In this document: piece after piece, positions 1 to 64,000 of the stretch
Layout: the number at the start of each line of letters is the position of its first letter
Position numbering within the stretch: the first letter of the stretch is position 1
Assembly (NCBI GenBank): GCA_963820595.1
Contig: CAWGAO010000008.1
Span: forward strand, 9,857 to 73,856
Direction of reading: 5' to 3'
Origin: Candidatus Tagabacteria bacterium
GTDB taxonomy: Bacteria > Patescibacteriota > Minisyncoccia > GCA-002779875
Length of the DNA: 64,000 bases
The notes under the pieces: model-generated
Databases searched by the model: none
Seen by the model: the letters and a program-made list of their open reading frames with translations, nothing else
What the model was told of the DNA's origin: nothing
Program-made: the position numbers and the translations under genes

Positions 1-375
1 GCTCTGGGGAATCGACATCTTAACGGGATGGCTGAAACCCAAACTTAAAGCTAAGGCCGAACCTTCCTTTGTCGCGCGATAGCCGACTCCTTCGATTACA
101 AGGACTTTACTGAATCCTTTAGTAACGCCGTCAATCATATTGCGAACGTGAGAAGCGTAAGTTCCCCATAAAGAAACGGTCTCTTTGGCCCGTCTTATTT
201 TTTTTACCTTGTTTGGTTTCAAACTTATCATATCCGGGTTAACGGAAATGATAATGTCGTCTTTAAAATGCCGACTGGTTTCGCCAAGAGGACCTTTGAC
301 GGTCAATAATCCGTTTTCTATTTTTACGGAAACGCCCTCTGGAATCATGATTGGTTTTTTACCTAAACGCGACAT
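1..375 (-). CDS. rplF: 50S ribosomal protein L6, 3' end cut by window edge
   Basis: rc translation from ATG at 373-375 gives MSRLGKKPIMIPEGVSVKIENGLLTVKGPLGE..., typical L6 N-terminus; position downstream of rpsH. Confidence 0.85.
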   Translation of the reverse strand, partial: MSRLGKKPIMIPEGVSVKIENGLLTVKGPLGETSRHFKDDIIISVNPDMISLKPNKVKKIRRAKETVSLWGTYASHVRNMIDGVTKGFSKVLVIEGVGYRATKEGSALALSLGFSHPVKMSIPQS

Positions 376-573
376 GCCAAAATTATATGAACGTTAGTGA
401 ATAATAATTTTGAGCACCCGCCCAATTTTTTAACAACCCTATCAAACCGAAAAAGTCCAACATTTTGTTCCTATTCATTTTTTTATTTTTCATCATTGTT
501 ATCATAAAAATTTGGGCGGGTAAGGTTTTACAGTCGCGATTTGTCGCTTCGTTCCAAATCGCGAGTAAAGCCC
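376..573 (-). repeat. mosaic intergenic module: conserved leader box ending at rplF ATG, inverted arms (acccgcccaattttt / aaaatttgggcgggt), palindromic unit with GAACGAAGCGA loop next to rpsH stop
   Basis: repeated architecture seen ~20x in window; nested inverted repeats read directly. Confidence 0.7.
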
Positions 574-963
574 TTACCAAATCTTGCACAACACTTCGCC
601 TCCGACTTTTTCTTTAATTGCCTCTTTATTCGTCAAAAGACCTTTCGGCGTCGAAAGAATCGTCATACCGAAACCCTGCCTGATAGGTTTTATTTCTTTT
701 AGCGGCAGATAAACGCGGCACGAAGGTTTTGAAATGCGGGCGATATGGACAATCGCCGCTTTGCCATTTTCATCATAAGACAAAACCAGCTCGATTGTCT
801 TTTTATTCTTTTTTCCCCGCCGATTTATTTCTTTGATGTAATCGGTTCTTAAAAGAACCTTCGCAACCTCCATCTTTAATTTTGAATAAGGAATTACCAC
901 CGCTTCTTTTTTTACGGCTTGGGCATTTCTTATTTTTGTAAACATGTCGGCGATTGGGTCCAT
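574..963 (-). CDS. rpsH: 30S ribosomal protein S8
   Basis: ORF-track protein MDPIADMFTKIRNAQ... is canonical S8. Confidence 0.9.
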   Translation of the reverse strand: MDPIADMFTKIRNAQAVKKEAVVIPYSKLKMEVAKVLLRTDYIKEINRRGKKNKKTIELVLSYDENGKAAIVHIARISKPSCRVYLPLKEIKPIRQGFGMTILSTPKGLLTNKEAIKEKVGGEVLCKIW

Positions 964-1167
964 GCCAAAATTATATGAACGTTAGTGAATAATAATTTCG
1001 AGCACCCGCCCAAATTTTTGAATTTGTCTCTGCCGAATAAAAATATTCTGGTTGCCATTTTTCATATTTCATAAAATGTAAATCTTAAAGATAATTCAAA
1101 AACTTGTGGCGGGTAAGGTTTTACAGTCGCGATTTGTCGCTAACACTCCAAATCGCGGGCCAAGCCA
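964..1167 (-). repeat. mosaic intergenic module (leader box + covarying arms + palindromic unit)
   Basis: near-identical 50-nt leader to 376-427; arms cacccgcccaaattttt / caaaaacttgtggcgggt. Confidence 0.7.
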
Positions 1168-1353
1168 TTACCAGCTTGATTTCTTTACTCCAGGAATCCT
1201 GCCTTCGTTGGCGAATTCCCTGAAACAAATCCGGCACATGTCGAAATCGCGCATATAGCCTCTTTTTCTGCCGCAACGAAAACATCGCCGCACAACGCGG
1301 CTTTTGTATTTAGGCTTCTTTTGACTTCTTGCGATTACCGATGTCTTTGCCAT
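1168..1353 (-). CDS. rpsN: 30S ribosomal protein S14 type Z (zinc-binding, 61 aa)
   Basis: [33 protein letters not shown]...CRICFRE, CxxC..CxxC. Confidence 0.9.
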
Positions 1354-1439
1354 TTTTGTTTACGAGTGCTAGCGAGTAATTACAAAAATGAGCACCCCGC
1401 TCAAATTTTGCCGCGCTAATCACTCATTATTAATAAATA

Positions 1440-1685
1440 AAGATAAATGTTGTTTATCTCTCGCCGCCTGCGCGTCCCGAACCCCGCTACTATAAATCCT
1501 TCGGATTTAAGTACGGGGCGAGTAGCTTTTAACTACTCTTGGGCGACCTGCCCCGTAGGGAACGCGAAGCGTTATCCTTCGGGGAGCGGGCGGCTATTGC
1601 GCTTCCTCGCAAAATTTGTGCGGGGTCGCCATGTTCTAGAATATAACGGATTCCAGTTATTTTTGCAACACTGACTGAATAAAAT
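1440..1685. repeat. GC-rich structured repeat, copy of family containing CTACGGGGCAGGTCGCCC core (other copy 58380-58560)
   Basis: ~200 nt alignable to rc of 58400-58560 with compensatory substitutions in stems. Confidence 0.5.
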
Positions 1686-1693
1686 TTAAAGAG

Positions 1694-1772
1694 CTTGACC
1701 CCGTTAGAGGCAAGACGCCTTTGGCGTCTGCCGCATTTTCAATGCGGGCCTCTAACGGGGTTGACAAATTTT
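1694..1772 (+). mobile_element. MITE-like palindromic element (ccccgttagagg...cctctaacgggg) ending in outward TTGACA
   Basis: terminal inverted repeats; family of >=7 copies in window. Confidence 0.5.
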
Positions 1773-1829
1773 CCAGTTATGATAGCATAAAATCGGCTTG
1801 AAAAATCAAAACAAAAGGAGGCAAAAACA

Positions 1830-2153
1830 ATGAAAAAGATTGGAAAGATTCTGTTGCTAATTGCAATATTAGCAGTTTATTTGAACTTCGGATGGATGAT
1901 GGGCGCATATTACGCCGACCACGGCTTACCTAAAGCCGAGCAAGGAGTAACCACTTTAGGCAAATTTATATGCGGGCCAAATGCCTGGATGTCTAACGAA
2001 AGCGGGTCTCGTCTCTCGTGGTGTGTTATGTCCTCAATCTGCTGGCCCTTTGGGATGGTTATCTGCGGAGTTAGCTGGATTGTTTACGGCATTTATTATC
2101 TCCTCTGGTTCATTTTTGCCGGCGGAATTGTCAAAACCCTCGGCCTCATCTAA
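1830..2153 (+). CDS. small membrane protein (107 aa), antisense orientation inside the ribosomal operon
   Basis: SD aaaaggagg 8 nt upstream of ATG; two to three hydrophobic helices; followed by hairpin terminator. Confidence 0.6.
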   Translation: MKKIGKILLLIAILAVYLNFGWMMGAYYADHGLPKAEQGVTTLGKFICGPNAWMSNESGSRLSWCVMSSICWPFGMVICGVSWIVYGIYYLLWFIFAGGIVKTLGLI

Positions 2154-2182
2154 ATTAAATTTGACCTAAACCTGATTTAGGT

Positions 2183-2217
2183 CATTAAAAGCCTGCGCTC
2201 AAAAAGCCGGGCTTTTT
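2183..2217 (+). terminator. rho-independent terminator (aaaaagccgggcttttttt)
   Basis: GC stem plus T-run directly after ORF 1830-2153. Confidence 0.6.
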
Positions 2218-2220
2218 TTA

Positions 2221-2413
2221 TGATTGATTTTCTTAGCGAGCGAAGCGAGTTTTGAAAATCATCACCCCCTCTTTTACACTCTCACTCTGTTGCTTCTTTT
2301 TACCATAAGAAATTTTTTGCTTCAAACGCCGTTTAAAATATCCTCGTCTTGTCGTTGTTAAAAGAGGGGGTTCTCAAAAAATATAGTCGTCCCTCGACTT
2401 CGCTCGGGACTCC
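2221..2413 (+). repeat. inverted (+ orientation) copy of mosaic module: palindromic unit (GAGCGAAGCGA loop), arms accccctcttttac / gttaaaagagggggt, leader-like GGTTCTCAAAAAATATAGTCG, second palindromic unit abutting rplE stop
   Basis: direct reading; same order of parts as + strand modules at 41971-42171 and 44245-44488. Confidence 0.65.
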
Positions 2414-2953
2414 TTATTTTTTGGAAAATGGAAATCCTAAAAGGCGAAAAAGTTCAAGGGCTTCTTTTTTTGTTTTTGCGCTGGTGACTATCGTCGCCTG
2501 AAAACCAAAAATCATTTTGATTTCTTCTTCTCCTATTTCCGGAAATATCGTGTGTTCCTTGATGCCGATGCTAAAATTCCCCGCCTCGTCAACGGCATCC
2601 GGATTCAATCCCCTGAAGTCGCCGATTCGAGGAATGGCGATGGCAATGAGTCTGTCCAAAAAATCGTACATTCTCTGACCGCGCAAGGTAACCGAGTAGC
2701 CGGCGAGAGCGCCTTGGCGGATTTTGAAAGACGCGATTGATTTTTTGGCCGGCCGTTTTGCCGGTTTCTGCCCGGCAATCAAAGCCAATTGCTTTTCGAT
2801 AACCTCAATCTGCTTTTCGTCTTTAATGGAACCGACGCCCGTATTAACGACGACTTTAACGATTTTGGGAACGGCCATATCGTTTTTATATCCGAATTTT
2901 TCTTTCATCTTCGGAACCGCTATTTTTTTGTATTTTTCCTTAAGCATTTGCAT
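2414..2953 (-). CDS. rplE: 50S ribosomal protein L5
   Basis: protein ...GQKPAKRPAKKSIASFKIRQGALAGYSVTLRGQRMYDFLDRL... canonical L5. Confidence 0.9.
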   Translation of the reverse strand: MQMLKEKYKKIAVPKMKEKFGYKNDMAVPKIVKVVVNTGVGSIKDEKQIEVIEKQLALIAGQKPAKRPAKKSIASFKIRQGALAGYSVTLRGQRMYDFLDRLIAIAIPRIGDFRGLNPDAVDEAGNFSIGIKEHTIFPEIGEEEIKMIFGFQATIVTSAKTKKEALELFRLLGFPFSKK

Positions 2954-3137
2954 AATAGATTTTTTGAATGAGCGAAGTGAATTTTAGAAAATCATCACCC
3001 CGCCCTCTAAGCACAAATAATTCCTTTTAATTTTATTTCTTACATTAAACATCATCTTCGTAATTTCTCCAATTCTTCACGCATAGAGGGCGGGGTTCTC
3101 AAAAAATATATTCACTTCGTTCATTATTTTTTGGAAC
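2954..3137. repeat. bidirectional module: leader-like box facing rplE ATG on - strand and a second leader-like box facing + strand, arms accccgccctctaagcac / gcatagagggcggggt
   Basis: ATTCACT-containing leader on both sides of the arm pair. Confidence 0.6.
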
Positions 3138-3166
3138 TTGACAAATCTTTTTTTAATTGCTATAAT
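3138..3166 (+). promoter_or_regulatory. consensus sigma70-type promoter TTGACA-17-TATAAT
   Basis: exact hexamers with 17-nt spacer, 45 nt upstream of SD-bearing ORF at 3215. Confidence 0.6.
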
Positions 3167-3214
3167 TAAATTAGCTTGAAAATTGAATAACTTTTATCAA
3201 AGGAGGTGGCTTAA

Positions 3215-3460
3215 ATGAAGGTTGTAATTCCAACGGGGGTCATTTTGACTATTATCGGCTTTCTGGCGTTCAGCGGATTGCCGAATATTTGGCAAAAGAT
3301 CGTTATGTGGCTGCTGGTCGCGGGAACTTTGGTTGGCATGGTCATGATGGGCCGGTATTGTTCTATTTTTTGCCGTCGCAATCATTGTTTGGCCGATTAC
3401 GGCTTCTCTGAAGTCCTGCGTTCCCAAGAAATAGTCCTTACGCTTCCTTCAAATATTTGA
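3215..3460 (+). CDS. small membrane protein (81 aa)
   Basis: SD aaaggagg then ATG; hydrophobic helices. Confidence 0.5.
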   Translation: MKVVIPTGVILTIIGFLAFSGLPNIWQKIVMWLLVAGTLVGMVMMGRYCSIFCRRNHCLADYGFSEVLRSQEIVLTLPSNI

Positions 3461-3754
3461 CCCGCACTTTTTGCAAACGCGGGTCTTATTTTTTCCAAGA
3501 ACCTTATAACCGGCCCGTCTCGGTTTGTTGCAGGTCGGACAAATCAACATCACATTCGAAGCCCTTAACGGCATCGGCACCTGGATTACCTGCCCCTTTT
3601 GACCTTGCTTTTTTGAACGGCTGTGCTTTTTCCTTATATTCACTCCCTCAACTACGACAACATCGCCTGTCGGGAAAACTTTAAGAACTTTCCCGGTTTT
3701 TCCACGATCTTTTCCTGAAATTGCCATTACATTATCATTTTTGCGAATTTTCAT
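3449..3754 (-). CDS. rplX: 50S ribosomal protein L24 with C-terminal Cys4 zinc-ribbon-like tail
   Basis: MKIRKNDNVMAISGKDRGKTGKVLKV... KOW motif; tail CPTC...CKKC. Confidence 0.85.
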   Translation of the reverse strand: MKIRKNDNVMAISGKDRGKTGKVLKVFPTGDVVVVEGVNIRKKHSRSKKQGQKGQVIQVPMPLRASNVMLICPTCNKPRRAGYKVLGKNKTRVCKKCGSNI

Positions 3755-3782
3755 AAATTATTAATGGAGAACAGTTCTCCAT

Positions 3783-4154
3783 CTAAACAACCTCCGGCGC
3801 TAAAGAAATAATTTTCGCGTATCCCCGTTCGCGAAGCTCTCTGGGCATGGGCCCAAAAATACGGCCTGCTTTCGGCTCCTGAGTTTTCGCCTCAAGAATT
3901 ATCACGGCATTATCGTCAAAACGCACATACGAACCGTCTTTTCTGCGGTAAGGCTGGCGCTGACGGCAAACTACCGCTCTAAGCACATCTTTTTTCTTCA
4001 CTGCCTTTCTCGGCTCCGCGGATTTCACGGAAACAACCACAATGTCGCCTATGCGGGCATATCGCCTGCGGCTTCCGCCCGGCACTTTAATAACCTGCAC
4101 GAGTTTTGCCCCGCTGTTATCGGCAACACCTACCATTGAACGAGTTTGAATCAT
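3783..4154 (-). CDS. rplN: 50S ribosomal protein L14
   Basis: [24 protein letters not shown]... canonical L14. Confidence 0.9.
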
Positions 4155-4341
4155 GCCAAAATTATATGAACATTAGCGAATAATAATTTTGCGCACCGAG
4201 CACATAATTTATAGCAACCTTTTTATTAAGATGTTCGAAATTTTTACTAAATCTTTTTTTGAAACTTCACTAAATTTTTCATAAAATTATGTGCTCGGTA
4301 AAGGTTTGGCGCCTATATTTTCTCGTCTAAAACTCGAAAAT
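4155..4341 (-). repeat. mosaic intergenic module (leader box ending at rplN ATG; arms accgagcacataatttat / ataaaattatgtgctcggt; hairpin)
   Basis: arm sequence differs from other copies but the two arms still match each other. Confidence 0.65.
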
Positions 4342-4573
4342 CTAGGCCAATCCCTTTACTTCCCAATGCTTGCCTCTCGACCTTGGTTTTGTTTCCTGAA
4401 TTATCACTTTATCGCCGACCTTATACTCGTTTTTCTCATCGTGCGCCTTATAGCGTTTGCTTGCTTTTCATATATTTTCCGTAAAGAGGATGTTTTGTAT
4501 AGCGCTACACCTCAACGACAACCGTTTTTGCCATTTTATCGGAAACAACAACTCCTTTTAATTTCTTTGCCAT
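4342..4573 (-). pseudogene. rpsQ: 30S ribosomal protein S17, reading frame broken by an in-frame TAG and one frameshift (probably sequence error)
   Basis: rc translation MAKKLKGVVVSDKMAKTVVVEV*RYTKHPLYGKY...; after a 1-nt shift ...[32 protein letters not shown]; expected gene-order position between rpmC and rplN. Confidence 0.7.
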
Positions 4574-4673
4574 ATGATTGATTTTCTTAATGAGCGAAGC
4601 GAGTTTTGAAAATCATCACCCCCTTCTTTTCGCGCAAGCGCGCAAAAGGAGGGGGTTAAGAAAAACATAATCG
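4574..4673 (-). repeat. mosaic module, leader variant containing a palindromic unit (rc GAGCGAAGCGA loop) ending at rpsQ ATG
   Basis: arms aaccccctccttttgcgcgc / gcgcgaaaagaagggggtg. Confidence 0.6.
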
Positions 4674-4862
4674 CTATCGCTCTTTGTTTTTCATTAAAGT
4701 TATAATTCTCGCGATATCTTTTTTTATTTCACGGGCGGCTTTCGTATTTTTGATTTTGCCATGCCCCATCTCAAAACGGAATTTTCTCAAAGCCTCACGC
4801 TTGTCTTTTAGAAGAGCAGCAAGCTCAATTTCGGTTTTTTCTCTTAATTCTTTTATTTTCAT
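4674..4862 (-). CDS. rpmC: 50S ribosomal protein L29
   Basis: MKIKELREKTEIELAALLKDKREALRKFRFE... Confidence 0.85.
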   Translation of the reverse strand: MKIKELREKTEIELAALLKDKREALRKFRFEMGHGKIKNTKAAREIKKDIARIITLMKNKER

Positions 4863-5047
4863 GCCATAATTATATGAACGCTAGTGAATAATAATTTTCG
4901 CACCCCGCCTCTAACGCTTGCGCTCTTTTTATTAAATGATTATCTTGATATTTGCTTCATAATTTTTGTTTAAATTCGTGATAGAGGGCGGGTAAAGGTT
5001 TGGCAACAGAATTTTTCGCCTACGGCTCAAAATTCTGTCCAATTCGC
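4863..5047 (-). repeat. mosaic intergenic module (leader box at rpmC ATG; arms caccccgcctctaacgc / gatagagggcgggt; 3' hairpin)
   Basis: direct reading. Confidence 0.65.
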
Positions 5048-5467
5048 TTAATCTCTCGCAATGATTTTTGTTTTAATGGGAAGTTTTGCCGCGGCTTTTC
5101 GAAGGGCTTCGCGAGCTAAATTTTCCGGAATGCCGTCGATTTCAAAAAGCATCCGTCCCGGCTTAACCGGAACGACATAGCCAGCCGGGTCGCCTTTTCC
5201 GCCGCCCATAGTTACTTCCGGCGGCCGCTGGGTAATGGGTTTGTCCGGGAAAATGCGAATCCACATTCTTCCGCTTTTCTGGACGTAGCGAGTCATAACT
5301 TTTCGAACTGCCTCAATTTGCTGGCTGGTAATCCATTTTTCGCCTTCCGACTTAAGCCCGAAAGAGCCAAAAGCAAGAGTGGTCCCCCGGGTTGCCACTG
5401 TCGGCTTTGCGCGATTTGTCCTCCCGCGCTGCCATTTTCTGTATTTTACTTTCTTTGGATACAGCAT
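5048..5467 (-). CDS. rplP: 50S ribosomal protein L16 (start taken at MLYPKKVKYRK)
   Basis: ...KYRKWQRGRTNRAKPTVATRGTTLAFGSFGLK... canonical L16. Confidence 0.85.
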   Translation of the reverse strand: MLYPKKVKYRKWQRGRTNRAKPTVATRGTTLAFGSFGLKSEGEKWITSQQIEAVRKVMTRYVQKSGRMWIRIFPDKPITQRPPEVTMGGGKGDPAGYVVPVKPGRMLFEIDGIPENLAREALRKAAAKLPIKTKIIARD

Positions 5468-5621
5468 AAATACAAACTTTAGATTAGCAAAATAACCCTT
5501 ATCGCGCAAGCCCCATACATTCGTATGCGTTACGAGGTAAGTCCGTGTTTGCTTTTCTCGGATTTTCGTAGTAAAGATAAGAGAGAAAACTTCTTTTAAA
5601 AAACGGACGGAGGATACGTTA

Positions 5622-6176
5622 TTGTCCAGACATTATGAAAATAAAAAAAGACTCCGCCATTCTCGCAACCGCGGGGAAAAATACGATTCTCATCATCCTT
5701 ATCCGAATTCCAGGACGAAAAAAGGAGATTTTGGAAAATTCGAAGAGCTCCTTTGCTCATTAGAACTGAATACCCTGAAGAAAAAACACAGAGCCTGGCA
5801 CCAATTATTTCTCAATTTTTTTCCCGAAGAAGTGATTTTGGCGATAAAAAAAGCTTTCAGGGCGGGGAAAAAGACTCCTCCCGAAATAATCTCTTTTATC
5901 AAGACTACTCTCGGCCACAGCCAAACTCCGATTGAAGCGACCAAGGCGGATCTGGAAGCCTGGTCCAAGATATTCGGCGCTCGCCAAAACCCGGATAAAA
6001 TTAAGAAAATCATTTTTGAAAACTGGACTTATCCCGACGTCAGAACCATTATCACTAACGGCAAAATTACCAGCGTACTGGTCTTTCTCCCTCGCATACC
6101 AAAAGACCTTGAAATCAGCGTCATCGTTTCCAAAAAAAGCGCGCATTTAAAAATCAGCGAAAAAATTAAAACTTGA
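5622..6176 (+). CDS. hypothetical protein (184 aa), TTG start with SD ggacggagg
   Basis: best-supported ORF among overlapping candidates; no recognisable domain. Confidence 0.4.
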   Translation: MSRHYENKKRLRHSRNRGEKYDSHHPYPNSRTKKGDFGKFEELLCSLELNTLKKKHRAWHQLFLNFFPEEVILAIKKAFRAGKKTPPEIISFIKTTLGHSQTPIEATKADLEAWSKIFGARQNPDKIKKIIFENWTYPDVRTIITNGKITSVLVFLPRIPKDLEISVIVSKKSAHLKISEKIKT

Positions 6177-6223
6177 TAAAGTTTTAAAAAAGAGCGGCCA
6201 ACCATTGAGACGCTCTTTTCTAT

Positions 6224-6598
6224 TTATATCTTTTTCTCTTTCTCCCATTTTTTTTCAAGGCGGGCGATTGCCGCTTCGCCGAATCCGAAATGATGGCCGA
6301 TTTCGTGCCAAACCACTCTGCGGACCATCCGCCTCAATTCTTCAATATCGTGAACGCTCTTTTCGATTGTTGTTTTATAAATAGTGATTTTATCGGGCAA
6401 AACCATATAATAATTCACTCCACGCTGTGTTTGAGGAATACCATGGTAAAGCCCGAGAAGATTTCTTCCCGGCGCTTCGCCTTCTTCCAAAACTATCGCC
6501 ACATTTTTCATTTTCTTCCGAATGGATTTCGGCAACGCTTCCACCGCCTCAACAACTAATTTTTCGAATTCGTCTTTATCCATAAAATCAATCGGCAT
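6224..6598 (-). CDS. zincin-like metallopeptidase family protein (HEIGHHFG motif)
   Basis: WHEIGHHFGFGE motif near C-terminus, ~124 aa, resembles the small 'possible zinc metallopeptidase' family. Confidence 0.6.
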   Translation of the reverse strand: MPIDFMDKDEFEKLVVEAVEALPKSIRKKMKNVAIVLEEGEAPGRNLLGLYHGIPQTQRGVNYYMVLPDKITIYKTTIEKSVHDIEELRRMVRRVVWHEIGHHFGFGEAAIARLEKKWEKEKKI

Positions 6599-6646
6599 AA
6601 TTTTATAGAGAAATTATACTAAATAGTTTAGAATATTAACATTGCC

Positions 6647-7820
6647 ATGTTTGGACTTATTCAACAACTTTTTATAAAAATCGTGTCGGCTATAGCGGGT
6701 CTTATTATCGCCGTCGGCATTGTTCAGATGCCGACTTATGTTTCAGAATACAAAACACCTCCCCATAACAATGCACCCGAAAACATAGCAACGCGGGAAA
6801 TTACGCCGACATCGCAAAAAAGCGGAAAATAATAATTTTGTTCTCCCAAACGAAAATATTTCCCGCCGCCTCGACTACATCTTCTGTTCCGAACAAACGC
6901 AAAAGACAACGCCGGCCGCGCCAGCCGCGCCGACTATTTCCCTAACCGAACTGAATAAACAAGCCAGAAAAACCATTGTTAATATTATTTGCACCAATAA
7001 GGCCGGCGGGCCATTTAATCCGATAACGGGAAGCGGAGTTATCATCAGCCCTAAAGGAGTGATTTTGACTAACGCCCACATCGGCCAGTATTTTCTTTTG
7101 GAAAATTCGCCGGAAGCGGGATATCTGGATTGCACCATCCGCAACGGCGACATCGCCCAGCCTGCTTACGACGCCAAACTTATTTACATTCCTTCTGCTT
7201 GGATTGAAGAAAATGCCGCCAACATTATTCAAGAGGAACCGAAAGGAACAGGAAAAAATGATTACGCTTTCCTACTCATCACCAAATCCATTATCGAAGA
7301 AAAAGAGCTCCCTGCCTCGCCGGCAGGCGGGCCGCCGACTTTCGATTTCACCGAACCGAATTTTGATTTCAATGTCCTTCCTTTTAATTTCCAGGTTCTT
7401 TTAGCGAGCTATCCCGCCGGCTTTATCGGCGGCATCGAAATCCAGAAAGATCTCGGCCTTACATCAACTTTCGCGCCCGTAATCGACTTCTACACTTTCG
7501 CGACGACCGGGCCGGCGACTCTTGACCTGTTTTCGCTCGGCGGAAACATCGTCGCCCAAGGCGGCTCATCCGGCGGCGCGGTCGTAGATACGAGAGACGG
7601 AAAACTGCTTGGGATAATAACGACCTCGAGCGATGCGACGACGACCGCCGGCCGCGTTTTAAACGCCATCACCGTGCCCTATATCAGGCATACTTTTGAA
7701 AAATATACGGGAGACAGTCTTTCTTACTTTATAGACGACCCTGAAACATACGATGTTTTGCCTTCCGCCGAATTCAATCGCATCAAACAGCTTTTAATCG
7801 ACCAGTTGAATAAACTTTAG
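6647..7820 (+). CDS. membrane-anchored trypsin-like serine protease, apparent frameshift near 6790-6830
   Basis: N-terminal signal anchor ORF; after a frame change ...GVILTNAHI... and ...GGSSGGAVVD... (GDSGG-like active-site region). Confidence 0.6.
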
Positions 7821-7844
7821 CAATTAGCAATTAATTTTTCGGGA

Positions 7845-8873
7845 ATGAAATCATTGCCCAACCCGTGGCATCTTAAGAAGAGCCCGGATAATTTATTAAA
7901 AGCCAGTTATATCGAATGGAAATATTTCAATTTTTCCGCACCCTCGGTTTCCGGAATTTTCGTTTACGCTATTTTCGACCCACTGAATATTACCAGCATC
8001 GGCGGCGGAAGAATGGTGGCCAGAATTTTCAGGGATAAAAAAATCTTCGGAGGAGCAAAACGCATCTCCATGAAAAAAATATCGGCTTCGGACAGCAGCG
8101 CTGAAATTAAAATGGACGATTTTGGTTCCATTGCCGTAAATAAAAATAATTACGTAATCAAGGGAAAATTAGGCGGCGTTTCTTGGAACTTGAAATATTC
8201 GCCGCTGGCTCAACCGATTCGGGGATTTTCCAACCTCGGCCTTGATTTTTTAAATCTGGAAAAGGCTTCTTGGGAAATAAAAATGCCGAAAGCCAAAGTT
8301 TCCGGTACGGTGAAAATCGGCAAAAAAAGATTTTCCGTGCGCTCTTTCGGATACACCGATGCCAACTGGGGAAATTTTATTCCCATTACCGCCAAATTTA
8401 ACTGGGCTCAATATAATGACGGCAAAATCAGCATTGTGGCGGGTGAAACGGAAAGCATGGAAATTCGCGGAAAGAAAATCGGACGCTGGACGAAAATATA
8501 CGTAACTTTTGGAAGGCAAAAAATAGCATTTTTGGGAAAAAACGTCAGTATAAAACGCGACAAATGGATGACGATTCCCGGCACAAACATGAAAGCGCCG
8601 AGCATTGCGTCAATTCAAGCTGAAAATAAACAATATGCCCTGCGCCTGGAAGCCCGAAGCCTTTTTTCTGACCCCATAAGATTCGAAATGCCTTTTTCTC
8701 TTCCTTTCAGGCCGGTAATTTTGGAACAGCCAGCGATATTTGCCGGCGCGCTATTTAAAAAAAGCGGTAGTTCTTTAAAACCCGTCTGCAAAATTAAAAG
8801 AAAGGGATTTATGGAATGCACGCTTCGCGAGATAGGATTTTCAAAAAAATTAAAAGTGGGAATTTTAGTCTGA
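7845..8873 (+). CDS. hypothetical protein (342 aa)
   Basis: long intact ORF, no motif recognised. Confidence 0.45.
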   Translation: MKSLPNPWHLKKSPDNLLKASYIEWKYFNFSAPSVSGIFVYAIFDPLNITSIGGGRMVARIFRDKKIFGGAKRISMKKISASDSSAEIKMDDFGSIAVNKNNYVIKGKLGGVSWNLKYSPLAQPIRGFSNLGLDFLNLEKASWEIKMPKAKVSGTVKIGKKRFSVRSFGYTDANWGNFIPITAKFNWAQYNDGKISIVAGETESMEIRGKKIGRWTKIYVTFGRQKIAFLGKNVSIKRDKWMTIPGTNMKAPSIASIQAENKQYALRLEARSLFSDPIRFEMPFSLPFRPVILEQPAIFAGALFKKSGSSLKPVCKIKRKGFMECTLREIGFSKKLKVGILV

Positions 8874-8894
8874 ATATCAGGAAAGGACGTACGT

Positions 8895-8960
8895 TTGACT
8901 TTAGCACGCCAAATTGCTAGAAATTAAGGAAGAAAATTCTTTGAAAAAGCCATCTCGAAA
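8895..8960 (+). promoter_or_regulatory. conserved promoter/5'UTR box P2 (TTGACTTTAG..CAAATTGCTAGAAAT..GAGAAAATTCTTTGAAAAAGG)
   Basis: five near-identical copies upstream of unrelated genes (8895, 10909, 12645, 14093, 14925). Confidence 0.55.
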
Positions 8961-8969
8961 GGAGGAAAA

Positions 8970-10396
8970 ATGGAAAAAAGCAGCCGTATCGAATTACCGA
9001 AAGAAAAAATACCCGTAGCTTGGTACAATATCGTTCCGGATCTTCCCGAATCGCTGCCGCCGCCGAGAGACGAGGAAGCATTGGGAAGATTAGTGAAAGC
9101 CCTTGTCGGCGAATGCCTGAAGCAGGAAATGTCGAATGAAAGATGGATAGCCATCCCGCCCGAACTTATTAAGATTTATGCCGAAATCGGAAGGCCCCGT
9201 CCTCTGACTCAGGGCGAGGAATCTCGAAAAACTCCTCGGCCTTAAGGGTATCGAGCTTTATTTCAAGATGGAAGGCGAAAGCCCGACCGGCAGCCATAAA
9301 CTCAACACCGCCGTTGCCCAAGCATACTTCGCTAAAAAAGCCGGCATCAAAAGGCTGACAACGGAAACGGGCGCCGGCCAATGGGGAACGGCGCTTGCCT
9401 GCGGAGCGAAACTGCAAGATTTGGAATCCACGGTCTATTGGGTGAAATGTGTTTACAAATGGAAAAAGGAAAGAAGAAAATTCATAAAATTTTTCGGGGC
9501 GGAAGTTTTCGCTTCACCCAGTCAAAACACGGAGGCAGGCAGAAAATTTCCTAAAGACCATCCCGGCTCTCTTGCCATCGCGATTTCCGAAGGAATCGAA
9601 GACGCCTTAAGCGACCCGGACGCGAAATATTGCCTTGGCTCGGTGCTTAATCACGTCTTGATGCATCAAACAATCATCGGCCTTGAGACAATAGAACAAC
9701 TCTCAATGATAGACAGGTATCCGGCCGATTATATGATCGCCTGCGTCGGCGGAGGAAGCAATTTCGGAGGCTTCTGTCTTCCGACAATCGGCAAGATTCT
9801 GAAAGAAGGGATAAAAACAAAATGCATTGCCGTCCAGAGCGAGAGTTCGCCCAACCTCATAAAAGGCGTTTATAGATACGACAGGGGAGACCACGCCGAG
9901 CTCACGCCGGAATTAATGATGTACACCCTCGGACATCAATGCGAGATGAAGCCGATAAAGGCTGACGGCCTAAGATATCATGCCGCAGCGCCCATAATCA
10001 GCTCTGCTCAGAAAACTCGGATTCATTGAAGCAGTAAGCTACCCTGCCGATGAAATACGAGTTTTTGAAAGGGCAAAAATTTTCATCGAATCCGAAGGGT
10101 TCCCTCTCGGAACGAAAGATTCGAAAAAGAATATCAAAGAAGCTCTTTTGAGGGCGAAAAAATTTCTTAAAGTGGTCACCGGCACAAGCAATATCCAGGA
10201 AATGTTCGCGGTGAGTAAAGATTTTATAGAAAACAAAATCTTTATTCCGGCGCCGGAATCGGCTTACGCTGTCGCCCACGCGATTGATAAAGCGCTCGAA
10301 TGCAAAAAGGAAAAAAAGAAGGCAGTGATAGTCGCCAATATCAGCGGTCATGGCTTTCTTGATATCGAAGCTTACCGGGAAAAATTAAATCTTTAA
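8970..10396 (+). CDS. trpB: TrpB2-type tryptophan synthase beta-like PLP enzyme, >=2 apparent frameshifts
   Basis: pieces: ...IPVAWYNIVPDLPESLPPP...; ...MEGESPTGSHKLNTAVAQAYFAKKAGIKRLTTETGAGQWG...; C-terminal piece ends ...ISGHGFLDIEAYREKLNL. Confidence 0.7.
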
Positions 10397-10397
10397 A

Positions 10398-10435
10398 TTA
10401 AAAGGCGTTTCGCAAGTTGCGAAACGCCTTTTTAT
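10398..10435 (+). terminator. rho-independent terminator (ggcgtttcgcaagttgcgaaacgccttttt)
   Basis: perfect 11-bp stem plus T-run. Confidence 0.7.
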
Positions 10436-10460
10436 TTGATTTGTAACCGCCCTGACGAAC

Positions 10461-10712
10461 TTAATTGTCAAACGGGAATGGCGAGACTGGCGCGCAATGG
10501 AGGTGGCATTCCGGACATGGCATCGTAGCTTGCAACACTCCCTTTCCTTTTGTTCGGTAAGGTAAAAAAACAGTAGTATCTTCATCCAGCGGAATACCCG
10601 CGAATGAAGGCGCATCTCCCTCTTGAAGCCGGAATTCGCAGCCGCACTTTACGCATTTTCCATACCATCCTTCAAATGGCCATTGTTTATAAGTAGCTCC
10701 GTGATACAAAAC
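10461..10712 (-). CDS. small Cys-rich (zinc-ribbon-like) protein, one apparent frameshift near start
   Basis: SD aaggagg + ATG at 10710-10712; CxxC and CPEC motifs. Confidence 0.45.
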   Translation of the reverse strand, partial: VLYHGATYKQWPFEGWYGKCVKCGCEFRLQEGDAPSFAGIPLDEDTTVFLPYRTKGKGVLQATMPCPECHLHCAPVSPFPFDN

Positions 10713-10904
10713 TCTTAGTCATTTTTTCTCCTCCTTTATTTTTAACATCTATTTTTAAACATCAAAAAATCCAAGACAAAAATAGCACATCTCCGCGCTC
10801 TTCGTCAAGTCAACTCGCTCGGGCGACCCGACAGCCTCGCTCGTAAGCACAGCCGGGAAAAATTATTGCCTGCCCTGAGCGCAGTCGAAGTGAAATCATT
10901 TTTA

Positions 10905-10965
10905 TTTGACTTTAGGGCACTAAATTGCTAGGAACTAAAGAGAAGAAATCTTTTCAGCCAAAGGC
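10905..10965 (+). promoter_or_regulatory. P2 conserved promoter/5'UTR box
   Basis: tttgactttagggcactaaattgctaggaactaaagagaagaaatc. Confidence 0.5.
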
Positions 10966-11034
10966 TGATCCGCCGTACTTTGATATTTTAAAAATAATGT
11001 GGCGGAGAAAATTTTAAAGAGGAAAGGAGATTAA

Positions 11035-12218
11035 GATGAGGGAAGTGGTAATAACCGGCGCGGTAAGAACAGCTATCGGTAATTTTCTCGGCGCATTGAG
11101 TTCTTTCAGCGCAACCGAGTTGGGAGGGCTGGTGATAGAAGAGGCGATAAAAAGATCCGGATATCAAAAAAGAGGATGTTGATGAAGTGATTATGGGAAA
11201 CGTCCTTTCAGCCGGACTGGGACAAAATCCGGCTCGCCAAGCGATGATTAAGGCGGGACTTCCAATGTCGGGAGGAGCCCTGACAATAAATAAAGTTTGC
11301 GGCTCCGGCTTGAAAGCTGTTATGCTGGCGGCTCAAGTCATCATGGCAGGAGACGCGGAAGTGATTGTCGCGGGCGGAATGGAAAGCATGAGCCGAACCC
11401 CTTATTATCTGGAAAACGCAAGAACGGGATATCGGCTTGGGAATGGAAAACTAGTGGACGGGATGGTTCATGACGGCCTTTGGGATGTGGTGAACGATTA
11501 TCCTATGGGGTTCACCGCCGAAATACAGTCGAAAAAATTTAACATCAGCCGGGAAGAACAGGACCGATTTGCTTACGAATCAAATCTTCAAGGCGATGAA
11601 GGCCATACGAGAAGGAAAATTCAAGGAAGAAATCCTCCCGCTCTCAATTCCGCGCGGAAAAGGAGAATTGATTTATTTTGAAATCGATGAGGGACCCCGC
11701 GACCCAGACCTCCAAAAGATGGCCAATTAATGTCCGTCTTTAAAGAAGGCGGCGTTGTCACCGCGGCAAACTCCTCTAAAATCAGCGATGGAGCAAGCGC
11801 TCTGGTCGTGATGTCGAAAAAGAAAGCCAAATCTCTGGGGATGAGGCCTATGGCGAAAATCATAGCACAGGCGGCAGCGGGCGTGGAATTGGAAGATGTC
11901 TTGGTCGCTCCGATTCAATCGATTCCGAAAGTTCTCAAAAAGGCGGGGCTATCTATCGAGGAGATCGATCTTTTTGAAATCAACGAGGCTTTTTCCGCGA
12001 CAACTTTGGCCGTCATCAAAACCTTGGGCATTGATAAAAACGGGTGAATATTCATGGCGGCGCCATCGCATCTGGGCCATCCAATCGGCGCCAGCGGCGC
12101 GAGAATTCTGACCACATTGCTTTACGCGATGAAAGATGGCGGAGCGAAAAGAGGAATGGTTTCTCTTTGTTTGGGCGGCGCGGAAGCCGTAAGTTTGATT
12201 GTCGAACAGATACCATAA
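11035..12218 (+). CDS. acetyl-CoA C-acetyltransferase (thiolase), at least 4 apparent single-nt frameshifts
   Basis: [21 protein letters not shown]...; ...[22 protein letters not shown]...; ...NVNGGAIA([13 protein letters not shown])... recovered only after frame changes. Confidence 0.75.
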
Positions 12219-12268
12219 ATAAGCGCCGTAAAAAATAAGAAAATTCTTTAGAAAAAGGGGGTTAAAAT

Positions 12269-12442
12269 ATGGAAGAGCTACGAAATCGTTTCGACGGCAA
12301 ACCTTGGCTTGGTTATGATGAAACAGAAAATCGTCGGTCAGGGGCCACGGTAAGTATTTTAATGTTGTTGCTGGTTTTTGTGGGGTTTGAGTATTTTCTG
12401 TGTGTAATAAATGAATTTCTTAAATTTTGTTTGACGAGATAA
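12269..12442 (+). CDS. small membrane protein (57 aa)
   Basis: SD aaaggggg + ATG; C-terminal hydrophobic helix; followed by terminator. Confidence 0.4.
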   Translation: MEELRNRFDGKPWLGYDETENRRSGATVSILMLLLVFVGFEYFLCVINEFLKFCLTR

Positions 12443-12454
12443 AAACCTTTAAAG

Positions 12455-12482
12455 CCCTTCGGGGCTTTTTGTTTTGGGGAAT
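12455..12482 (+). terminator. terminator aaagcccttcggggcttttt (copy 1 of 3)
   Basis: same stem-loop reused at 13047 and 14590. Confidence 0.65.
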
Positions 12483-12644
12483 TTAATTTGGGCGACTTAG
12501 CGGAAAGAGCTGGAACTCATTATTTCCTTCAATGCCCTCTTAGAACTTGACAAGAACTTTTGGCTTAATATAATTCATTTGAATCACGATAAGAGGCTAT
12601 CCAAAGGGTTTCGTCCCACGGCAATGCCTCTTTTTTTTATCTTG

Positions 12645-12700
12645 ACTCCCGGCTGTCAAATTGCTAGGAATAACTGAGAAATTTCTTTGAAATACGGAGG
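12645..12700 (+). promoter_or_regulatory. P2 conserved promoter/5'UTR box
   Basis: cttgactcccggctgtcaaattgctaggaataactgagaaatttctttgaaatacggagg. Confidence 0.5.
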
Positions 12701-12704
12701 CATC

Positions 12705-13034
12705 GTGAGAGCAAGAAAAACGACAAAGAAAGTTTCAGTCCGTAAGTCAGGAATAGCAGGCAGGGGTGTTTTTGCGGGAGAGGATATTAAAAAGGGAGAA
12801 TTTATTTTCAAAGCAGGTGATAATTTTGATGTTTTCGTTTTTTTAAATCACTCATGCCGTCCCAACGCGGAATTGATAAGGCAGAGCGAAAGCGCGTTAT
12901 GCGACAAACTTTTTGCCCGACGCAATATAAAAGCCAGAAAAGAAATAACTTTTGATTACAGAAAAACGCGGTGGAGTCATTATTATGACGAGATAGAAGA
13001 AAAAAGCGGCTGTTTTTGTGGCAGATGTAAATAA
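12705..13034 (+). CDS. SET-domain protein (putative protein-lysine methyltransferase), GTG start
   Basis: NHSCRPN motif, ITFDY, and C-terminal CFCGRC post-SET-like Cys cluster. Confidence 0.7.
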   Translation: MRARKTTKKVSVRKSGIAGRGVFAGEDIKKGEFIFKAGDNFDVFVFLNHSCRPNAELIRQSESALCDKLFARRNIKARKEITFDYRKTRWSHYYDEIEEKSGCFCGRCK

Positions 13035-13259
13035 AAAACCGTTCAAAAGCCCTTCGGGGCTTTTTGCTTTTGAGAATTTAATTTGGGTCGCATAGTAGAG
13101 GACGTTAGAACTGTAATCCAGCGACAGCAGGGGTATATTTATATCCCAGATTTAAAACCGACAATGATGAAGATATAACCTATCCTACCCCGCTACTAAC
13201 TATTTCAAAAGGACGGGGTTCGTGATTGATTTTTTAATTAAAGGCTCTACACTTTGGAT

Positions 13260-13883
13260 ATGAAAACATACGCCTTCATAGATGCCTCAAATCTTTTTTA
13301 CGGCGGCGAGAAAAGTCTCGGTTGGAAAATAGACTATAAGAAACTTTTGGAATATCTAAAAGAGAAATACAGCGTTAGCCACGCTTTTTATTTTGGTGGC
13401 GTAGAGATACATAATTTTGAATATGATTACCAAAAAAACGATACTGTTCCGCTCAACGAACTTGAAAAACACCTCAAAACTTTGATTAGTAATGAAGGGT
13501 CAAAGTTAAACGAAGCCGAGCTCTTACTTATCGGACGGCATTTACAAAGAGTTCGCTTTTACCAACGCCTCAATAGCTTTGGCTATAAATTATACCTGAA
13601 ACCAGTTAAACTCTATGACCAAGAGGACGGCACGACTAAGAGAAAAGCTAATTGTGATGTCGATATGGCTTTCCACCTTATGAAGGAAAAAGATAACTTT
13701 AATAGTGCTGTCATTTTATCTGGGGACGGAGATTTCTTGCCAGTGTTAAAATATCTCAAAACTAATAGTAAAGATATGATTATATTGGGTAGGAGCGAGA
13801 GGGCAGCTAAAGAAATTAAGCAATTTGCAGGGAGCAATTTCAAAGACTTTCAATATCTTAGAGAACGCCTCAAAATGGCCTAA
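13260..13883 (+). CDS. NYN-domain (LabA-like) protein, probable RNase
   Basis: AFIDASNLFYGG N-terminal motif and ILSGDGDFLPVL motif typical of NYN/LabA. Confidence 0.65.
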   Translation: MKTYAFIDASNLFYGGEKSLGWKIDYKKLLEYLKEKYSVSHAFYFGGVEIHNFEYDYQKNDTVPLNELEKHLKTLISNEGSKLNEAELLLIGRHLQRVRFYQRLNSFGYKLYLKPVKLYDQEDGTTKRKANCDVDMAFHLMKEKDNFNSAVILSGDGDFLPVLKYLKTNSKDMIILGRSERAAKEIKQFAGSNFKDFQYLRERLKMA

Positions 13884-14145
13884 AAAAACGAAAAGCACCC
13901 ATTTAGGATGCTTCTCACGTTTAGTATCTCCACTATAGCAAGCTGGTTTTTATTGTCAATATCCACTTTTACCCTACCCCGCTACTCACTATTTCTTCGG
14001 AGAAAAACGGGGTGGGCTACGGGACGCATTCAGAACCCTGGATTGGATACAGGTTAGGAAAGAGTTGGATGATTTCGCCTTGCATTTTGAACAACAATTT
14101 GCTATAAATAACTGAGAAAATTCCTTGAAAAGGAGGAAAAGATTG

Positions 14146-14562
14146 AAAGGAAAATATTTTTTGCCTTTTCGCATATCTAAAAATGTAAGCGTTGCTTCGG
14201 CTCCTTACCATAAGAAAGCGAGAAATATGAAACATTGCGTAGATTTTTCTATGCCAGAAGGCACATCTATTTTGGCGTCACGCGAAGGAAGGGTTATTCA
14301 TTGTGAAAGCAGATTTAATAAAAGTTATTCTTCTCCAAAGTATGCCGATAGATGCAATCGTATCATAATTGTTCACGCGGATGGCGATGAATCCGTTTAT
14401 GCTCATCTGAAATGTCATTCTTTGAAGGTAAAAATTGGTGAGTTTGTAAAAAAAGGACAGTTGTTGGGTTTGAGCGGACAAACCGGCTATGCGACTTATC
14501 CGCATTTACATTTCGGAGTTTACGATAAGAACGGGAAAAATAGAAAAATTGATTTCAGATAA
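14146..14562 (+). CDS. M23 (LytM-type) peptidase domain protein
   Basis: HADGDESVYAHL and GQTGYATYPHLHFGVY motifs. Confidence 0.65.
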   Translation, partial: KGKYFLPFRISKNVSVASAPYHKKARNMKHCVDFSMPEGTSILASREGRVIHCESRFNKSYSSPKYADRCNRIIIVHADGDESVYAHLKCHSLKVKIGEFVKKGQLLGLSGQTGYATYPHLHFGVYDKNGKNRKIDFR

Positions 14563-14603
14563 AATATAAAATTACGAGAGCCCTTCGGGGCTTTTTTGTT
14601 TTT

Positions 14604-14792
14604 GAGAATTTAGCCAGCCCCGCACAACAGTTTGCGGGATTTTTCACAGCAAGCCGCTTCGCGGGAAAGGGATGCGGCTATTCGCCGCCCGCGGCTTGCG
14701 AAACTTTTTATATTTTTCGTGTAATGTAATTTTTCAAAAAGAATGCACGGCAAACTGTATGCGGGGCACTCAATTTTGTAAACAGAAAATCG
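14604..14792. repeat. GC-rich palindrome-rich insertion splitting the duplicated boundary sequence
   Basis: gcaagccgc...gcggcttgc and ccccgcacaac...gcggggcac inverted repeats; flanks are continuous with copy at 13066-13110. Confidence 0.45.
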
Positions 14793-14976
14793 CATTCCGA
14801 AGAACGCTATTTTTTGAGCAAAATTGGTGGGTCGCATAGTAGAGGACGTTAGAACTGTAATCCAGAATCAAAATGAGTATGTTTATATACCGGATTTAAT
14901 TCCGCAATTGACAGCAACTCTTTAAGATGCTACGAATTTCTTTGGAAATAAATTCCTTGAAAAGGAGAAAAAAATA

Positions 14977-15291
14977 ATGGTAAAGAATAAAGCATCTATG
15001 ATTGTAAAGGCTCTTGGCCCAAAGGATTTGGAAAGTCTACTGATCGCGGAAAAGAAGAAAGCAAAGCGGGAAATTATAAAAATGAAAATTAACTCTCACT
15101 TTGTTGGGGACGACATTCACCCCGGTTATAATCATTATGCCGTAATAGACCCCCATGAAATTATCACGAAGGAAATTAACGAAAGCGATCTAAGGTCTAT
15201 CGTCCGAGCATACAAAAAAGCCGGCTGGAAAAGAGTTGAAGTTGAGCGTTTAGCATTAGGGAATATGGTTAGATTCACCTTTATACCCTAG
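14977..15291 (+). CDS. hypothetical protein (104 aa)
   Basis: SD aaaaggag + ATG; preceded by P2-like box. Confidence 0.45.
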   Translation: MVKNKASMIVKALGPKDLESLLIAEKKKAKREIIKMKINSHFVGDDIHPGYNHYAVIDPHEIITKEINESDLRSIVRAYKKAGWKRVEVERLALGNMVRFTFIP

Positions 15292-15402
15292 AAGATTTTG
15301 CAGTTCGCAATGGCTTAAGCGTAAATCCTTATAAAATAAAAATTATAACAAAAAGCCGCCTGGTTTTCCCGAGCGGTTTTTTTATTTTTCCAAAATCGCT
15401 TG

Positions 15403-15477
15403 GGTGCTCGATCGGACTTGAACCGACAACCACCAGGTCCACAACCTGGAGCTCTAACCAATTGAGCTACGAGCACC
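15403..15477 (-). tRNA. tRNA-His (GTG) with extra 5' G(-1)
   Basis: rc gives G-GTGCTCGTAGCTCAATTGGTTAGAGCTCCAGGTTGTGGACCTGG...GGTTCAAGTCCGATCGAGCAC; anticodon loop TTGTGGA. Confidence 0.85.
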
Positions 15478-15533
15478 ATAAAAACGGCTGCTTCAAAGCT
15501 TTCAAAATCCAACAGCTGTAAAATATTTACTTA

Positions 15534-15779
15534 TTAAGCTTTATAGACAACCGCACCTTCTTTTGTCGGCTGGGATATTTTTATCGCAATCTCGTCTCCC
15601 TTCTTTGCTTTCTCGATATTCTCGTGTTCTACTTGCATGGATTTCACTTCTTCCTCAAATTCCTCGTCGCCTCTTTTTATCTTGATAGTGTCGCCGACGC
15701 TGACTTTATCCGTAAGCTTAACCACTGCCACGCCGATTTTGTCGTAATAATGCGTTACTTTCCCGATTTCTTTTTCCAT
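15534..15779 (-). CDS. small beta-barrel-like protein (81 aa), hypothetical
   Basis: intact ORF with acidic C-terminal half; weak resemblance to EF-Tu domain-2-like small proteins. Confidence 0.4.
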   Translation of the reverse strand: MEKEIGKVTHYYDKIGVAVVKLTDKVSVGDTIKIKRGDEEFEEEVKSMQVEHENIEKAKKGDEIAIKISQPTKEGAVVYKA

Positions 15780-15872
15780 ATAATATATTTGAATTAAATC
15801 GTTATTTACGACCTAGCCTGCCCTGACTGCCGTCAGGCAGGCGGCAGGCAAACCATCCAAATTATAGCAAAA

Positions 15873-15912
15873 AAAATAAAACTGCGCCAGACCTTGGCTG
15901 GCGCAGTTTTTT
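15873..15912. terminator. bidirectional terminator aaaactgcgccagaccttggctggcgcagtttttt
   Basis: 9-bp GC-rich stem flanked by A-run and T-run. Confidence 0.7.
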
Positions 15913-15933
15913 AAAATTAAAATGGAGATTTGT

Positions 15934-16500
15934 TTATTTATTAAGGTACATTAAATTCTCCAGATCTTCATTCCGCATAATCAAATTATGGTCCAAGCGG
16001 AATTTCGATTCTATCCCCTTCGCTTCACGTTCCCAGGGACAATTCCAGAATGGAAACGGTTTAGTTAAACAATTGCAGTCGTCAAAAATGGAAGGTTTAT
16101 AGAAATACTGGAAATAATGCACCAGTTCGTGCACAATCGTCTCCTCCAAAATTTCTCCTTCCGCAATATTTATCTCATCTCTTACGCTTACATAAACCGT
16201 ATTTTTATAAAACCAGTAAAAACCGTCTAAGACGAGTCTCGTTTCTTTACCATCTTTTTTTATGGTCGGGGCAAATTTTTCCCCCTCCTTCTTCTCATAC
16301 AAAAACCGGACCTTTTCTTCCAGTAATATTTCTAATGCCGGCTGCGGGTTTTTGGAATCAATTTCAATGCCCATTGCCGCGGCGGTCCATTTGAATAAAT
16401 ACTGAAAATCATATTTTAATTTTTGCTCTTCGGCATATGCCGATGAAACTGCAAAAGATAAAAACAGGACGACAGAAATAATCCATATCTTTTTTCCCAT
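15934..16500 (-). CDS. secreted HExxH metalloprotease-like protein (188 aa)
   Basis: N-terminal signal peptide; HELVHYF motif. Confidence 0.55.
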   Translation of the reverse strand: MGKKIWIISVVLFLSFAVSSAYAEEQKLKYDFQYLFKWTAAAMGIEIDSKNPQPALEILLEEKVRFLYEKKEGEKFAPTIKKDGKETRLVLDGFYWFYKNTVYVSVRDEINIAEGEILEETIVHELVHYFQYFYKPSIFDDCNCLTKPFPFWNCPWEREAKGIESKFRLDHNLIMRNEDLENLMYLNK

Positions 16501-16654
16501 CTCTTTTCCCTCCTCCTTTTGTTTTTTTTATTTTGATTTCAAAGTTTTTTCCATTATAACATAGTGAAATAATTTGTCAATTTTATAGATGGATGCTTGC
16601 TGTTAAAATTACCCAAGAGCCCTTTGAAATCCAAATATACGGGAGGCAGGAAAA

Positions 16655-17368
16655 GTGAAGCACAGACTGGTAATTTTTGGATTTATTATTTTTGTTTTTT
16701 CGATGATGGCTTTCGACACATGGATGTTTAGTTTAGCCTTCGGAGCGGAAAGACCGGCCGATAAAACAATTATTCTCAATTTTGACGATGGGCCGAAGCC
16801 AGCTGTTATAAAAAAACTTCTGCCAATCTTAGAAACATATAACGTCAAAGTTTCTTTCTTTGTTGAAGGTGCTATCGCGGCAGCAAATAAAGAACTCATT
16901 AAAGAGATGCACGGCAAAGGCCATGCAATCGAAAACCACAGTTGGGGACACGAAAAATTCAAAAAATTTTTCCGCGAAAAAGGCGCGGAAGCCGTAAAAT
17001 CCAACTTGAATAAAACAAGCGAGGCAATTTTTCAGGCTACCGGCGAATATCCAAAATATTTCCGGCCGCCTTATTGGCAAATAGACGAAGAGATTGAACA
17101 AATCGTAAAATCTCTAGGTTATAAGATTATGAAAATGGACAATCCCGACATCAATACTTTGGATTACGAAGATGCCGATAAACATCGCTCGCCCGAAGTT
17201 CTTATTGAAAGAGTGAAAAAAATTATCGCCGACCGCGAACGCCAAGGAAAATTTAATCACGTTTTAGTATTCCATGAATTAATGATAACGACCGAGGCCC
17301 TAAAAACCCTCATTCCCTATTTTCAAAACCAAGGCTATAAATTCGTGCGCCTTGATGAAAAATATTGA
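16655..17368 (+). CDS. polysaccharide deacetylase (NodB-homology) family protein
   Basis: FDDGP and HSWGH motifs; N-terminal membrane anchor. Confidence 0.75.
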   Translation: MKHRLVIFGFIIFVFSMMAFDTWMFSLAFGAERPADKTIILNFDDGPKPAVIKKLLPILETYNVKVSFFVEGAIAAANKELIKEMHGKGHAIENHSWGHEKFKKFFREKGAEAVKSNLNKTSEAIFQATGEYPKYFRPPYWQIDEEIEQIVKSLGYKIMKMDNPDINTLDYEDADKHRSPEVLIERVKKIIADRERQGKFNHVLVFHELMITTEALKTLIPYFQNQGYKFVRLDEKY

Positions 17369-17399
17369 TAAAAACCGGCGGTAAAATATCGTCGGCTTT

Positions 17400-17640
17400 T
17401 CTTTTTCTAAAAATCAAGGAGCGTAAGCGACTATGATTTTTGAGAACCCCGCCTTAATTTTACCGTCCACATGTAATCTAAGTTCAGAGAATTAAAAAGT
17501 TTTATTTGCTTGTTGCGAGGCGCGGACGGCGAATAGCCGCACCCCTGCCTGCCGGCAGGCAGGCCTTTTGCGCGAAGCGCCGAGCCGATACATTGGATTG
17601 TAAAATTAAGGCGGGGGTGGATTTACAAAAATTTTTTCGC
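17400..17640 (+). repeat. mosaic module copy (palindromic unit with GAGCGTAAGCGA loop; arms ccccgccttaatttta / taaaattaaggcgggggtg)
   Basis: direct reading; not next to a translation gene. Confidence 0.55.
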
Positions 17641-17731
17641 GTGCTATTCTTTGGCCAGAAAAATTAAGCTGTTTGATCTTTGTAAAGCATAAAAACCTCA
17701 AAATAAAATATCAAGATTGGAGGGATTTAAG

Positions 17732-18877
17732 ATGGATTTTGAATTAAATGAAGAACAAAAACTGATCCAAAACAGCGTCAGAGATTTTGTAAAAAAGGAA
17801 ATCGCGCCCATTGCGGACGAAATCGACAAGAAAGACGAATTTCCGAGCGAAATAGTGCAAAAGATGGCTGGCCTGGGAATACTAAGTATCCCTTTACCGG
17901 AAGAATTTGGCGGAATGGGCGGCGACATCTTAAGTTATGTTTTAGCCCTCGAAGAAATATCTAAAGTTTCTGTGGCGGTAGCAATTACCGTTGCCGTCCA
18001 CACATCTCTTGTTTCCGCTCCGATTAACGAATTCGGAAACCGGAACCAAAAAGAAAAATATCTTGTGCCGCTGGCAAAAGGCGAAAAATTGGGGGCGTTT
18101 CTGCCTGACAGAACCTAATGTCGGCTCTGACGTCGGCTCCATAGAAACAACCGCCGAATTCAAAAAGACATGACCATTACCTCTTGAACGGAACAAAGAT
18201 TTTCATAACAAACGGCGGAGTGGCCGAAACTTATCTTGTTTTTGCCGCAACCGACAACCAGGAAAAAAAGCCGAAAAGATTGAGCGCCTTCATTATCGAA
18301 AAAGGGATGCCGGGGTTTTCTTTCGGCACCCGATACGAAAAAATGGGTTGGCGAGGCTCTGAAACCCGCGAGCTTATTTTTGAAGACGTGAAAATTCCTC
18401 TTGAGAATTTGTTGGGCCAGCGAGGCGACGGATTTCTCGAGGCGATGAAAATTTTGGACGGCGGGAGAATCAGCGTCGCGGCATTATCTCTCGGTTTGGC
18501 CGGCGGAGCCTTGGAAGCCGCCTTAAAATACGCAAAAACACGGCGGCAATTTGGGAAAACTCTTGCCGAATTTCAGGCAGTCCAAATTTTGCTTGCCGAT
18601 ACGGCGACGGAGATAGAAGCTGCCAGATATTTAATCTGGAAAGCTATTCAGCTTAAAGAAAAAAACAAACCGTATCGTAAAGAAGCGGCGATGGCAAAAC
18701 TTTTCAGCTCGGAAATGGCCGTAAGAACAGTTTCAAAAGCTCTCCAAATCCACGGAGGCTCCGGATACATGAAGGATTCTCCGGTGGAACGATTCTACGG
18801 GATGCTAAGGTGCTGGAAATTGGTGAAGGCACTTCGGAAATCCTTCGGTTGCTAATTGCCAGTGAATTAAGAAATTG
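17732..18877 (+). CDS. acyl-CoA dehydrogenase, 3 apparent single-nt frameshifts
   Basis: ...GAF/CLTEPNVGSDVGS... and ...ERFY/RDAKVLEIGEGTSEILRLLIASELRN recovered by frame changes; one clearly a TTT/TT homopolymer. Confidence 0.75.
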
Positions 18878-18889
18878 AGAAAAAAGTAA

Positions 18890-18990
18890 TCAGAAGCCGG
18901 TGGATCCCGTTAGAAGTCCGCATTAAATATGCGGCAGATATTGAAAACATCTTACTTCTAACGGGATGGACATCACCGGCTTTTTTGTTT
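18890..18990 (+). mobile_element. MITE-like hairpin element (cccgttagaagt...acttctaacggg) with outer stem and T-run
   Basis: same terminal repeats as family at 30554, 30731, 38491. Confidence 0.5.
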
Positions 18991-19075
18991 GCAATAATTT
19001 TTAAGAATGACTCGCTTTTTATATTTTTCTATAATGAAAGAGAAGGAAAAAGTTCTTTAAAAAAGGGAGAAACAA

Positions 19076-20242
19076 TGAACAATTCGGATATGGAAAGAAT
19101 GCAAGAAAAATTTTATCTTTATTTGCGTATCTTTATTTGCGTATTTAATTTTTTGTTTTGGGGTTTCATTTTCTGGTTTTCTGGAGATTGGCCTCACCGT
19201 TTCCAAAACCAAAATCCGATTGCCGTTGCACATGCCGAAGAAATGCAGGCGCTTTACGCTAGCCCGCAAAAGGAAATCCAGCCAAAGCCCGCGCCGGATG
19301 AAATCCGGGCGATTTATCTGGGCAGCGATAATATTTTCAACGAAAAGAAAATCGCGGCGCTTGAAAAAATCCTGGAAACTACGAATGCAAACGGCATTGT
19401 CGTAGATTTCAAAGACAGCAACTCGCCTTCACAGGAATACATGTCAAACCTGGTAAAACGCTTCAAAAAGCACAATACCTACACAATCGCGCGCATAGTC
19501 GCCTTTCAAGATTCTTCTTTCGCGAGAAAACATCCGGAAGTCGCGATTAAAACTTCTTCCGGCGAATTTTGGTGGAGCGGCAGAAAAGCATGGAAAAGGT
19601 ATTGGCTCGACCCTGCTTCTGAATCTGGCACAAGACTATAACATTGAAGTTGCAAAACGGGCGATTGACGCCGGCTTTGATGAAATCCAATTTGACTACA
19701 TCAGATTCCCGACCGACGGCCCGAAAGATATCCGTTATCCCGTCTTTGACTCAAAAAGAATGAATAAGGAATCTGTTATAGAATAATTTTTCCGAAAAAA
19801 TAAAAAAAGAATTGAAAGCTTATTCGCCGAATATTTTAATCGGGATAGATCTTTTCGGAGAAGTTTTCATTTACGGAAAAGAATCGGGCATTGGCCAAAA
19901 CCTTAAAAAGTTTGGCGGAAAATTTCGACGTTTTATGTAATATGTCGTATCCCACGCACCACCAGTGCGGCGAATTCGAACGTTCAAGACCCATCTACCG
20001 ATCCGTATAAAGTCTATTATGCAACTCTCAAGAATGGATTAAATTTTTTGGAAGGCAAAAAAGTCATTATCCGGCCGTGGATTCAGGATTTTACTCTGCA
20101 TAGCATCTATGATTGCGGTCCAACCGTTTATTACGGGCCACGCAAAGTGCGAGCCCAAATCCAAGCCGGCCGCGACCTCGGCATAAACGGCTTTATGCTC
20201 TGGAATGCTGGCAGTAATTTCACAATCGGAGTTTTAAAATAA
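19076..20242 (+). CDS. membrane-anchored putative glycoside-hydrolase-like TIM-barrel protein (DUF4015-like), >=4 apparent frameshifts
   Basis: motifs FWWSGRKAWKRYWLDP, EIQFDYIRFP, INGFMLWNAGSNF spread over three frames. Confidence 0.55.
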
Positions 20243-20302
20243 ATCTCGGTATATCGGTATAATCAAAATTTAAAATGCCCAACAGAAATCTGTCAGGCAT
20301 TT

Positions 20303-20944
20303 TTATTTTTTCCTTTCCTTAAGCCATCTCAATGCGAGATTGCGCAAGTATTTTAAATTTTCTTTTCTGAAAAAATTATTCAAGGCAATGTTTATTCTTT
20401 CAGTTGACTCGAATAATTTTCTCGCTTTTATGCGGTTAATCAATTCTTTCGGCTCTATATCAATATTAATGATATCCGCACCGGCTACAATAATATCTGG
20501 TATTCTCTCCGAAACCAGAATTCCCAAATTCTGCTCAACTTCCATGGCAAGCGATTCAAGATGCTGGATATTGAGCGTTGCATTTACATCAATGCCCGCT
20601 TTCAATAACTCCATTACATCCTGATACCGTTTTACGTTTTTGCTATCCGAAGTATTGGTATGGGCGATTTCATCAATAAGCGCTATCGCGGGCCGGCGTT
20701 TTATTATCGCTTCAACGTCGGTTTTCTGCAGTGTTATCCCCCGGTATTGTATTTGCTTGCGCGGAATTTCTTCAATGCCTTTCGCTTTTTCAACTGTCTC
20801 ATGCCAGTGCGGCTCAATATATCCGATTACGACATCAATTCCTTTACTTATTAATTCATGCGCTTCGGTCAGCATCCCGTATGTTTTACCGACGCCAACC
20901 GCGTAGCCGAAATAAATTTTCAACCTTCCTTCATTCATTATCAA
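20303..20944 (-). CDS. KdpD N-terminal sensor-like / Usp-like nucleotide-binding domain protein
   Basis: YFGYAVGVGKTYGML P-loop-like start typical of KdpD N-domain. Confidence 0.55.
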   Translation of the reverse strand: MIMNEGRLKIYFGYAVGVGKTYGMLTEAHELISKGIDVVIGYIEPHWHETVEKAKGIEEIPRKQIQYRGITLQKTDVEAIIKRRPAIALIDEIAHTNTSDSKNVKRYQDVMELLKAGIDVNATLNIQHLESLAMEVEQNLGILVSERIPDIIVAGADIINIDIEPKELINRIKARKLFESTERINIALNNFFRKENLKYLRNLALRWLKERKK

Positions 20945-21022
20945 TTCCTTTCTTTTATCTGTTGATTTTAGAAATAAAAAGGCCCGCCGTTTCGCGAGCC
21001 CTTTTCGGTCCCTGATTATGCA

Positions 21023-21631
21023 TTATGCAAACAGGGTTTTGATCTTTGTGAAAATACTGACGTTGTTCTTTGCCGCTTCGGTTTCAAGCTCGAGGTTGGT
21101 GATTTGAAGCTTAAGATCAGCGATGTCTTCCTTATGCTTGGCCTCGGCCGCGGCAACCTTCTTATTCATCTCTTTGTTCGCCTTTGCAATCAGATTTTCG
21201 CCCCACTCTCTGATATCATCGGCTTTAAATGCGGCACCATCACAGACCTTATCGATCTTCTTTTCGAGGGCTGCGACCTTTTTCTCCCGTACATCTTCGA
21301 TCTTGTCCACTTTCTTCAAAACCACCCTTCCTATTGCCTCGATGGTGGTTTTGGCGGCGGTTTTAAGGGTGCTGATCAAGCTTGCGGTTTCCGTCTCGGC
21401 CTCTTTGAGTCCGTCATTGGCAGTCTTGAGACCTTCCTGCATCTCGGCTACCGATGTCTCGAGTTCAGCAATTTTCAACTCGGCTTCAGCCACAACCGTA
21501 ACCGGAAGACCTAAAGCTTCCACGAATGCCGCACCGGTTTTGGCGCCATCGGGAGTAATGTCGGGCTTTTTACCTACGACAACTAATGCTTGCACCAACC
21601 CAAACTTCTTCTTGCTTCCGAAAATTCCCAT
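21023..21631 (-). CDS. coiled-coil protein (202 aa), hypothetical
   Basis: heptad-rich Ala/Lys/Glu sequence; SD aaggagg; consensus promoter upstream. Confidence 0.5.
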   Translation of the reverse strand: MGIFGSKKKFGLVQALVVVGKKPDITPDGAKTGAAFVEALGLPVTVVAEAELKIAELETSVAEMQEGLKTANDGLKEAETETASLISTLKTAAKTTIEAIGRVVLKKVDKIEDVREKKVAALEKKIDKVCDGAAFKADDIREWGENLIAKANKEMNKKVAAAEAKHKEDIADLKLQITNLELETEAAKNNVSIFTKIKTLFA

Positions 21632-21744
21632 TTTGATACCTCCTTATGCGTTTTTGAGCCGTTTTTAGCTCATTTTTTCGCCGAATTTATTGAGATTTCC
21701 GGCGATTTTCGAGATTTTCAGCGAACTATACGGTCAACTGAAAT

Positions 21745-21771
21745 TTCACTCTCAATTATATCGGAAATAAT
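21745..21771 (-). promoter_or_regulatory. consensus promoter TTGACA-16-TATAAT for gene 21023-21631
   Basis: rc ctaTTGACAgatttattatttccgaTATAATtgag. Confidence 0.55.
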
Positions 21772-21778
21772 AAATCTG

Positions 21779-22045
21779 TCAATAGAAGTCGGCTTTGGCT
21801 TTAATAGACACCATATTAACGGTAGCCACCTCACTTCCTTTATCCAAGGATGTGCAAAATTTACAATTTAACGCAACCCGTCCTCCTCTAAAATTCATAG
21901 GAACTTTAATCGGAGAAATATTCATCCTCTTGCACTTACAGCAATAAAAACGCACGCTTATCTCTTTTTCCCAATATATCTTTGCGCCAAGATTAAAATA
22001 TTTTTTAATCTTTTTTATAAAAGCAGATGGGAAATTGTAAAACAT
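21779..22045 (-). CDS. small zinc-ribbon protein (88 aa)
   Basis: CCKCKR ... CKFC motifs. Confidence 0.4.
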   Translation of the reverse strand: MFYNFPSAFIKKIKKYFNLGAKIYWEKEISVRFYCCKCKRMNISPIKVPMNFRGGRVALNCKFCTSLDKGSEVATVNMVSIKAKADFY

Positions 22046-22159
22046 TGGTTCCCCCTTTATGGATTTTTCTTAATTCAATGTACAAAAATTATTAACCATA
22101 TTCATTAGCAAACTCTGGAAATTTTGTCAAATATATGCTAAATTTTAAAATGTGCCCCT

Positions 22160-22285
22160 GTAGTCCCGATAATTCTAAATTTGAATTATCGAGGATCCTC
22201 GATTTTCTAGCGAAAATCGGGATGAAATGGACCCCGAAGTATAAACCTTCGGTTTAACTACGGGGCAGGTATCACTTAAAAATAA
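22160..22285 (+). ncRNA. structured leader upstream of tRNA-Arg (three-way stem arrangement, shares aactacggggcaggt with repeat family at 1440/58380)
   Basis: outer stem cccctgtagt/actacgggg enclosing two hairpins; preceded by TTGTCA-16-TAAAAT. Confidence 0.35.
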
Positions 22286-22286
22286 T

Positions 22287-22360
22287 GCGCCCTTAGCTCA
22301 ATGGATAGAGTACTGGTCTTCGGAACTGGTGATAGGGGTTCGAATCCGTCTAGGGGCGCA
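22287..22360 (+). tRNA. tRNA-Arg (TCG), T-arm irregular
   Basis: acceptor gcgccct/ggggcgc, D-arm, anticodon loop CTTCGGA, GGTTCGAATCC box; T-stem does not pair cleanly. Confidence 0.6.
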
Positions 22361-22386
22361 TGAAAGAAGAATTATCAAAATAAATT

Positions 22387-23903
22387 ATGAATTACAAAAT
22401 CCCAGAAGAAATTGACCGTAAAAAAGAGATTTCGAAGGAAATTTGAACCTTTGAAAGTGCCGAAAGATTCGGCTACGACGCCTACTTGTTGGCGGCTGCG
22501 TAAGAGATATCTTACGTGGAACCGTTTATGGTGAGCATGTCGAACCGAAAGACTGGGACATCACGACAAACGCCAAACCCGAAGAAATCCAAAAAATTTT
22601 TCCCGAAAATTTTTACGAAAACAATTTCGGCACCGTCGCCGTAGTGACGAAATCCGAAAACCCTGCCATTAAAACCATCGAAATCACTCCTTACCGCAAA
22701 GAAGCAAAATATTCCGACAAACGGCATCCGGACACGATTACTTGGGCGAAAACATTGAAAGAAGATTTGACACGCCGCGATTTCACCGATAAACGCGCTG
22801 GCCCTTCGAAAACGCTCAGGGCAAGCACATGAAATTGTGGACTTATTTGACGGCCAAAAAGATTTAAAAGAAAAAATTATCCGGGCGGTCGGGAATCCCG
22901 AAGAAAGATTTAACGAAGACGCCTTAAGAATAATGAGGGCCGTCCGTTTCAGCGCGGAACTTGATTTCGATATCGAGAAAAAAACCGAAGAAGCGATTGA
23001 AAAAGAAAAAGGGCTGCTTGGAAATGATTTCAAAAGAACGAATCCGCGACGAACTGGTAAAAATGCTGATGTCGGAACATCCGGACAAAGGATTTGAAAA
23101 AATGCGCGAAACAGGACATTTTGCGCTATGTCTTGCCCGAACTCGAAGAAGGATACGGCGTTGGCCAAAACAAACACCATATTTACACCGTCTGGGAGCA
23201 CAATATCCGAGCCTTGATGCACGCCGTAGATAAAAAATGGCCGCTTGAAATTCGACTGGCAAGTTTGTTGCACGACATCGGCAAACCGCGAACAAAAGAC
23301 GGCGAAGGGCCGGATTCCACTTTTTACGGACATGAAATTGTCAGCGCGAAAATGGCCGCCAAAATTTTAGCGCGCCTGAAATTTCCGAATAAATTAAGCG
23401 AAAAAGTTCTGAAACTCGTCCGCTGGCATTTGTTTTTTTCGGACGTTGAAAAAATCACGCTTTCGGCGGTACGAAGAATCATCAGAAACGTCGGGCCGGA
23501 AAATATCTGGGATTTGATGAAAATCCGCTTTACCGACAGAGTCGGAATGGGCAGGCCGAAAGAAGAACCTTTCCGCCTGCGAAAATACGAAGCAATGGTT
23601 GAACAAGCTCTTCGCGATCCGACTTCCGTATCAATGCTCAAAATAAACGGAAACGAAATTATGGAAATCGCCGGCATCGAGCCCGGCCCGAAAGTCGGCT
23701 ATATTCTGCACGCGCTTTTGGAAGAGGTATTGGACGACCCTTCGCTTAACACGAAAGAGTGGCTCGGCAACGAAGTGAAAAGATTAATCGATTTGCCCGA
23801 AGCCGAATTGGAAAAATTGGGCAAGGCCGGAAAAGAAAAAAAGGAGGAAATTGAAGAAAAAGAAATTGAAAAAATCAAAGAAAAGTATAGAGTGAATAAA
23901 TAA
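22387..23903 (+). CDS. cca: CCA-adding enzyme / tRNA nucleotidyltransferase with HD domain, >=5 apparent frameshifts
   Basis: [21 protein letters not shown]..., [18 protein letters not shown] (HD) found across different frames. Confidence 0.7.
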
Positions 23904-24044
23904 AAGAACGCGGGCTGGAGTCCCGACGCGCTTCGCGGTCGGGGTCCCGACTGAAACGTCGGGATATGATGGCATCCCCGAAGGAGTCGCCTTCGGCGAC
24001 CCTACGGGGAAAATCGGGACACGCCACGCCCGCCCACCTTTTAT

Positions 24045-24118
24045 CGGGGAATAGTATATCGGTAGTACGCACGCTTCGGGTGCGTGAAGGCCGGGTTCGA
24101 TTCCCGGTTCCCCGACCA
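24045..24118 (+). tRNA. tRNA-Pro (CGG) with encoded CCA
   Basis: CGGGGAA acceptor, anticodon loop TTCGGGT, GGTTCGATTCC, 3' TTCCCCG-A-CCA. Confidence 0.8.
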
Positions 24119-24148
24119 TAAGAGACATATCAAGATAGACTAAGATGT

Positions 24149-24925
24149 ATGACAATAGAAAAACTCTTCAAAAATAATGAAAATATCGTTCAGATAAAAA
24201 AAGAGGTGAAAAGACATCTCAAATTAATACCCAGATTGGATGAAAAAAGAATAGCAATACGCCGATTTATTACAGAAGGAACAAAACTTACTAAAAATCA
24301 TTGCGATGCGATAGTTTGTCCTCTGTATTCGGGATTGATTCCCGCCGCCTTGTTTCGCGAATTATATTCCAAAAAGAACCATAGGAAACTGCCAATTTTT
24401 ACTTTTCTTGTGCCAAGAGAGCATTGCGCCAGAGAAAAACAAAAATACGAAGTAGTATTTAATAAATATGGCGAAAAAATTATTGACGTTATACAAAAAG
24501 ATTTTGTTTTATTCTTAAATAAGCACAATTTAGGCAAAGATAGTAAAATCTTGTTTATCGATGCAAATATAGCCAAAGGATTTACCTTGGCATATTTTTT
24601 AAAAACCGCTAAAAAAATCGGGCTAAAAAACAAGAATATTATTATAGTAATTACTGACACGAGGGCTGAGAAAAAGGAACTTAAAATTTTATCAAAAAAA
24701 TTTTTAAAAGGAGGAAAGTTTATCTTTTTTAGCCAGAAGAACGAAATAACTAATAAAGTATTTGATAATGTTCTTTCGCCAACCTGCAATATCAGATACG
24801 TTTGCAAGAAATTCAAAAATGGTAAAGTTGTTTTATCCGGAGGAAAGCTCACTTATTATCCGTATTATCTTGCATTGGCCTTATTTAAAGAAGAATATAA
24901 AAATTATGGAAATCACTTCAAATAA
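24149..24925 (+). CDS. AT-rich hypothetical protein, possible degenerate phosphoribosyltransferase-like fold
   Basis: ILFIDANIAKGFT resembles PRTase motif; composition differs from neighbours; directly 3' of tRNA-Pro. Confidence 0.35.
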   Translation: MTIEKLFKNNENIVQIKKEVKRHLKLIPRLDEKRIAIRRFITEGTKLTKNHCDAIVCPLYSGLIPAALFRELYSKKNHRKLPIFTFLVPREHCAREKQKYEVVFNKYGEKIIDVIQKDFVLFLNKHNLGKDSKILFIDANIAKGFTLAYFLKTAKKIGLKNKNIIIVITDTRAEKKELKILSKKFLKGGKFIFFSQKNEITNKVFDNVLSPTCNIRYVCKKFKNGKVVLSGGKLTYYPYYLALALFKEEYKNYGNHFK

Positions 24926-25018
24926 TATAGCCGACTAAATAATTTTCGTTGTTATGGAAAAGAATAAATAATGCAAATAAAATAAAATCACTTGAGAATC
25001 TCGGTAAGATGATTGAAA

Positions 25019-25560
25019 ACTATGATGCTGAAACGTGGAAGCACTCCGAAAGAGTCGCGGAACTGACGGAACAATTTGCCCGATTCATAGGGGAATCCGA
25101 TAATCAAACGATTGAGAAACTCAAAACCGGCGCTTTATTGCACGACATAGGAAAAATAAAAATCCCCTCGGCAATAATCAATAAACCCGGAGCTCTCGGT
25201 AAGGAAGAGTATGAATTAGTTAAAGAGCATCCGAAACTTGGTTTAGAAATGCTAAATTCCGCAAATATCGAGCAAAGCGAAAAAAACCCCGGCGCAATCG
25301 CAGAAATAATTTATTCCCATCATGAAAAATGGGACGGCAGCGGTTATCCGGACGGCTTACAAGGAGAAAAAATACCTTTATCCGCTCGTATTTTCAGTAT
25401 TTTAGATATCTGGGATGCGATAACAAACGACCGTCCTTATCGAAAATCGTTATCGCCCAAAGAAGCGGTAAAAGAAATTCAATCTCTTGAAAGAACCAAT
25501 CTGGACCCGCAGTTAGTCCGTAAATTTATTTCTTTTATAGAAGAAAGAGTCATCGTCTAA
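25019..25560 (+). CDS. HD-GYP / HD-domain phosphohydrolase
   Basis: LHDIGKIKIP, HHEKWDGSGYP, DIWDAITNDRPYR motifs. Confidence 0.75.
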
Positions 25561-25701
25561 AACTGAATCGGCCAACTGATTTTAGTTGCCCTGATTTCGT
25601 TCGTGGCAGTTTCCTGGCAAGAGTGGCAGAAAATTCTGATGTTCCGAAAAACAAAGTTGGCGTATAATTAAAAAGATAATAAATAACAGGGGTAAAAATT
25701 T

Positions 25702-26890
25702 ATGCAAATCGCAAAACGAATCAATTCATTGGGAACGGAACAGGCTTTTCATGTTTTGGCGCGGGCAAAAGAAATGGAAAGGAAAGGAATCGATATGATT
25801 CACATGGAAATCGGCGACACAGATTTTGACACGCCGAAAATTATAAAAAATGCCTGCTATAAGGCCCTTGATGAAAATAAAACCCATTATCTCCCATCGC
25901 AAGGACTTTTGGAATTACGGCAGGAAATCGCGAAATATATTTCAAAAACGCGGAAAATTCCGGTTGCGCCGGAAGAAGTGGTAGTGACGCCCGGCGGTAA
26001 GCCGATTATTTTTTATACTATTTTGGCGACAGTTAATCCCGGCGACGAAGTTATCGTTCCCAATCCCGGATTTCCGACTTATGAATCGGTTGTGAATTTT
26101 ATCGGCGCGAAAGCCGTTCCCTTGCCGATACTCGCGGAAAACGATTTCCAAGTCGATTTGAAACAACTCGCCAAACTCATTACCAAAAAAACAAAACTGA
26201 TTATCGTTAATTCCCCTCATAATCCGACCGGAGGAATTTTGACTCATCAAAATCTGGCCGGCATCGCGAAACTCGCAAAAAAACACAATCTTTGGGTGCT
26301 TTCCGACGAAGTTTACGACCGAATTAATTTTCGAAAGGAAAATTTGAAAGCATTGCGTCTTTGCCGGGAATGAAAAAACGAACGATTATTCTCAACGCTT
26401 TCACTAAAACTTATTCAATGAGCGGCTGGCGCTTGGGATACGGCGTAATGCCGGCAAGAACTGGCGAAAGTAATCGCCAACTTAATCAACAATTCCATTT
26501 CCTGCACGACGAATTTTATCCAATGGGCCGGAATTGCCGGCTTAGCTGCGCCGGAAAGCACAATCGCAAAAATGCGCAAAGAACTGAAAAAACGGCGCGA
26601 CTTGCTGGCTAAAAGAAATGAATGAAATTGCCCGGCGTAAAATGCCACGTGCCGAAAGGAACGATTTATCTTTTCCCCGATATCCGCGGAACCGGAAAAA
26701 CCAGCCGAGAAATTTTCGATATTCTTTTCAACAAAGCTCATATCGCCGCTTTGTCGGGCGCGGCTTTCGGAAAATACGGAGAAGGATTTTTGCGGTTGTC
26801 ATTCGGCAGTCTGCCAGTTCCAAAAATCAAAGAAGCAATCCAGCGGATGAAAAAAGTCTGGCCCCTACTCGCTAAAGTTTCGCAGAGCCG
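25702..26890 (+). CDS. class I/II aminotransferase, 2-3 apparent frameshifts
   Basis: NSPHNPTGG, FTKTYSMSGWRLGY, GFLRLSF motifs across frames. Confidence 0.7.
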
Positions 26891-26895
26891 AAAAT

Positions 26896-27581
26896 CTATG
26901 GCAAAGAAAAATAGTTTTAAAAAAAGGATTCTTGTCAGCATCACGGGTAAAACAGACCGCGAGTGGCAGAATAAAATGAAAGAAATAAATCGGCTCAAAA
27001 TCCCGCGAGTGGCTTTATTTTTGGAGTTCTTCAATAGAACGCAAAAAAAGAAAATATATCGAGCGCTTTTAAGGTCACAAATCAAAGAAATCCCCTTAGT
27101 ACACGTCAGAAACGACATGACCCGCGACGAGTTCGCTTTCCTGATAAAAAATTTTGGCACCCGCTATTTTACTATTCACGAAGACGGTTTCAAGTATCTC
27201 GGCAAATGGCAAGGTTTCCATAAAAAACTGTTTCTGGAAATGAATTATGACGGCCACATCGCCGGAAACGTCAAAGTCAAAAAGATAGGCGGGTTTTGCA
27301 TAGACTTATCCCATTTTAAAGCCGCGGAAGAAAGGTGGAAAAAAGACTTTCAATACATCCTACGGAGAAATAAAATTCATAAATACTTCGGCTGCAATCA
27401 CTTAAACGGATTTTCATATAAGACAAACAGTGATTTGCACACGGTGAAAAGCTCAAAGGATTTTGATTATTTAAAAACCTTACCTAAGTTTCTTTTCGGA
27501 AAGGTTATCGCCTTGGAAGTTTTCAACGGCATTACCGACCAGTTGAAATTCAAAAAGTATCTGGAGAAATTCCTAAAATAA
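26896..27581 (+). CDS. unknown ~228-aa domain, in frame with aminotransferase 3' end (possible fusion or missed stop)
   Basis: ATG GCA AAG AAA at 26896 continues same frame with no stop. Confidence 0.35.
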
Positions 27582-27589
27582 AAAAGCCG

Positions 27590-27790
27590 CAGTATTATGG
27601 CTTCTACCATGGTTTAACCATAATCCCTGCGGCAGCCCTCCCTTTTCCTTTATCGGGGCCGGCCATTCCCCTTACGGTAAGCCTCCGGACCTTTTGGTCA
27701 GGATACTCGATTTTGCAACTACCTTTGGTAGGCAGAATCGGTACAGAAATGGAGGCAAATTCATCTTAACAAAATTGATTTTCTTGTCAA
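27590..27790. other. structured non-coding region between convergent genes (nested stems gcctcc...ggaggc, ccgcag...ctgcgg)
   Basis: no ORF; several stable hairpins; no match to RNase P, SRP or tmRNA motifs that I can recognise. Confidence 0.3.
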
Positions 27791-27793
27791 GCC

Positions 27794-29093
27794 TCAAAAT
27801 TTTCCGGCACAAGGGCCGTCAAAGTATAATTTTGCGCCGAAATATTTTTGCGCGACTCGCCTTATCGCCTCTCGGGAAATTTTACTGATATATTCCCTGT
27901 AATTTCGCGGGTCAAAAATGTTTTTTCTGAAATAAGCGTCAGAAAGATATTTGGCTCGTGTTCCCAATTTTTCCAGATTATCGTCTTCTCTGGAAAGAAA
28001 GAGATTTTTCGCCCGTAAAAATTCCCGCTTACTTACTAAATTGGTTTTTAAATCTTCCAGTTCTTCCAGATATGGCATTTTTGCCTCTTTGAATCGGCGG
28101 GGATCAAAACCTCCCACCGTGATATAAAAAACGCCAATACCGCCATAATCGTCATAAATGCTTTCCAATTCATCGTATCCGATTCCCTTTCCTCTTCGCA
28201 GTGCTTTAGGAAGCCGAGATGACATTCCTCCGGAAAGAATTGATTCAAGAAGAAAAAATTTAAAAGAATCGGGATGGCTAAAACCAGGAACTCTATATCC
28301 CAAGGCCATATAAGCCAGTTTCAAACCCTTTCTTTTTTTAGGCGGGGGTTCTCGGCGTCTGTTCCTCAGATCAATTTTATATTCCGGTGCCTCAAAAGTT
28401 TGTCGCTTCAATCTGCCAAAAGTTTTATCGATCGTTTTTAAAACTCCTCTCCTCGTCAAATTTTCCGCAGACAAAAATGGTCATATTTTCCGGCACATAA
28501 AATTTCTTTTTAAAAGCAATTATTTCCTCTTTGGTAATACGCTTTACCGATTTAGGAGTGCCGAGAATCGGTTTTTCCGCACAAGTTTTTCTTAAAAGAA
28601 CAGGGATAAAAAGATGTTCAAGATAATGTTCTTTCGGCGAATCAATCGATTTTTTAATTCGGTAAGAATTTCCTCGACGCTCCCGCTCAATTTCTTCTTC
28701 TTTATATTCAAAATTCTGATTGTTTCGTAGACATATCCTGATGTTTTTGGAAAGATAGCGGGGATATCCTTGGATGTAAAAAATAGTGGAATCAAAATCA
28801 GTGCCGGCGCTTATCTGGGCTCCGCCGTCTTCCACATCTTCAGTAATCTCATCGGCAGCTACGGAAACGGGATTCGAATGGATATTCGAAGTGACTGATT
28901 CCTGTTCATAAAATGACTTATTCCGCTCATTTCTTCCGTTTCGTCCCTGACGCCGAACACCGACTCCGACCAAAAAAATCAACTTTCTTGTATTCCGGCA
29001 ATTCTTCCAAAAAAACAGTAAGACCATTGAGAAGAAGAATTTTTTTGATTCCGCTGATATGGTCTTTCTCGAGAAATCCGACGCGAGGCATTT
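27794..29093 (-). CDS. M16-family (pitrilysin-like) zinc peptidase, 1-2 apparent frameshifts
   Basis: HYLEHLFI (HxxEH inverted zincin motif); SD ggagg + ATG at 29093. Confidence 0.65.
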
Positions 29094-29135
29094 TTTCACC
29101 TCCTTCCGCTAATTTTTATATTTCAAAAAACTTAT

Positions 29136-30500
29136 CTACTGGATAGTATAAAAACAAAAATCCCGTCCCGCAATTTGACGGGACGGGATTAATTCTGTTT
29201 GATTTTTAAAAATTTTACGGCCAAAGGCCTCTTGCTGAGCGGCTTCGGCTACCCGACCAACGCCCAAAAGATAAGCCGCCAAACGGGTAGTGATTTTCTT
29301 CCCATTTTTTTCGTAGATATCAACCACGCTCTTAAAAGCCTTATCCATGATTTTTTTCAACTTTTCGTTGACATCCGCTTCTTCCCAATAAAGTTCCTGG
29401 ATATTCTGGACCCATTCAAAATAAGAAACCGTCACTCCGCCGGCATTTGCCAGAATATCGGGGATAACAAAGATTCCTTTTTGATGCAAAATATCATCCG
29501 CCTCAAGCGTTGTCGGCCCATTTGCGCCTTCCGCAATAATCTTTGCCTTGATTTGCGGCGCATTATCGGCAGTAATGGCGTTTTCCAAAGCGCAAGGTGC
29601 GAGAATGTCGCAAGGCAAAAGCAATAAATCATCGTTTGAAATCTGGAAAGATCCTACAGTTAGAATTGACATAATTTACAACTGAACCATTCGCTTTTTT
29701 GACCTTTAAAACTTCATCTACATTAAGACCAGCGGGATTACAAATCCCACCCCCAGCTGTCGGAAACAGCGATAATTTTCACTCCTTCATTTTGAAGCAG
29801 TTTTGCCGTCCAATAGCCGACATTGCCGAATCCCTGAACCACTGCTGTTGCGGTTTTCGGATCAATTCCCAGATAATTCATCGCCTGCAAAGCGGTATAC
29901 ATACAGCCGCGGCCGGTTGCCGCTTCTCTTCCGAGAGAACCGCCATCACGCTAAAGGTTTGCCGGTTACCACTCCCGGACAAGGATGGCCGAGCAAGCAT
30001 GGAGTAAGTATCCATAATCTCCGCCATTCTTTTAGCATTTGTTCCTACATCAGGAGCGGGAATATCTTTATCCGGGCCAATGATGTGAGATATGGCGTAA
30101 GTGTATCTTCGTGTTAAATTCCGCAATTCGTCTTCTGACATTTCTTTCGGATTGCAGATAATTCCTCCCTTGGCTCCGCCAAAAGGAACATTCACAACTG
30201 CGCATTTCCAAGTCATCCACATTGCCAATGCCTTAACTTCATCCAAATTAACATCCGGATGATAACGTATGCCTCCTTTAGCCGGTCCCCGCGCAAAACT
30301 GTGCTGTACGCGATAGCCCGTAAAAACTTTAACATGGCCATCATCCATTTTCATAGGAAGAGGAACTTCAAAAATGTTAGCGGGCCCCCGGATAGAAAAT
30401 CTGGTTTCTTCATCTAACTTCAAAAAATCTGCTGCTCGGTCGAATTGCTCTAATGCTGTTAGATAAGGATTCTGTTTATTGTGTTTGTTTTTCCTGGCAT
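29136..30500 (-). CDS. gdhA: glutamate dehydrogenase, 2-3 apparent frameshifts
   Basis: [15 protein letters not shown] and C-terminal GDH blocks found on three frames. Confidence 0.75.
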
Positions 30501-30553
30501 ATCTTTCTACCTCCTTGTAGAATTAGTGCTTAGCATCTCCGGCAAGCCCCGTT

Positions 30554-30657
30554 AGAAGTTCAACTATAGCTTGAGATTAAGCATCCTCCGAAAGCGAATC
30601 CGCCTAATGGCTCTATCTCTAACTAAAATATAATTTATTGAAAACCTCTAACGGGGC
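30554..30657 (+). mobile_element. MITE-like palindromic element, tandem copy 1
   Basis: ccccgttagaag...cttctaacgggg termini; internal aagcgaatccgcctaatggc. Confidence 0.55.
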
Positions 30658-30730
30658 AAGCGCAATTATTTATCATTATTTTGTAAAAGATTTAATCCAA
30701 CCATATTCTAGAACCTGCTTTTTTAATGTC

Positions 30731-30852
30731 AACCCCGTTAGAAGTTCAGCTATGGTCTGGAGTTAAGCAACCTCCTAAAGCGAATCCGCCTAACGGCTTT
30801 GTTTTTAAATAAAATATGGGTTAGATGAAAACTTCTAACGGGGTCAACCCCC
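30731..30852 (+). mobile_element. MITE-like palindromic element, tandem copy 2 (~90% identical to copy 1)
   Basis: same termini and internal block. Confidence 0.55.
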
Positions 30853-30863
30853 TGTCCGCTGTT

Positions 30864-33394
30864 TTATAGCCCCTGTAAATCCTGGCTGGTAAACTCGATT
30901 TTTGAGCCCCGATCGACCTTGCCCGCGATTATCCACTCTGCTATTTTTTTCTCGACTCGGTCGGTAATGGCGCGTTGCATCGGCCGCGCTCCGAAAACCG
31001 GGTCATATCCGATTTCGGCAACCTTATCAAGAAGAACATCGTTAATAACTAAATCAATTTCTTTTTGCGCAAGTAGGCGTTTTCTCAATTTTTCAAGCAT
31101 TAATTTCGCGATTGTTTTTAAATTCTCTCGGCTCAAATGGCGGAAAATGATAATCGCGTCAAAACGGTTTAAAAGCTCCGCCTTGAAAGTGCCCGCTTTT
31201 TGAATCGAATCGATTACCGCTTCTTTCAAGGCGGACGGGTCAACTCCCTTTTTTCCCATTTCCCAAATCAGCTGCGACGCTGCGTTCGAAGTCGCAATGA
31301 TGATGTTGTTGCGCGTAAAAACTTTTTTACCGAAAGCATCGGTGAAAAATCCCTCATCAAGAATCTGTAAAAACAAATCCATTACCTTCGGGTGGCATTT
31401 TTCAAATTCATCCAAAAGCAGAAGCCCGTACGGCCGCTCGCGCAATTTTGAAGCCAAGAGCCCCGGTTCGTTTTTTTCAAACGAGCCGATCAAGCGCTCA
31501 AGGCCGTTTTCATTCTGATACTCGCTCATGTCAAACCGAAGCATTGCTTCTTCGTTTCCGAAATATATCTCCGCCAGAGCTTTGGCGGTTTCGGTTTTTC
31601 CGACGCCGGTGGGACCAAGAAAAAGAAACGAACCAAGGGGCTTTTTTGTTTCCTGCAATCCCGTTCTCACTCTCCGCACCGCCGCGCTGATTGCCGAAAT
31701 CGCTTCTTCCTGGTCAACGACCCGCTGATGAAGAATTTCTTCCAAATGCAGTAATTTTTCTTTTTCTTCCGGCAGCAACGCCCCGAGCGGCATTTTTGTT
31801 TTCAGGCTGACCAGCGCCGAAATGTCATCCGGAGTAATAATCGCCCTGCCCTGGCCGGAAACTTGGGCGCTCACGGTTTCCAAAATATCAATAGCCCGCT
31901 CCGGCAGGCGCCTTCGGTCAAATAAGTAGTGGATGCATTCGCGATTTCACGGATAGTCTGAAACAGAAATATAACGCCTCTCGTTCCTTCGAGCTCCAAT
32001 GAAACGTCTTCGAGGATTTCGAAAAGTTCTTTGCTGTCGGGTTCTTCGACTCTGACGATTTCGAAATACTGCATCAAGGAACTGTCCGATTCCAGATACC
32101 GCTTGAATCCGCCGGAATCGGAAATGGCGATAACCTGCAAATAATTGCTGGCGAGGTAAGGCGAAACTACTTGAGTTAAAGAAACTCCGAGCGCTTCAGC
32201 CGATTTCAAAAACTCCGCGAAATTATCAATAACCAAAATAATGTTGCCGGCGCGAACGGCGTCATTAAAAAGACGGATGATAAGATTTTCCAAGTCGCCC
32301 TTGGTTTTGGCGGAAGCGACGAGCGCGCCGGCATCGAGCTCGAGCAAACGCTTGAATTCCAGTTCCGGCCTTATCCTTCCGCGTTTAATCATTTCGCCGA
32401 AACCGGCCACGACGGTCCGCTTCCCTACGCCCGGCTCGCCGACAATCAAAACATTTGCTTGAGCGGTACGGGATAAAATCGCCTCAATCGCCTCAATCTG
32501 TTTCTGGTGGCCCGTAAAATGCAAAGCCTTATGTTCGACGGAAAAATCGGCCCCTTGGGAAAAAGGCGTCGCGTAACGGTCTAAAAGATAAGTGGCGGCA
32601 TTCGCCCAATCTTTGGCAATGCCCTGGATTCGAGCAAGATTTTCTTCCAGCCACCAATGCGACACTTTTTCTTTTTTTTGAGAAAGCTCGCTTGCCCATT
32701 CAAGGACGCCGCCGATATCCTCTTTTTTAATCTTCATTTCAAAAAAGAATTGGAAAAGATTCTCATCTTTTTCCAATATCGCCATAATCACGTCGCTTGC
32801 GCCCACTTCCTGTTTATTTTTTGACCGCGCTTCTTTTAAAATATCTTCGAAAAGCGGCAGCGGGCTTTCTTTTATCGCCTCGTCGGAAAAATTCTTATTG
32901 AGAGTGTCGAGAAAATCTTTGGCGTCAAGACCGAGATGCAGAAAAGAAAATTTTCCGATTTCGGTTTCGGTAAAAGTCTTGAGAATGTTCGGCCCGGAAA
33001 TAAATTTGCGGCGATAAACGGTTTTAGAAATAAGGGAGGCGGCTTCAAAATCCAAATAGTCGGCGATGTTTTGCGATTCCTTAGGAACGAATTCGAGATT
33101 GGATTTCGAACGATAAAAACTCTCAAGCGAAAAAATAACCAGCCTGAAGGCGAGAATCAGGAAAACAAAATCAGTAATCTTTTTCTGAAGCACCAAATTG
33201 TCTATGCCCTTTATCAAACCGGGTTTCAGCACGGAAAGCGCGGCGATGGCGAGAATGGATAATACGATAAGTATGTCAAAAAATTTCGCGAGTCCGCGGC
33301 GAATTTTTTTCGGGAACGCGTTATCAAGCCAAAGCACGGAAGCGAATCTGCTTTTCTTTAAATCGAAATTAAATTGTCCGGCATCATTCAACAT
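30864..33394 (-). CDS. Clp/Hsp100-family double AAA+ ATPase with N-terminal transmembrane segment, one apparent frameshift near 31875
   Basis: two Walker A sites (GEPGVGKRT, GPTGVGKTE); N-terminal 100 aa contain two hydrophobic helices. Confidence 0.65.
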
Positions 33395-33395
33395 G

Positions 33396-33752
33396 TTAGA
33401 AAAATATCATTACTCCTCTTGAAAAACACAAAATAATTAGAAAAGGCCAACCGAGCCAAAGAATAAGCATGAGAATTCCGACGATAACGACAAACAACTC
33501 GGCCAGAAGCCCGATAAAAATAGTAAAGATGCGGATGACAAAACCGATAAGCCGCATCATTACATTGATGAGAAAAGTTTCGAAATATCGCGCCGGGTCG
33601 AATCCGCGGCCGTAATATTCCCGTATCCTCCGCCACGGCTGGATAAGTGTGCGCAAAAGCAGGCCGAGCGAAAAAAACTGGCTCACGAACCAAAGAAAAT
33701 TTTTCCAAATAATAAGACCCCTCCTTGAGAGCTCGCGAGTAATGCCAGGCAA
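33396..33752 (-). CDS. small polytopic membrane protein, stop 1 nt before Clp ATPase ATG
   Basis: three hydrophobic helices; translationally coupled arrangement. Confidence 0.5.
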   Translation of the reverse strand: MPGITRELSRRGLIIWKNFLWFVSQFFSLGLLLRTLIQPWRRIREYYGRGFDPARYFETFLINVMMRLIGFVIRIFTIFIGLLAELFVVIVGILMLILWLGWPFLIILCFSRGVMIFF

Positions 33753-33865
33753 AATAATTTTTTACGAAAACTAACGCGCCCATGAGTGTATTTTACCGTG
33801 AAGCGTCGAAAATAACAAAAAATCGACTTTCATTAACACTCGTTCCTTTATTTTTGACAAAAAGG

Positions 33866-33898
33866 AAAGCCCCGCCTAACAAAGGCGGGGCTTTGTTC
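33866..33898. terminator. bidirectional terminator aaagccccgcctaacaaaggcggggcttt
   Basis: 9-bp GC stem with flanking A/T runs. Confidence 0.65.
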
Positions 33899-34157
33899 AG
33901 AAAGCCGACAACGGGCACTCATGCAAAATCTTGCAGGGCTGGACAGGTCACTCGGGCCTCTGCCGCGGGCGCAGGCGCGAGATCTTCCTCTATCGCCAGA
34001 TAACAAAGATTGTTGAGTGGACAGCGCATCTTCCGCTCGCTCTCTGAATCTTTAAAAACCTTATAACGAGCTATTCTAATTTTTAATGGTATCCGGTAAA
34101 AATAGTTTGTCAAATTCCATTATAATTTCCCTTTTTGAAAATACGGCGGCAATTTTT

Positions 34158-34553
34158 TTAAAAGATTCTCTTAAAAATAGACGGCTTAGTCTTGGCGGCT
34201 ATTTGCCCTTCAATTTCTTTATTTGTTTTATCTATCAGCGCTTTAATTCTCTCCGCTTCCTGCTCCACGATTTCGCCGTCATATTCCCCGCTATGAGCGG
34301 TGACTCCGGCGTAAGTCGGCTTTTTCTGGTCCAAATGTAAATTTACGAACAGCGTGTCGCCCTCTTTGTGCGCGTAAACGTGAAATTTCGGATACTGATC
34401 CGCGCCGCAGCCGCCGGCTAAAAGCGTCTTCGCCCGTGTTGGATTTTTTCTCTCAAAACCGTAACCGGCTCTCCTCATCAAAAACAAAGCGGTTTCCTTT
34501 ACGTTTTGAAAAATTAATTTCATCTTATTTAAATGATATCTCAAAAAAGACAA
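34158..34553 (-). CDS. hypothetical protein (131 aa)
   Basis: last gene of three-gene - strand cluster. Confidence 0.4.
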   Translation of the reverse strand: MSFLRYHLNKMKLIFQNVKETALFLMRRAGYGFERKNPTRAKTLLAGGCGADQYPKFHVYAHKEGDTLFVNLHLDQKKPTYAGVTAHSGEYDGEIVEQEAERIKALIDKTNKEIEGQIAAKTKPSIFKRIF

Positions 34554-34599
34554 AAATAAAATCGGCCTAGCAAGCGGCCGATTCTTTTCCCTTACAAAT

Positions 34600-35133
34600 T
34601 TAACTTACCGTCCCTATCAGCGCTACCTGGCAAACGATTTTTCGAGGCGGCCATTCCAGCTTTAAGCCGGCATTTTCACACGTCTGGGTCACATTCACTC
34701 CCATCGCTTCCGGATTAAAAATAACCGAATCCCCGAAATCGCCGACGAAGAGCTCCCCGAAAATAAATTTTTTGATTTCGCTCTTCAGGTGGTTCTGCCA
34801 ATGGCGCGAATTTCTTAAAGCCCTGTCCGTCCAATCCAAATGCTGCTTCTTTTTCAAATTAAGATATTCCTTAAAATCGAAAATAACTGCCGCGACATAA
34901 ACTTTCTCGCCGAAAAGATCAAGAAAAAAATCGGCTTGTGGCGGACAATCAATTTTCTTTCCGTATTTTGGACATCCGTTAGAGTGATTAAAATACGGAT
35001 GAAGACAAAGTCTTTGAATCGCCGGATCGCAAATAACATTAGTCGGACCCAAGATAATTTTTTTACGATGAATCAGGCTTATCGGATTCTCTTTCATTCT
35101 CGCCACCCTGCCTTTATTTATTTTATTTATCAA
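34600..35133 (-). CDS. Cys-rich hypothetical protein (177 aa)
   Basis: CLHPYFNHSNGCPKYGKKIDCPP cluster; overlaps upstream gene by 11 nt. Confidence 0.4.
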   Translation of the reverse strand: MINKINKGRVARMKENPISLIHRKKIILGPTNVICDPAIQRLCLHPYFNHSNGCPKYGKKIDCPPQADFFLDLFGEKVYVAAVIFDFKEYLNLKKKQHLDWTDRALRNSRHWQNHLKSEIKKFIFGELFVGDFGDSVIFNPEAMGVNVTQTCENAGLKLEWPPRKIVCQVALIGTVS

Positions 35134-35800
35134 GATACATTAAACCTGCCAAATTTCTAACATAAAATCCTACGCTTTGCAATAGAAAAATTTGAATTTT
35201 CTGAGTACTGGGATAATCGGCTTCAGATATTACTAAATCATCTGAACCTTTTTGAACTTCTGCGGCCTGCGATATTAAACTGTGAAGCTGTTCGGCATCA
35301 GCAGAAATTAAGGGAATAGAAATATCGGGACGATATGTTGTATTTGTCCTGCCTCTTCCGCTTGAAGAAATAACTAATTGTCCGGGAGATGAAGTAAATC
35401 CCTGTAAAATCTCGAGCTCAAAAACCCTTAAAAGCGGCCCGCGCCGAGTAGCAATGTTTTGCATTATTTTGAAATCAACGGTTTTTGTCGAAGGAAAAAT
35501 TACGCCGGATGTGACAGAAATCTTGTCGGGATTTACTACAAATGAATACATTTTGTAATACAAAACGTTATACAACGTCATGAGGCAAAAAAGAGCAAAA
35601 GGAATACCGAATACAATAAGCGGGCCCATTGAACCCGTATTAACAGTAGTAGGATTACCGTTAACCGTCACATTCATTATTCCTTTCCCCGCAATAAAAT
35701 TAAGCACAATTGCGATAATTATTATAAAAATAAGAGTTCCTACTAGCCGATACCAAATTACTTTTTGAGATAATCTTGTCGAAATTCCAAATTGAATCAT
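35123..35800 (-). CDS. membrane protein with bacterial PH-like domain (YdbS/YdbT-like)
   Basis: two N-terminal TM helices then soluble domain. Confidence 0.45.
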   Translation of the reverse strand: MIQFGISTRLSQKVIWYRLVGTLIFIIIIAIVLNFIAGKGIMNVTVNGNPTTVNTGSMGPLIVFGIPFALFCLMTLYNVLYYKMYSFVVNPDKISVTSGVIFPSTKTVDFKIMQNIATRRGPLLRVFELEILQGFTSSPGQLVISSSGRGRTNTTYRPDISIPLISADAEQLHSLISQAAEVQKGSDDLVISEADYPSTQKIQIFLLQSVGFYVRNLAGLMYLDK

Positions 35801-35942
35801 AGTATTAATTTGAAAATTATTAAAAATTGCAACCTTACTTATAGCTTAACCCCCTCTGATGCCTTTTACAACATTGATTGCGATAAGACAAAATTGCGGA
35901 TTTAAATCCGCAATTTTGTCTGAAATTTCAAAAAAGTTTAAG

Positions 35943-36016
35943 CTGGTCGGGCTGCTGGGAGTCGAACCCAGTCTACATCCACCCCATGGACGCGTACTGC
36001 CGTCATACTCCAGCCC
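35943..36016 (-). tRNA. tRNA-Pro (GGG)
   Basis: rc CGGGCTGGAGTATGACGGCAGTACGCGTCCATGGGGTGGATG...GGTTCGACTCCCAGCAGCCCGACCA; anticodon loop ATGGGGT. Confidence 0.8.
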
Positions 36017-36036
36017 GTGGAAAATAGCCTCAAAGA

Positions 36037-36234
36037 TTAAATTTTCGCGGTAAGATGTTTTCCCTTTTTTAGACAAGAGGTGCAGATTTTGATTCGTTTT
36101 CCACTGGGCAAGCGCGCCCATTGGAGATTGGGATATTTCCTTTTCGTTTTTGTGGGATTGTATTTGCCGCGCAAGAGGTTTCTTTTCCCTCCCATCCGGC
36201 TGCCTTTTTTGCAGATAGGACAAAATTTTGCCAT
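36037..36234 (-). CDS. rpmB: 50S ribosomal protein L28
   Basis: MAKFCPICKKGSRMGGKRN...YPNLQ... L28 family pattern with Zn-binding Cys. Confidence 0.7.
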   Translation of the reverse strand: MAKFCPICKKGSRMGGKRNLLRGKYNPTKTKRKYPNLQWARLPSGKRIKICTSCLKKGKHLTAKI

Positions 36235-36280
36235 ATTGGTATACTATATATATTAACGCTCTTTCGCGCAAGAGATTTTT

Positions 36281-36895
36281 ATGGAAGTAATCTTTGCAAT
36301 CGCAATTTTAATACTGTCGGTAATGCTCCATGAGATTTCTCACGGTTACATGGCTTACGCTTTAGGAGACCCGACTGCCAAATACGCCGGCCGCCTGACC
36401 TTAAATCCCTTAAAACATCTCGACCCTTTGGGTTCGATTATTCTTCCTCTTCTTACCTACCTTACCGGCGGATTCATCATCGGCTGGGCAAAACCCGTAC
36501 CTTTCAATCCTTACAATCTTAGAAATCAAAAATGGGGTCTGGCCCTTGTCGGCATTGCCGGACCCGCGGCAAATTTCTTACTGGTTGCGGTTTTCGCCAT
36601 AATCTTTCACGCGAGCTATTATTTTGCTTTCCTGCCCGCATCATTTTCCCAGCTCACCGCCCTTATCATTCTCATAAATCTGACACTGGGAGTATTTAAT
36701 TTGATACCGATACCGCCTCTCGACGGCTCAAGATTGCTCTTCTCCCTGCTGCCTTATCGCTGGCAAAGGATTCAGTTTATTCTGGAACGATACGCTTTCA
36801 TTTTTATTCTGATTTTCGTTTTCTTTATCTGGCAGCTTCTTTTCTTGCCAATCGTTTCTATTTTGTTTAAGTTGATTACGGGACTCGGATTTTAA
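36281..36895 (+). CDS. site-2 protease (M50) family membrane metalloprotease
   Basis: HEISHG motif in first TM region; multi-pass hydrophobic. Confidence 0.7.
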   Translation: MEVIFAIAILILSVMLHEISHGYMAYALGDPTAKYAGRLTLNPLKHLDPLGSIILPLLTYLTGGFIIGWAKPVPFNPYNLRNQKWGLALVGIAGPAANFLLVAVFAIIFHASYYFAFLPASFSQLTALIILINLTLGVFNLIPIPPLDGSRLLFSLLPYRWQRIQFILERYAFIFILIFVFFIWQLLFLPIVSILFKLITGLGF

Positions 36896-36968
36896 TTATT
36901 TTAATCTGGTCCGAAAATTCAGCTCTTTGAAATTAAACCGTTCTGAACAACAGAAGGAGGATTAAATA

Positions 36969-38481
36969 GTGGAAGAAAGATTTGACGTAATAATTGTCGG
37001 TTCCGGCCCGGCCGGAATGTCGGCGGCGCTTGAAATCATAAAAATGAAACCAACCGCGAAAATCGCGATTTTCGAACAAGGAAAAATCCGCCTTACTTCC
37101 GACAGGGGAAAACCGAAATATTCCACCCGCGGGTGGGGCGGCGCCGGCACTTTTTCCGACGGAAAATTAAATCTCACTTGGGAATCCGGCGGTCAATTGA
37201 TTGACGTCATTTCCGAAGAAAAATTCGAAGAATTGATGCATGATGTTGACGAACAATACTTGAAATTCGGCGGAGACCAGGGGACGTTAAAAATTCCCGA
37301 CGAAAAAATGGCCAAAGCCCTGAAAATTGAAGCTCTGTCCGCCGGTTTCAAAGATTTCATTTATTTTCCCACGCGGCACTGGGGAACCGACTCCGCCTAT
37401 TTCATTGTCGAAAAAATCCGGCAATATCTTGTTTCATGGACGTTGAAATATATCTCGAAACGGAAATTATCAACATCCAGAAAATCCGACGTTAGAGTTT
37501 TTGCTGACTTCTTCGAAAAACGGGTATTTAAAAGCGGTATCGCCATTATGGCCGTCGGCAGAGGCGGAAACGAACAAACAAGCGACATAGCCAAAAATTT
37601 CGGCCTGAAAATTACAGATAACGGCGTTGATATCGGCGTAAGATTGGAAACTCTGGCCGAGACGCTTGAAAAATTTACCGACGTGGTGCAGTCGCCGAAA
37701 CTCGTCTATAACTCAAAACGAAACGGCAAAGAAGTGAGAACGTTTTGCGTCTGTCCGCGCGGCTTTGTGCGGCTGGAAGCTTAGCTAGGAGTCTTGACGG
37801 TAAACGGCGAAAGTTATTCGGAAATGTCGGGCATCAAATCGAAAAACACAAACTTCGCGATTCTGGTGCACGAAAAGTTCGACAAAACTTTTCACGACCC
37901 TATCGGGTACGGCAACAAAATCGCCAGCTTAGCCAATCATCTGGGAAAAACCGTCATTGTCCAAACCTGGAGCGATTTTCTGAAAGGCCGCCGCTCCACG
38001 CCCAAACGCATCAAAGAAGGCGGAGTTGTCCCGACTTTGAAAAAAGCAACGCCGGGCAGTATCGGCTCAGTCGTGCCTTACGATTTTATGGTCGCGAATC
38101 GAAGAATTCATCGTAGAACCGTTAAGAAAAGTCGCTCGGCGATAAACCCGGATACAATCCTCGATCTACGGCGGCGAAGTCGTACCAAACAATGTAATGT
38201 GCGGCATTATGAAAAAATTAAAGCTTCTGGGAGAAATGACTCCTATGAATCCCGACAATGTTCTGCTTTTGGGTCCGGAAGTAAAGCAATACGCGGAAAG
38301 GCCGGAATTGGACAAAAACTGCCAAAATAAAATTAAAAACCTTTATATGGTCGGCGACGGAAGCGGATGGACCCGGGGAATTATGCAGGCATCAATGATG
38401 GGCATCATCAGCGCCCGCCACATCTTTTCGAAAGGGAACATTGTAAAAATCAACGGCGTCAGTCCGCAAATGAGGACTTGA
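36969..38481 (+). CDS. FAD-dependent oxidoreductase-like protein (COG2509-type), 2 apparent frameshifts
   Basis: VIIVGSGPAGMSAA Rossmann start; C-terminal GDGSGWTRGIMQA; GTG start. Confidence 0.6.
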
Positions 38482-38490
38482 CGCTTTTTT

Positions 38491-38618
38491 TGTTTACCCC
38501 GTTAGAAGTTTTTAACAAAACACATTTTAAGAAAAACTAAAGCCGTTAGGCGAATTCGTTCCCTTAAAAGGTCATATTATTTAAAGCCCTACTTGAACTT
38601 CTAACGGGGTATGTGCTA
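38491..38618 (-). mobile_element. MITE-like palindromic element, inverted orientation
   Basis: cccgttagaag...cttctaacgggg with rc of internal conserved block. Confidence 0.55.
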
Positions 38619-38660
38619 TCTTCTTTAAAGAAGATTCTTTGAAATAAAAAGGAGAAAAGA

Positions 38661-39398
38661 ATGAGCGAAGGAAAAAAACGTCTTGATGAATCTTTATCAA
38701 GGTCTTCTTTGGTTAAAAGCGAAACAGGTATGTCAGAAGTGGACATTGATTTATCGGCAATATCGATTTCTTCAAGTGGCAATATCCAGCCAGCGCCAGA
38801 AAAACAACAAGAAGAAATAAAAGCAGAAAAAGAAAAAACCGAAGAAAAAATTGATGATAATATCTTTCTTAACGAATGGGCGGAAAAAATATGCCAAACA
38901 ATGGATAAAACCTGGAAAGGGCTTACTAAGTTGCATTCTTTCTGCGCGGAAGAAGAAAAAAAATTCCTGGAAGAAATGGACGGAAAGCAATTCGGCAAAT
39001 TTATAACCACTTTCAAGCCGGAAAAAGGTTCTTTCATATACCTCAAAGTAGGAGATTGCGAAATAGGACCGCATTATTCTCCAAGCTTCATTTACAAAGA
39101 AAAAATCAAAAGTTTCCTGGAACGCCAGGAAAACTCCTTGGAAATTATCCAAGAAATAATAATGCGATTAGCCACCATTCCCATCTTCGCCCGGATGATT
39201 CGCGGGAGAATCCTTTATCCAGAAATCGGGGAAATGGAAAAGAAAATCGCGGATTTGGAAGAAAAAGTGAAGGACAAAAACGAAAAACTGCGCATGTCTC
39301 TGGATATGTGGAACTGTCTGTCTAATGAAATAAATTCTTCTCTTACCAGAGCAAACTCTCTTTTTTACGCCCTGCTCGATGAATCGAAAAAAGAATAA
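38661..39398 (+). CDS. coiled-coil hypothetical protein (245 aa), paralog of N-terminal half of next gene
   Basis: shares RGRILYPEIGEMEKKIADLEEKVKDKNEKL block with 39612 gene (RRDILYPEVAEEVAEMKKENNFL...). Confidence 0.55.
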   Translation: MSEGKKRLDESLSRSSLVKSETGMSEVDIDLSAISISSSGNIQPAPEKQQEEIKAEKEKTEEKIDDNIFLNEWAEKICQTMDKTWKGLTKLHSFCAEEEKKFLEEMDGKQFGKFITTFKPEKGSFIYLKVGDCEIGPHYSPSFIYKEKIKSFLERQENSLEIIQEIIMRLATIPIFARMIRGRILYPEIGEMEKKIADLEEKVKDKNEKLRMSLDMWNCLSNEINSSLTRANSLFYALLDESKKE

Positions 39399-39611
39399 AA
39401 TTAACGGCGCGTGCCCTGTTTATTTGCCTCGTATGGCCCCACTCCGCCGTGACGGAACAAGGCGAAACGGACCGGTAAACAGGCTTGACGCCGTTTTTGT
39501 TTGTGCTATAAATGGGAGCGGCGGGAGGTCTTTGACAACCCGACTACCAAAACCGGTTTCTTGGACGAGTCAGCCCAGGGCTGATTAGCCGCAAGGAAAA
39601 GGAGGAGAAAG

Positions 39612-40847
39612 ATGGAAGAGAAAGAAAAGGCATTGGAGTTGGCTATCATTGCACAGGTTATTAAACTTGGCGGTTCTTTGCCGATGGAAGCATGGATTGC
39701 CGCAATTTTGGCAAAAACAGCCGCAACAGAGAAATCGCTAAACGAATTAGCACATTTTGACTCCAAAATTGAAAAAACAGAATTTAGACGTCTGGTCGAC
39801 AATCTTCGCTTTTGTGATTCTGACGTAGGATGTGTTTTCGTTTCTTGCATTCATTATGGAGACGACAGCGTAACTGTTAACCTACGATTAGGAAATCCAG
39901 GCTCATCATTTTATCTATTAGGAGAATCCTGTTTAAAAAAGTTTCTTCTTGGCTTACTCGGTTTTGGATGGGAAGAAATCGCCCGTAAAATCTGGGAGCA
40001 ATTAGAAAAAGCTTTGCCAATAGTTTCCAAAATCCGCCGGGATATTTTATATCCCGAAGTCGCGGAGGAAGTTGCGGAGATGAAAAAGGAAAATAATTTT
40101 CTCAAATCTCAACTCGCGGAAAAAGAAAAAGAATTGGGATTCATGACGGAAAATCGCGACGGCGCCAACGCTAATTATAATTCTGTCTATAGCAGACTCC
40201 GAGAAGCCGAATCTCAACTCGCGGAAATACATGATGCTCTTGAATTATGTGTCAATGTCGAGAAAAATAAAGATGATTTCAGGCGATATTTTCCCTCAAA
40301 AAACCCTGAAAATTCCGATTCTGACGCGGAAAAACTCTGGAATATTTTTGTAGGAAAATGTGAAATCAAGATTCAGATCGCGGAAAAAGAAAAAGAAATC
40401 GGGGAATTAAAAAAAGACTGGGAAAGAAAACTTGTTCAATGGAGAGGAAAATTAGATTCTATTTGTTCCCAGCTTATCAATACAAAATCAATCTTCAAAA
40501 GCAAAAGAATCGCCGATATTCGAAACCAAACTATGAAATTAGATTGGGAAGTATGGGAAGCATATTGTACTATCTCTTCAAATCCACTTCCCCCACCAAT
40601 AAATCTATTCAGAATCCAACCTCCGGAACCTTGGCCTAGATTGCAAGAATGCGACACATGTAACGGTACCCGCGAAATTCCCTGTCCTGCATGCGGCGAT
40701 TTAAGCGAAGAGCAAAGAGCAATGGGAGTAGGAGAGTCATGCGCATGCTGTAAGGGAAAAAGGGAAATCAAATGTCCTGATTGTGATCCGTTGACCAAAA
40801 AACCGAAAGAACCGGAAATAATCGAACTAACGTCAAGAAAAAGATAA
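39612..40847 (+). CDS. coiled-coil protein with C-terminal DnaJ-type CxxCxGxG zinc-finger repeats (411 aa)
   Basis: CDTCNGTREIPCPACGD and CACCKGKREIKCPDCDP. Confidence 0.6.
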   Translation: MEEKEKALELAIIAQVIKLGGSLPMEAWIAAILAKTAATEKSLNELAHFDSKIEKTEFRRLVDNLRFCDSDVGCVFVSCIHYGDDSVTVNLRLGNPGSSFYLLGESCLKKFLLGLLGFGWEEIARKIWEQLEKALPIVSKIRRDILYPEVAEEVAEMKKENNFLKSQLAEKEKELGFMTENRDGANANYNSVYSRLREAESQLAEIHDALELCVNVEKNKDDFRRYFPSKNPENSDSDAEKLWNIFVGKCEIKIQIAEKEKEIGELKKDWERKLVQWRGKLDSICSQLINTKSIFKSKRIADIRNQTMKLDWEVWEAYCTISSNPLPPPINLFRIQPPEPWPRLQECDTCNGTREIPCPACGDLSEEQRAMGVGESCACCKGKREIKCPDCDPLTKKPKEPEIIELTSRKR

Positions 40848-40855
40848 ACTGAGTT

Positions 40856-40884
40856 ATTTTAAAGCCCCGCAACGCGGGGCTTTT
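40856..40884 (+). terminator. terminator aaagccccgcaacgcggggctttt
   Basis: stem plus T-run after 40847. Confidence 0.7.
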
Positions 40885-40994
40885 CTCGTGTTGACAATAA
40901 AAGATTTATTTTTTAGTATAAACTTAACACTTGTGAAAATTTAATATGAGAGTTGCTGGTTTTTTTATTGCCAAAATATACTTACCAAATAATT

Positions 40995-41408
40995 ATGCCC
41001 ACGATTCACCAGTTAATTAAAAAAGGACGGAAAAAAATATCGAAAAAGTCAAAAGCGGTGGTTCTCCAGCGCGGTTTTAACGTCATCAAAAACCGGCCGG
41101 TTTTTTATCCTTCGCCTTTTAAACGCGGCGTCTGTATTAAAGTGACGACTATGACCCCAAAAAAGCCGAACTCTGCCATTCGCAAAGTGGCGAGGGTCAG
41201 ACTCACGAATGGAATGGAAGTTACCGCCTACATTCCGGGCATCGGCCATAATTTGCAGGAACACGCGGTTGTTCTTCTGCGAGGCGGCCGCGTCAAGGAT
41301 TTGCCGGGAATTCAATACCACATTGTCCGAGGAATTCTTGATGCCGCAGGAGTAGAAGGACGAAAAAAACAGCGTTCGGCATACGGAACTAAGAAACCGA
41401 AAAAATAA
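40995..41408 (+). CDS. rpsL: 30S ribosomal protein S12 (with ~13-aa insertion relative to E. coli)
   Basis: [14 protein letters not shown]...KRGVC...[23 protein letters not shown]. Confidence 0.9.
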
Positions 41409-41502
41409 TGAATTCGCCCGCGATTTTGAGCGAAGCGAAGAATCGCGGTTACAAAATGCGAAAACATTAAATTATTAGTCGTTTAACTCCTTAATTTTTG
41501 GC
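41409..41502 (+). repeat. minimal module: palindromic unit (GAGCGAAGCGA loop) + AT-rich leader ending at rpsG ATG, without arm pair
   Basis: cccgcgattttgagcgaagcgaagaatcgcgg ... taactccttaatttttggcATG. Confidence 0.6.
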
Positions 41503-41970
41503 ATGAGAAGAAAAATCAGAGTAAAATACAAATTAAATCCAGACCCGCTTTACGACTCGAAAAAAATCGAGAAATTTACCAATTACCTGATGTGGAAAGG
41601 AGAAAAATCCGTTGCTCGTGAAATCGTCTATCAAACTTTTGAAGAAATAAAAAAGAAAATAAAAGCAGATCCGATTGCGATTTTCGAAAAAGCGATTGAA
41701 AATGTTTCACCTATGATTGCAGTGCGCTCCCGAAGAGTCGGAGGCGCCACCTATCAGGTTCCTAGAGAAATTCCTCCTGAAAAACGCATAGGCTTCGCAA
41801 TGCGCTGGATAATTCTGGCGGCGCGGTCAAAAAAAGGCAAAAATATGTCCTATCGGCTTTCGGAAGAACTTATTGCGGCTTCTAAAAACGAAGGAGCAGC
41901 CGTTAAAAAAAGAGAAGATACTCATAAAATGGCCGAGGCTAATCGCGCTTTCGCTCATTTTGCTTGGTAA
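41503..41970 (+). CDS. rpsG: 30S ribosomal protein S7
   Basis: canonical S7. Confidence 0.9.
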   Translation: MRRKIRVKYKLNPDPLYDSKKIEKFTNYLMWKGEKSVAREIVYQTFEEIKKKIKADPIAIFEKAIENVSPMIAVRSRRVGGATYQVPREIPPEKRIGFAMRWIILAARSKKGKNMSYRLSEELIAASKNEGAAVKKREDTHKMAEANRAFAHFAW

Positions 41971-42171
41971 TGACTTTGCTCGCTATTTGGAGCGTTAGCG
42001 ACAAATTGCGGCCGCAAAACATTACCCGCCTAAGTTTTTGCGAAATAATTAAAATATGAAAAATCTAAAAAAGAAAAATTTTCAAAAATTTAATTCGTCT
42101 TTGGAGTATACCCGCAAAAATTTGGGCGGGTGTTCAAAAATTATAGTCATTAACATTCCTTAATTTTTAGC
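41971..42171 (+). repeat. mosaic module (palindromic unit, arms cgcctaagtttttgcg / cgcaaaaatttgggcg, leader GGTGTTCAAAAATTATAGTCATTAACATTCCTTAATTTTTAGC-ATG)
   Basis: direct reading. Confidence 0.65.
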
Positions 42172-44244
42172 ATGGCACGCGAATACCCTATAGAAAAAAC
42201 AAGGGATATAGGCATTATTGCCCATATTGATGCCGGTAAAACTACTGTTTCCGAGCGGGTGCTTTTTTATACCGGCGTTTCTTATAAAATCGGCGAAGTG
42301 CACGAAGGAGCGGCGATAATGGATTGGATGGAACAAGAACGGGAAAGAGGCATTACTATTACGGCCGCCGCCACGACCTGTTTCTGGCTAAATCACCGCA
42401 TCAATATTATCGACACGCCCGGCCATATCGACTTCACGGTCGAGGTACAGCGCTCATTGCGCGTCTTAGACGGCGGAGTCGTGGTCTTTGACGGCGTGGC
42501 CGGCGTTGAACCCCAATCCGAAACCGTCTGGCGACAGGCGGATAAATACAAAGTCCCGCGCATTTGCTTCGTCAATAAAATGGACCGGATGGGCGCCAGT
42601 TTTGAAAAAAGTTTTAATTCCATTCTCGAACGGCTTACTCCAAACGCCGTTGCATTAAATATTCCCATCGGCGCTGAATCGGAATTTGAAGGCGTTATCG
42701 ATCTTTATAAGATGAAAGCAATTTATTTCGAAGACGAACACGGAGAAAAAATAGTGGAAAAAGAAATACCGGAAAAATTAAAAGCGGACGCGGAAAAATG
42801 GCGCAAGCTGATGATCGAAAAAATCGCCGAGACCGACGACCATCTTCTTGAACAATATTTGAATAATCAGGAGCCGCCGGTTGAAGAATTAAAAAAAGCG
42901 TTAAGAAAAGCTTGCCTCGAATATGCTCTTGTTCCTGTTTATTGCGGTTCGGCTTTGAAAAACAAAGGCGTACAACCCATGCTCGACGGCGTTGTTGATT
43001 ATCTTCCGAGCCCGGTTGACCTGCCAGCCGTCAAAGGCATCGAACCTAATTCACACAAAGAAACCACTCGCGAAGCAAAAGATGACTCTCCTTTTACCGC
43101 TCTTGCTTTCAAACTTCAAACCGACCTTTACGTTGGGCAACTCACCTATTTTAGAGTCTATTCCGGCAATCTTGACGCGGGTTCCTATGTGTACAATGCC
43201 ACTACCGACACGAAAGAAAGAATCGGGCGAATCCTGCGGATGCACGCCAACCACCGCGAAGAAGTAAAAGAAGTCTTTGCCGGCGACATCGCCGCGACCG
43301 TAGGCCTTAAAAACACCCACACCGGCGACACGCTCTGCGATCCGGACCATCCGATAGTTTTGGAAAAAATCGAATTTCCGGAACCCGTCGTTTCTCTCCG
43401 CATCGAACCGAAAACAAAAGCCGATCAGGAAAAAATGGGTCTGGCTTTAAAGCGCCTTTCCGACGAGGACCCGACCTTCAGGATTAAATCTGATCCTGAA
43501 ACTATGGAAACCATTATCTCGGGCATGGGAGAACTTCATCTGGAAATCATCGTCGATAGAATGAAAAGAGAATTTAAAGTGGACGCAGGCGTCGGAAAAC
43601 CCCAAGTTGCCTACAAAGAAACCATAACCGCCGAAGGCGAGGCCGAAGGAAAATATATCCGCCAATCGGGTGGAAGAGGCCAATATGGTCACGTCCGCAT
43701 CAAGACAGAACCTCTTGAAAGAGGCAAAGGTTTTGAATTTATCAATTCCATAAGAGGAGGCATCATCCCCCAGGAATTTATTCCGGCCGTCGAGAAAGGA
43801 GTGAAAGAAGCGTTGGACCGCGGAGTCGTGGCGGGTTTCCCGATAGTGGACCTTTCGATCGAACTTTATGACGGCTCCTATCACGAAGTCGACTCTTCGG
43901 AAATGGCTTTCAAGATCGCCGGCTCCATGGCTTTGCAGGAAGGCGTCAGGCGCTCCAAACCGATTCTGCTCGAACCGATTATGAAAGTGGAAGTCGTTAC
44001 CCCGGAAAAGTTTTTAGGAGACGTTGTCGGAGATTTGAACTCGAAACGCGGCCACATCTTGAACATGACCGACAGGTTCAACCTTAAAGTCATCGACGCG
44101 AAAGTGCCACTTTCGGAAATGTTCGGCTACGTCACTTCTTTGCGCTCAATGACGGAAGGCCGGGCCACTTATACCATGGAATTCGACCGCTACGAGCGGG
44201 TTCCGGAAAATATCGCCCAATTAATTAAAGAAGGGAAAAAATAA
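42172..44244 (+). CDS. fusA: elongation factor G (690 aa, intact)
   Basis: [17 protein letters not shown], full-length domains. Confidence 0.95.
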
Positions 44245-44488
44245 TGGCTTGGCCCGCGATTTGGAGTGAAGCGACAAATTGCGGTTGCCAAATATTACCC
44301 CGCCCTTTTGGGCGCGAGATGTTATAATAAAACTATGGATATATTAAGTTTAAAAATTATAAAACGGCAATGCGCTTTAGTTATAACGGGATGCGCCTAT
44401 TCGGCGCCCGCGCATTGCGGAATTGAGTATGGCGCCAAAAGGGCGGGGTGCTCAAAAATTATAGTCGCTTAACTCCTTAATTTTTGGC
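44245..44488 (+). repeat. mosaic module (palindromic unit GGAGTGAAGCGA loop; arms ccccgcccttttgggcg / cgccaaaagggcgggg; leader ending at ATG 44489)
   Basis: direct reading. Confidence 0.65.
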
Positions 44489-44587
44489 ATGTCTGACGAC
44501 CAAGAACAAAAAGAAAAACTTTTCTCCGAAGAGGCCTTAGAAGACGATTTGGAAATCGAAGCAGATGTAGAAAGTTTGCCACTTTAA
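44489..44587 (+). CDS. small acidic peptide (32 aa) with its own module leader
   Basis: MSDDQEQKEKLFSEEALEDDLEIEADVESLPL; leader identical in type to rpsG/fusA leaders. Confidence 0.3.
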   Translation: MSDDQEQKEKLFSEEALEDDLEIEADVESLPL

Positions 44588-44954
44588 TTTGACAGGAATT
44601 ATCTTTTATGATAAGCTCTTACCAGAAAAATAAGGGCTTTTTTATCGCCCAAAATCTTTGAAAAAGGAGGAAAGAAATGAAAAGGATATTGGCTATAATT
44701 AAGGTTCTTGACTGTCTGTGCTATTTTAATCTGGTTTTTATTGCTTGGACGCCATATTGGGACATCTTATTTGGGAGGGCCAAAAGATGACTTTCTATAC
44801 CGACAGAGCATAGAATTATTCTACATTTATGGGATTCCCTTTTTCTCTAGTGTTCTGGTTTATTCTTTTCCGCACTGGGAAAAATGTTGAAAAGGAGAAA
44901 ATAGTGTTAGCGATAAGCGGCCTCGCGGGTCGCTGAAATCGCCAAAAATGAGGC

Positions 44955-45010
44955 AGACCGTTCGACAAGCTCACGGCAAGTCGAAAAACGGTCTGCCTTT
45001 TTATTTTTAT
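44955..45010 (+). terminator. strong terminator ggcagaccgtt...aacggtctgcc + T-run
   Basis: 11-bp stem. Confidence 0.7.
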
Positions 45011-45193
45011 TGTTTATTTACGTCACCGCAAAACGTAAAAAAACGATTTTTGGAATTAAGGCAGGTGTGGAAAATCTCTCATTATAAGGGACTTGACGAC
45101 TTAGACTGTCTTCTATAAGATAAGACTATTGCGTGTTTTTCGCGCTTTTTAATTAAAAGGTTTAATAAATAATAGTTTAAATTCAATAAAAAT

Positions 45194-46388
45194 ATGGCAG
45201 AAAAATTTGAAAGGACAAAGCCGCACGTAAACGTCGGCACAATCGGCCACGTTGACCACGGCAAAACCACTTTGACCGCCGCTCTTTTGCACGTGCTTAA
45301 TTTGGCGGGCAATAAAGTTAAAATGGAAGGCGTCAATGACATCGACAACGCGCCCGAAGAAAGACAGCGCGGCATTACCATTGCCCTTCACCACTCGGAA
45401 TACGAAACTCCGAAAAGGCACTATGCCCACATCGACGCTCCGGGCCACGCAGACTACATCAAAAACATGATTACCGGAGCCGCTCAAATGGACGGCGCTA
45501 TTCTGGTCGTTTCCGCTGCCGACGGCGCAATGCCCCAGACCCGAGAACACATTCTTTTGGCCCACCAGGTCGGCGTTCCGGCAATCATTGTTTTCCTGAA
45601 TAAAGTCGACACGGTTGACGACAAAGAATTGGTTGATTTAGTTGAAGCGGAAATCCGCGAGTTGCTTACAAAATACCAATATCCCGGAGACAAAACTCCT
45701 ATTATTCGCGGTTCGGCTTTAAAGGCGCTTGAGGCAAAATCAGTCGATGACGAATGGGCAAAACCAATCTTGGAACTTGCCAAACAACTTGGACGAATAC
45801 ATTCCTGAACCGGTGCGTGAAATCGATAAACCGTTTTTAATGCCCATTGAAGATATTTTCTCAATCGAAGGTCGCGGAACGGTTGTTACGGGCCGCATTG
45901 AACGAGGCAAAATAAAACTTAGCGATGAAGTTGAAGTAGTCGGCTTACGCCCCACTCAAAAAACAGTAGTTACCGGAATTGAAATGTTCAATAAATCCCT
46001 GGATGAAGGATTGGCGGGCGATAACGCCGGGATATTACTTCGAAGTCTCAAAAAAGAAGACGTGGAACGCGGCCAAGTTTTGGCCAAACCAGGCTCCATT
46101 ACTCCACATACCGAATTTCAAGCCGAAATTTATATCTTGACCAAAGAAGAAGGCGGCCGCCACACGCCGTTTTTTGCGGGCTATAAACCGCAATTTTATC
46201 TTCGCACAACCGACGTGACCGGAGCCGTTACCCTTCCGGAAGGCACTGAAATGGTTATTCCGGGCGACACGATTTCATTAAAAGTAGAACTTTTGGCGCC
46301 CGTTGCTCTGGAAGAGAAACAGCGATTCGCGATTCGCGAAGGAGGAAAGACCGTCGGCGCAGGAGCCATAACAAAAATCATAAAATAA
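45194..46388 (+). CDS. tuf: elongation factor Tu, one apparent single-nt insertion near 45785
   Basis: [13 protein letters not shown]...; after -1 shift [34 protein letters not shown]...; cttggacg vs expected cttgacg. Confidence 0.9.
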
Positions 46389-46440
46389 GCAGAACTTGAT
46401 TAAATGTGCAATATGCGTAACCTGAAATCATAAAAGGACA

Positions 46441-46516
46441 TTGACCCCGTTAGAGATAGAGTTTTTTAGAAACTCGACGGATATCTTCGGATATCCTATC
46501 TCTAACGGGGTTGAAA
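46441..46516 (+). mobile_element. MITE-like palindromic element ending in TTGAAA, forming promoter for rpsJ
   Basis: gaccccgttagagatagag...ctctatctctaacggggTTGAAA-16-TAAAAT-6-ATG. Confidence 0.5.
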
Positions 46517-46544
46517 TAAAACATTGAAAATCTAAAATATTAAA

Positions 46545-47093
46545 ATGGTAACCGCCAAAAAAACTGCACCTGCCCGTCTCCGCTCCTCCTCTGCTAAACC
46601 TGCCCGTCCGGCAGGCGGGGCTACGGCGGACAAGAAAAGCTACGACGGACAAGAAAAAAAGAAAACGGCGCATTCGAGCGCGCCAACGGCCAAGCCCGTG
46701 AAAAAAATCGCTAGACCCGCGGCAACAAAACTCGTTTCCGAAAAACCAATTTTTATCCCTAAACCGGGAAAGAGCGAAGTCGAGGAAAAACCGAAACTTC
46801 GCATTCGAGTGCGGGCTTACGACCACAAAATCTTAGACATCAGTATCAAGCAGATTGTGGACACGGTATTGCGCAACGGAGCGGAAATAACCGGTCCGAT
46901 TCCCTTGCCGACAGAGATACGTAAATACACGGTAAACCGATCCAGCTTTGTTCATAAAAACGCCAGGGAGCAGTTTGAAATGCGGATCCATAAGAGACTT
47001 ATAGATATCCTTAATCCCGGCCCAAAAATTATCGATGCGCTGACAAATCTGAATTTGCCCGCCGGCGTCGACATAGAAGTTAAGATGAGTTAA
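46545..47093 (+). CDS. rpsJ: 30S ribosomal protein S10 with ~83-aa Ala/Pro/Lys-rich N-terminal extension
   Basis: ...[15 protein letters not shown]... S10 core at C-terminal 100 aa. Confidence 0.85.
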
Positions 47094-47156
47094 TCAAAAC
47101 TATAAAGGGCGAAGATAAAATCGGGGCAACCCGATTTTATCATATGAAAAGCGATT

Positions 47157-47768
47157 ATGAAAAAGTTTTTACTAGCCGTTAAAAAAGAAATGAGCCAGAT
47201 ATTTGACGAAAAGGGAAATGTCATTCCCGTGACTTTAGTCGTGGCGAAGGCACTGGCCGTGACCGGAATCAAAACCAAAGAGAAAGACGGCTATCAGGCA
47301 ATACAGTTTGGATTCGGCAACCGCAAAATTAAAAATATCAAAAAGCCCCAGAAAAAATTAGGCGCGTTCTTAAAATTAAAAGAACTGCGCGTTCCTTCAG
47401 AGGAAAACATTTCCTTGAATATAGGCGATAAACTCGATGTTTCGTTATTTGGCGAAGGAGATAAAGTGGAAGTCAGCGGAATCACAAAAGCCAAAGGCTT
47501 TCAAGGCGTCGTGAAACGACACGGCTTCCACGGAGGTCCGCGCACTCACGGCCAAAAGCATTCCGAAAGGGAGCCCGGTTCAATCGGCGCAACCGCGCCC
47601 CAGCGCGTTTTGAAAGGGACGAGAATGGCCGGAAGAATGGGCGGCAAAAGAATAACTGTCAAAAATTTGGAAATTATAAAAGTCGACAAAGATAAAAACG
47701 AACTTTGGATTTCCGGCGCAGTGCCGGGAAGGCGAGGAACGCTGCTAGAAATCAGCAATGGAGCTTAA
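47157..47768 (+). CDS. rplC: 50S ribosomal protein L3
   Basis: ...MSQIFDEKGNVIPVTLV... and ...GKRITVKNLEIIKVD... Confidence 0.9.
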   Translation: MKKFLLAVKKEMSQIFDEKGNVIPVTLVVAKALAVTGIKTKEKDGYQAIQFGFGNRKIKNIKKPQKKLGAFLKLKELRVPSEENISLNIGDKLDVSLFGEGDKVEVSGITKAKGFQGVVKRHGFHGGPRTHGQKHSEREPGSIGATAPQRVLKGTRMAGRMGGKRITVKNLEIIKVDKDKNELWISGAVPGRRGTLLEISNGA

Positions 47769-48411
47769 AGTTTACAATCAAGAAGGAAAAGAAACGGGAA
47801 AAATAAAATTGCCCGAAAAGATTTTCGGTTTGCCCTGGAATCCTGATTTGGTACACCAAGTGATGCTGGCAATGCAGGCAAATAAAAGAAAAGTTACGGC
47901 TCACGCGAAAACAAGAGCCGAAGTCAGAGGCGGCGGTAAAAAACCGTGGCGACAGAAAGGCACGGGCAGAGCCAGACACGGCTCCATCCGCTCCCCTCTC
48001 TGGCGCGGAGGCGGCGTCACTTTCGGTCCTTCGACAGAAAGAGTCTACGCCCAAAAAATAAATAAAAAGATGAAAAGAAAGGCGATTTTGACGGCCCTTT
48101 CGCAAAAAGCCCGCGACGGTGAGCTGCTTATACTGGACGATTTGAAAATGGCATCCCCTAAAACCAAAGAGGCCGCCGGAATTTTAAAAAATCTTGGCGG
48201 AATAAAAGGATTTGAAAAAATGGCGGGAAAGAAAAAAAATTCCTTATTTTTATTGCCGGGAAAAAACGAAGGATTGGCGCGTAGCTTCCGCAATTTACCA
48301 AACGCAAATACTGCTTTAGCCCGCAATTTAAATCTTTTGGATATTCTTAATTATAAATACCTTATTTTTCCCAAAGAATTACTTAAAAATTCAGAAAGTA
48401 TATGGCGTTAA
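47758..48411 (+). CDS. rplD: 50S ribosomal protein L4
   Basis: ...GGGKKPWRQKGTGRARHGSIRSPLWRGGG... Confidence 0.9.
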   Translation: MELKVYNQEGKETGKIKLPEKIFGLPWNPDLVHQVMLAMQANKRKVTAHAKTRAEVRGGGKKPWRQKGTGRARHGSIRSPLWRGGGVTFGPSTERVYAQKINKKMKRKAILTALSQKARDGELLILDDLKMASPKTKEAAGILKNLGGIKGFEKMAGKKKNSLFLLPGKNEGLARSFRNLPNANTALARNLNLLDILNYKYLIFPKELLKNSESIWR

Positions 48412-48821
48412 ACATTTTCAAAAATAAAAAGGGCAAAGAAAAATCAGAAACGAAGAAAACAACCAGAAAACAAGTCGAGCCGAAAACGGTTGAAGTTGAA
48501 AAAAAACCAAAGAAAGAAGAACCAAGGATAAAAACAAAACAATCGACTTTGGCAGCGCAATTTTTATTGCAGCCCCATATCACCGAGCAATCCACTGATC
48601 TGGCCAAAAAAAATGTCTATACTTTCAAAGTCAACCCTTCAGCCAATAAAGTCATAATCAAAAAAGCGATTAAAGAAATGTACGGATTCGAGCCGATTAA
48701 AATCCGTGTAATAAATACCCATTCCAAGAAACGCTCCGTTCGGGGAAAAATCGGCACAAAGTCCGGATTTAAGAAAGCTCTTGTTTATTTGAAAGAAGGC
48801 GATAAAATCGAATTTATTTAA
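48402..48821 (+). CDS. rplW: 50S ribosomal protein L23 with ~50-aa Lys-rich N-terminal extension
   Basis: C-terminal 90 aa match L23 (...YTFKVNPSANKVIIKKAIKEMYGFEPIKIRV...). Confidence 0.85.
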   Translation: MALNIFKNKKGKEKSETKKTTRKQVEPKTVEVEKKPKKEEPRIKTKQSTLAAQFLLQPHITEQSTDLAKKNVYTFKVNPSANKVIIKKAIKEMYGFEPIKIRVINTHSKKRSVRGKIGTKSGFKKALVYLKEGDKIEFI

Positions 48822-48823
48822 AT

Positions 48824-49669
48824 ATGAAGTTAAGATCTTACCGACCTACAACTCCATCGCGAAGACAAATGACCGGATTAGTATATCGCGGAGTTTTAAC
48901 GTCTAAAAGACCGGAAAAAAAATTAACCAAGGGCTTTAAACGGGCAAAAGGAAGAAACGTGTTCGGCCGAATCACGACAAGACACAAAGGAGGAGGCGCA
49001 AAACGACTTTTCCGAGTCATAGATTTCCGCTATGATAAACACGACATTCCTGCAACGGTAAAAAGCATGGAATACGACCCGAATCGCTCCGGATTCATCG
49101 CTTTGGTCGCTTATGCCGACGGAGAAAAACGCTATATCCTCGCTCCGGCAGAAGTTAAAACAGGAGATAAAATAATCACCTCCCGAAATGCGGAGTTAAA
49201 GCCCGGAAATCGGCTCCCTTTAGGAAAAATTCCGGTCGGCACACAAGTTTTTAATATCGAATTAAAGCCCGGAGCCGGCGCAGTTTTGTGCCGTTCGGCG
49301 GGCAATTACGCTGAAATTCTGGCGCACGAAACAGGATTTGCCCATTTGAAATTGCCTTCAACCGAAGTGCGCAAAGTTCCTGACCAGGCGTGGGCCAGTA
49401 TCGGCAGAGTTTCAAAGGAAGAACACGGTCTCGTAGTTTTCGGTAAAGCGGGACGTTCGCGGCACAAAGGCATTAGGCCAACCGTGCGAGGCTCGGCAAT
49501 GAACCCGGTTGACCATCCTTACGGCGGCGGCGAAGGAAGAATGGGTCGCGGAACACGCCGGCCAAAAACCGCATGGGGAAAAATCACCGGAGGCACCAAA
49601 ACCCGCAAACGAAAAAAATATTCAAATATTTTCATTATCAGCCGCCGAAAAAAGAAAGTGAGAAAATAA
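48824..49669 (+). CDS. rplB: 50S ribosomal protein L2
   Basis: ...GRNVFGRITTRHKGGGAKR... HKGIRPTVRGSAMNPVDHPYGGGEG. Confidence 0.95.
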   Translation: MKLRSYRPTTPSRRQMTGLVYRGVLTSKRPEKKLTKGFKRAKGRNVFGRITTRHKGGGAKRLFRVIDFRYDKHDIPATVKSMEYDPNRSGFIALVAYADGEKRYILAPAEVKTGDKIITSRNAELKPGNRLPLGKIPVGTQVFNIELKPGAGAVLCRSAGNYAEILAHETGFAHLKLPSTEVRKVPDQAWASIGRVSKEEHGLVVFGKAGRSRHKGIRPTVRGSAMNPVDHPYGGGEGRMGRGTRRPKTAWGKITGGTKTRKRKKYSNIFIISRRKKKVRK

Positions 49670-49865
49670 AGGAATTTGCACGCGATTTTAAGCATCAGCG
49701 AAAAATCGCGCTTGCAAAACCTTTATCCCGCCCTCTATGCATAAATTTAAAGAAAAAATATGAAGCAAAACATCAAACCAGTAATTACAAAAGAAAAGAG
49801 CGCGAACCGCTTAGAGGGCGGGGTGCTCAAATTTAATTATTCACTAACGTTCATATAAATTTGGC
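49670..49865 (+). repeat. mosaic module (palindromic unit AAGCATCAGCGA loop; arms cgccctctatgc / gcttagagggcgg; leader box ...ATTCACTAACGTTCATATAAATTTGGC-ATG)
   Basis: direct reading. Confidence 0.65.
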
Positions 49866-50199
49866 ATGTCGCGCTCACTTAAAAAAGGGCCGTACGTAGA
49901 CCCATCAATATTGGAAAAAATCAGCCGCAGTAAACCGAATCGATGCCGGCGTTATTAAAACATGGGCGCGCAACAGCCAGATTTCTCCGGAAATGATTGG
50001 CTATACTTTCGGCGTTCACAACGGAAAAGATTTTATCGAGGCAAGAATCACCGAAGAAATGGTCGGCCACCGCCTCGGAGAATTCAGCCCCACCCGCAAA
50101 TTCATCACTCACGGAGGAAAAATGCAGCGCGAGTTAGAAGCAAAAAAGAAAGCCGCTGAAATTGCCTCAGCCCAACAGGCGAAAGTTAATGAAAAATAA
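49866..50199 (+). CDS. rpsS: 30S ribosomal protein S19, apparent +1 frameshift near 49938-49958
   Basis: [25 protein letters not shown] then stop; next frame ...[27 protein letters not shown]...[11 protein letters not shown]. Confidence 0.85.
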
Positions 50200-50378
50200 G
50201 GAGCGACAGCGACTCTATTTTTCTTAACCCCGCCCTCTAGGCACAAAAAATTGAAAAAAATATGAAAAAAATGCACAATACGAAAATTAATATCGAAGAG
50301 AATTGCTCGCGCTTAGAGGGCGGGGTTCTCATAATTTCAGTTAAATTTTATTCATTTCATTCTAAAATTTAAGAAATT
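50200..50378 (+). repeat. mosaic module (palindromic unit GAGCGACAGCGA loop; arms ccgccctctaggcac / gcgcttagagggcgggg; leader variant)
   Basis: direct reading. Confidence 0.6.
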
Positions 50379-50777
50379 ATGGAAATAAAAGCCAAATTAG
50401 GATACTTGCGTATTTCGCCCCGAAAAGTTCGGCTGGTTGCGAACTTGGTAAAAGGCTTGCCGGCAGAAACTGCCGTCAAGCAATTAACTTTCACCCGCAA
50501 ACGAGCGGCGCTGCCCCTTGCTAAGCTCTTAAAATCCGCTATCAGCAATGCTAAAAATAATTTGCAGCTTGACCCCCAGAATCTTTACGTGAAAGAATTT
50601 AAGATAGACGAAGGACCGGTGTTCAAGCGCTATATGCCGAGAGCCCGCGGAAGAGCAACTATTATAAGAAAAAGAAGGTCTCACGTTTCCCTCGTTTTAG
50701 GAGAAATAAAAGCTAAAGCCAAAAGTCAAAAAGCAAAAGGCAAAATTATAAGTAAAAAGTCAAAAGTATCTAAATAA
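50379..50777 (+). CDS. rplV: 50S ribosomal protein L22 with Lys-rich C-terminal tail
   Basis: MEIKAKLGYLRISPRKVRLVANLVKG... Confidence 0.9.
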   Translation: MEIKAKLGYLRISPRKVRLVANLVKGLPAETAVKQLTFTRKRAALPLAKLLKSAISNAKNNLQLDPQNLYVKEFKIDEGPVFKRYMPRARGRATIIRKRRSHVSLVLGEIKAKAKSQKAKGKIISKKSKVSK

Positions 50778-50791
50778 ATTTTAATTTTATT

Positions 50792-51475
50792 ATGAGCCAC
50801 TCCGTTCATCCTTATTCGTTTCGCTTAGGACTTCTTCGCGACTGGAAATCACGCTGGTTTAATTTGAAAAAATATTCCCAATTTTTAAAAAGCGACATCC
50901 TTACATTTGAATGGCTGGAGAAAAAATTGCGCGGGATGTACGTTGAAGATGTCAATATAGAGCGTACGCCCGGAGTTCTTCACTTTATCATCAAAACTTC
51001 ACGGCCCGGCCTGATAATCGGCCGCCGGGGAGAAGGAGCAGAAAAACTGAAAAAGGATATCCGCCAATTTCTCGCGCGGAAAAAACTTGAAATTCCTCCG
51101 GAACTTAAACTAACCATTGAAGAAGTGCGCTCGCCCGAAAGCCATGCCAAGATAGTATCCCAAATGGTCGCCGAAAGTCTTGAAAAACGCTTTCCTTTCA
51201 GACGAGTGATGAAACAAACAATCGAAAAAGTAATGGCTAATAAAGACGTAAAAGGAATAAAAGTCGCCCTATCGGGAAGATTGGGAGGATCGGAAATGTC
51301 CAGACGCGAATGGCTCAAAGCCGGACGAATCCCTCTTCAAACTCTTCGCGCCGATATAGAATTTGCCCGAGAAAGAGCCCATCTGCCCTATGGAGACATC
51401 GGAATAAAAATCTGGATTTACAGGGGGGAAATATTTACCGACAAAAAACCTGCTTCAAGTGTTTCTCAAAAATAA
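50792..51475 (+). CDS. rpsC: 30S ribosomal protein S3
   Basis: KH-domain region and ...GIKVALSGRLGGSEMSRREW... Confidence 0.9.
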   Translation: MSHSVHPYSFRLGLLRDWKSRWFNLKKYSQFLKSDILTFEWLEKKLRGMYVEDVNIERTPGVLHFIIKTSRPGLIIGRRGEGAEKLKKDIRQFLARKKLEIPPELKLTIEEVRSPESHAKIVSQMVAESLEKRFPFRRVMKQTIEKVMANKDVKGIKVALSGRLGGSEMSRREWLKAGRIPLQTLRADIEFARERAHLPYGDIGIKIWIYRGEIFTDKKPASSVSQK

Positions 51476-51526
51476 TCAAAATCCCCGCTGGTCAAAGCGG
51501 GGTTCTTTGATAAAATTAAAATTGCA

Positions 51527-52213
51527 ATGAATAAAAATCAATCTTATCAAAATTTTATCCAGCTATCACCATCTGCACTCTCTCTTTATATGGAATGTCC
51601 GAAATGCTTTTGGCTTCAAAAAATAAACGGAATCCACAGACCGAAGCAAATTTTTGCGATTCAAAACAACTTCGACAGGATTTTAAAAATCTATTTCGAC
51701 AATTTTCGCGAAGGAGACAACCTGCCGCCGGAACTAATTGGCAAAGTCGAAGGCAAACTTTTCGCCGATAAAGAGTTGCTTGAAAAATGGAGGAACGCCC
51801 TAAAGCCAACTCTCAAATACCGCCATCCCGATTATCCCGATTTCGGTCTGGCGGGAGGGCTGGACGACTGTTTGTTCGACGGAAAATATTACATTCCCAT
51901 TGATTTTAAAACCACGGGCAGTTCGAGTTTCGAGGAAAATTCCGAAAAATATTACCAGCATCAACTCGACATCTATAATTTCCTTTTAGAAGAAAACGGC
52001 TACAAAACAAGGGGTATCGCTTACCTCGTTTATTATAAACCCGAAGAAGTTGTCGGCGAAGGCACGATAAAATTCCAGATTGTCGTTAAAAAAATGGAAA
52101 CCGACCATAAGCGCGCTCTCCGGCTATTCGAAGATGCTATTGAACTGCTCCAGGGACCTATGCCCAAAAGCCATTCCGAATGCGAGTATTGCGCTGGGCG
52201 AACGACTTCATAG
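51527..52213 (+). CDS. PD-(D/E)XK nuclease superfamily protein, Cas4/RecB-like with N-terminal Cys and C-terminal CxxC
   Basis: YMECPKCFW N-terminal Cys, IPIDFKT D-x-K block, C-terminal CEYC. Confidence 0.55.
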   Translation: MNKNQSYQNFIQLSPSALSLYMECPKCFWLQKINGIHRPKQIFAIQNNFDRILKIYFDNFREGDNLPPELIGKVEGKLFADKELLEKWRNALKPTLKYRHPDYPDFGLAGGLDDCLFDGKYYIPIDFKTTGSSSFEENSEKYYQHQLDIYNFLLEENGYKTRGIAYLVYYKPEEVVGEGTIKFQIVVKKMETDHKRALRLFEDAIELLQGPMPKSHSECEYCAGRTTS

Positions 52214-52314
52214 ATTAGAATAATTTAGTCCTGAGTTTTATTGAAGGGCAAACGATTTTATCGATTAAAAGAATAAAAAATCAAAAGCGCCCAGAAGGGC
52301 GCTCGTTGCTATTT

Positions 52315-53064
52315 TTATTCAATCATTTTAAAAGGTACTGATTTGATTATCGATATTTTAAGATAATATTTCCTATCTTCGACATTTAAAAGATAGTCAA
52401 TATCGGCCTCACTAATAATCTCATAAATGTTTTCTATGGGTATGGGAGGCGGCGGCAGATTGGAAATGCGGCGCATCAGACGGAAAAGAAAGCGGTCCTT
52501 AAAATTTTTCAGGCATTTTTCCATATTATCCAGCGTCCGTTCGCATAAGTCGCGGCTTCCTTCATCAATCAAAACGGTCGGATCATAAATCCAGAGATTC
52601 CCGCCGGGTTTTAATACTCGAAGCCATTCTCGGATTGCCGCCGCGGGATTTTTAAGAGAATGAAGTACGCCTGAACTGATTACAAAATCACATTCACCGT
52701 CACAGAAATCCAAATGGCTCGCATCGCATTTCATAAAGAAAATATGCGGACAACCTTGCCTGAATTTTTCCTCATCCGCGAATTTCAGCAGTTTCTCGCA
52801 CAAATCAACGCCAACAAGGGTTAAATCTGGCCTTAGTTTGGCTATTTCGAAAAGCATAAAACCAGGTCCGGTTCCGATGTCCAGAAGATTCTTGACATTA
52901 CTCCGCGCATTGATTTCCTCAACGATTTCCCTTGCGACTGCCGAATAAAATAAGGTTTTTGTATTTCTGGCAAGATTTTCATACATTGAAGCAGCAAAAT
53001 CGGGAATTTTTTCCGGCCAGAATTTTTTAATTATCTTGGCACAGATCTTTTTATAAATGCCCAT
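52315..53064 (-). CDS. class I SAM-dependent methyltransferase
   Basis: LLDIGTGPG motif I, VGVDL motif II. Confidence 0.7.
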   Translation of the reverse strand: MGIYKKICAKIIKKFWPEKIPDFAASMYENLARNTKTLFYSAVAREIVEEINARSNVKNLLDIGTGPGFMLFEIAKLRPDLTLVGVDLCEKLLKFADEEKFRQGCPHIFFMKCDASHLDFCDGECDFVISSGVLHSLKNPAAAIREWLRVLKPGGNLWIYDPTVLIDEGSRDLCERTLDNMEKCLKNFKDRFLFRLMRRISNLPPPPIPIENIYEIISEADIDYLLNVEDRKYYLKISIIKSVPFKMIE

Positions 53065-53086
53065 TTTTCTCCCTTATCATCGAAAA

Positions 53087-53353
53087 TCAATATTCAATAG
53101 CCTGGAGCAAAGAAAAAACTTTGCGATAATTCTTATCTTTCGCTTCTTGGGTTAATTTGACTATCTTTTGACGAATTTTTTCCTTTTTGGAATCAATCCC
53201 GACATACCGCTGTGCCTCCTCGGCAGAACCGATAAAATCATGTTCGGATTCAAATTCTATTCTTTCACCCTCAAATTCTAATTCGGCAAGTTTTTTCTTT
53301 AATTTCCACGCTTGTTCTATCATATTCTCTTCGGTTAATTCCTTTTTAGCCAT
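53087..53353 (-). CDS. hypothetical protein (88 aa)
   Basis: SD aaaggagg + ATG; charged helical. Confidence 0.4.
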   Translation of the reverse strand: MAKKELTEENMIEQAWKLKKKLAELEFEGERIEFESEHDFIGSAEEAQRYVGIDSKKEKIRQKIVKLTQEAKDKNYRKVFSLLQAIEY

Positions 53354-53459
53354 TTTTCCAACCTCCTTTTTTAAAACAACTTTTCAAATCAAGCATACTA
53401 CAATACATAGAATTGTAAAGAAGCCATTGGTTTTTCTTTCAAAAAAATATAAAATAAAC

Positions 53460-53759
53460 TTAGAAAAATAAGAAGCCTAAGCGACTATATTTTTCTAACC
53501 CCCTCTTTTACACACAGCTTTTTAGTTAAAGTTTAATAATTTATTTGATATAATAAAAAAGTGGTTTGTTTTCCGAAATTAAATTTAGTGTTAAAAGAGG
53601 GGGTGCTCAAAATTACCGCGCCCGACTTCGCCTCGACGTTTCAAGTTAAAAAATAAAATGAATATGAAAAGACAATATACAAATAAAATTGAAATTATTA
53701 TCAAGGCGTCGAAGTCGAGGCGGGCGGGTTATTCACTAACATTCATATAATTTTGGCGG
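53460..53759 (+). repeat. mosaic module with a second perfect ~20-bp-stem hairpin element nested inside the leader box
   Basis: leader interrupted between AAAATTA and TTATTCACT by ccgcgcccgacttcgcctcgacg...cgtcgaagtcgaggcgggcgg. Confidence 0.6.
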
Positions 53760-54815
53760 ATGCTAATCATCGAAAAACAAAAACTGAATGACTGGGTAAA
53801 AGAGCTGGCAAGAACTATGCCGGTTTTCGCGCCTGTGCGCAGACCTGCCCGCAATGCTACGCATAGCGTTGCAGGCAGAAATCAGCAGGGTGCGATTGAA
53901 TCGGTTTTTGAAAAATTTAAGCCTAGCACAGAAATAGACTTCGAATATCTGCCCACTCTTCGTTCGGTAAAAGAATTTTTCTATCCGGCAGAAGAGGAAA
54001 TTTTTGTTTTCGATAAAAAAAGAAATAAAATCTCAACCCCGCAAAAAGCAAAACCCTTTGTCATATTCGGCCTGAATTTGCGCGACCTCGAGGCAATTAC
54101 CCAACTCGATGAGATAATGTTAAAACCAAACCAGGACTTTTTTTATTTTCAAAAAAGAAACTCCGCAGTAATAATCGGGATATCAAACGAGCCCGTTAAA
54201 ATTCCTCCCGGAGGAGATTTGATTTTGGAAAAAATAAACGAAGAACAATACGAGATTATTCCCTTAACCGAAAAAGGAAGATTGCTTGCGAAAAATAAAT
54301 TCTTTAAAGAAAAATCTGGGATATTGACAAGTGGTGGCGTCAAATCACCGGACCAAAACATAATGCCGAAGCTAAAACAACTTTTATACGACCCTGAACT
54401 CATCGCCGACGCGGTGGCCTGGTCCTGGAAAAACGACCTTCCGGTTTGGGACGAATTGGCGAAACTTTGTCTCGGCTGCGGAATCTGTACCTATGTCTGC
54501 CCTATCTGCTATTGTTTTTATATCGAGGATGGAACAAATCTCGACGGAAAAACGTGCAATCGCTGCCGGAAATGGGACGCCTGCACGCTCCCTCGTTTTG
54601 CGCAAGTCACCGGCGGATTTAATTTTCATAAAACAATCAGAGAAAGATACTACAATTGGTATTATCATAAATTTGTCAGGGCCTACAAAGAATACGGCAA
54701 ATCCCAATGCGTTGCCTGCGGTCGCTGTCAAAAATACTGCCCGGCAAGGATAGATATCGAAAAATATCTAATAAGAATAGTTGATGATTATAAGAAAACT
54801 ATGGGTTTACATTAG
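53760..54815 (+). CDS. hydB: [NiFe]-hydrogenase group 3 beta subunit-like 4Fe-4S protein
   Basis: CLGCGICTYVCPICYC and CVACGRCQKYCP ferredoxin motifs; size ~351 aa. Confidence 0.6.
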   Translation: MLIIEKQKLNDWVKELARTMPVFAPVRRPARNATHSVAGRNQQGAIESVFEKFKPSTEIDFEYLPTLRSVKEFFYPAEEEIFVFDKKRNKISTPQKAKPFVIFGLNLRDLEAITQLDEIMLKPNQDFFYFQKRNSAVIIGISNEPVKIPPGGDLILEKINEEQYEIIPLTEKGRLLAKNKFFKEKSGILTSGGVKSPDQNIMPKLKQLLYDPELIADAVAWSWKNDLPVWDELAKLCLGCGICTYVCPICYCFYIEDGTNLDGKTCNRCRKWDACTLPRFAQVTGGFNFHKTIRERYYNWYYHKFVRAYKEYGKSQCVACGRCQKYCPARIDIEKYLIRIVDDYKKTMGLH

Positions 54816-55068
54816 GAAAACGATTTTTGTAGTCGTGCCTTTATTTTTAAATACGCTAATGACTCCCACAGCCAACCCAATACTACAAAAATCGTTTTCC
54901 TGACAACTAAATAAAAATATATGCAAAATTCTTTTTGAAAACATTGCGGAAAACCTTTGAAAATTAAGGAGCCGAGTAGAAAAATCCAACTGTTTGACGA
55001 GCGAAGCGAGAAGTTTTGGATTTTTCGTAAACGAGGCGACATAATTTTCAAGGTCTGGAGCATAGAGT

Positions 55069-55926
55069 TTGAAAAATAAATTTTGCACAAATGATAATAT
55101 GGAAAACATCTACTTACCCGAAAAAGTTAAAATCATAAAAATCGAAACGCTTTCACCGGACGTAAAACTTTTTCGCCTGAAAAAAATAAAAGGAAAATTT
55201 TCTAAAAACGAGGATGGACTAATATTTAACCCCGGCCAGTTCGTGCTCGCGGGTATCTGGGGTTACGGCGAAGCGCCATTCGGTCTGGCTTCTTCCCCAT
55301 CCAAAAACTCTTACGTTGAAATAATAGTGAGAAACACAGGTGGAATAGTAACAAACGAACTCCATAGTCTTAAAGAAGGAGAGGAAATGACATTGCGCGG
55401 GCCTTACGGCAACGGCTTCCCCCTTGAATTTTTTAAAGACAAAGATTTGGTGCTGGTCACCGGCGGGTGCGGCATTCCACCCATAGCCAGCCTCATCGAA
55501 TATATTTTGAAACGCAGAAAAAAATTTGGCCGGGTTTATCTTATCTACGGAGCAAAAACGCCCCAAGATCTCCTTCTTAAAGACCGGCTGGCGGTTTGGT
55601 CAAATCAGATAAAAGTAATTCTCACTATCGATAAACCCGCGCCAGATTGGACGGGTCGGGTGGGCTTTGTCTCTGACTTCGTCAAAGAAATAGAAATTGA
55701 TGCTCAAAACGCCGCGGCTGCCATGTGCGGTCCCGGTCCGATGATGAACGCTCTTGAAAAACTTTTTAGACCGCTGGGTATTTCCGACCGCAGAATTTTC
55801 GCGAATACCGAGAGAAGAATGCAGTGCGGAATCGGCAAATGCCAGCACTGCACTACCGGCGATAAATACACCTGTCTCGACGGCCCGGTTTTCTATTTTG
55901 ACCAAATAGATAAAAACTGGGATTAA
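55069..55926 (+). CDS. hydG: hydrogenase gamma subunit-like FAD/NAD-binding oxidoreductase with C-terminal 2Fe-2S cysteines
   Basis: ferredoxin-reductase-like fold blocks; CGIGKCQHC...C. Confidence 0.6.
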   Translation: MKNKFCTNDNMENIYLPEKVKIIKIETLSPDVKLFRLKKIKGKFSKNEDGLIFNPGQFVLAGIWGYGEAPFGLASSPSKNSYVEIIVRNTGGIVTNELHSLKEGEEMTLRGPYGNGFPLEFFKDKDLVLVTGGCGIPPIASLIEYILKRRKKFGRVYLIYGAKTPQDLLLKDRLAVWSNQIKVILTIDKPAPDWTGRVGFVSDFVKEIEIDAQNAAAAMCGPGPMMNALEKLFRPLGISDRRIFANTERRMQCGIGKCQHCTTGDKYTCLDGPVFYFDQIDKNWD

Positions 55927-56046
55927 TCTTCTTCAAATTCCGCGTTTTTTAGCCGTTTTTAAGCGGCTTTTTATGCTATTGACAAATTTTGTAATTTTGC
56001 TATACTTTAGGTAGACTTGAAAATCGAAAAGAAGGAGGAAAAACAA

Positions 56047-56436
56047 ATGAAAAAAGGAAAGATTATCGGTATCGTGATTGGCGCATTGGTGGTTTTTGGT
56101 ATCATTATGCTTTGTGTCGAGAGTGGGAAGTGGACTGAATTTGAAAACGCGTTCGGATTTTCCCCGTCAGGGACCGATTATGGCTTCTGGGCCGGCGATC
56201 CTGACCCAAGATTAAAGAATCACGAACAAGATTTAATTTGGAAGGAATGGGAGAAAAAGTACGCGGACATCGAAAAGCTCTACAATGGAACAAAAGAAAT
56301 GGAAGGGTCAAATTACGCTTCCTATAGAACAGCATTTCAACTCTCTCTTGAAGTTTTTAAGAATGAAGTGAATCTGGCTCATCATTTTGGTTATTGGATC
56401 GTCCCCGACGATCCAAAGGAATTTTTAAAAAACTGA
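56047..56436 (+). CDS. signal-anchored small protein (130 aa)
   Basis: terminator then TTGACA-16-TATACT, SD aaggagg, ATG. Confidence 0.5.
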   Translation: MKKGKIIGIVIGALVVFGIIMLCVESGKWTEFENAFGFSPSGTDYGFWAGDPDPRLKNHEQDLIWKEWEKKYADIEKLYNGTKEMEGSNYASYRTAFQLSLEVFKNEVNLAHHFGYWIVPDDPKEFLKN

Positions 56437-56507
56437 CCTCCTGAACCTTAAAAGCCCGCGGCGAGCGAAAAAGATCTTGCCCTGGGCTTTTTGTTTTTGA
56501 TCTACGT

Positions 56508-57083
56508 TCAGCTGATAAGGTTTGTGATAATATCAATCATGGCTTCTTTTTCTTTAGGATTACTTATTGCTATAAGTAATACGAGTGCCACCAAGGCGTT
56601 CTCGCTGATTTTCATTTCCCCGTCTGCACTGCGGGAATAATTGTTTCGGTCCAAAAAATAAACGAACAGAAAAGCGGCAATGCGCTTGTTGCCGTCCACA
56701 AAAGGATGGTCTTTGACGGCGAAATACAAAAGATGAGCAGCTTTTTCTTCCAGACTCGCGTAAAGTTGTTTGCCGGAGTATGTCTGATAAAGCCCCCTGA
56801 TGATTCCTTCGAATTTTCCCGTATATTCCTGGCCGAATAAACTTCCCGCTCTTTTATCTTTTTTATCCGCCAATCTCTTTTTCAGTTCTTTTACTATTTG
56901 CCGGCAATCTTCTGTTTTTAAAACAAATTTTGCTTCTCCTTTAGCCTGCCGCCGCAGATTTCCGTCGTCGTATTGTTTTAAAATGGACAACGCCTTCTTA
57001 TATGAAGACAGTAAATCCGATATTTCCCGCGACTGACTTTTGGGAATTTTATGCCTGTTTTTTTCTTTTTTTATTTTTGCCAT
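56508..57083 (-). CDS. Fic/Doc family protein (Doc-type motif HPFVDGNKR)
   Basis: HPFVDGNKRIAAF; no adjacent Phd-like antitoxin ORF. Confidence 0.65.
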   Translation of the reverse strand: MAKIKKEKNRHKIPKSQSREISDLLSSYKKALSILKQYDDGNLRRQAKGEAKFVLKTEDCRQIVKELKKRLADKKDKRAGSLFGQEYTGKFEGIIRGLYQTYSGKQLYASLEEKAAHLLYFAVKDHPFVDGNKRIAAFLFVYFLDRNNYSRSADGEMKISENALVALVLLIAISNPKEKEAMIDIITNLIS

Positions 57084-57301
57084 AATTTTTAAAAATTTTA
57101 GAACGGAGTGAATAAAATTTTTGTAAAATTATGAGCACCCCGCACTAATTTTGCTGTATTATTCTTATAAAAATTTTATTTCTTACAAGCTCGATATTAC
57201 TCTCGCAGTTCGCGCGCCGCGAATAGCGGCATCCCTTATTGGGCGAAGCGGACTGCCATTTTTATACCCCGCAAAATTTAGTGCTGGGGTCGCCATAATT
57301 T
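57084..57301 (-). repeat. mosaic module supplying leader box to the Fic/Doc gene (arms ccccgcactaattttgc / gcaaaatttagtgctgggg)
   Basis: rc GGGGTGCTCATAATTTTACAAAAATTTTATTCACTCCGTTCTAAAATTTTTAAAAATT-ATG. Confidence 0.55.
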
Positions 57302-57700
57302 TTATTCCGTAGTTTTTCCGTCAAATTCGTCTGTTTTGTCCGCCATCGCCGCCTCTTTGGTCTGATGAATCACGCCGTCTCTGTGCTCCGGAGGAGAATA
57401 AACCGTGTAGAGCTTCATATAATCGCTGTCGGAAACGTTCACGATGTTGTGCTTTGTACCGGCAGGCACGACAACCGCAAAGCCGTCTTCTATGTCGTGA
57501 CTGACACCGTCTAAAATCGCTTTTCCCTTGCCTTTTTCAATTCTTAAAAACTGGTCGAGAGTATGCACCTCCTCCCCAATTTCTTCCTTGGGTTTTAAGC
57601 TCATCGCCACCAACTGGCTGTTTTTTGCGGTATAAAGCACTTTTCTGAAATTCTCGTTTCCTATTGCCTCTTTTTCAATATTTATAACATATCCTTTCAT
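57302..57700 (-). CDS. cupin-domain protein
   Basis: two-His cupin motif region G(X)5HxH-like, 132 aa. Confidence 0.5.
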   Translation of the reverse strand: MKGYVINIEKEAIGNENFRKVLYTAKNSQLVAMSLKPKEEIGEEVHTLDQFLRIEKGKGKAILDGVSHDIEDGFAVVVPAGTKHNIVNVSDSDYMKLYTVYSPPEHRDGVIHQTKEAAMADKTDEFDGKTTE

Positions 57701-57733
57701 AAATAAAATTTTACTTTAATTGATAATAAATAA

Positions 57734-58339
57734 CTATTCTTTGGCCGCAGCCTGAAAATCGAATCTTTCCAGAACCAACGGCCAGTTAATCGCTTTGAAA
57801 AATGTTTCTATGTAATCTGCCCGCTTTAAGCCGTAGTCGGGCATAAAGGCATGTTCAAAAACGTCCATCACCAAGAGCGTAGCGCAACCGGCAAGATGAC
57901 CGACATCATGTTCGTTGACCCAGACGTTAAAAAGGCGCTCCGTAACCGTATCCATATACAGCACAACCCAACCGATACCGCGCATCGAACCGACGGCCTT
58001 AAAATCTTTCTCCCAATTTTCATAGCTTCCAAAACTCGCCGCCAAGGCCTTGAAAAAATCAGAATCCATATCAAGCTTTGTTCCTCCTTTTTCCAAATTG
58101 TCGAAATAAAGTTCGTGAAGCCGCATGCCGTTGAATTCCCAGCCGAACCTGCGCTTTATTTCGTTGTACTCCGGCGTACCCGCCTTGCCGTCTTTGGTCA
58201 TCGCGGCCAAAGCATCGGCCAACTTGTTCGTATTCGCAACATATCCCTGATAAAGAGTGAAATGGTTTTTAAGCAGGTTGTCGCTTAATCCCGCCGTGCC
58301 AAACAATTGCTCAAAATTTTTCGCTTCGTATGGTTTCAT
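57734..58339 (-). CDS. sodA: Fe/Mn superoxide dismutase
   Basis: C-terminal DVFEHAF and WVVL blocks, 201 aa. Confidence 0.8.
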   Translation of the reverse strand: MKPYEAKNFEQLFGTAGLSDNLLKNHFTLYQGYVANTNKLADALAAMTKDGKAGTPEYNEIKRRFGWEFNGMRLHELYFDNLEKGGTKLDMDSDFFKALAASFGSYENWEKDFKAVGSMRGIGWVVLYMDTVTERLFNVWVNEHDVGHLAGCATLLVMDVFEHAFMPDYGLKRADYIETFFKAINWPLVLERFDFQAAAKE

Positions 58340-58379
58340 ATAAAATAATTTTACTATTTTTAGTGAAAAAGATAAACCA

Positions 58380-58645
58380 CCCCGGCACCAATTTTGCGTG
58401 ATATTTCACGGCGAAGCGCTCCCCGAAGTATCCGCCTCCGGCGGAACTACGGGGCAGGTCGCCCTAACTCTAGTGGCTACTTGCCCCGCATAATCGCGTA
58501 GCGATTTGTGCGGGGTTCGCCGCACGCGCTTCGCAAAAATTGTTCTTATTTCCCGCCTATAAAGCGCCTAGCAACAAAAAAGTGGCAAAATTGATGCGGG
58601 GTGCCCAAAAATTATAGTCGTTTCACTCCTTAATTTTTGGCAAAT
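58380..58645 (+). repeat. degenerate module (no ATG at leader end) whose spacer carries copy B of the GC-rich structured repeat
   Basis: arms accccggcaccaattttgcg / gcaaaattgatgcggggtg; leader ends ggcaaata instead of ggcatg. Confidence 0.55.
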
Positions 58646-58687
58646 AAAAACCCGCCAATACGTTTCCATATGACGGGGTATAATTTT

Positions 58688-58984
58688 CTACATTGTTCTT
58701 ACGGTTGCGCCCTTGAAAGGCCAGCCGACAAAGACATAAATTTTTACTTCTTTGCCAAGACTATTAGTGGCAAATGCGGTAAATCGTGCCGCATCGCTTT
58801 GATCGCCACCCCTGCAGCCCATCGCGAATATAGCCTTATCAACGATTCTGATATTGCTATATCCCTGCGTTTCCAAGGCCCTGATTGCGGAACTTTCACT
58901 GACGCAACCTCCGCGGAAAGAAAGCGCCACAACTAACAAAAGACAGATGAGATAAATAACGATTTTGATTTCACTATCCTCCAT
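58688..58984 (-). CDS. small signal-anchored (lipoprotein-like) protein
   Basis: SD aaaaggagg + ATG; hydrophobic N-terminus followed by Cys. Confidence 0.45.
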   Translation of the reverse strand: MEDSEIKIVIYLICLLLVVALSFRGGCVSESSAIRALETQGYSNIRIVDKAIFAMGCRGGDQSDAARFTAFATNSLGKEVKIYVFVGWPFKGATVRTM

Positions 58985-59026
58985 TGATTTCACCTCCTTT
59001 TCAAGGATTTTTTGATTTCAACGACT

Positions 59027-59188
59027 ACTGTCTCTTCCTTAATAATTTCGAGATAATGTCAATGACATGCAAAGCCAAACCCATAAGAGCGAGCGAGAAA
59101 AAAATCGCTGCCAATAATGCACATACGCTCCTAGTCGCTAAAAAGATGAAGAAACAACCTAATACCATAAAAATTAACACCGTTTTTC
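59027..59188 (-). CDS. small two-helix membrane protein (53 aa)
   Basis: SD aaaggagg + ATG; not in ORF track (below 60 aa). Confidence 0.35.
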
Positions 59189-59298
59189 CATAACTCATTT
59201 CGTCCTTCCTCCTTTTTTGTCAAAAATCAATTTCGATAGAAAGATAGCATTTCCACAAAATTTGTCAAGGTGATGGGTAATGGTTTAAAATAAAGGTA

Positions 59299-60073
59299 AT
59301 GACAGACAAAATTAGACCTAAAATCGCGATATACGATTTCACCGACTGCGAAGGGTGTGAGGTTGAAATTATCTCTCTACGCGAAAAATTGCTTACCTTA
59401 GAAGACCGCGTCGACATCGTCGACTGGCGCCTTGGACAAGAAAGGAAAGAGACAAGGGCCCGTTTTTGGCCAGCATTATTGAGGGCACGCCGATCACGCC
59501 TGATGAAATCGAAACGCTTAAATATCTGCGCGAACAATTCCACTTATCTTATCTCGCTCGGCGCCTGCGCCTCGCTCGCCGGCATCCCGGGAATCGTCCT
59601 GAAGGAAGAACGGGAAAAGTATTACAAACAAATCTACGGGCCGAGATTATAAACCCGTAGGAATTGACTCCGTTCCGCTTCATTTCTATCAAAAAATAGA
59701 TTTTTTCATCCACGGCTGTCCTGTAAATCCCAATGAAGTCGTAAGAATCATTGAAGAACTCCTAGCCGGCAAAAAACCGAGTTATCAGCGCTATTCGGTT
59801 TGCTTTGAGTGTAAACAAGCCGGCAACCCTTGCCGTCTGGTTTTTGGAAAACCTTGCCTCGGCCCCATCGGCCAGGGAGGCTGCAACGCCATTTGCGTTT
59901 CAGGCGGCTCCCCCTGCTATGCCTGTTTCGGTCCGAGAGAAGACGCAAACATCCCCGCCCTTATTACTATTCTCAAAAACCTGACCACTAAAGAAGAAAT
60001 TGAGCGTTACTTCACGATGTTTTACAAACACATGCCGGAATGGCAGGAAAAAGTTAAGAAATTACTGGAATAA
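59299..60073 (+). CDS. hydD: [NiFe]-hydrogenase small (delta) subunit, 2 apparent frameshifts
   Basis: KIAIYDFTDCEGCEVEII; later frames give ...FFIHGCPV... and ...CLGPIGQGGCNAICVSGGSPCYACFGP... Confidence 0.65.
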
Positions 60074-60211
60074 CGCGACGATTATTGTTTTTGAGCGGGT
60101 TTGGAGGCCGAGCGGGCACGGTTCCGCCTTTGGCGGAGAGCGAGGGCGACATCCCCTAGCCCGCCACGCTGGGGCGGGCGAGGAAAGCGAAAAAACAGAT
60201 AATCGGCGAGT

Positions 60212-61483
60212 GTGAGAATGAATTTCAAAAATAAAAAAATAACTCTAATAGGGCTCGGTAATTACAAAGACGGCAGCGGGGTTTCTGCCGCTTTATTTTT
60301 TGCGAAAAATGGTGCAAAACTAACCATCACCGACCTGAAAACAAAAAAAGAGCTCTCGTCTCAGTTGAAACGGTTCAAGAAATTTCACAATATAAAATAC
60401 ATCCTCGGAAAGCACAGAGCGCAAGATTTCCAAAACGCCGACTATATTTTTAAAAACCCAGGCATCCCGAAAGATTCTCCATATCTCCAAATTGCCCGGA
60501 AAAATAAAATCCCGATTATCAACGACTGGTCAATATTTTTTATGGAACGACTGATAAATCTGGTAATCGGCATAACAGGCACAAAAGGAAAAAGCACGAC
60601 CGCCGGTTTGATTTATCAAATTCTTAAAGCGGCGAAAAAAGACGCGGTTCTTTGCGGCAACATCGGCCAATCGCCTCTTGCACTCCTCAATAAAATTAAA
60701 AAAGATACGATTATTGTCGCTGAATTATCCAGTTGGTTGCTTCAGGATTTCAAGCAAAGCCCTAAAATCGCCGTTATCACGAATTTGATGCCCGAACATC
60801 TGGATAAATATAAAAACGTAAAAGAATATTACAAGGACAAGGAAAACATTTTTAAATTCCAAAAGTCGGGGGATTACCTGATTTTGAATAAAAACGACAA
60901 AAATTTGAGAAAATTGGCGAAAAGGACAAAATCGCGCGTCATTTGGTACGACGGCAACCCTAAAAATGCGGCTGCCAGCGTAGCAAAAATTTTAGAAATT
61001 CCAAAAAAATTCATTGATAAAACATTGAAAAAATTTAAGGGGCTTCCGGCTCGGTTGGAATTAATCGCTCAAAAAAACGGTATCAAATATTACAACGACA
61101 CTACCGCGACAATGCCCGACGCCACGGTTTACGCATTGCATTCTTTAAAAAATTATAAAAAGAAAATAATCCTGATCGCTGGTGGCGTTGATAAAAAACT
61201 GAATTATAAAAATTTGACAAAAGAAATCTCTAAATTAGCAAAAGCCCTTATTTTATTCAAAGGTTCTGCTTCAGAGAAAATTTTAAAAGGATTGAAAATT
61301 GTAAATTGCAAATTGAAAATTGAGAAAAATGTTTCCTCGATGAAAGAAGCGGTTAAATTAGCTTCAAAGCTTGCTTCGAAAAATGATATTATTCTCCTCT
61401 CCCCTGCCGCCGCCAGCTTCAATCTTTTCAAAAACGAATTTGACCGCGGCGACCAATTTGTAAACGAAGCGAAAAAACTATAA
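60212..61483 (+). CDS. murD: Mur ligase family protein (MurD-like)
   Basis: GITGTKGKSTT P-loop; 423 aa. Confidence 0.65.
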   Translation: MRMNFKNKKITLIGLGNYKDGSGVSAALFFAKNGAKLTITDLKTKKELSSQLKRFKKFHNIKYILGKHRAQDFQNADYIFKNPGIPKDSPYLQIARKNKIPIINDWSIFFMERLINLVIGITGTKGKSTTAGLIYQILKAAKKDAVLCGNIGQSPLALLNKIKKDTIIVAELSSWLLQDFKQSPKIAVITNLMPEHLDKYKNVKEYYKDKENIFKFQKSGDYLILNKNDKNLRKLAKRTKSRVIWYDGNPKNAAASVAKILEIPKKFIDKTLKKFKGLPARLELIAQKNGIKYYNDTTATMPDATVYALHSLKNYKKKIILIAGGVDKKLNYKNLTKEISKLAKALILFKGSASEKILKGLKIVNCKLKIEKNVSSMKEAVKLASKLASKNDIILLSPAAASFNLFKNEFDRGDQFVNEAKKL

Positions 61484-61557
61484 AAATAAAAAGGCTTGGG
61501 GTTACCAAGCCATAATATTTAATCTGCTATTTTTTTTTTAAAAAAACCTTACGGTTA

Positions 61558-61821
61558 TTATCTGGTCAAGATTATGTACAAATCTCTATCTTTTGAAAAG
61601 ATTGAAAATATGTCAGGAAATCGCTTTTTCTTAAAAGACACTTCCCAGTCTTGTTTTTCGTAATCCATCTTAATTTCTCCCATTGCTCCTTCGGAAAAAT
61701 TAGATGTACTGCCCAGAAAAACCTTTATTGTTGACCCGCCATGGCTTATAAGCTCTTCGTCGATTTTCTTCTCCATTTTCTCAACGAAAAGCTGCCTGGC
61801 TCTTGAAGAATCAATCGCCAT
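61558..61821 (-). CDS. hypothetical protein (87 aa)
   Basis: SD aaaaggagg; terminator downstream. Confidence 0.4.
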   Translation of the reverse strand: MAIDSSRARQLFVEKMEKKIDEELISHGGSTIKVFLGSTSNFSEGAMGEIKMDYEKQDWEVSFKKKRFPDIFSIFSKDRDLYIILTR

Positions 61822-61906
61822 TTCTATTGCCTCCTTTTGTTTTTTTTAACTCCAAGACAATCCTTAGCAAATTGCACAAACCCTGTCAAGCAGGTAAAAT
61901 ATAACT

Positions 61907-63127
61907 ATGATTTCCAAAGAATTCATTGCGAAAATTGAAGGGCATGGCAGTATTCATGTCGATTGGGATAAAAATGAGGCGAAATTGAAAATTCTTGAAG
62001 GAGAACGGCTTTTTGAAGGAATACTTGAAGGAAGAACCGCCGAAGAGGCTCACTGGATAACGCCGAGAATTTGCGGAGTTTGCCCCATCGCCCACAATCT
62101 CGCGTCCGTTTTTGCCTGCGAAAATGCGCTCGGAATAACGCCGAACGAGACAACGCTCCTTTTGCGAAAACTTATGCTGGCCGGACAAATGATTCAGAGC
62201 CATTTCCTGCATCTGTTTTTTTTAGCCCTGCCAGATTACATCGGCATCGACCGCGGCACGGAATTAAACAAAAAAAATCCCAAAGCCTTCCAAATGGCCT
62301 TGGACCTCAAAGAAGTTTCCGACGAAATTGCCCAAACTGTCGCCGGAAGGAATGTTCACCCGACAACCACGACTGTCGGCGGGTTTCACAAATTACCCAC
62401 AAAAGAATCGCTCGAAAACTTACTGGAATTACTTAAAAAAACGCGGAAGGCCGCCGAAAACACGGTGAAACTTTTTGAAAAATTAGAATATCCACAATTA
62501 AAAGTGGATTTGGAACTAGTTAGCCAAAACGGAAACAAAATCGTTTCGAATAAAAACGACGAATCTTTAATTAAAGATTATAAAAAAGATATCGAAGAAG
62601 AAGTAAAAGATTATTCAACCGCAAAATTCGGCCGCTACAAAACACGGGAAATAATGGTCGGCGCCCTGGCTCGAATAAATAATTTTGACACGGGAAAAAA
62701 ATCCGGTCTCGATTACCAAAATCCGTTTCACAATAATCTTGCTCAAGCTATTGAAATTCTCCTGTACCATAACCAAGCCGAGGATTTAATCAACCAGCTG
62801 TTATCAAGCGGAATGGATGACAAAATCGGCGTGAAACCCTTCGACTCCGCTCAGGGCAAGCCGGAAGGAATTCAGGCGCCACTTGTCGGCATCGGCGCAG
62901 TTGAAGCCCCAAGAGGCGGGCTTTATCATGAATTCCATTTCAACGAAAAAGGAATCATTGCTTACGCGAACATCATTACTCCGACCGTCCAAAATCTGAC
63001 ATCCATTGAAAAAAGCGCCAACGCGCTTCTCGAACAACACAAAAACCAGCCGCTTGAAGAAAAAAAGCGCCTTCTGGAAATGCTTGTTCGGGCCTATGAC
63101 CCCTGCATCACCTGCGCCGTGCATTGA
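61907..63127 (+). CDS. hydA: [NiFe]-hydrogenase large (alpha) subunit
   Basis: N-terminal RICGVCPIAH and C-terminal DPCITCAVH Ni-binding motifs. Confidence 0.8.
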   Translation: MISKEFIAKIEGHGSIHVDWDKNEAKLKILEGERLFEGILEGRTAEEAHWITPRICGVCPIAHNLASVFACENALGITPNETTLLLRKLMLAGQMIQSHFLHLFFLALPDYIGIDRGTELNKKNPKAFQMALDLKEVSDEIAQTVAGRNVHPTTTTVGGFHKLPTKESLENLLELLKKTRKAAENTVKLFEKLEYPQLKVDLELVSQNGNKIVSNKNDESLIKDYKKDIEEEVKDYSTAKFGRYKTREIMVGALARINNFDTGKKSGLDYQNPFHNNLAQAIEILLYHNQAEDLINQLLSSGMDDKIGVKPFDSAQGKPEGIQAPLVGIGAVEAPRGGLYHEFHFNEKGIIAYANIITPTVQNLTSIEKSANALLEQHKNQPLEEKKRLLEMLVRAYDPCITCAVH

Positions 63128-63134
63128 TTCCGCT

Positions 63135-63200
63135 AAGAGGCCCGCATTAGAAATGCGGCAGGCATCAAAGACGCCTTTCCTCTAAACGGAATTGACATAA
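63135..63200 (+). mobile_element. MITE-like element variant (cgctaagagg...cctctaaacgg) ending in TTGACA-16-TATACT
   Basis: alignable to rc of 1694-1772 copy. Confidence 0.45.
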
Positions 63201-63470
63201 TTTTTAAATTTGCTATACTATCGTTATCCTAGAAATAGGATTATTTTATGGAACGAAAATTCAAAAACCTTAATTGCCGCTTGATGACCCACGATAAATG
63301 GGCTTCTTTCGGTTATATTACTGCCGAAAATACTTTAGCCGAAACGGTTTTTGAATTTTTTGATATTTAATTTTTATTTTTAAACGAAATTCAGCAACCG
63401 CCTCGGCTAAATAGCCAAGGCGGTTTTGCAATTACGCAAACCGAAGTTCTTTAACAAAAGGAGGCTTATA

Positions 63471-64000
63471 TGGAAAAAGAAAGAATAGTGTTTTTGTGGG
63501 GCATTTACGGCAAAGTAATCCTGCGGCCACCAGACAAAGAAACGGATTTGGAGAAATTTCTGGTCTGGATTAATAATCAGGAAGTCATCCAATTTATGTC
63601 GCCTTTTCTTCCTATCAATCGCTTGCAAGAAGAAAAATGGTTCGCAAAAGAAAGTGAAAACGACATAGTGTTGGCCATCGAAACAAAAGACGGATTGCTT
63701 ATCGGAAATATCGGATTGTACAGAATTGATTATCGCAACGGCACAGCACATCTGGGTATTATGATCGGCGATAAAAATTACTGGAAACAGGGATTTGGCT
63801 ACGATGCGGAAATGACATTGTTAGAATACACCTTTCACACCCTAAATCTCAGAAAAATAATCCATTGTGCTTTTCTGGATAACAGAGGAAGCGTAAATTT
63901 GGCAAAAAAATGCGGTGGGATTAAAGAAGGAATTATGAGAAAACACATTTTCAGCAACAATAAATATCACGATATGGTTATGCTCGCCATCTTTAAAAAA
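63471..64000 (+). CDS. GNAT-family N-acetyltransferase (RimJ/RimL-like), 3' end beyond window
   Basis: SD aaaggagg + ATG; GNIGL...YWKQGFG acetyl-CoA-binding pattern. Confidence 0.65.

Follow-up and report, generated by a model that had tools for sequence, protein, structure and literature searches.

Which elements separate the genes of the str and S10 clusters in a Candidatus Tagabacteria bacterium, and how can they be tolerated between coupled essential genes? The window analysed is the whole stretch of 64,000 nt from contig CAWGAO010000008.1 (assembly GCA_963820595.1, positions 9,857-73,856, forward strand). In this window, the junctions rpsL/rpsG/fusA/small ORF and rplB/rpsS/rplV are occupied by five modules, each of which takes up all the sequence between the upstream stop codon and the downstream ATG. 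These cassettes measure 95-245 bases between stop and start codons and hold two or three hairpins each. The flanking genes were identified with Pfam (S12, S7, L2, the C-terminal half of S19, and L22), and the fusA product shares 86-90% identity with EF-G of Ca. Tagabacteria-like MAGs.

A previous sequence-only reading had described five copies in identical part-order at 41409, 41971, 44245, 49670 and 50200. All five were found at these positions. The order palindromic unit (PU), arm, AT-rich spacer, arm, box/leader, ATG was recovered by alignment for 41971, 44245 and 49670, but the copy at 50200 has an AT-stemmed left unit and a third, divergent type of leader. Nor is the leader, or wing, uniform in the other copies: those of the str cluster carry type A, and 49670 carries type B. 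From motif searches, we obtained 5 matches to the leader pattern (0.10 expected), 3 to the PU motif (0.01 expected) and 4 to the arm + box motif (0.00 expected). At least 12 further modules were identified, i.e. at least 17 in 64 kb (Table 1). The same repeat family turned up in 18 independent metagenome contigs, which rules out an assembly artefact.

Table 1. Location of the modules and of their parts in the window (PU, palindromic unit).
Feature	Position	Strand	Remarks
Module 1, armless	41409-41502	+	rpsL stop to rpsG ATG; left hairpin and wing only
Module 1 PU hairpin	41418-41448	+	core GAGCGAAGCGA
Module 1 wing, type A	41469-41502	+	no Shine-Dalgarno sequence; adjoins ATG
Module 1 ORF	41408-41470	+	20 codons; stop at 5' base of wing
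Module 2	41971-42171	+	rpsG stop to fusA ATG
Module 2 PU hairpin	41979-42011	+	
Module 2 left arm	42024-42042	+	
Module 2 right arm	42113-42131	+	
Module 2 wing, type A	42132-42171	+	
Module 2 relay ORF 1	41970-42059	+	29 codons; ATG overlaps rpsG stop (TAATG), stop overlaps following ATG (ATGA)
Module 2 loop ORF	42056-42163	+	35 codons; from A-rich spacer to stop 8 nt before fusA ATG
Module 3	44245-44488	+	fusA stop to ATG of 32-aa acidic ORF; additional GC-rich nested insert in spacer
Module 3 PU hairpin	44254-44284	+	
Module 3 left arm	44297-44315	+	
Module 3 right arm	44432-44449	+	
Module 3 wing, type A	44450-44488	+	
Module 3 relay ORF	44244-44327	+	5' of loop ORF; TAATG overlap with fusA stop
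Module 3 loop ORF	44335-44472	+	45 codons; stop 16 nt before ATG
Module 4	49670-49865	+	rplB stop to rpsS ATG
Module 4 PU hairpin	49679-49711	+	
Module 4 left arm	49725-49740	+	
Module 4 right arm	49809-49824	+	
Module 4 wing, type B	49825-49865	+	TATAAA at -12..-7 from A of ATG
Module 4 loop ORF	49760-49858	+	32 codons; stop 7 nt before rpsS ATG
Module 5	50192-50378	+	end of rpsS to rplV ATG (stop-to-start gap 50200-50378)
Module 5 left unit	50192-50226	+	AT-stemmed hairpin variant; overlaps rpsS stop codon
Module 5 left arm	50227-50244	+	
Module 5 right arm	50309-50326	+	
Module 5 wing, type C	50327-50378	+	predicted -13.2 kcal/mol; AUG within stem
Module 5 loop ORF	50262-50372	+	36 codons; stop 6 nt before rplV ATG
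Further module	376-573	-	rpsH stop to rplF ATG; PU, arms 417-520, wing B; one frame open throughout (ORF 383-589)
Further module	964-1167	-	rpsN stop to rpsH ATG; PU, arms, wing B
Further module	1354-1640	-	upstream of rpsN; arms 1395-1625, nested GC-rich structured element 1458-1608
Further module	2264-2422	-	downstream of rplE, convergent genes; left unit 2371-2422, arms 2264-2371
Further module	2954-3112	.	between divergent genes; wing D 2954-2996 toward rplE, arms 2997-3096, wing-like arm on + side
Further module	4155-4341	-	rpsQ stop to rplN ATG; arms 4196-4298, wing B
Further module	4574-4685	-	end of rpmC to rpsQ ATG; short arm hairpin 4618-4656, wing D 4574-4617; left-unit loop contains rpmC stop TAG
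Further module	4863-5047	-	rplP stop to rpmC ATG; PU variant with covarying stem, arms, wing B variant
Further module	17407-17640	-	no gene start after wing; arms 17447-17616, degenerate wing A 17407-17446
Further module	53464-53759	+	before Fe-S subunit gene; left unit, first arm pair ending ~53604, second arm pair 53616-53728 inside wing-B 5' arm
Further module	57084-57288	-	before Fic-domain gene; arms 57138-57288, wing C-like 57084-57137
Further module	58340-58641	.	arms 58381-58601, nested GC-rich element 58398-58534; one wing toward SOD gene (- strand), wing A 58603-58641 (+) with no gene behind

That the PU and the wing types A, B, C and D are hairpin units of one superfamily is well supported: a GGAGCG-NN-AGCGAC core, direct or complementary, is common to all of them. 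Pairing in the PU stem reaches 95%, with changes on both sides at 7 of its 12 pairs, a result matched by none of 500 shuffles, and the PU is predicted to form a very stable hairpin directly 3' of stop codons. Likewise, the wing stem is 95.6% paired with four covarying pairs (score reached by 0/500 shuffles); its predicted stability is -10 to -13 kcal/mol, and the start codon contributes its A and U to the predicted pairing. Since leader and PU belong to the same superfamily, the module as a whole amounts to a single long, imperfect palindrome. RNA folds of modules 2 and 4 gave z = -4.25 and -5.82, respectively. The GC-rich arms form near-perfect stems of 15-21 bp, whose loop, about 70 nt long, is the A-rich spacer (A content of 31-57% on the sense strand).

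Such structures recall the intercistronic RNA-processing or stability elements of the phage T7 early region. The long arm stem would be cleaved by RNase III, the stable PU after the stop codon would protect the 3' end of the upstream mRNA, and the wing would become the 5' end of the downstream mRNA; Patescibacteria do retain RNase III, RNase J and PNPase (PMC12641178). We nevertheless consider this explanation improbable: short-arm and armless modules exist, initiation without a Shine-Dalgarno (SD) sequence after cleavage is left unexplained, and the arm mismatches display no clear G.U over A.C bias, i.e. no RNA-strand-specific wobble signal.

We then compared the same junctions in relatives. 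In L081-L088, the genes are separated by 1-17 nt or have overlapping codons, and the module motif was not found. Because no more than 1-17 nt are present there in relatives whose EF-G is 86-90% identical, the modules are lineage-specific insertions. It is thus well supported that a Ca. Tagabacteria-like Patescibacterium harbours them as a family of mosaic palindromic repeats specific to its lineage, and equally so that they were inserted precisely at stop-start junctions, including those of the str, S10 and spc operons, whose genes are tightly packed in relatives. Their location in ribosomal-protein operons and their repeated hairpin architecture could also evoke a known cis-regulatory RNA (ribosomal-protein autoregulatory leader or riboswitch), integron attC sites, or a CRISPR/TIGR-type array. 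However, no Rfam family matched at the gathering threshold or at E<=1, the same module precedes the unrelated genes dnaK, ftsX, nusG, SOD, Fic and Fe-S subunit, the gene order is unchanged with respect to relatives without modules, and the copies are dispersed rather than tandem. These candidates are contradicted by these results and can practically be discarded.

Orthologous junctions also differ in the presence and form of the module. The rplB/rpsS junction is long in the window, short in contig L091 and empty in L081 and L084, and the grpE/dnaK junction carries only a wing in L098 and the full set in L092. Before the same leader, long arm-plus-spacer forms (L090, L092, L103, L105) and short GC hairpins without spacer (L091, L094, L097, L100, L101) are found; wing-only units occur in L098 and L095. 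The arms are flanked by ..TTA on the left and TGCTC on the right. The conclusion that the arm-spacer-arm segment of about 100 nt is a nested sub-element 3' of TTA, separately acquired or lost, is well supported. This bears on the earlier proposal of a secondary insertion, always at the same leader position, into a basal hairpin + leader unit. The copy at 41409 indeed has no arm pair and matches the others to the left and to the right of the arms-plus-spacer gap. The segment is therefore separable, but 41409 could equally be a deletion derivative, and, compared with close relatives, the supposedly basal unit has been inserted too. The constant position did not hold either: a second arm pair (53616-53728) lies inside the leader, between AAAATTA and TTATTCA, and its excision gives back the canonical leader exactly; L107 has one of the same type. 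No target-site duplication was visible at any arm boundary.

The most conserved part of the module is its right end. Identity among the five wing-B modules falls from 90.5% in the wing to 54% in the left part and 41% across arms and spacer. For 22 of the 23 distinct wing-B copies, a start codon lies 0-3 nt downstream or, in L097, inside the wing; the only exception is the degenerate copy of L107. No SD sequence is present in the wing; other genes of the window have AAGGAGG. This fixed geometry raises the possibility of a terminator/insulator and promoter cassette, in which the wing would be a -10-only promoter producing a leaderless mRNA from the A of the ATG, and the upstream hairpins would end or stabilise the preceding transcript. 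In wing B, TATAAT or TATAAA indeed fills positions -12..-7 exactly, counted from the A of the ATG, the offset of wing B to the ATG (0-3 nt) being kept in all copies save the cases named above, and the absence of SD would fit as well. Moreover, at rpsL of relatives, TAATAT/TATAAA stands 8-9 nt before the ATG, with a -35-like TTGACG/TTGCAT/TTGACA about 15-16 nt further upstream, so near-leaderless mRNAs are plausible in the clade. Yet we regard this cassette as unlikely. The wings offer no -35 or extended -10 at usable spacing, a consensus scan called no promoter in any of them, and no -10 is suitably placed in types A, C and D, while the genome uses canonical TTGACA-17-TATAAT promoters (3140-3170). 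In addition, no T-runs follow the hairpins, and both the covariation of the wing stem and the ORFs of the loops would be left unexplained.

We searched the spacers of the 14 long modules for such ORFs, defined as ATG ORFs of at least 20 codons running from the spacer to 0-25 nt before the gene ATG. Ten modules contain one, which crosses the right arm and the wing and stops 6-20 nt before the gene ATG, compared with about 2.8 expected from shuffled spacers (p = 1.3e-5). Eight end within 10 nt of the gene ATG (p = 1e-4). As the module copies are related, these p-values overstate independence; grouped by eye, the spacers form about eight families, seven of them with an ORF. Under a looser criterion (any ATG ORF leaving the spacer), 11 of 14 modules are positive on the sense strand vs. 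0 of 14 on the antisense strand. With a cruder test, the longest open frame in any frame did not exceed that of dinucleotide shuffles. The loop ORF is missing from W4152, W4860 and L107, and short-hairpin modules hold a G/AUG ORF of 7 codons at most. Between 49670 and L092, the frame is kept despite a 1-nt indel in the box. A complete stop-to-start ATG relay was found in 4 of 12 modules, vs. 0.23 expected, and in wing-only L098 and armless 41409 a stop codon lies at the wing base.

Our preferred reading, to which we would give roughly an even chance, is that of a REP/BIME/MITE-like family of repeats in which termination-reinitiation maintains translational coupling, translation and RNA hairpins being predicted. 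On the polycistronic mRNA, the downstream gene has an SD-less start codon that the wing hairpin would hide. Translation of a small ORF would begin at an AUG in the unstructured A-rich loop (context AAAAAAUAUGAA); the loop AUGs likewise have no SD, and an A-rich, S1-type initiation is assumed. The ribosome translating this ORF would melt the right arm and the wing, terminate 6-9 nt (sometimes 16-20 nt) before the gene AUG, and re-initiate there. In some modules, a first ORF overlapping the upstream stop (TAATG) would complete the gene-to-gene relay, and in wing-only copies the upstream stop codon itself would lie at the wing base. The cassette would be tolerated between coupled essential genes because, under reinitiation, coupling would not be broken; cassettes may thus bring their own means of keeping the downstream gene translated. 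Several observations go against this model. Some modules have no loop ORF, the full relay is limited to 4-5 of 12 modules, two wings face no gene, and the arm mismatches display no clear G.U over A.C bias. Moreover, the full nucleotide conservation of the wing exceeds what coupling alone requires, and TATAAT at exactly -12..-7 from the ATG fits the promoter reading equally well.

A rival view would be that of selfish or neutral palindromic repeats (REP/REPIN/MITE-like) that fill intergenic gaps and do nothing for expression; the ORF signal and the proximity to start codons would then follow from insertion preference and from purifying selection that removes harmful insertions. All units are hairpins, the copy number is high for 64 kb, presence varies between relatives, and some copies (17407-17640 and 58603-58641) face no gene, including the wings at 17407-17446 and 58603-58641. 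The unbiased arms, as well as the mostly short module-carrying contigs of metagenome relatives (1-6.5 kb), are also consistent with it. On the other hand, neutrality accounts poorly for the contrast in conservation between wing and arms plus spacer, for a wing B that always points to a start codon 0-3 nt away, and for the strand-specific composition and ORFs of the spacers. Furthermore, an insertion in essential coupled operons must at least supply downstream initiation. Neutral repeats are thus possible, but rather doubtful.

Finally, we compared the modules with known systems. Like REP/BIME/REPIN elements (enterobacteria, pseudomonads; RAYT-mobilised), they are short imperfect palindromes in many extragenic copies, located directly after stop codons, also within operons; alternating units and linker motifs form mosaics as in BIMEs, and hairpins of about 100 nt with two inverted units and a spacer resemble REPINs. 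However, their sequences are unrelated, there is no GTAG-type flanking tetranucleotide, and no RAYT transposase was seen in the 64-kb window; their right unit keeps a fixed place at the following start codon, where it replaces the ribosome-binding region, and their A-rich loop is strand-asymmetric and holds an ORF. Correia elements (CREE/NEMIS, Neisseria) are also MITE-sized (100-150 bp) inverted repeats between genes, co-transcribed, with RNase III-cut hairpins and possible promoter elements at their ends, but they have 26-bp TIRs, a TA target duplication and an IHF site, whereas the modules have variable arms, no duplication, three hairpins, and an end fixed 0-3 nt from the start codon. BOX (Streptococcus pneumoniae; boxA-boxB-boxC) and ERIC/IRU elements (enterobacteria) are modular or long imperfect palindromic intergenic repeats that fold in mRNA and can change the expression of neighbouring genes; they show no sequence relation to the modules and are not placed stop-to-start, and relay ORFs are not known for them. 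Rickettsia palindromic elements, selfish repeats of about 100-150 bp in a reduced genome, are tolerated since reading frames stay open and translated. These insert inside coding genes and join the protein, whereas the modules lie between genes, supply last codons or the stop only occasionally (rpmC, grpE of L092), and would be read as mini-ORFs of their own. A functional parallel to the preferred reinitiation reading is provided by trpB-trpA, the MS2 lysis gene and the ermC/cat leader peptides, in which the stop and an SD-less start are a few nucleotides apart, and the ribosome arriving from upstream must melt a hairpin that sequesters this start. In those cases, coupling is built into a single locus, whereas here it is predicted to be carried by a repeated, apparently mobile cassette at many junctions.

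Few bacterial gene arrays are as conserved and as tightly packed as the ribosomal-protein operons. In the window, whose host is a Patescibacterium near Ca. Tagabacteria (EF-G 86-90% identical), five junctions of the str and S10 clusters are each filled, from stop codon to following ATG, by a hairpin cassette (module) composed of a left unit (PU), an arm-spacer-arm segment (absent from one copy) and a right wing. The recurrence of one module family at these junctions, first noticed in a sequence-only reading, is confirmed. Matches to the module component motifs numbered 5, 3 and 4, against 0.10, 0.01 and 0.00 expected. At least 12 further modules were identified in the window (at least 17 in total in 64 kb), with module lengths of 95-245 nt. 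Eight of the further modules are found within the minus-strand spc-type cluster or next to it (rplP-rpmC-rpsQ-rplN, around rplE, and rpsN-rpsH-rplF), and others precede genes for an Fe-S subunit, a Fic protein and a superoxide dismutase.

Coordinates of genes, modules and other repeats in the window
Feature	Position	Strand	Basis or remark
rpsL (str cluster)	40995-41408		Pfam
Module 1, rpsL-rpsG	41409-41502	+	armless copy
rpsG (str cluster)	41503-41970		Pfam
Module 2, rpsG-fusA	41971-42171	+
fusA (str cluster)	42172-44244		Pfam
Module 3, fusA-acidic ORF	44245-44488	+
Acidic ORF (str cluster)	44489-44587		32 aa; no Pfam match
tuf	45194-46388		split
rplB (S10 cluster, part)	48824-49669		Pfam
Module 4, rplB-rpsS	49670-49865	+
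rpsS (S10 cluster, part)	49866-50199		Pfam; split, frameshifted near 49930-49960
Module 5, rpsS-rplV	50200-50378	+
rplV (S10 cluster, part)	50379-50777		Pfam
rpsQ	4342-4573	-	in-frame TAG and frameshift
AT-stemmed PU variant	50192-50226
AT-stemmed PU variant	53464-53497
Nested GC-rich element	1458-1608	-
Nested GC-rich element	58398-58534	+
Second inverted-repeat family	1699-1760
Second inverted-repeat family	30547-30656
Second inverted-repeat family	30733-30843
Second inverted-repeat family	38497-38609
Second inverted-repeat family	46445-46510

Many genes of the window look broken, among them rpsQ and rpsS. The tuf gene and a number of metabolic genes each consist of 2-4 separate ORFs, and apparently broken genes also occur at 8970-10396, 11193-12238, 17732-18855, 25702-27581 and 28425-30354. 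So many broken genes, some of them essential, point to an assembly rich in errors or else to gene decay.

In seven loci of relatives with 86-90% EF-G identity, the gaps between rpsL, rpsG, fusA and the acidic ORF, and between rplB, rpsS and rplV, measure 1-17 nt, or the genes overlap. No module motif was found in these seven loci, nor in 80 more distant genomes. Modules were also absent from the closest of the matches listed in a GTDB search with EF-G (70% identical), and the wing was absent from the viral contigs searched. Using the 22-nt core of one wing type (wing B), we recovered 18 metagenome contigs from several samples, where the same wing is found before rpsS, rpsL, rpsT, rpmJ, dnaK, ftsX, nusG, scpB and other genes. 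Orthologous sites differ in their content: the rplB-rpsS junction is empty in two relatives (L081 and L084), holds a 65-nt short-hairpin module in one metagenome contig (L091) and a 196-nt module in the window; the grpE-dnaK junction has a bare wing in one contig (L098) and a left unit, long arms and a wing in another (L092); and rpsL is associated with a module in contig L096 and with none in the window. At infA-rpmJ, a candidate for the ancestral locus, contigs L095 and L099 have a wing only. The module family is real, dynamic and restricted to a sub-lineage, and on sequence comparison its modules are inserted rather than ancestral. Among 10 unassigned ORFs of the window, none carries a transposase domain, be it of a RAYT (Y1 HUH transposase) or another type, and our full-text literature search found no description of these repeat elements. 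In one 90%-identical relative, a gene encoding a 23S rRNA intervening-sequence protein (PF05635; L089, 507-878) precedes fusA, in place of rpsG.

The alignment of nine modules, combined with RNA folding, gave a plan of three hairpins per module: the PU, the arm hairpin and the wing. The PU (CGCGATTT-GGAGCGAAGCGAC-AAATCGCG) has a stem of 12 pairs, which is 95% paired and shows both-side changes in 7 pairs; none of 500 shuffles reached this, and slid controls were 31-47% paired. An AT-stemmed variant with the same core (AAAAATAA-GGAGCGATAGCGAC-TATATTTTT) occurs at two sites of the window and in several contigs, and may overlap or supply the upstream stop codon, as for rpmC in the window and for grpE (L092 vs. 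L098). The arm hairpin combines a GC-rich foot (ACCCCGCC...GGCGGGGT), with covarying variants (e.g. ACCGAGCAC, ACCCCCTC), and an inner stem rich in AT. Arm lengths are 15-21 bp, with spacers of 60-125 nt (typically 64-74 nt, longer with nested GC-rich inserts). The right part had been read as a box plus an AT-rich leader; in RNA folding it is a hairpin in its own right (-10 to -13 kcal/mol), with a stem that is 95.6% paired and 4 pairs changed on both sides across types A, B-v1 and B-v2. The 3' strand of the wing ends in GGCAT, so that in the predicted fold the start codon has its A and U base-paired. In addition, GGAGCG..AGCGAC is present in the left unit and its complement in the right wing, one on either side of the arms. 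The reverse complement of the PU core forms the loop of wing A, which makes the entire module one long imperfect palindrome. Rfam gave no gathering-score match in the window and no relevant match at E<=1 in 41300-50500; a cis-regulatory RNA of the ribosomal-protein leader or riboswitch type was rejected, no covariance model matching. On the question of RNA vs. DNA, G.U vs. A.C asymmetry gave no signal in the arms and a mild sense-strand bias in the PU (7 vs. 3) and the wing (13 vs. 1, mostly one shared pair).

The arm-spacer-arm segment had been proposed as a secondary insertion into a basal unit, always at the same position of the leader. The segment is separable: the armless copy at 41409 aligns on either side of the gap, and all intermediate forms occur among the metagenome contigs. 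Its position is not unique, because a further arm pair, belonging to a different subfamily (ACCGCGCCCGACTTCGCC...), lies inside the 5' arm of the wing at 53616-53728 and in contig L107, and the deletion of 53616-53728 restores the canonical wing GCTCAAAATTATTATTCAC exactly. All arm insertions are 3' of TTA. No target-site duplication was detected at the arm boundaries, flanked by TTA and TGCTC, and nothing was duplicated once 53616-53728 was removed. The spacers form families whose members lie at unrelated loci (417-520 and L103, 42024-42131 and L090, 53498-53604 and L105). Direct repeats (GCAAAACCTTA on the left, GCTCAAAATTA on the right) were ruled out, as they were not correlated within copies. 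The earlier interpretation is partly supported; in copy 41409, the arms were either never present or lost.

Across the window's five modules with wing B, identity is 90.5% in the wing vs. 54% in the left part and 41% in the arms and spacer. In 22 of 23 distinct wing-B copies, the start codon is located 0-3 nt 3' of the wing or, in one copy (L097), inside it; the sole exception is the degenerate copy of L107. At ~3060-3080 of L097 (- orientation), the start of a YqeY/GatB-like gene is apparently an ATG within the wing (TATAAA to TATGAA), and the first four codons of the downstream protein (MNLA) would be wing-derived. Genes led by a module have no Shine-Dalgarno sequence, while AAGGAGG precedes many other genes of the window. 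The wing could alternatively act as a leaderless promoter, given that TATAAT or TATAAA stands in wing B exactly at -12 to -7 from the A of the ATG and that rpsL promoters of relatives are 8-9 nt from the ATG. However, wing B has neither a -35 box nor a TG extension, no -10 is so placed in the other wing types, a consensus scan called no promoter in the wings, and canonical TTGACA-17-TATAAT promoters are present in the same genome (3140-3170). Inside the spacers, the promoter scan returned a single weak match (50251-50279). The wing resembles a boxA-like antiterminator (TGCTC...) or a sigma-54/ECF promoter too weakly for these readings to be kept.

Spacer composition is asymmetric between the strands: A makes up 31-57% of the strand that is sense for the gene. 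Of 14 long modules, 10 contain an ORF of 28-45 codons (loop ORF) whose ATG lies within the spacer, in the context AAAAAATATGAA; these ORFs run across the right arm and the wing, eight ending 6-9 nt and two 16-20 nt 5' of the gene ATG. Spacer-only shuffles would give 2.8 modules with a loop ORF (P = 1.3e-5) and 1.9 with a close stop (P = 1e-4), values to be read with the kinship of the module copies in mind. With a looser definition (any ATG ORF exiting the spacer), 11 of 14 modules had one in sense and 0 of 14 in antisense. A cruder test on the longest open frame gave no excess over shuffles, and the ORF test defined by position was used instead. Chains of ATG ORFs that begin in a TAATG overlap with the upstream stop and lead to the downstream start were found in modules 2 and 3, L090 and L103 (4 of 12 vs. 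0.23 expected). Three long modules lack a loop ORF, and short modules have ORFs of at most 7 codons; as genes of the window look broken, sequencing errors could lie behind a few interrupted loop ORFs. In armless and wing-only copies, a stop codon lies at the 5' base of the wing. The loop AUG likewise has no Shine-Dalgarno sequence. Apart from their wing-encoded tail, the loop-ORF peptides are not conserved: the feature kept is an open frame, not a protein. With neutral selfish repeats, the hairpins, their number of copies and the orphans at 17407-17640 and 58603-58641 would be explained, but not the conservation of the wing, the orientation or the strand-specific ORFs.

A plausible mechanism, inferred from this arrangement, would be termination-reinitiation coupling carried on a repeat. 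The wing would mask the start codon devoid of Shine-Dalgarno sequence; a ribosome that either translates the loop ORF or terminates at the wing base would melt the wing, stop a few nt upstream and then re-initiate at the gene start. We tentatively propose, as a reading that is possible rather than probable, a mobile intercistronic cassette with its own translational coupling device (A-rich ribosome-loading loop, relay mini-ORF and start-masking hairpin), which would thereby invade essential coupled operons of a reduced CPR genome, including ribosomal-protein ones, without uncoupling them, and would also give many housekeeping genes a single shared way of initiating without an SD sequence. The 15-21-bp arms may be processed by RNase III, an enzyme retained in the phylum of this organism (PMC12641178), but such processing is not required. 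Intrinsic terminators were rejected: no hairpin with a T-run was found at the PU or arms save a weak 5-bp call at 49816, and the total equalled that of shuffles. Integron attC sites and gene cassettes were also rejected, since the gene order is that of module-free relatives and the genes are core ribosomal ones.

Both in resemblance and in the way it works, the module family is closest to REP/BIME/REPIN, Correia, BOX/ERIC and RPE elements, to which it is unrelated in sequence. Like REP/BIME/REPIN, its units are short imperfect palindromes, extragenic, in many copies and alternating in orientation within mosaics, but they have no GTAG at the hairpin foot and the PU is flanked by TGC/GGC and GTT/ACT. 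The small size, the terminal inverted repeats (arm pairs), the absence of a transposase domain from the 10 unassigned ORFs of the window and the presence/absence polymorphism at orthologous sites recall MITEs, whereas modules have no target-site duplication. Correia elements possess a conserved 26-bp TIR, a TA duplication and an IHF site; modules lack the TA duplication and their arm sequences vary by copy (e.g. ACCCCGCCC.., ACCGAGCAC.., ACCCCCTC..). An ORF stop a few nt before an SD-less start, masked in the predicted wing fold, resembles termination-reinitiation systems. The modules are mosaic palindromic repeats, for which a coupling mechanism is plausible. The stop-to-start placement inside ribosomal-protein operons, the SD-less wing locked to the start codon and the loop ORF are new features, none of them described in the full texts searched.

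Repeats of 100-250 nt in the ribosomal-protein operons of a minimal-genome Patescibacterium indicate that such junctions can be colonised. If the relay ORF and the masked start are true, the module would be a portable translational-coupling device, i.e. a means by which selfish DNA becomes harmless or even useful, a natural case of SD-independent re-initiation used genome-wide, and a compact building block for reuse in the design of synthetic operons. The repeats may also explain assembly breaks at such genes in this lineage, and spurious small proteins are to be expected from gene callers. A 68-codon frame open through the rpsH-rplF module (383-589, - strand) corresponds to a predicted protein in a public collection (P0121), and similar module ORFs (P0122-P0125) are likewise annotated as proteins; these five entries are likely gene-calling artefacts due to the repeats.

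A very acidic ORF of 29-32 aa is conserved in the clade right after fusA (also L084, 12081-12176; L087, 8467-8565; L088, 2421-2510), with the C-terminus ..LEIEADVE(N/S)LPL. Its start in relatives, 1-5 nt past the fusA stop, suggests a genuine small protein whose translation is coupled to that of EF-G.

Within the AT-rich spacers of two modules is nested a GC-rich element of ~135-150 nt, with the core GCTCCCCGAAG[hairpin]CTACGGGGCAGGTCGCCC...GCGGGGTTCG. Its consensus fold has 35 pairs, 10 of them with compensatory changes between the two copies, and UUCG/UCCG and GAAG/GUAG loops. It had no match in Rfam or in viral contigs; it may represent either a structured RNA not yet described or one more nested repeat. 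Another dispersed family of inverted repeats (TTGA-CCCCGTTAGAAGTT...AACTTCTAACGGGG-TTGA, loops of 30-80 nt) is unrelated in sequence to the modules, and one of its copies lies just 5' of the gene starting at 46545.
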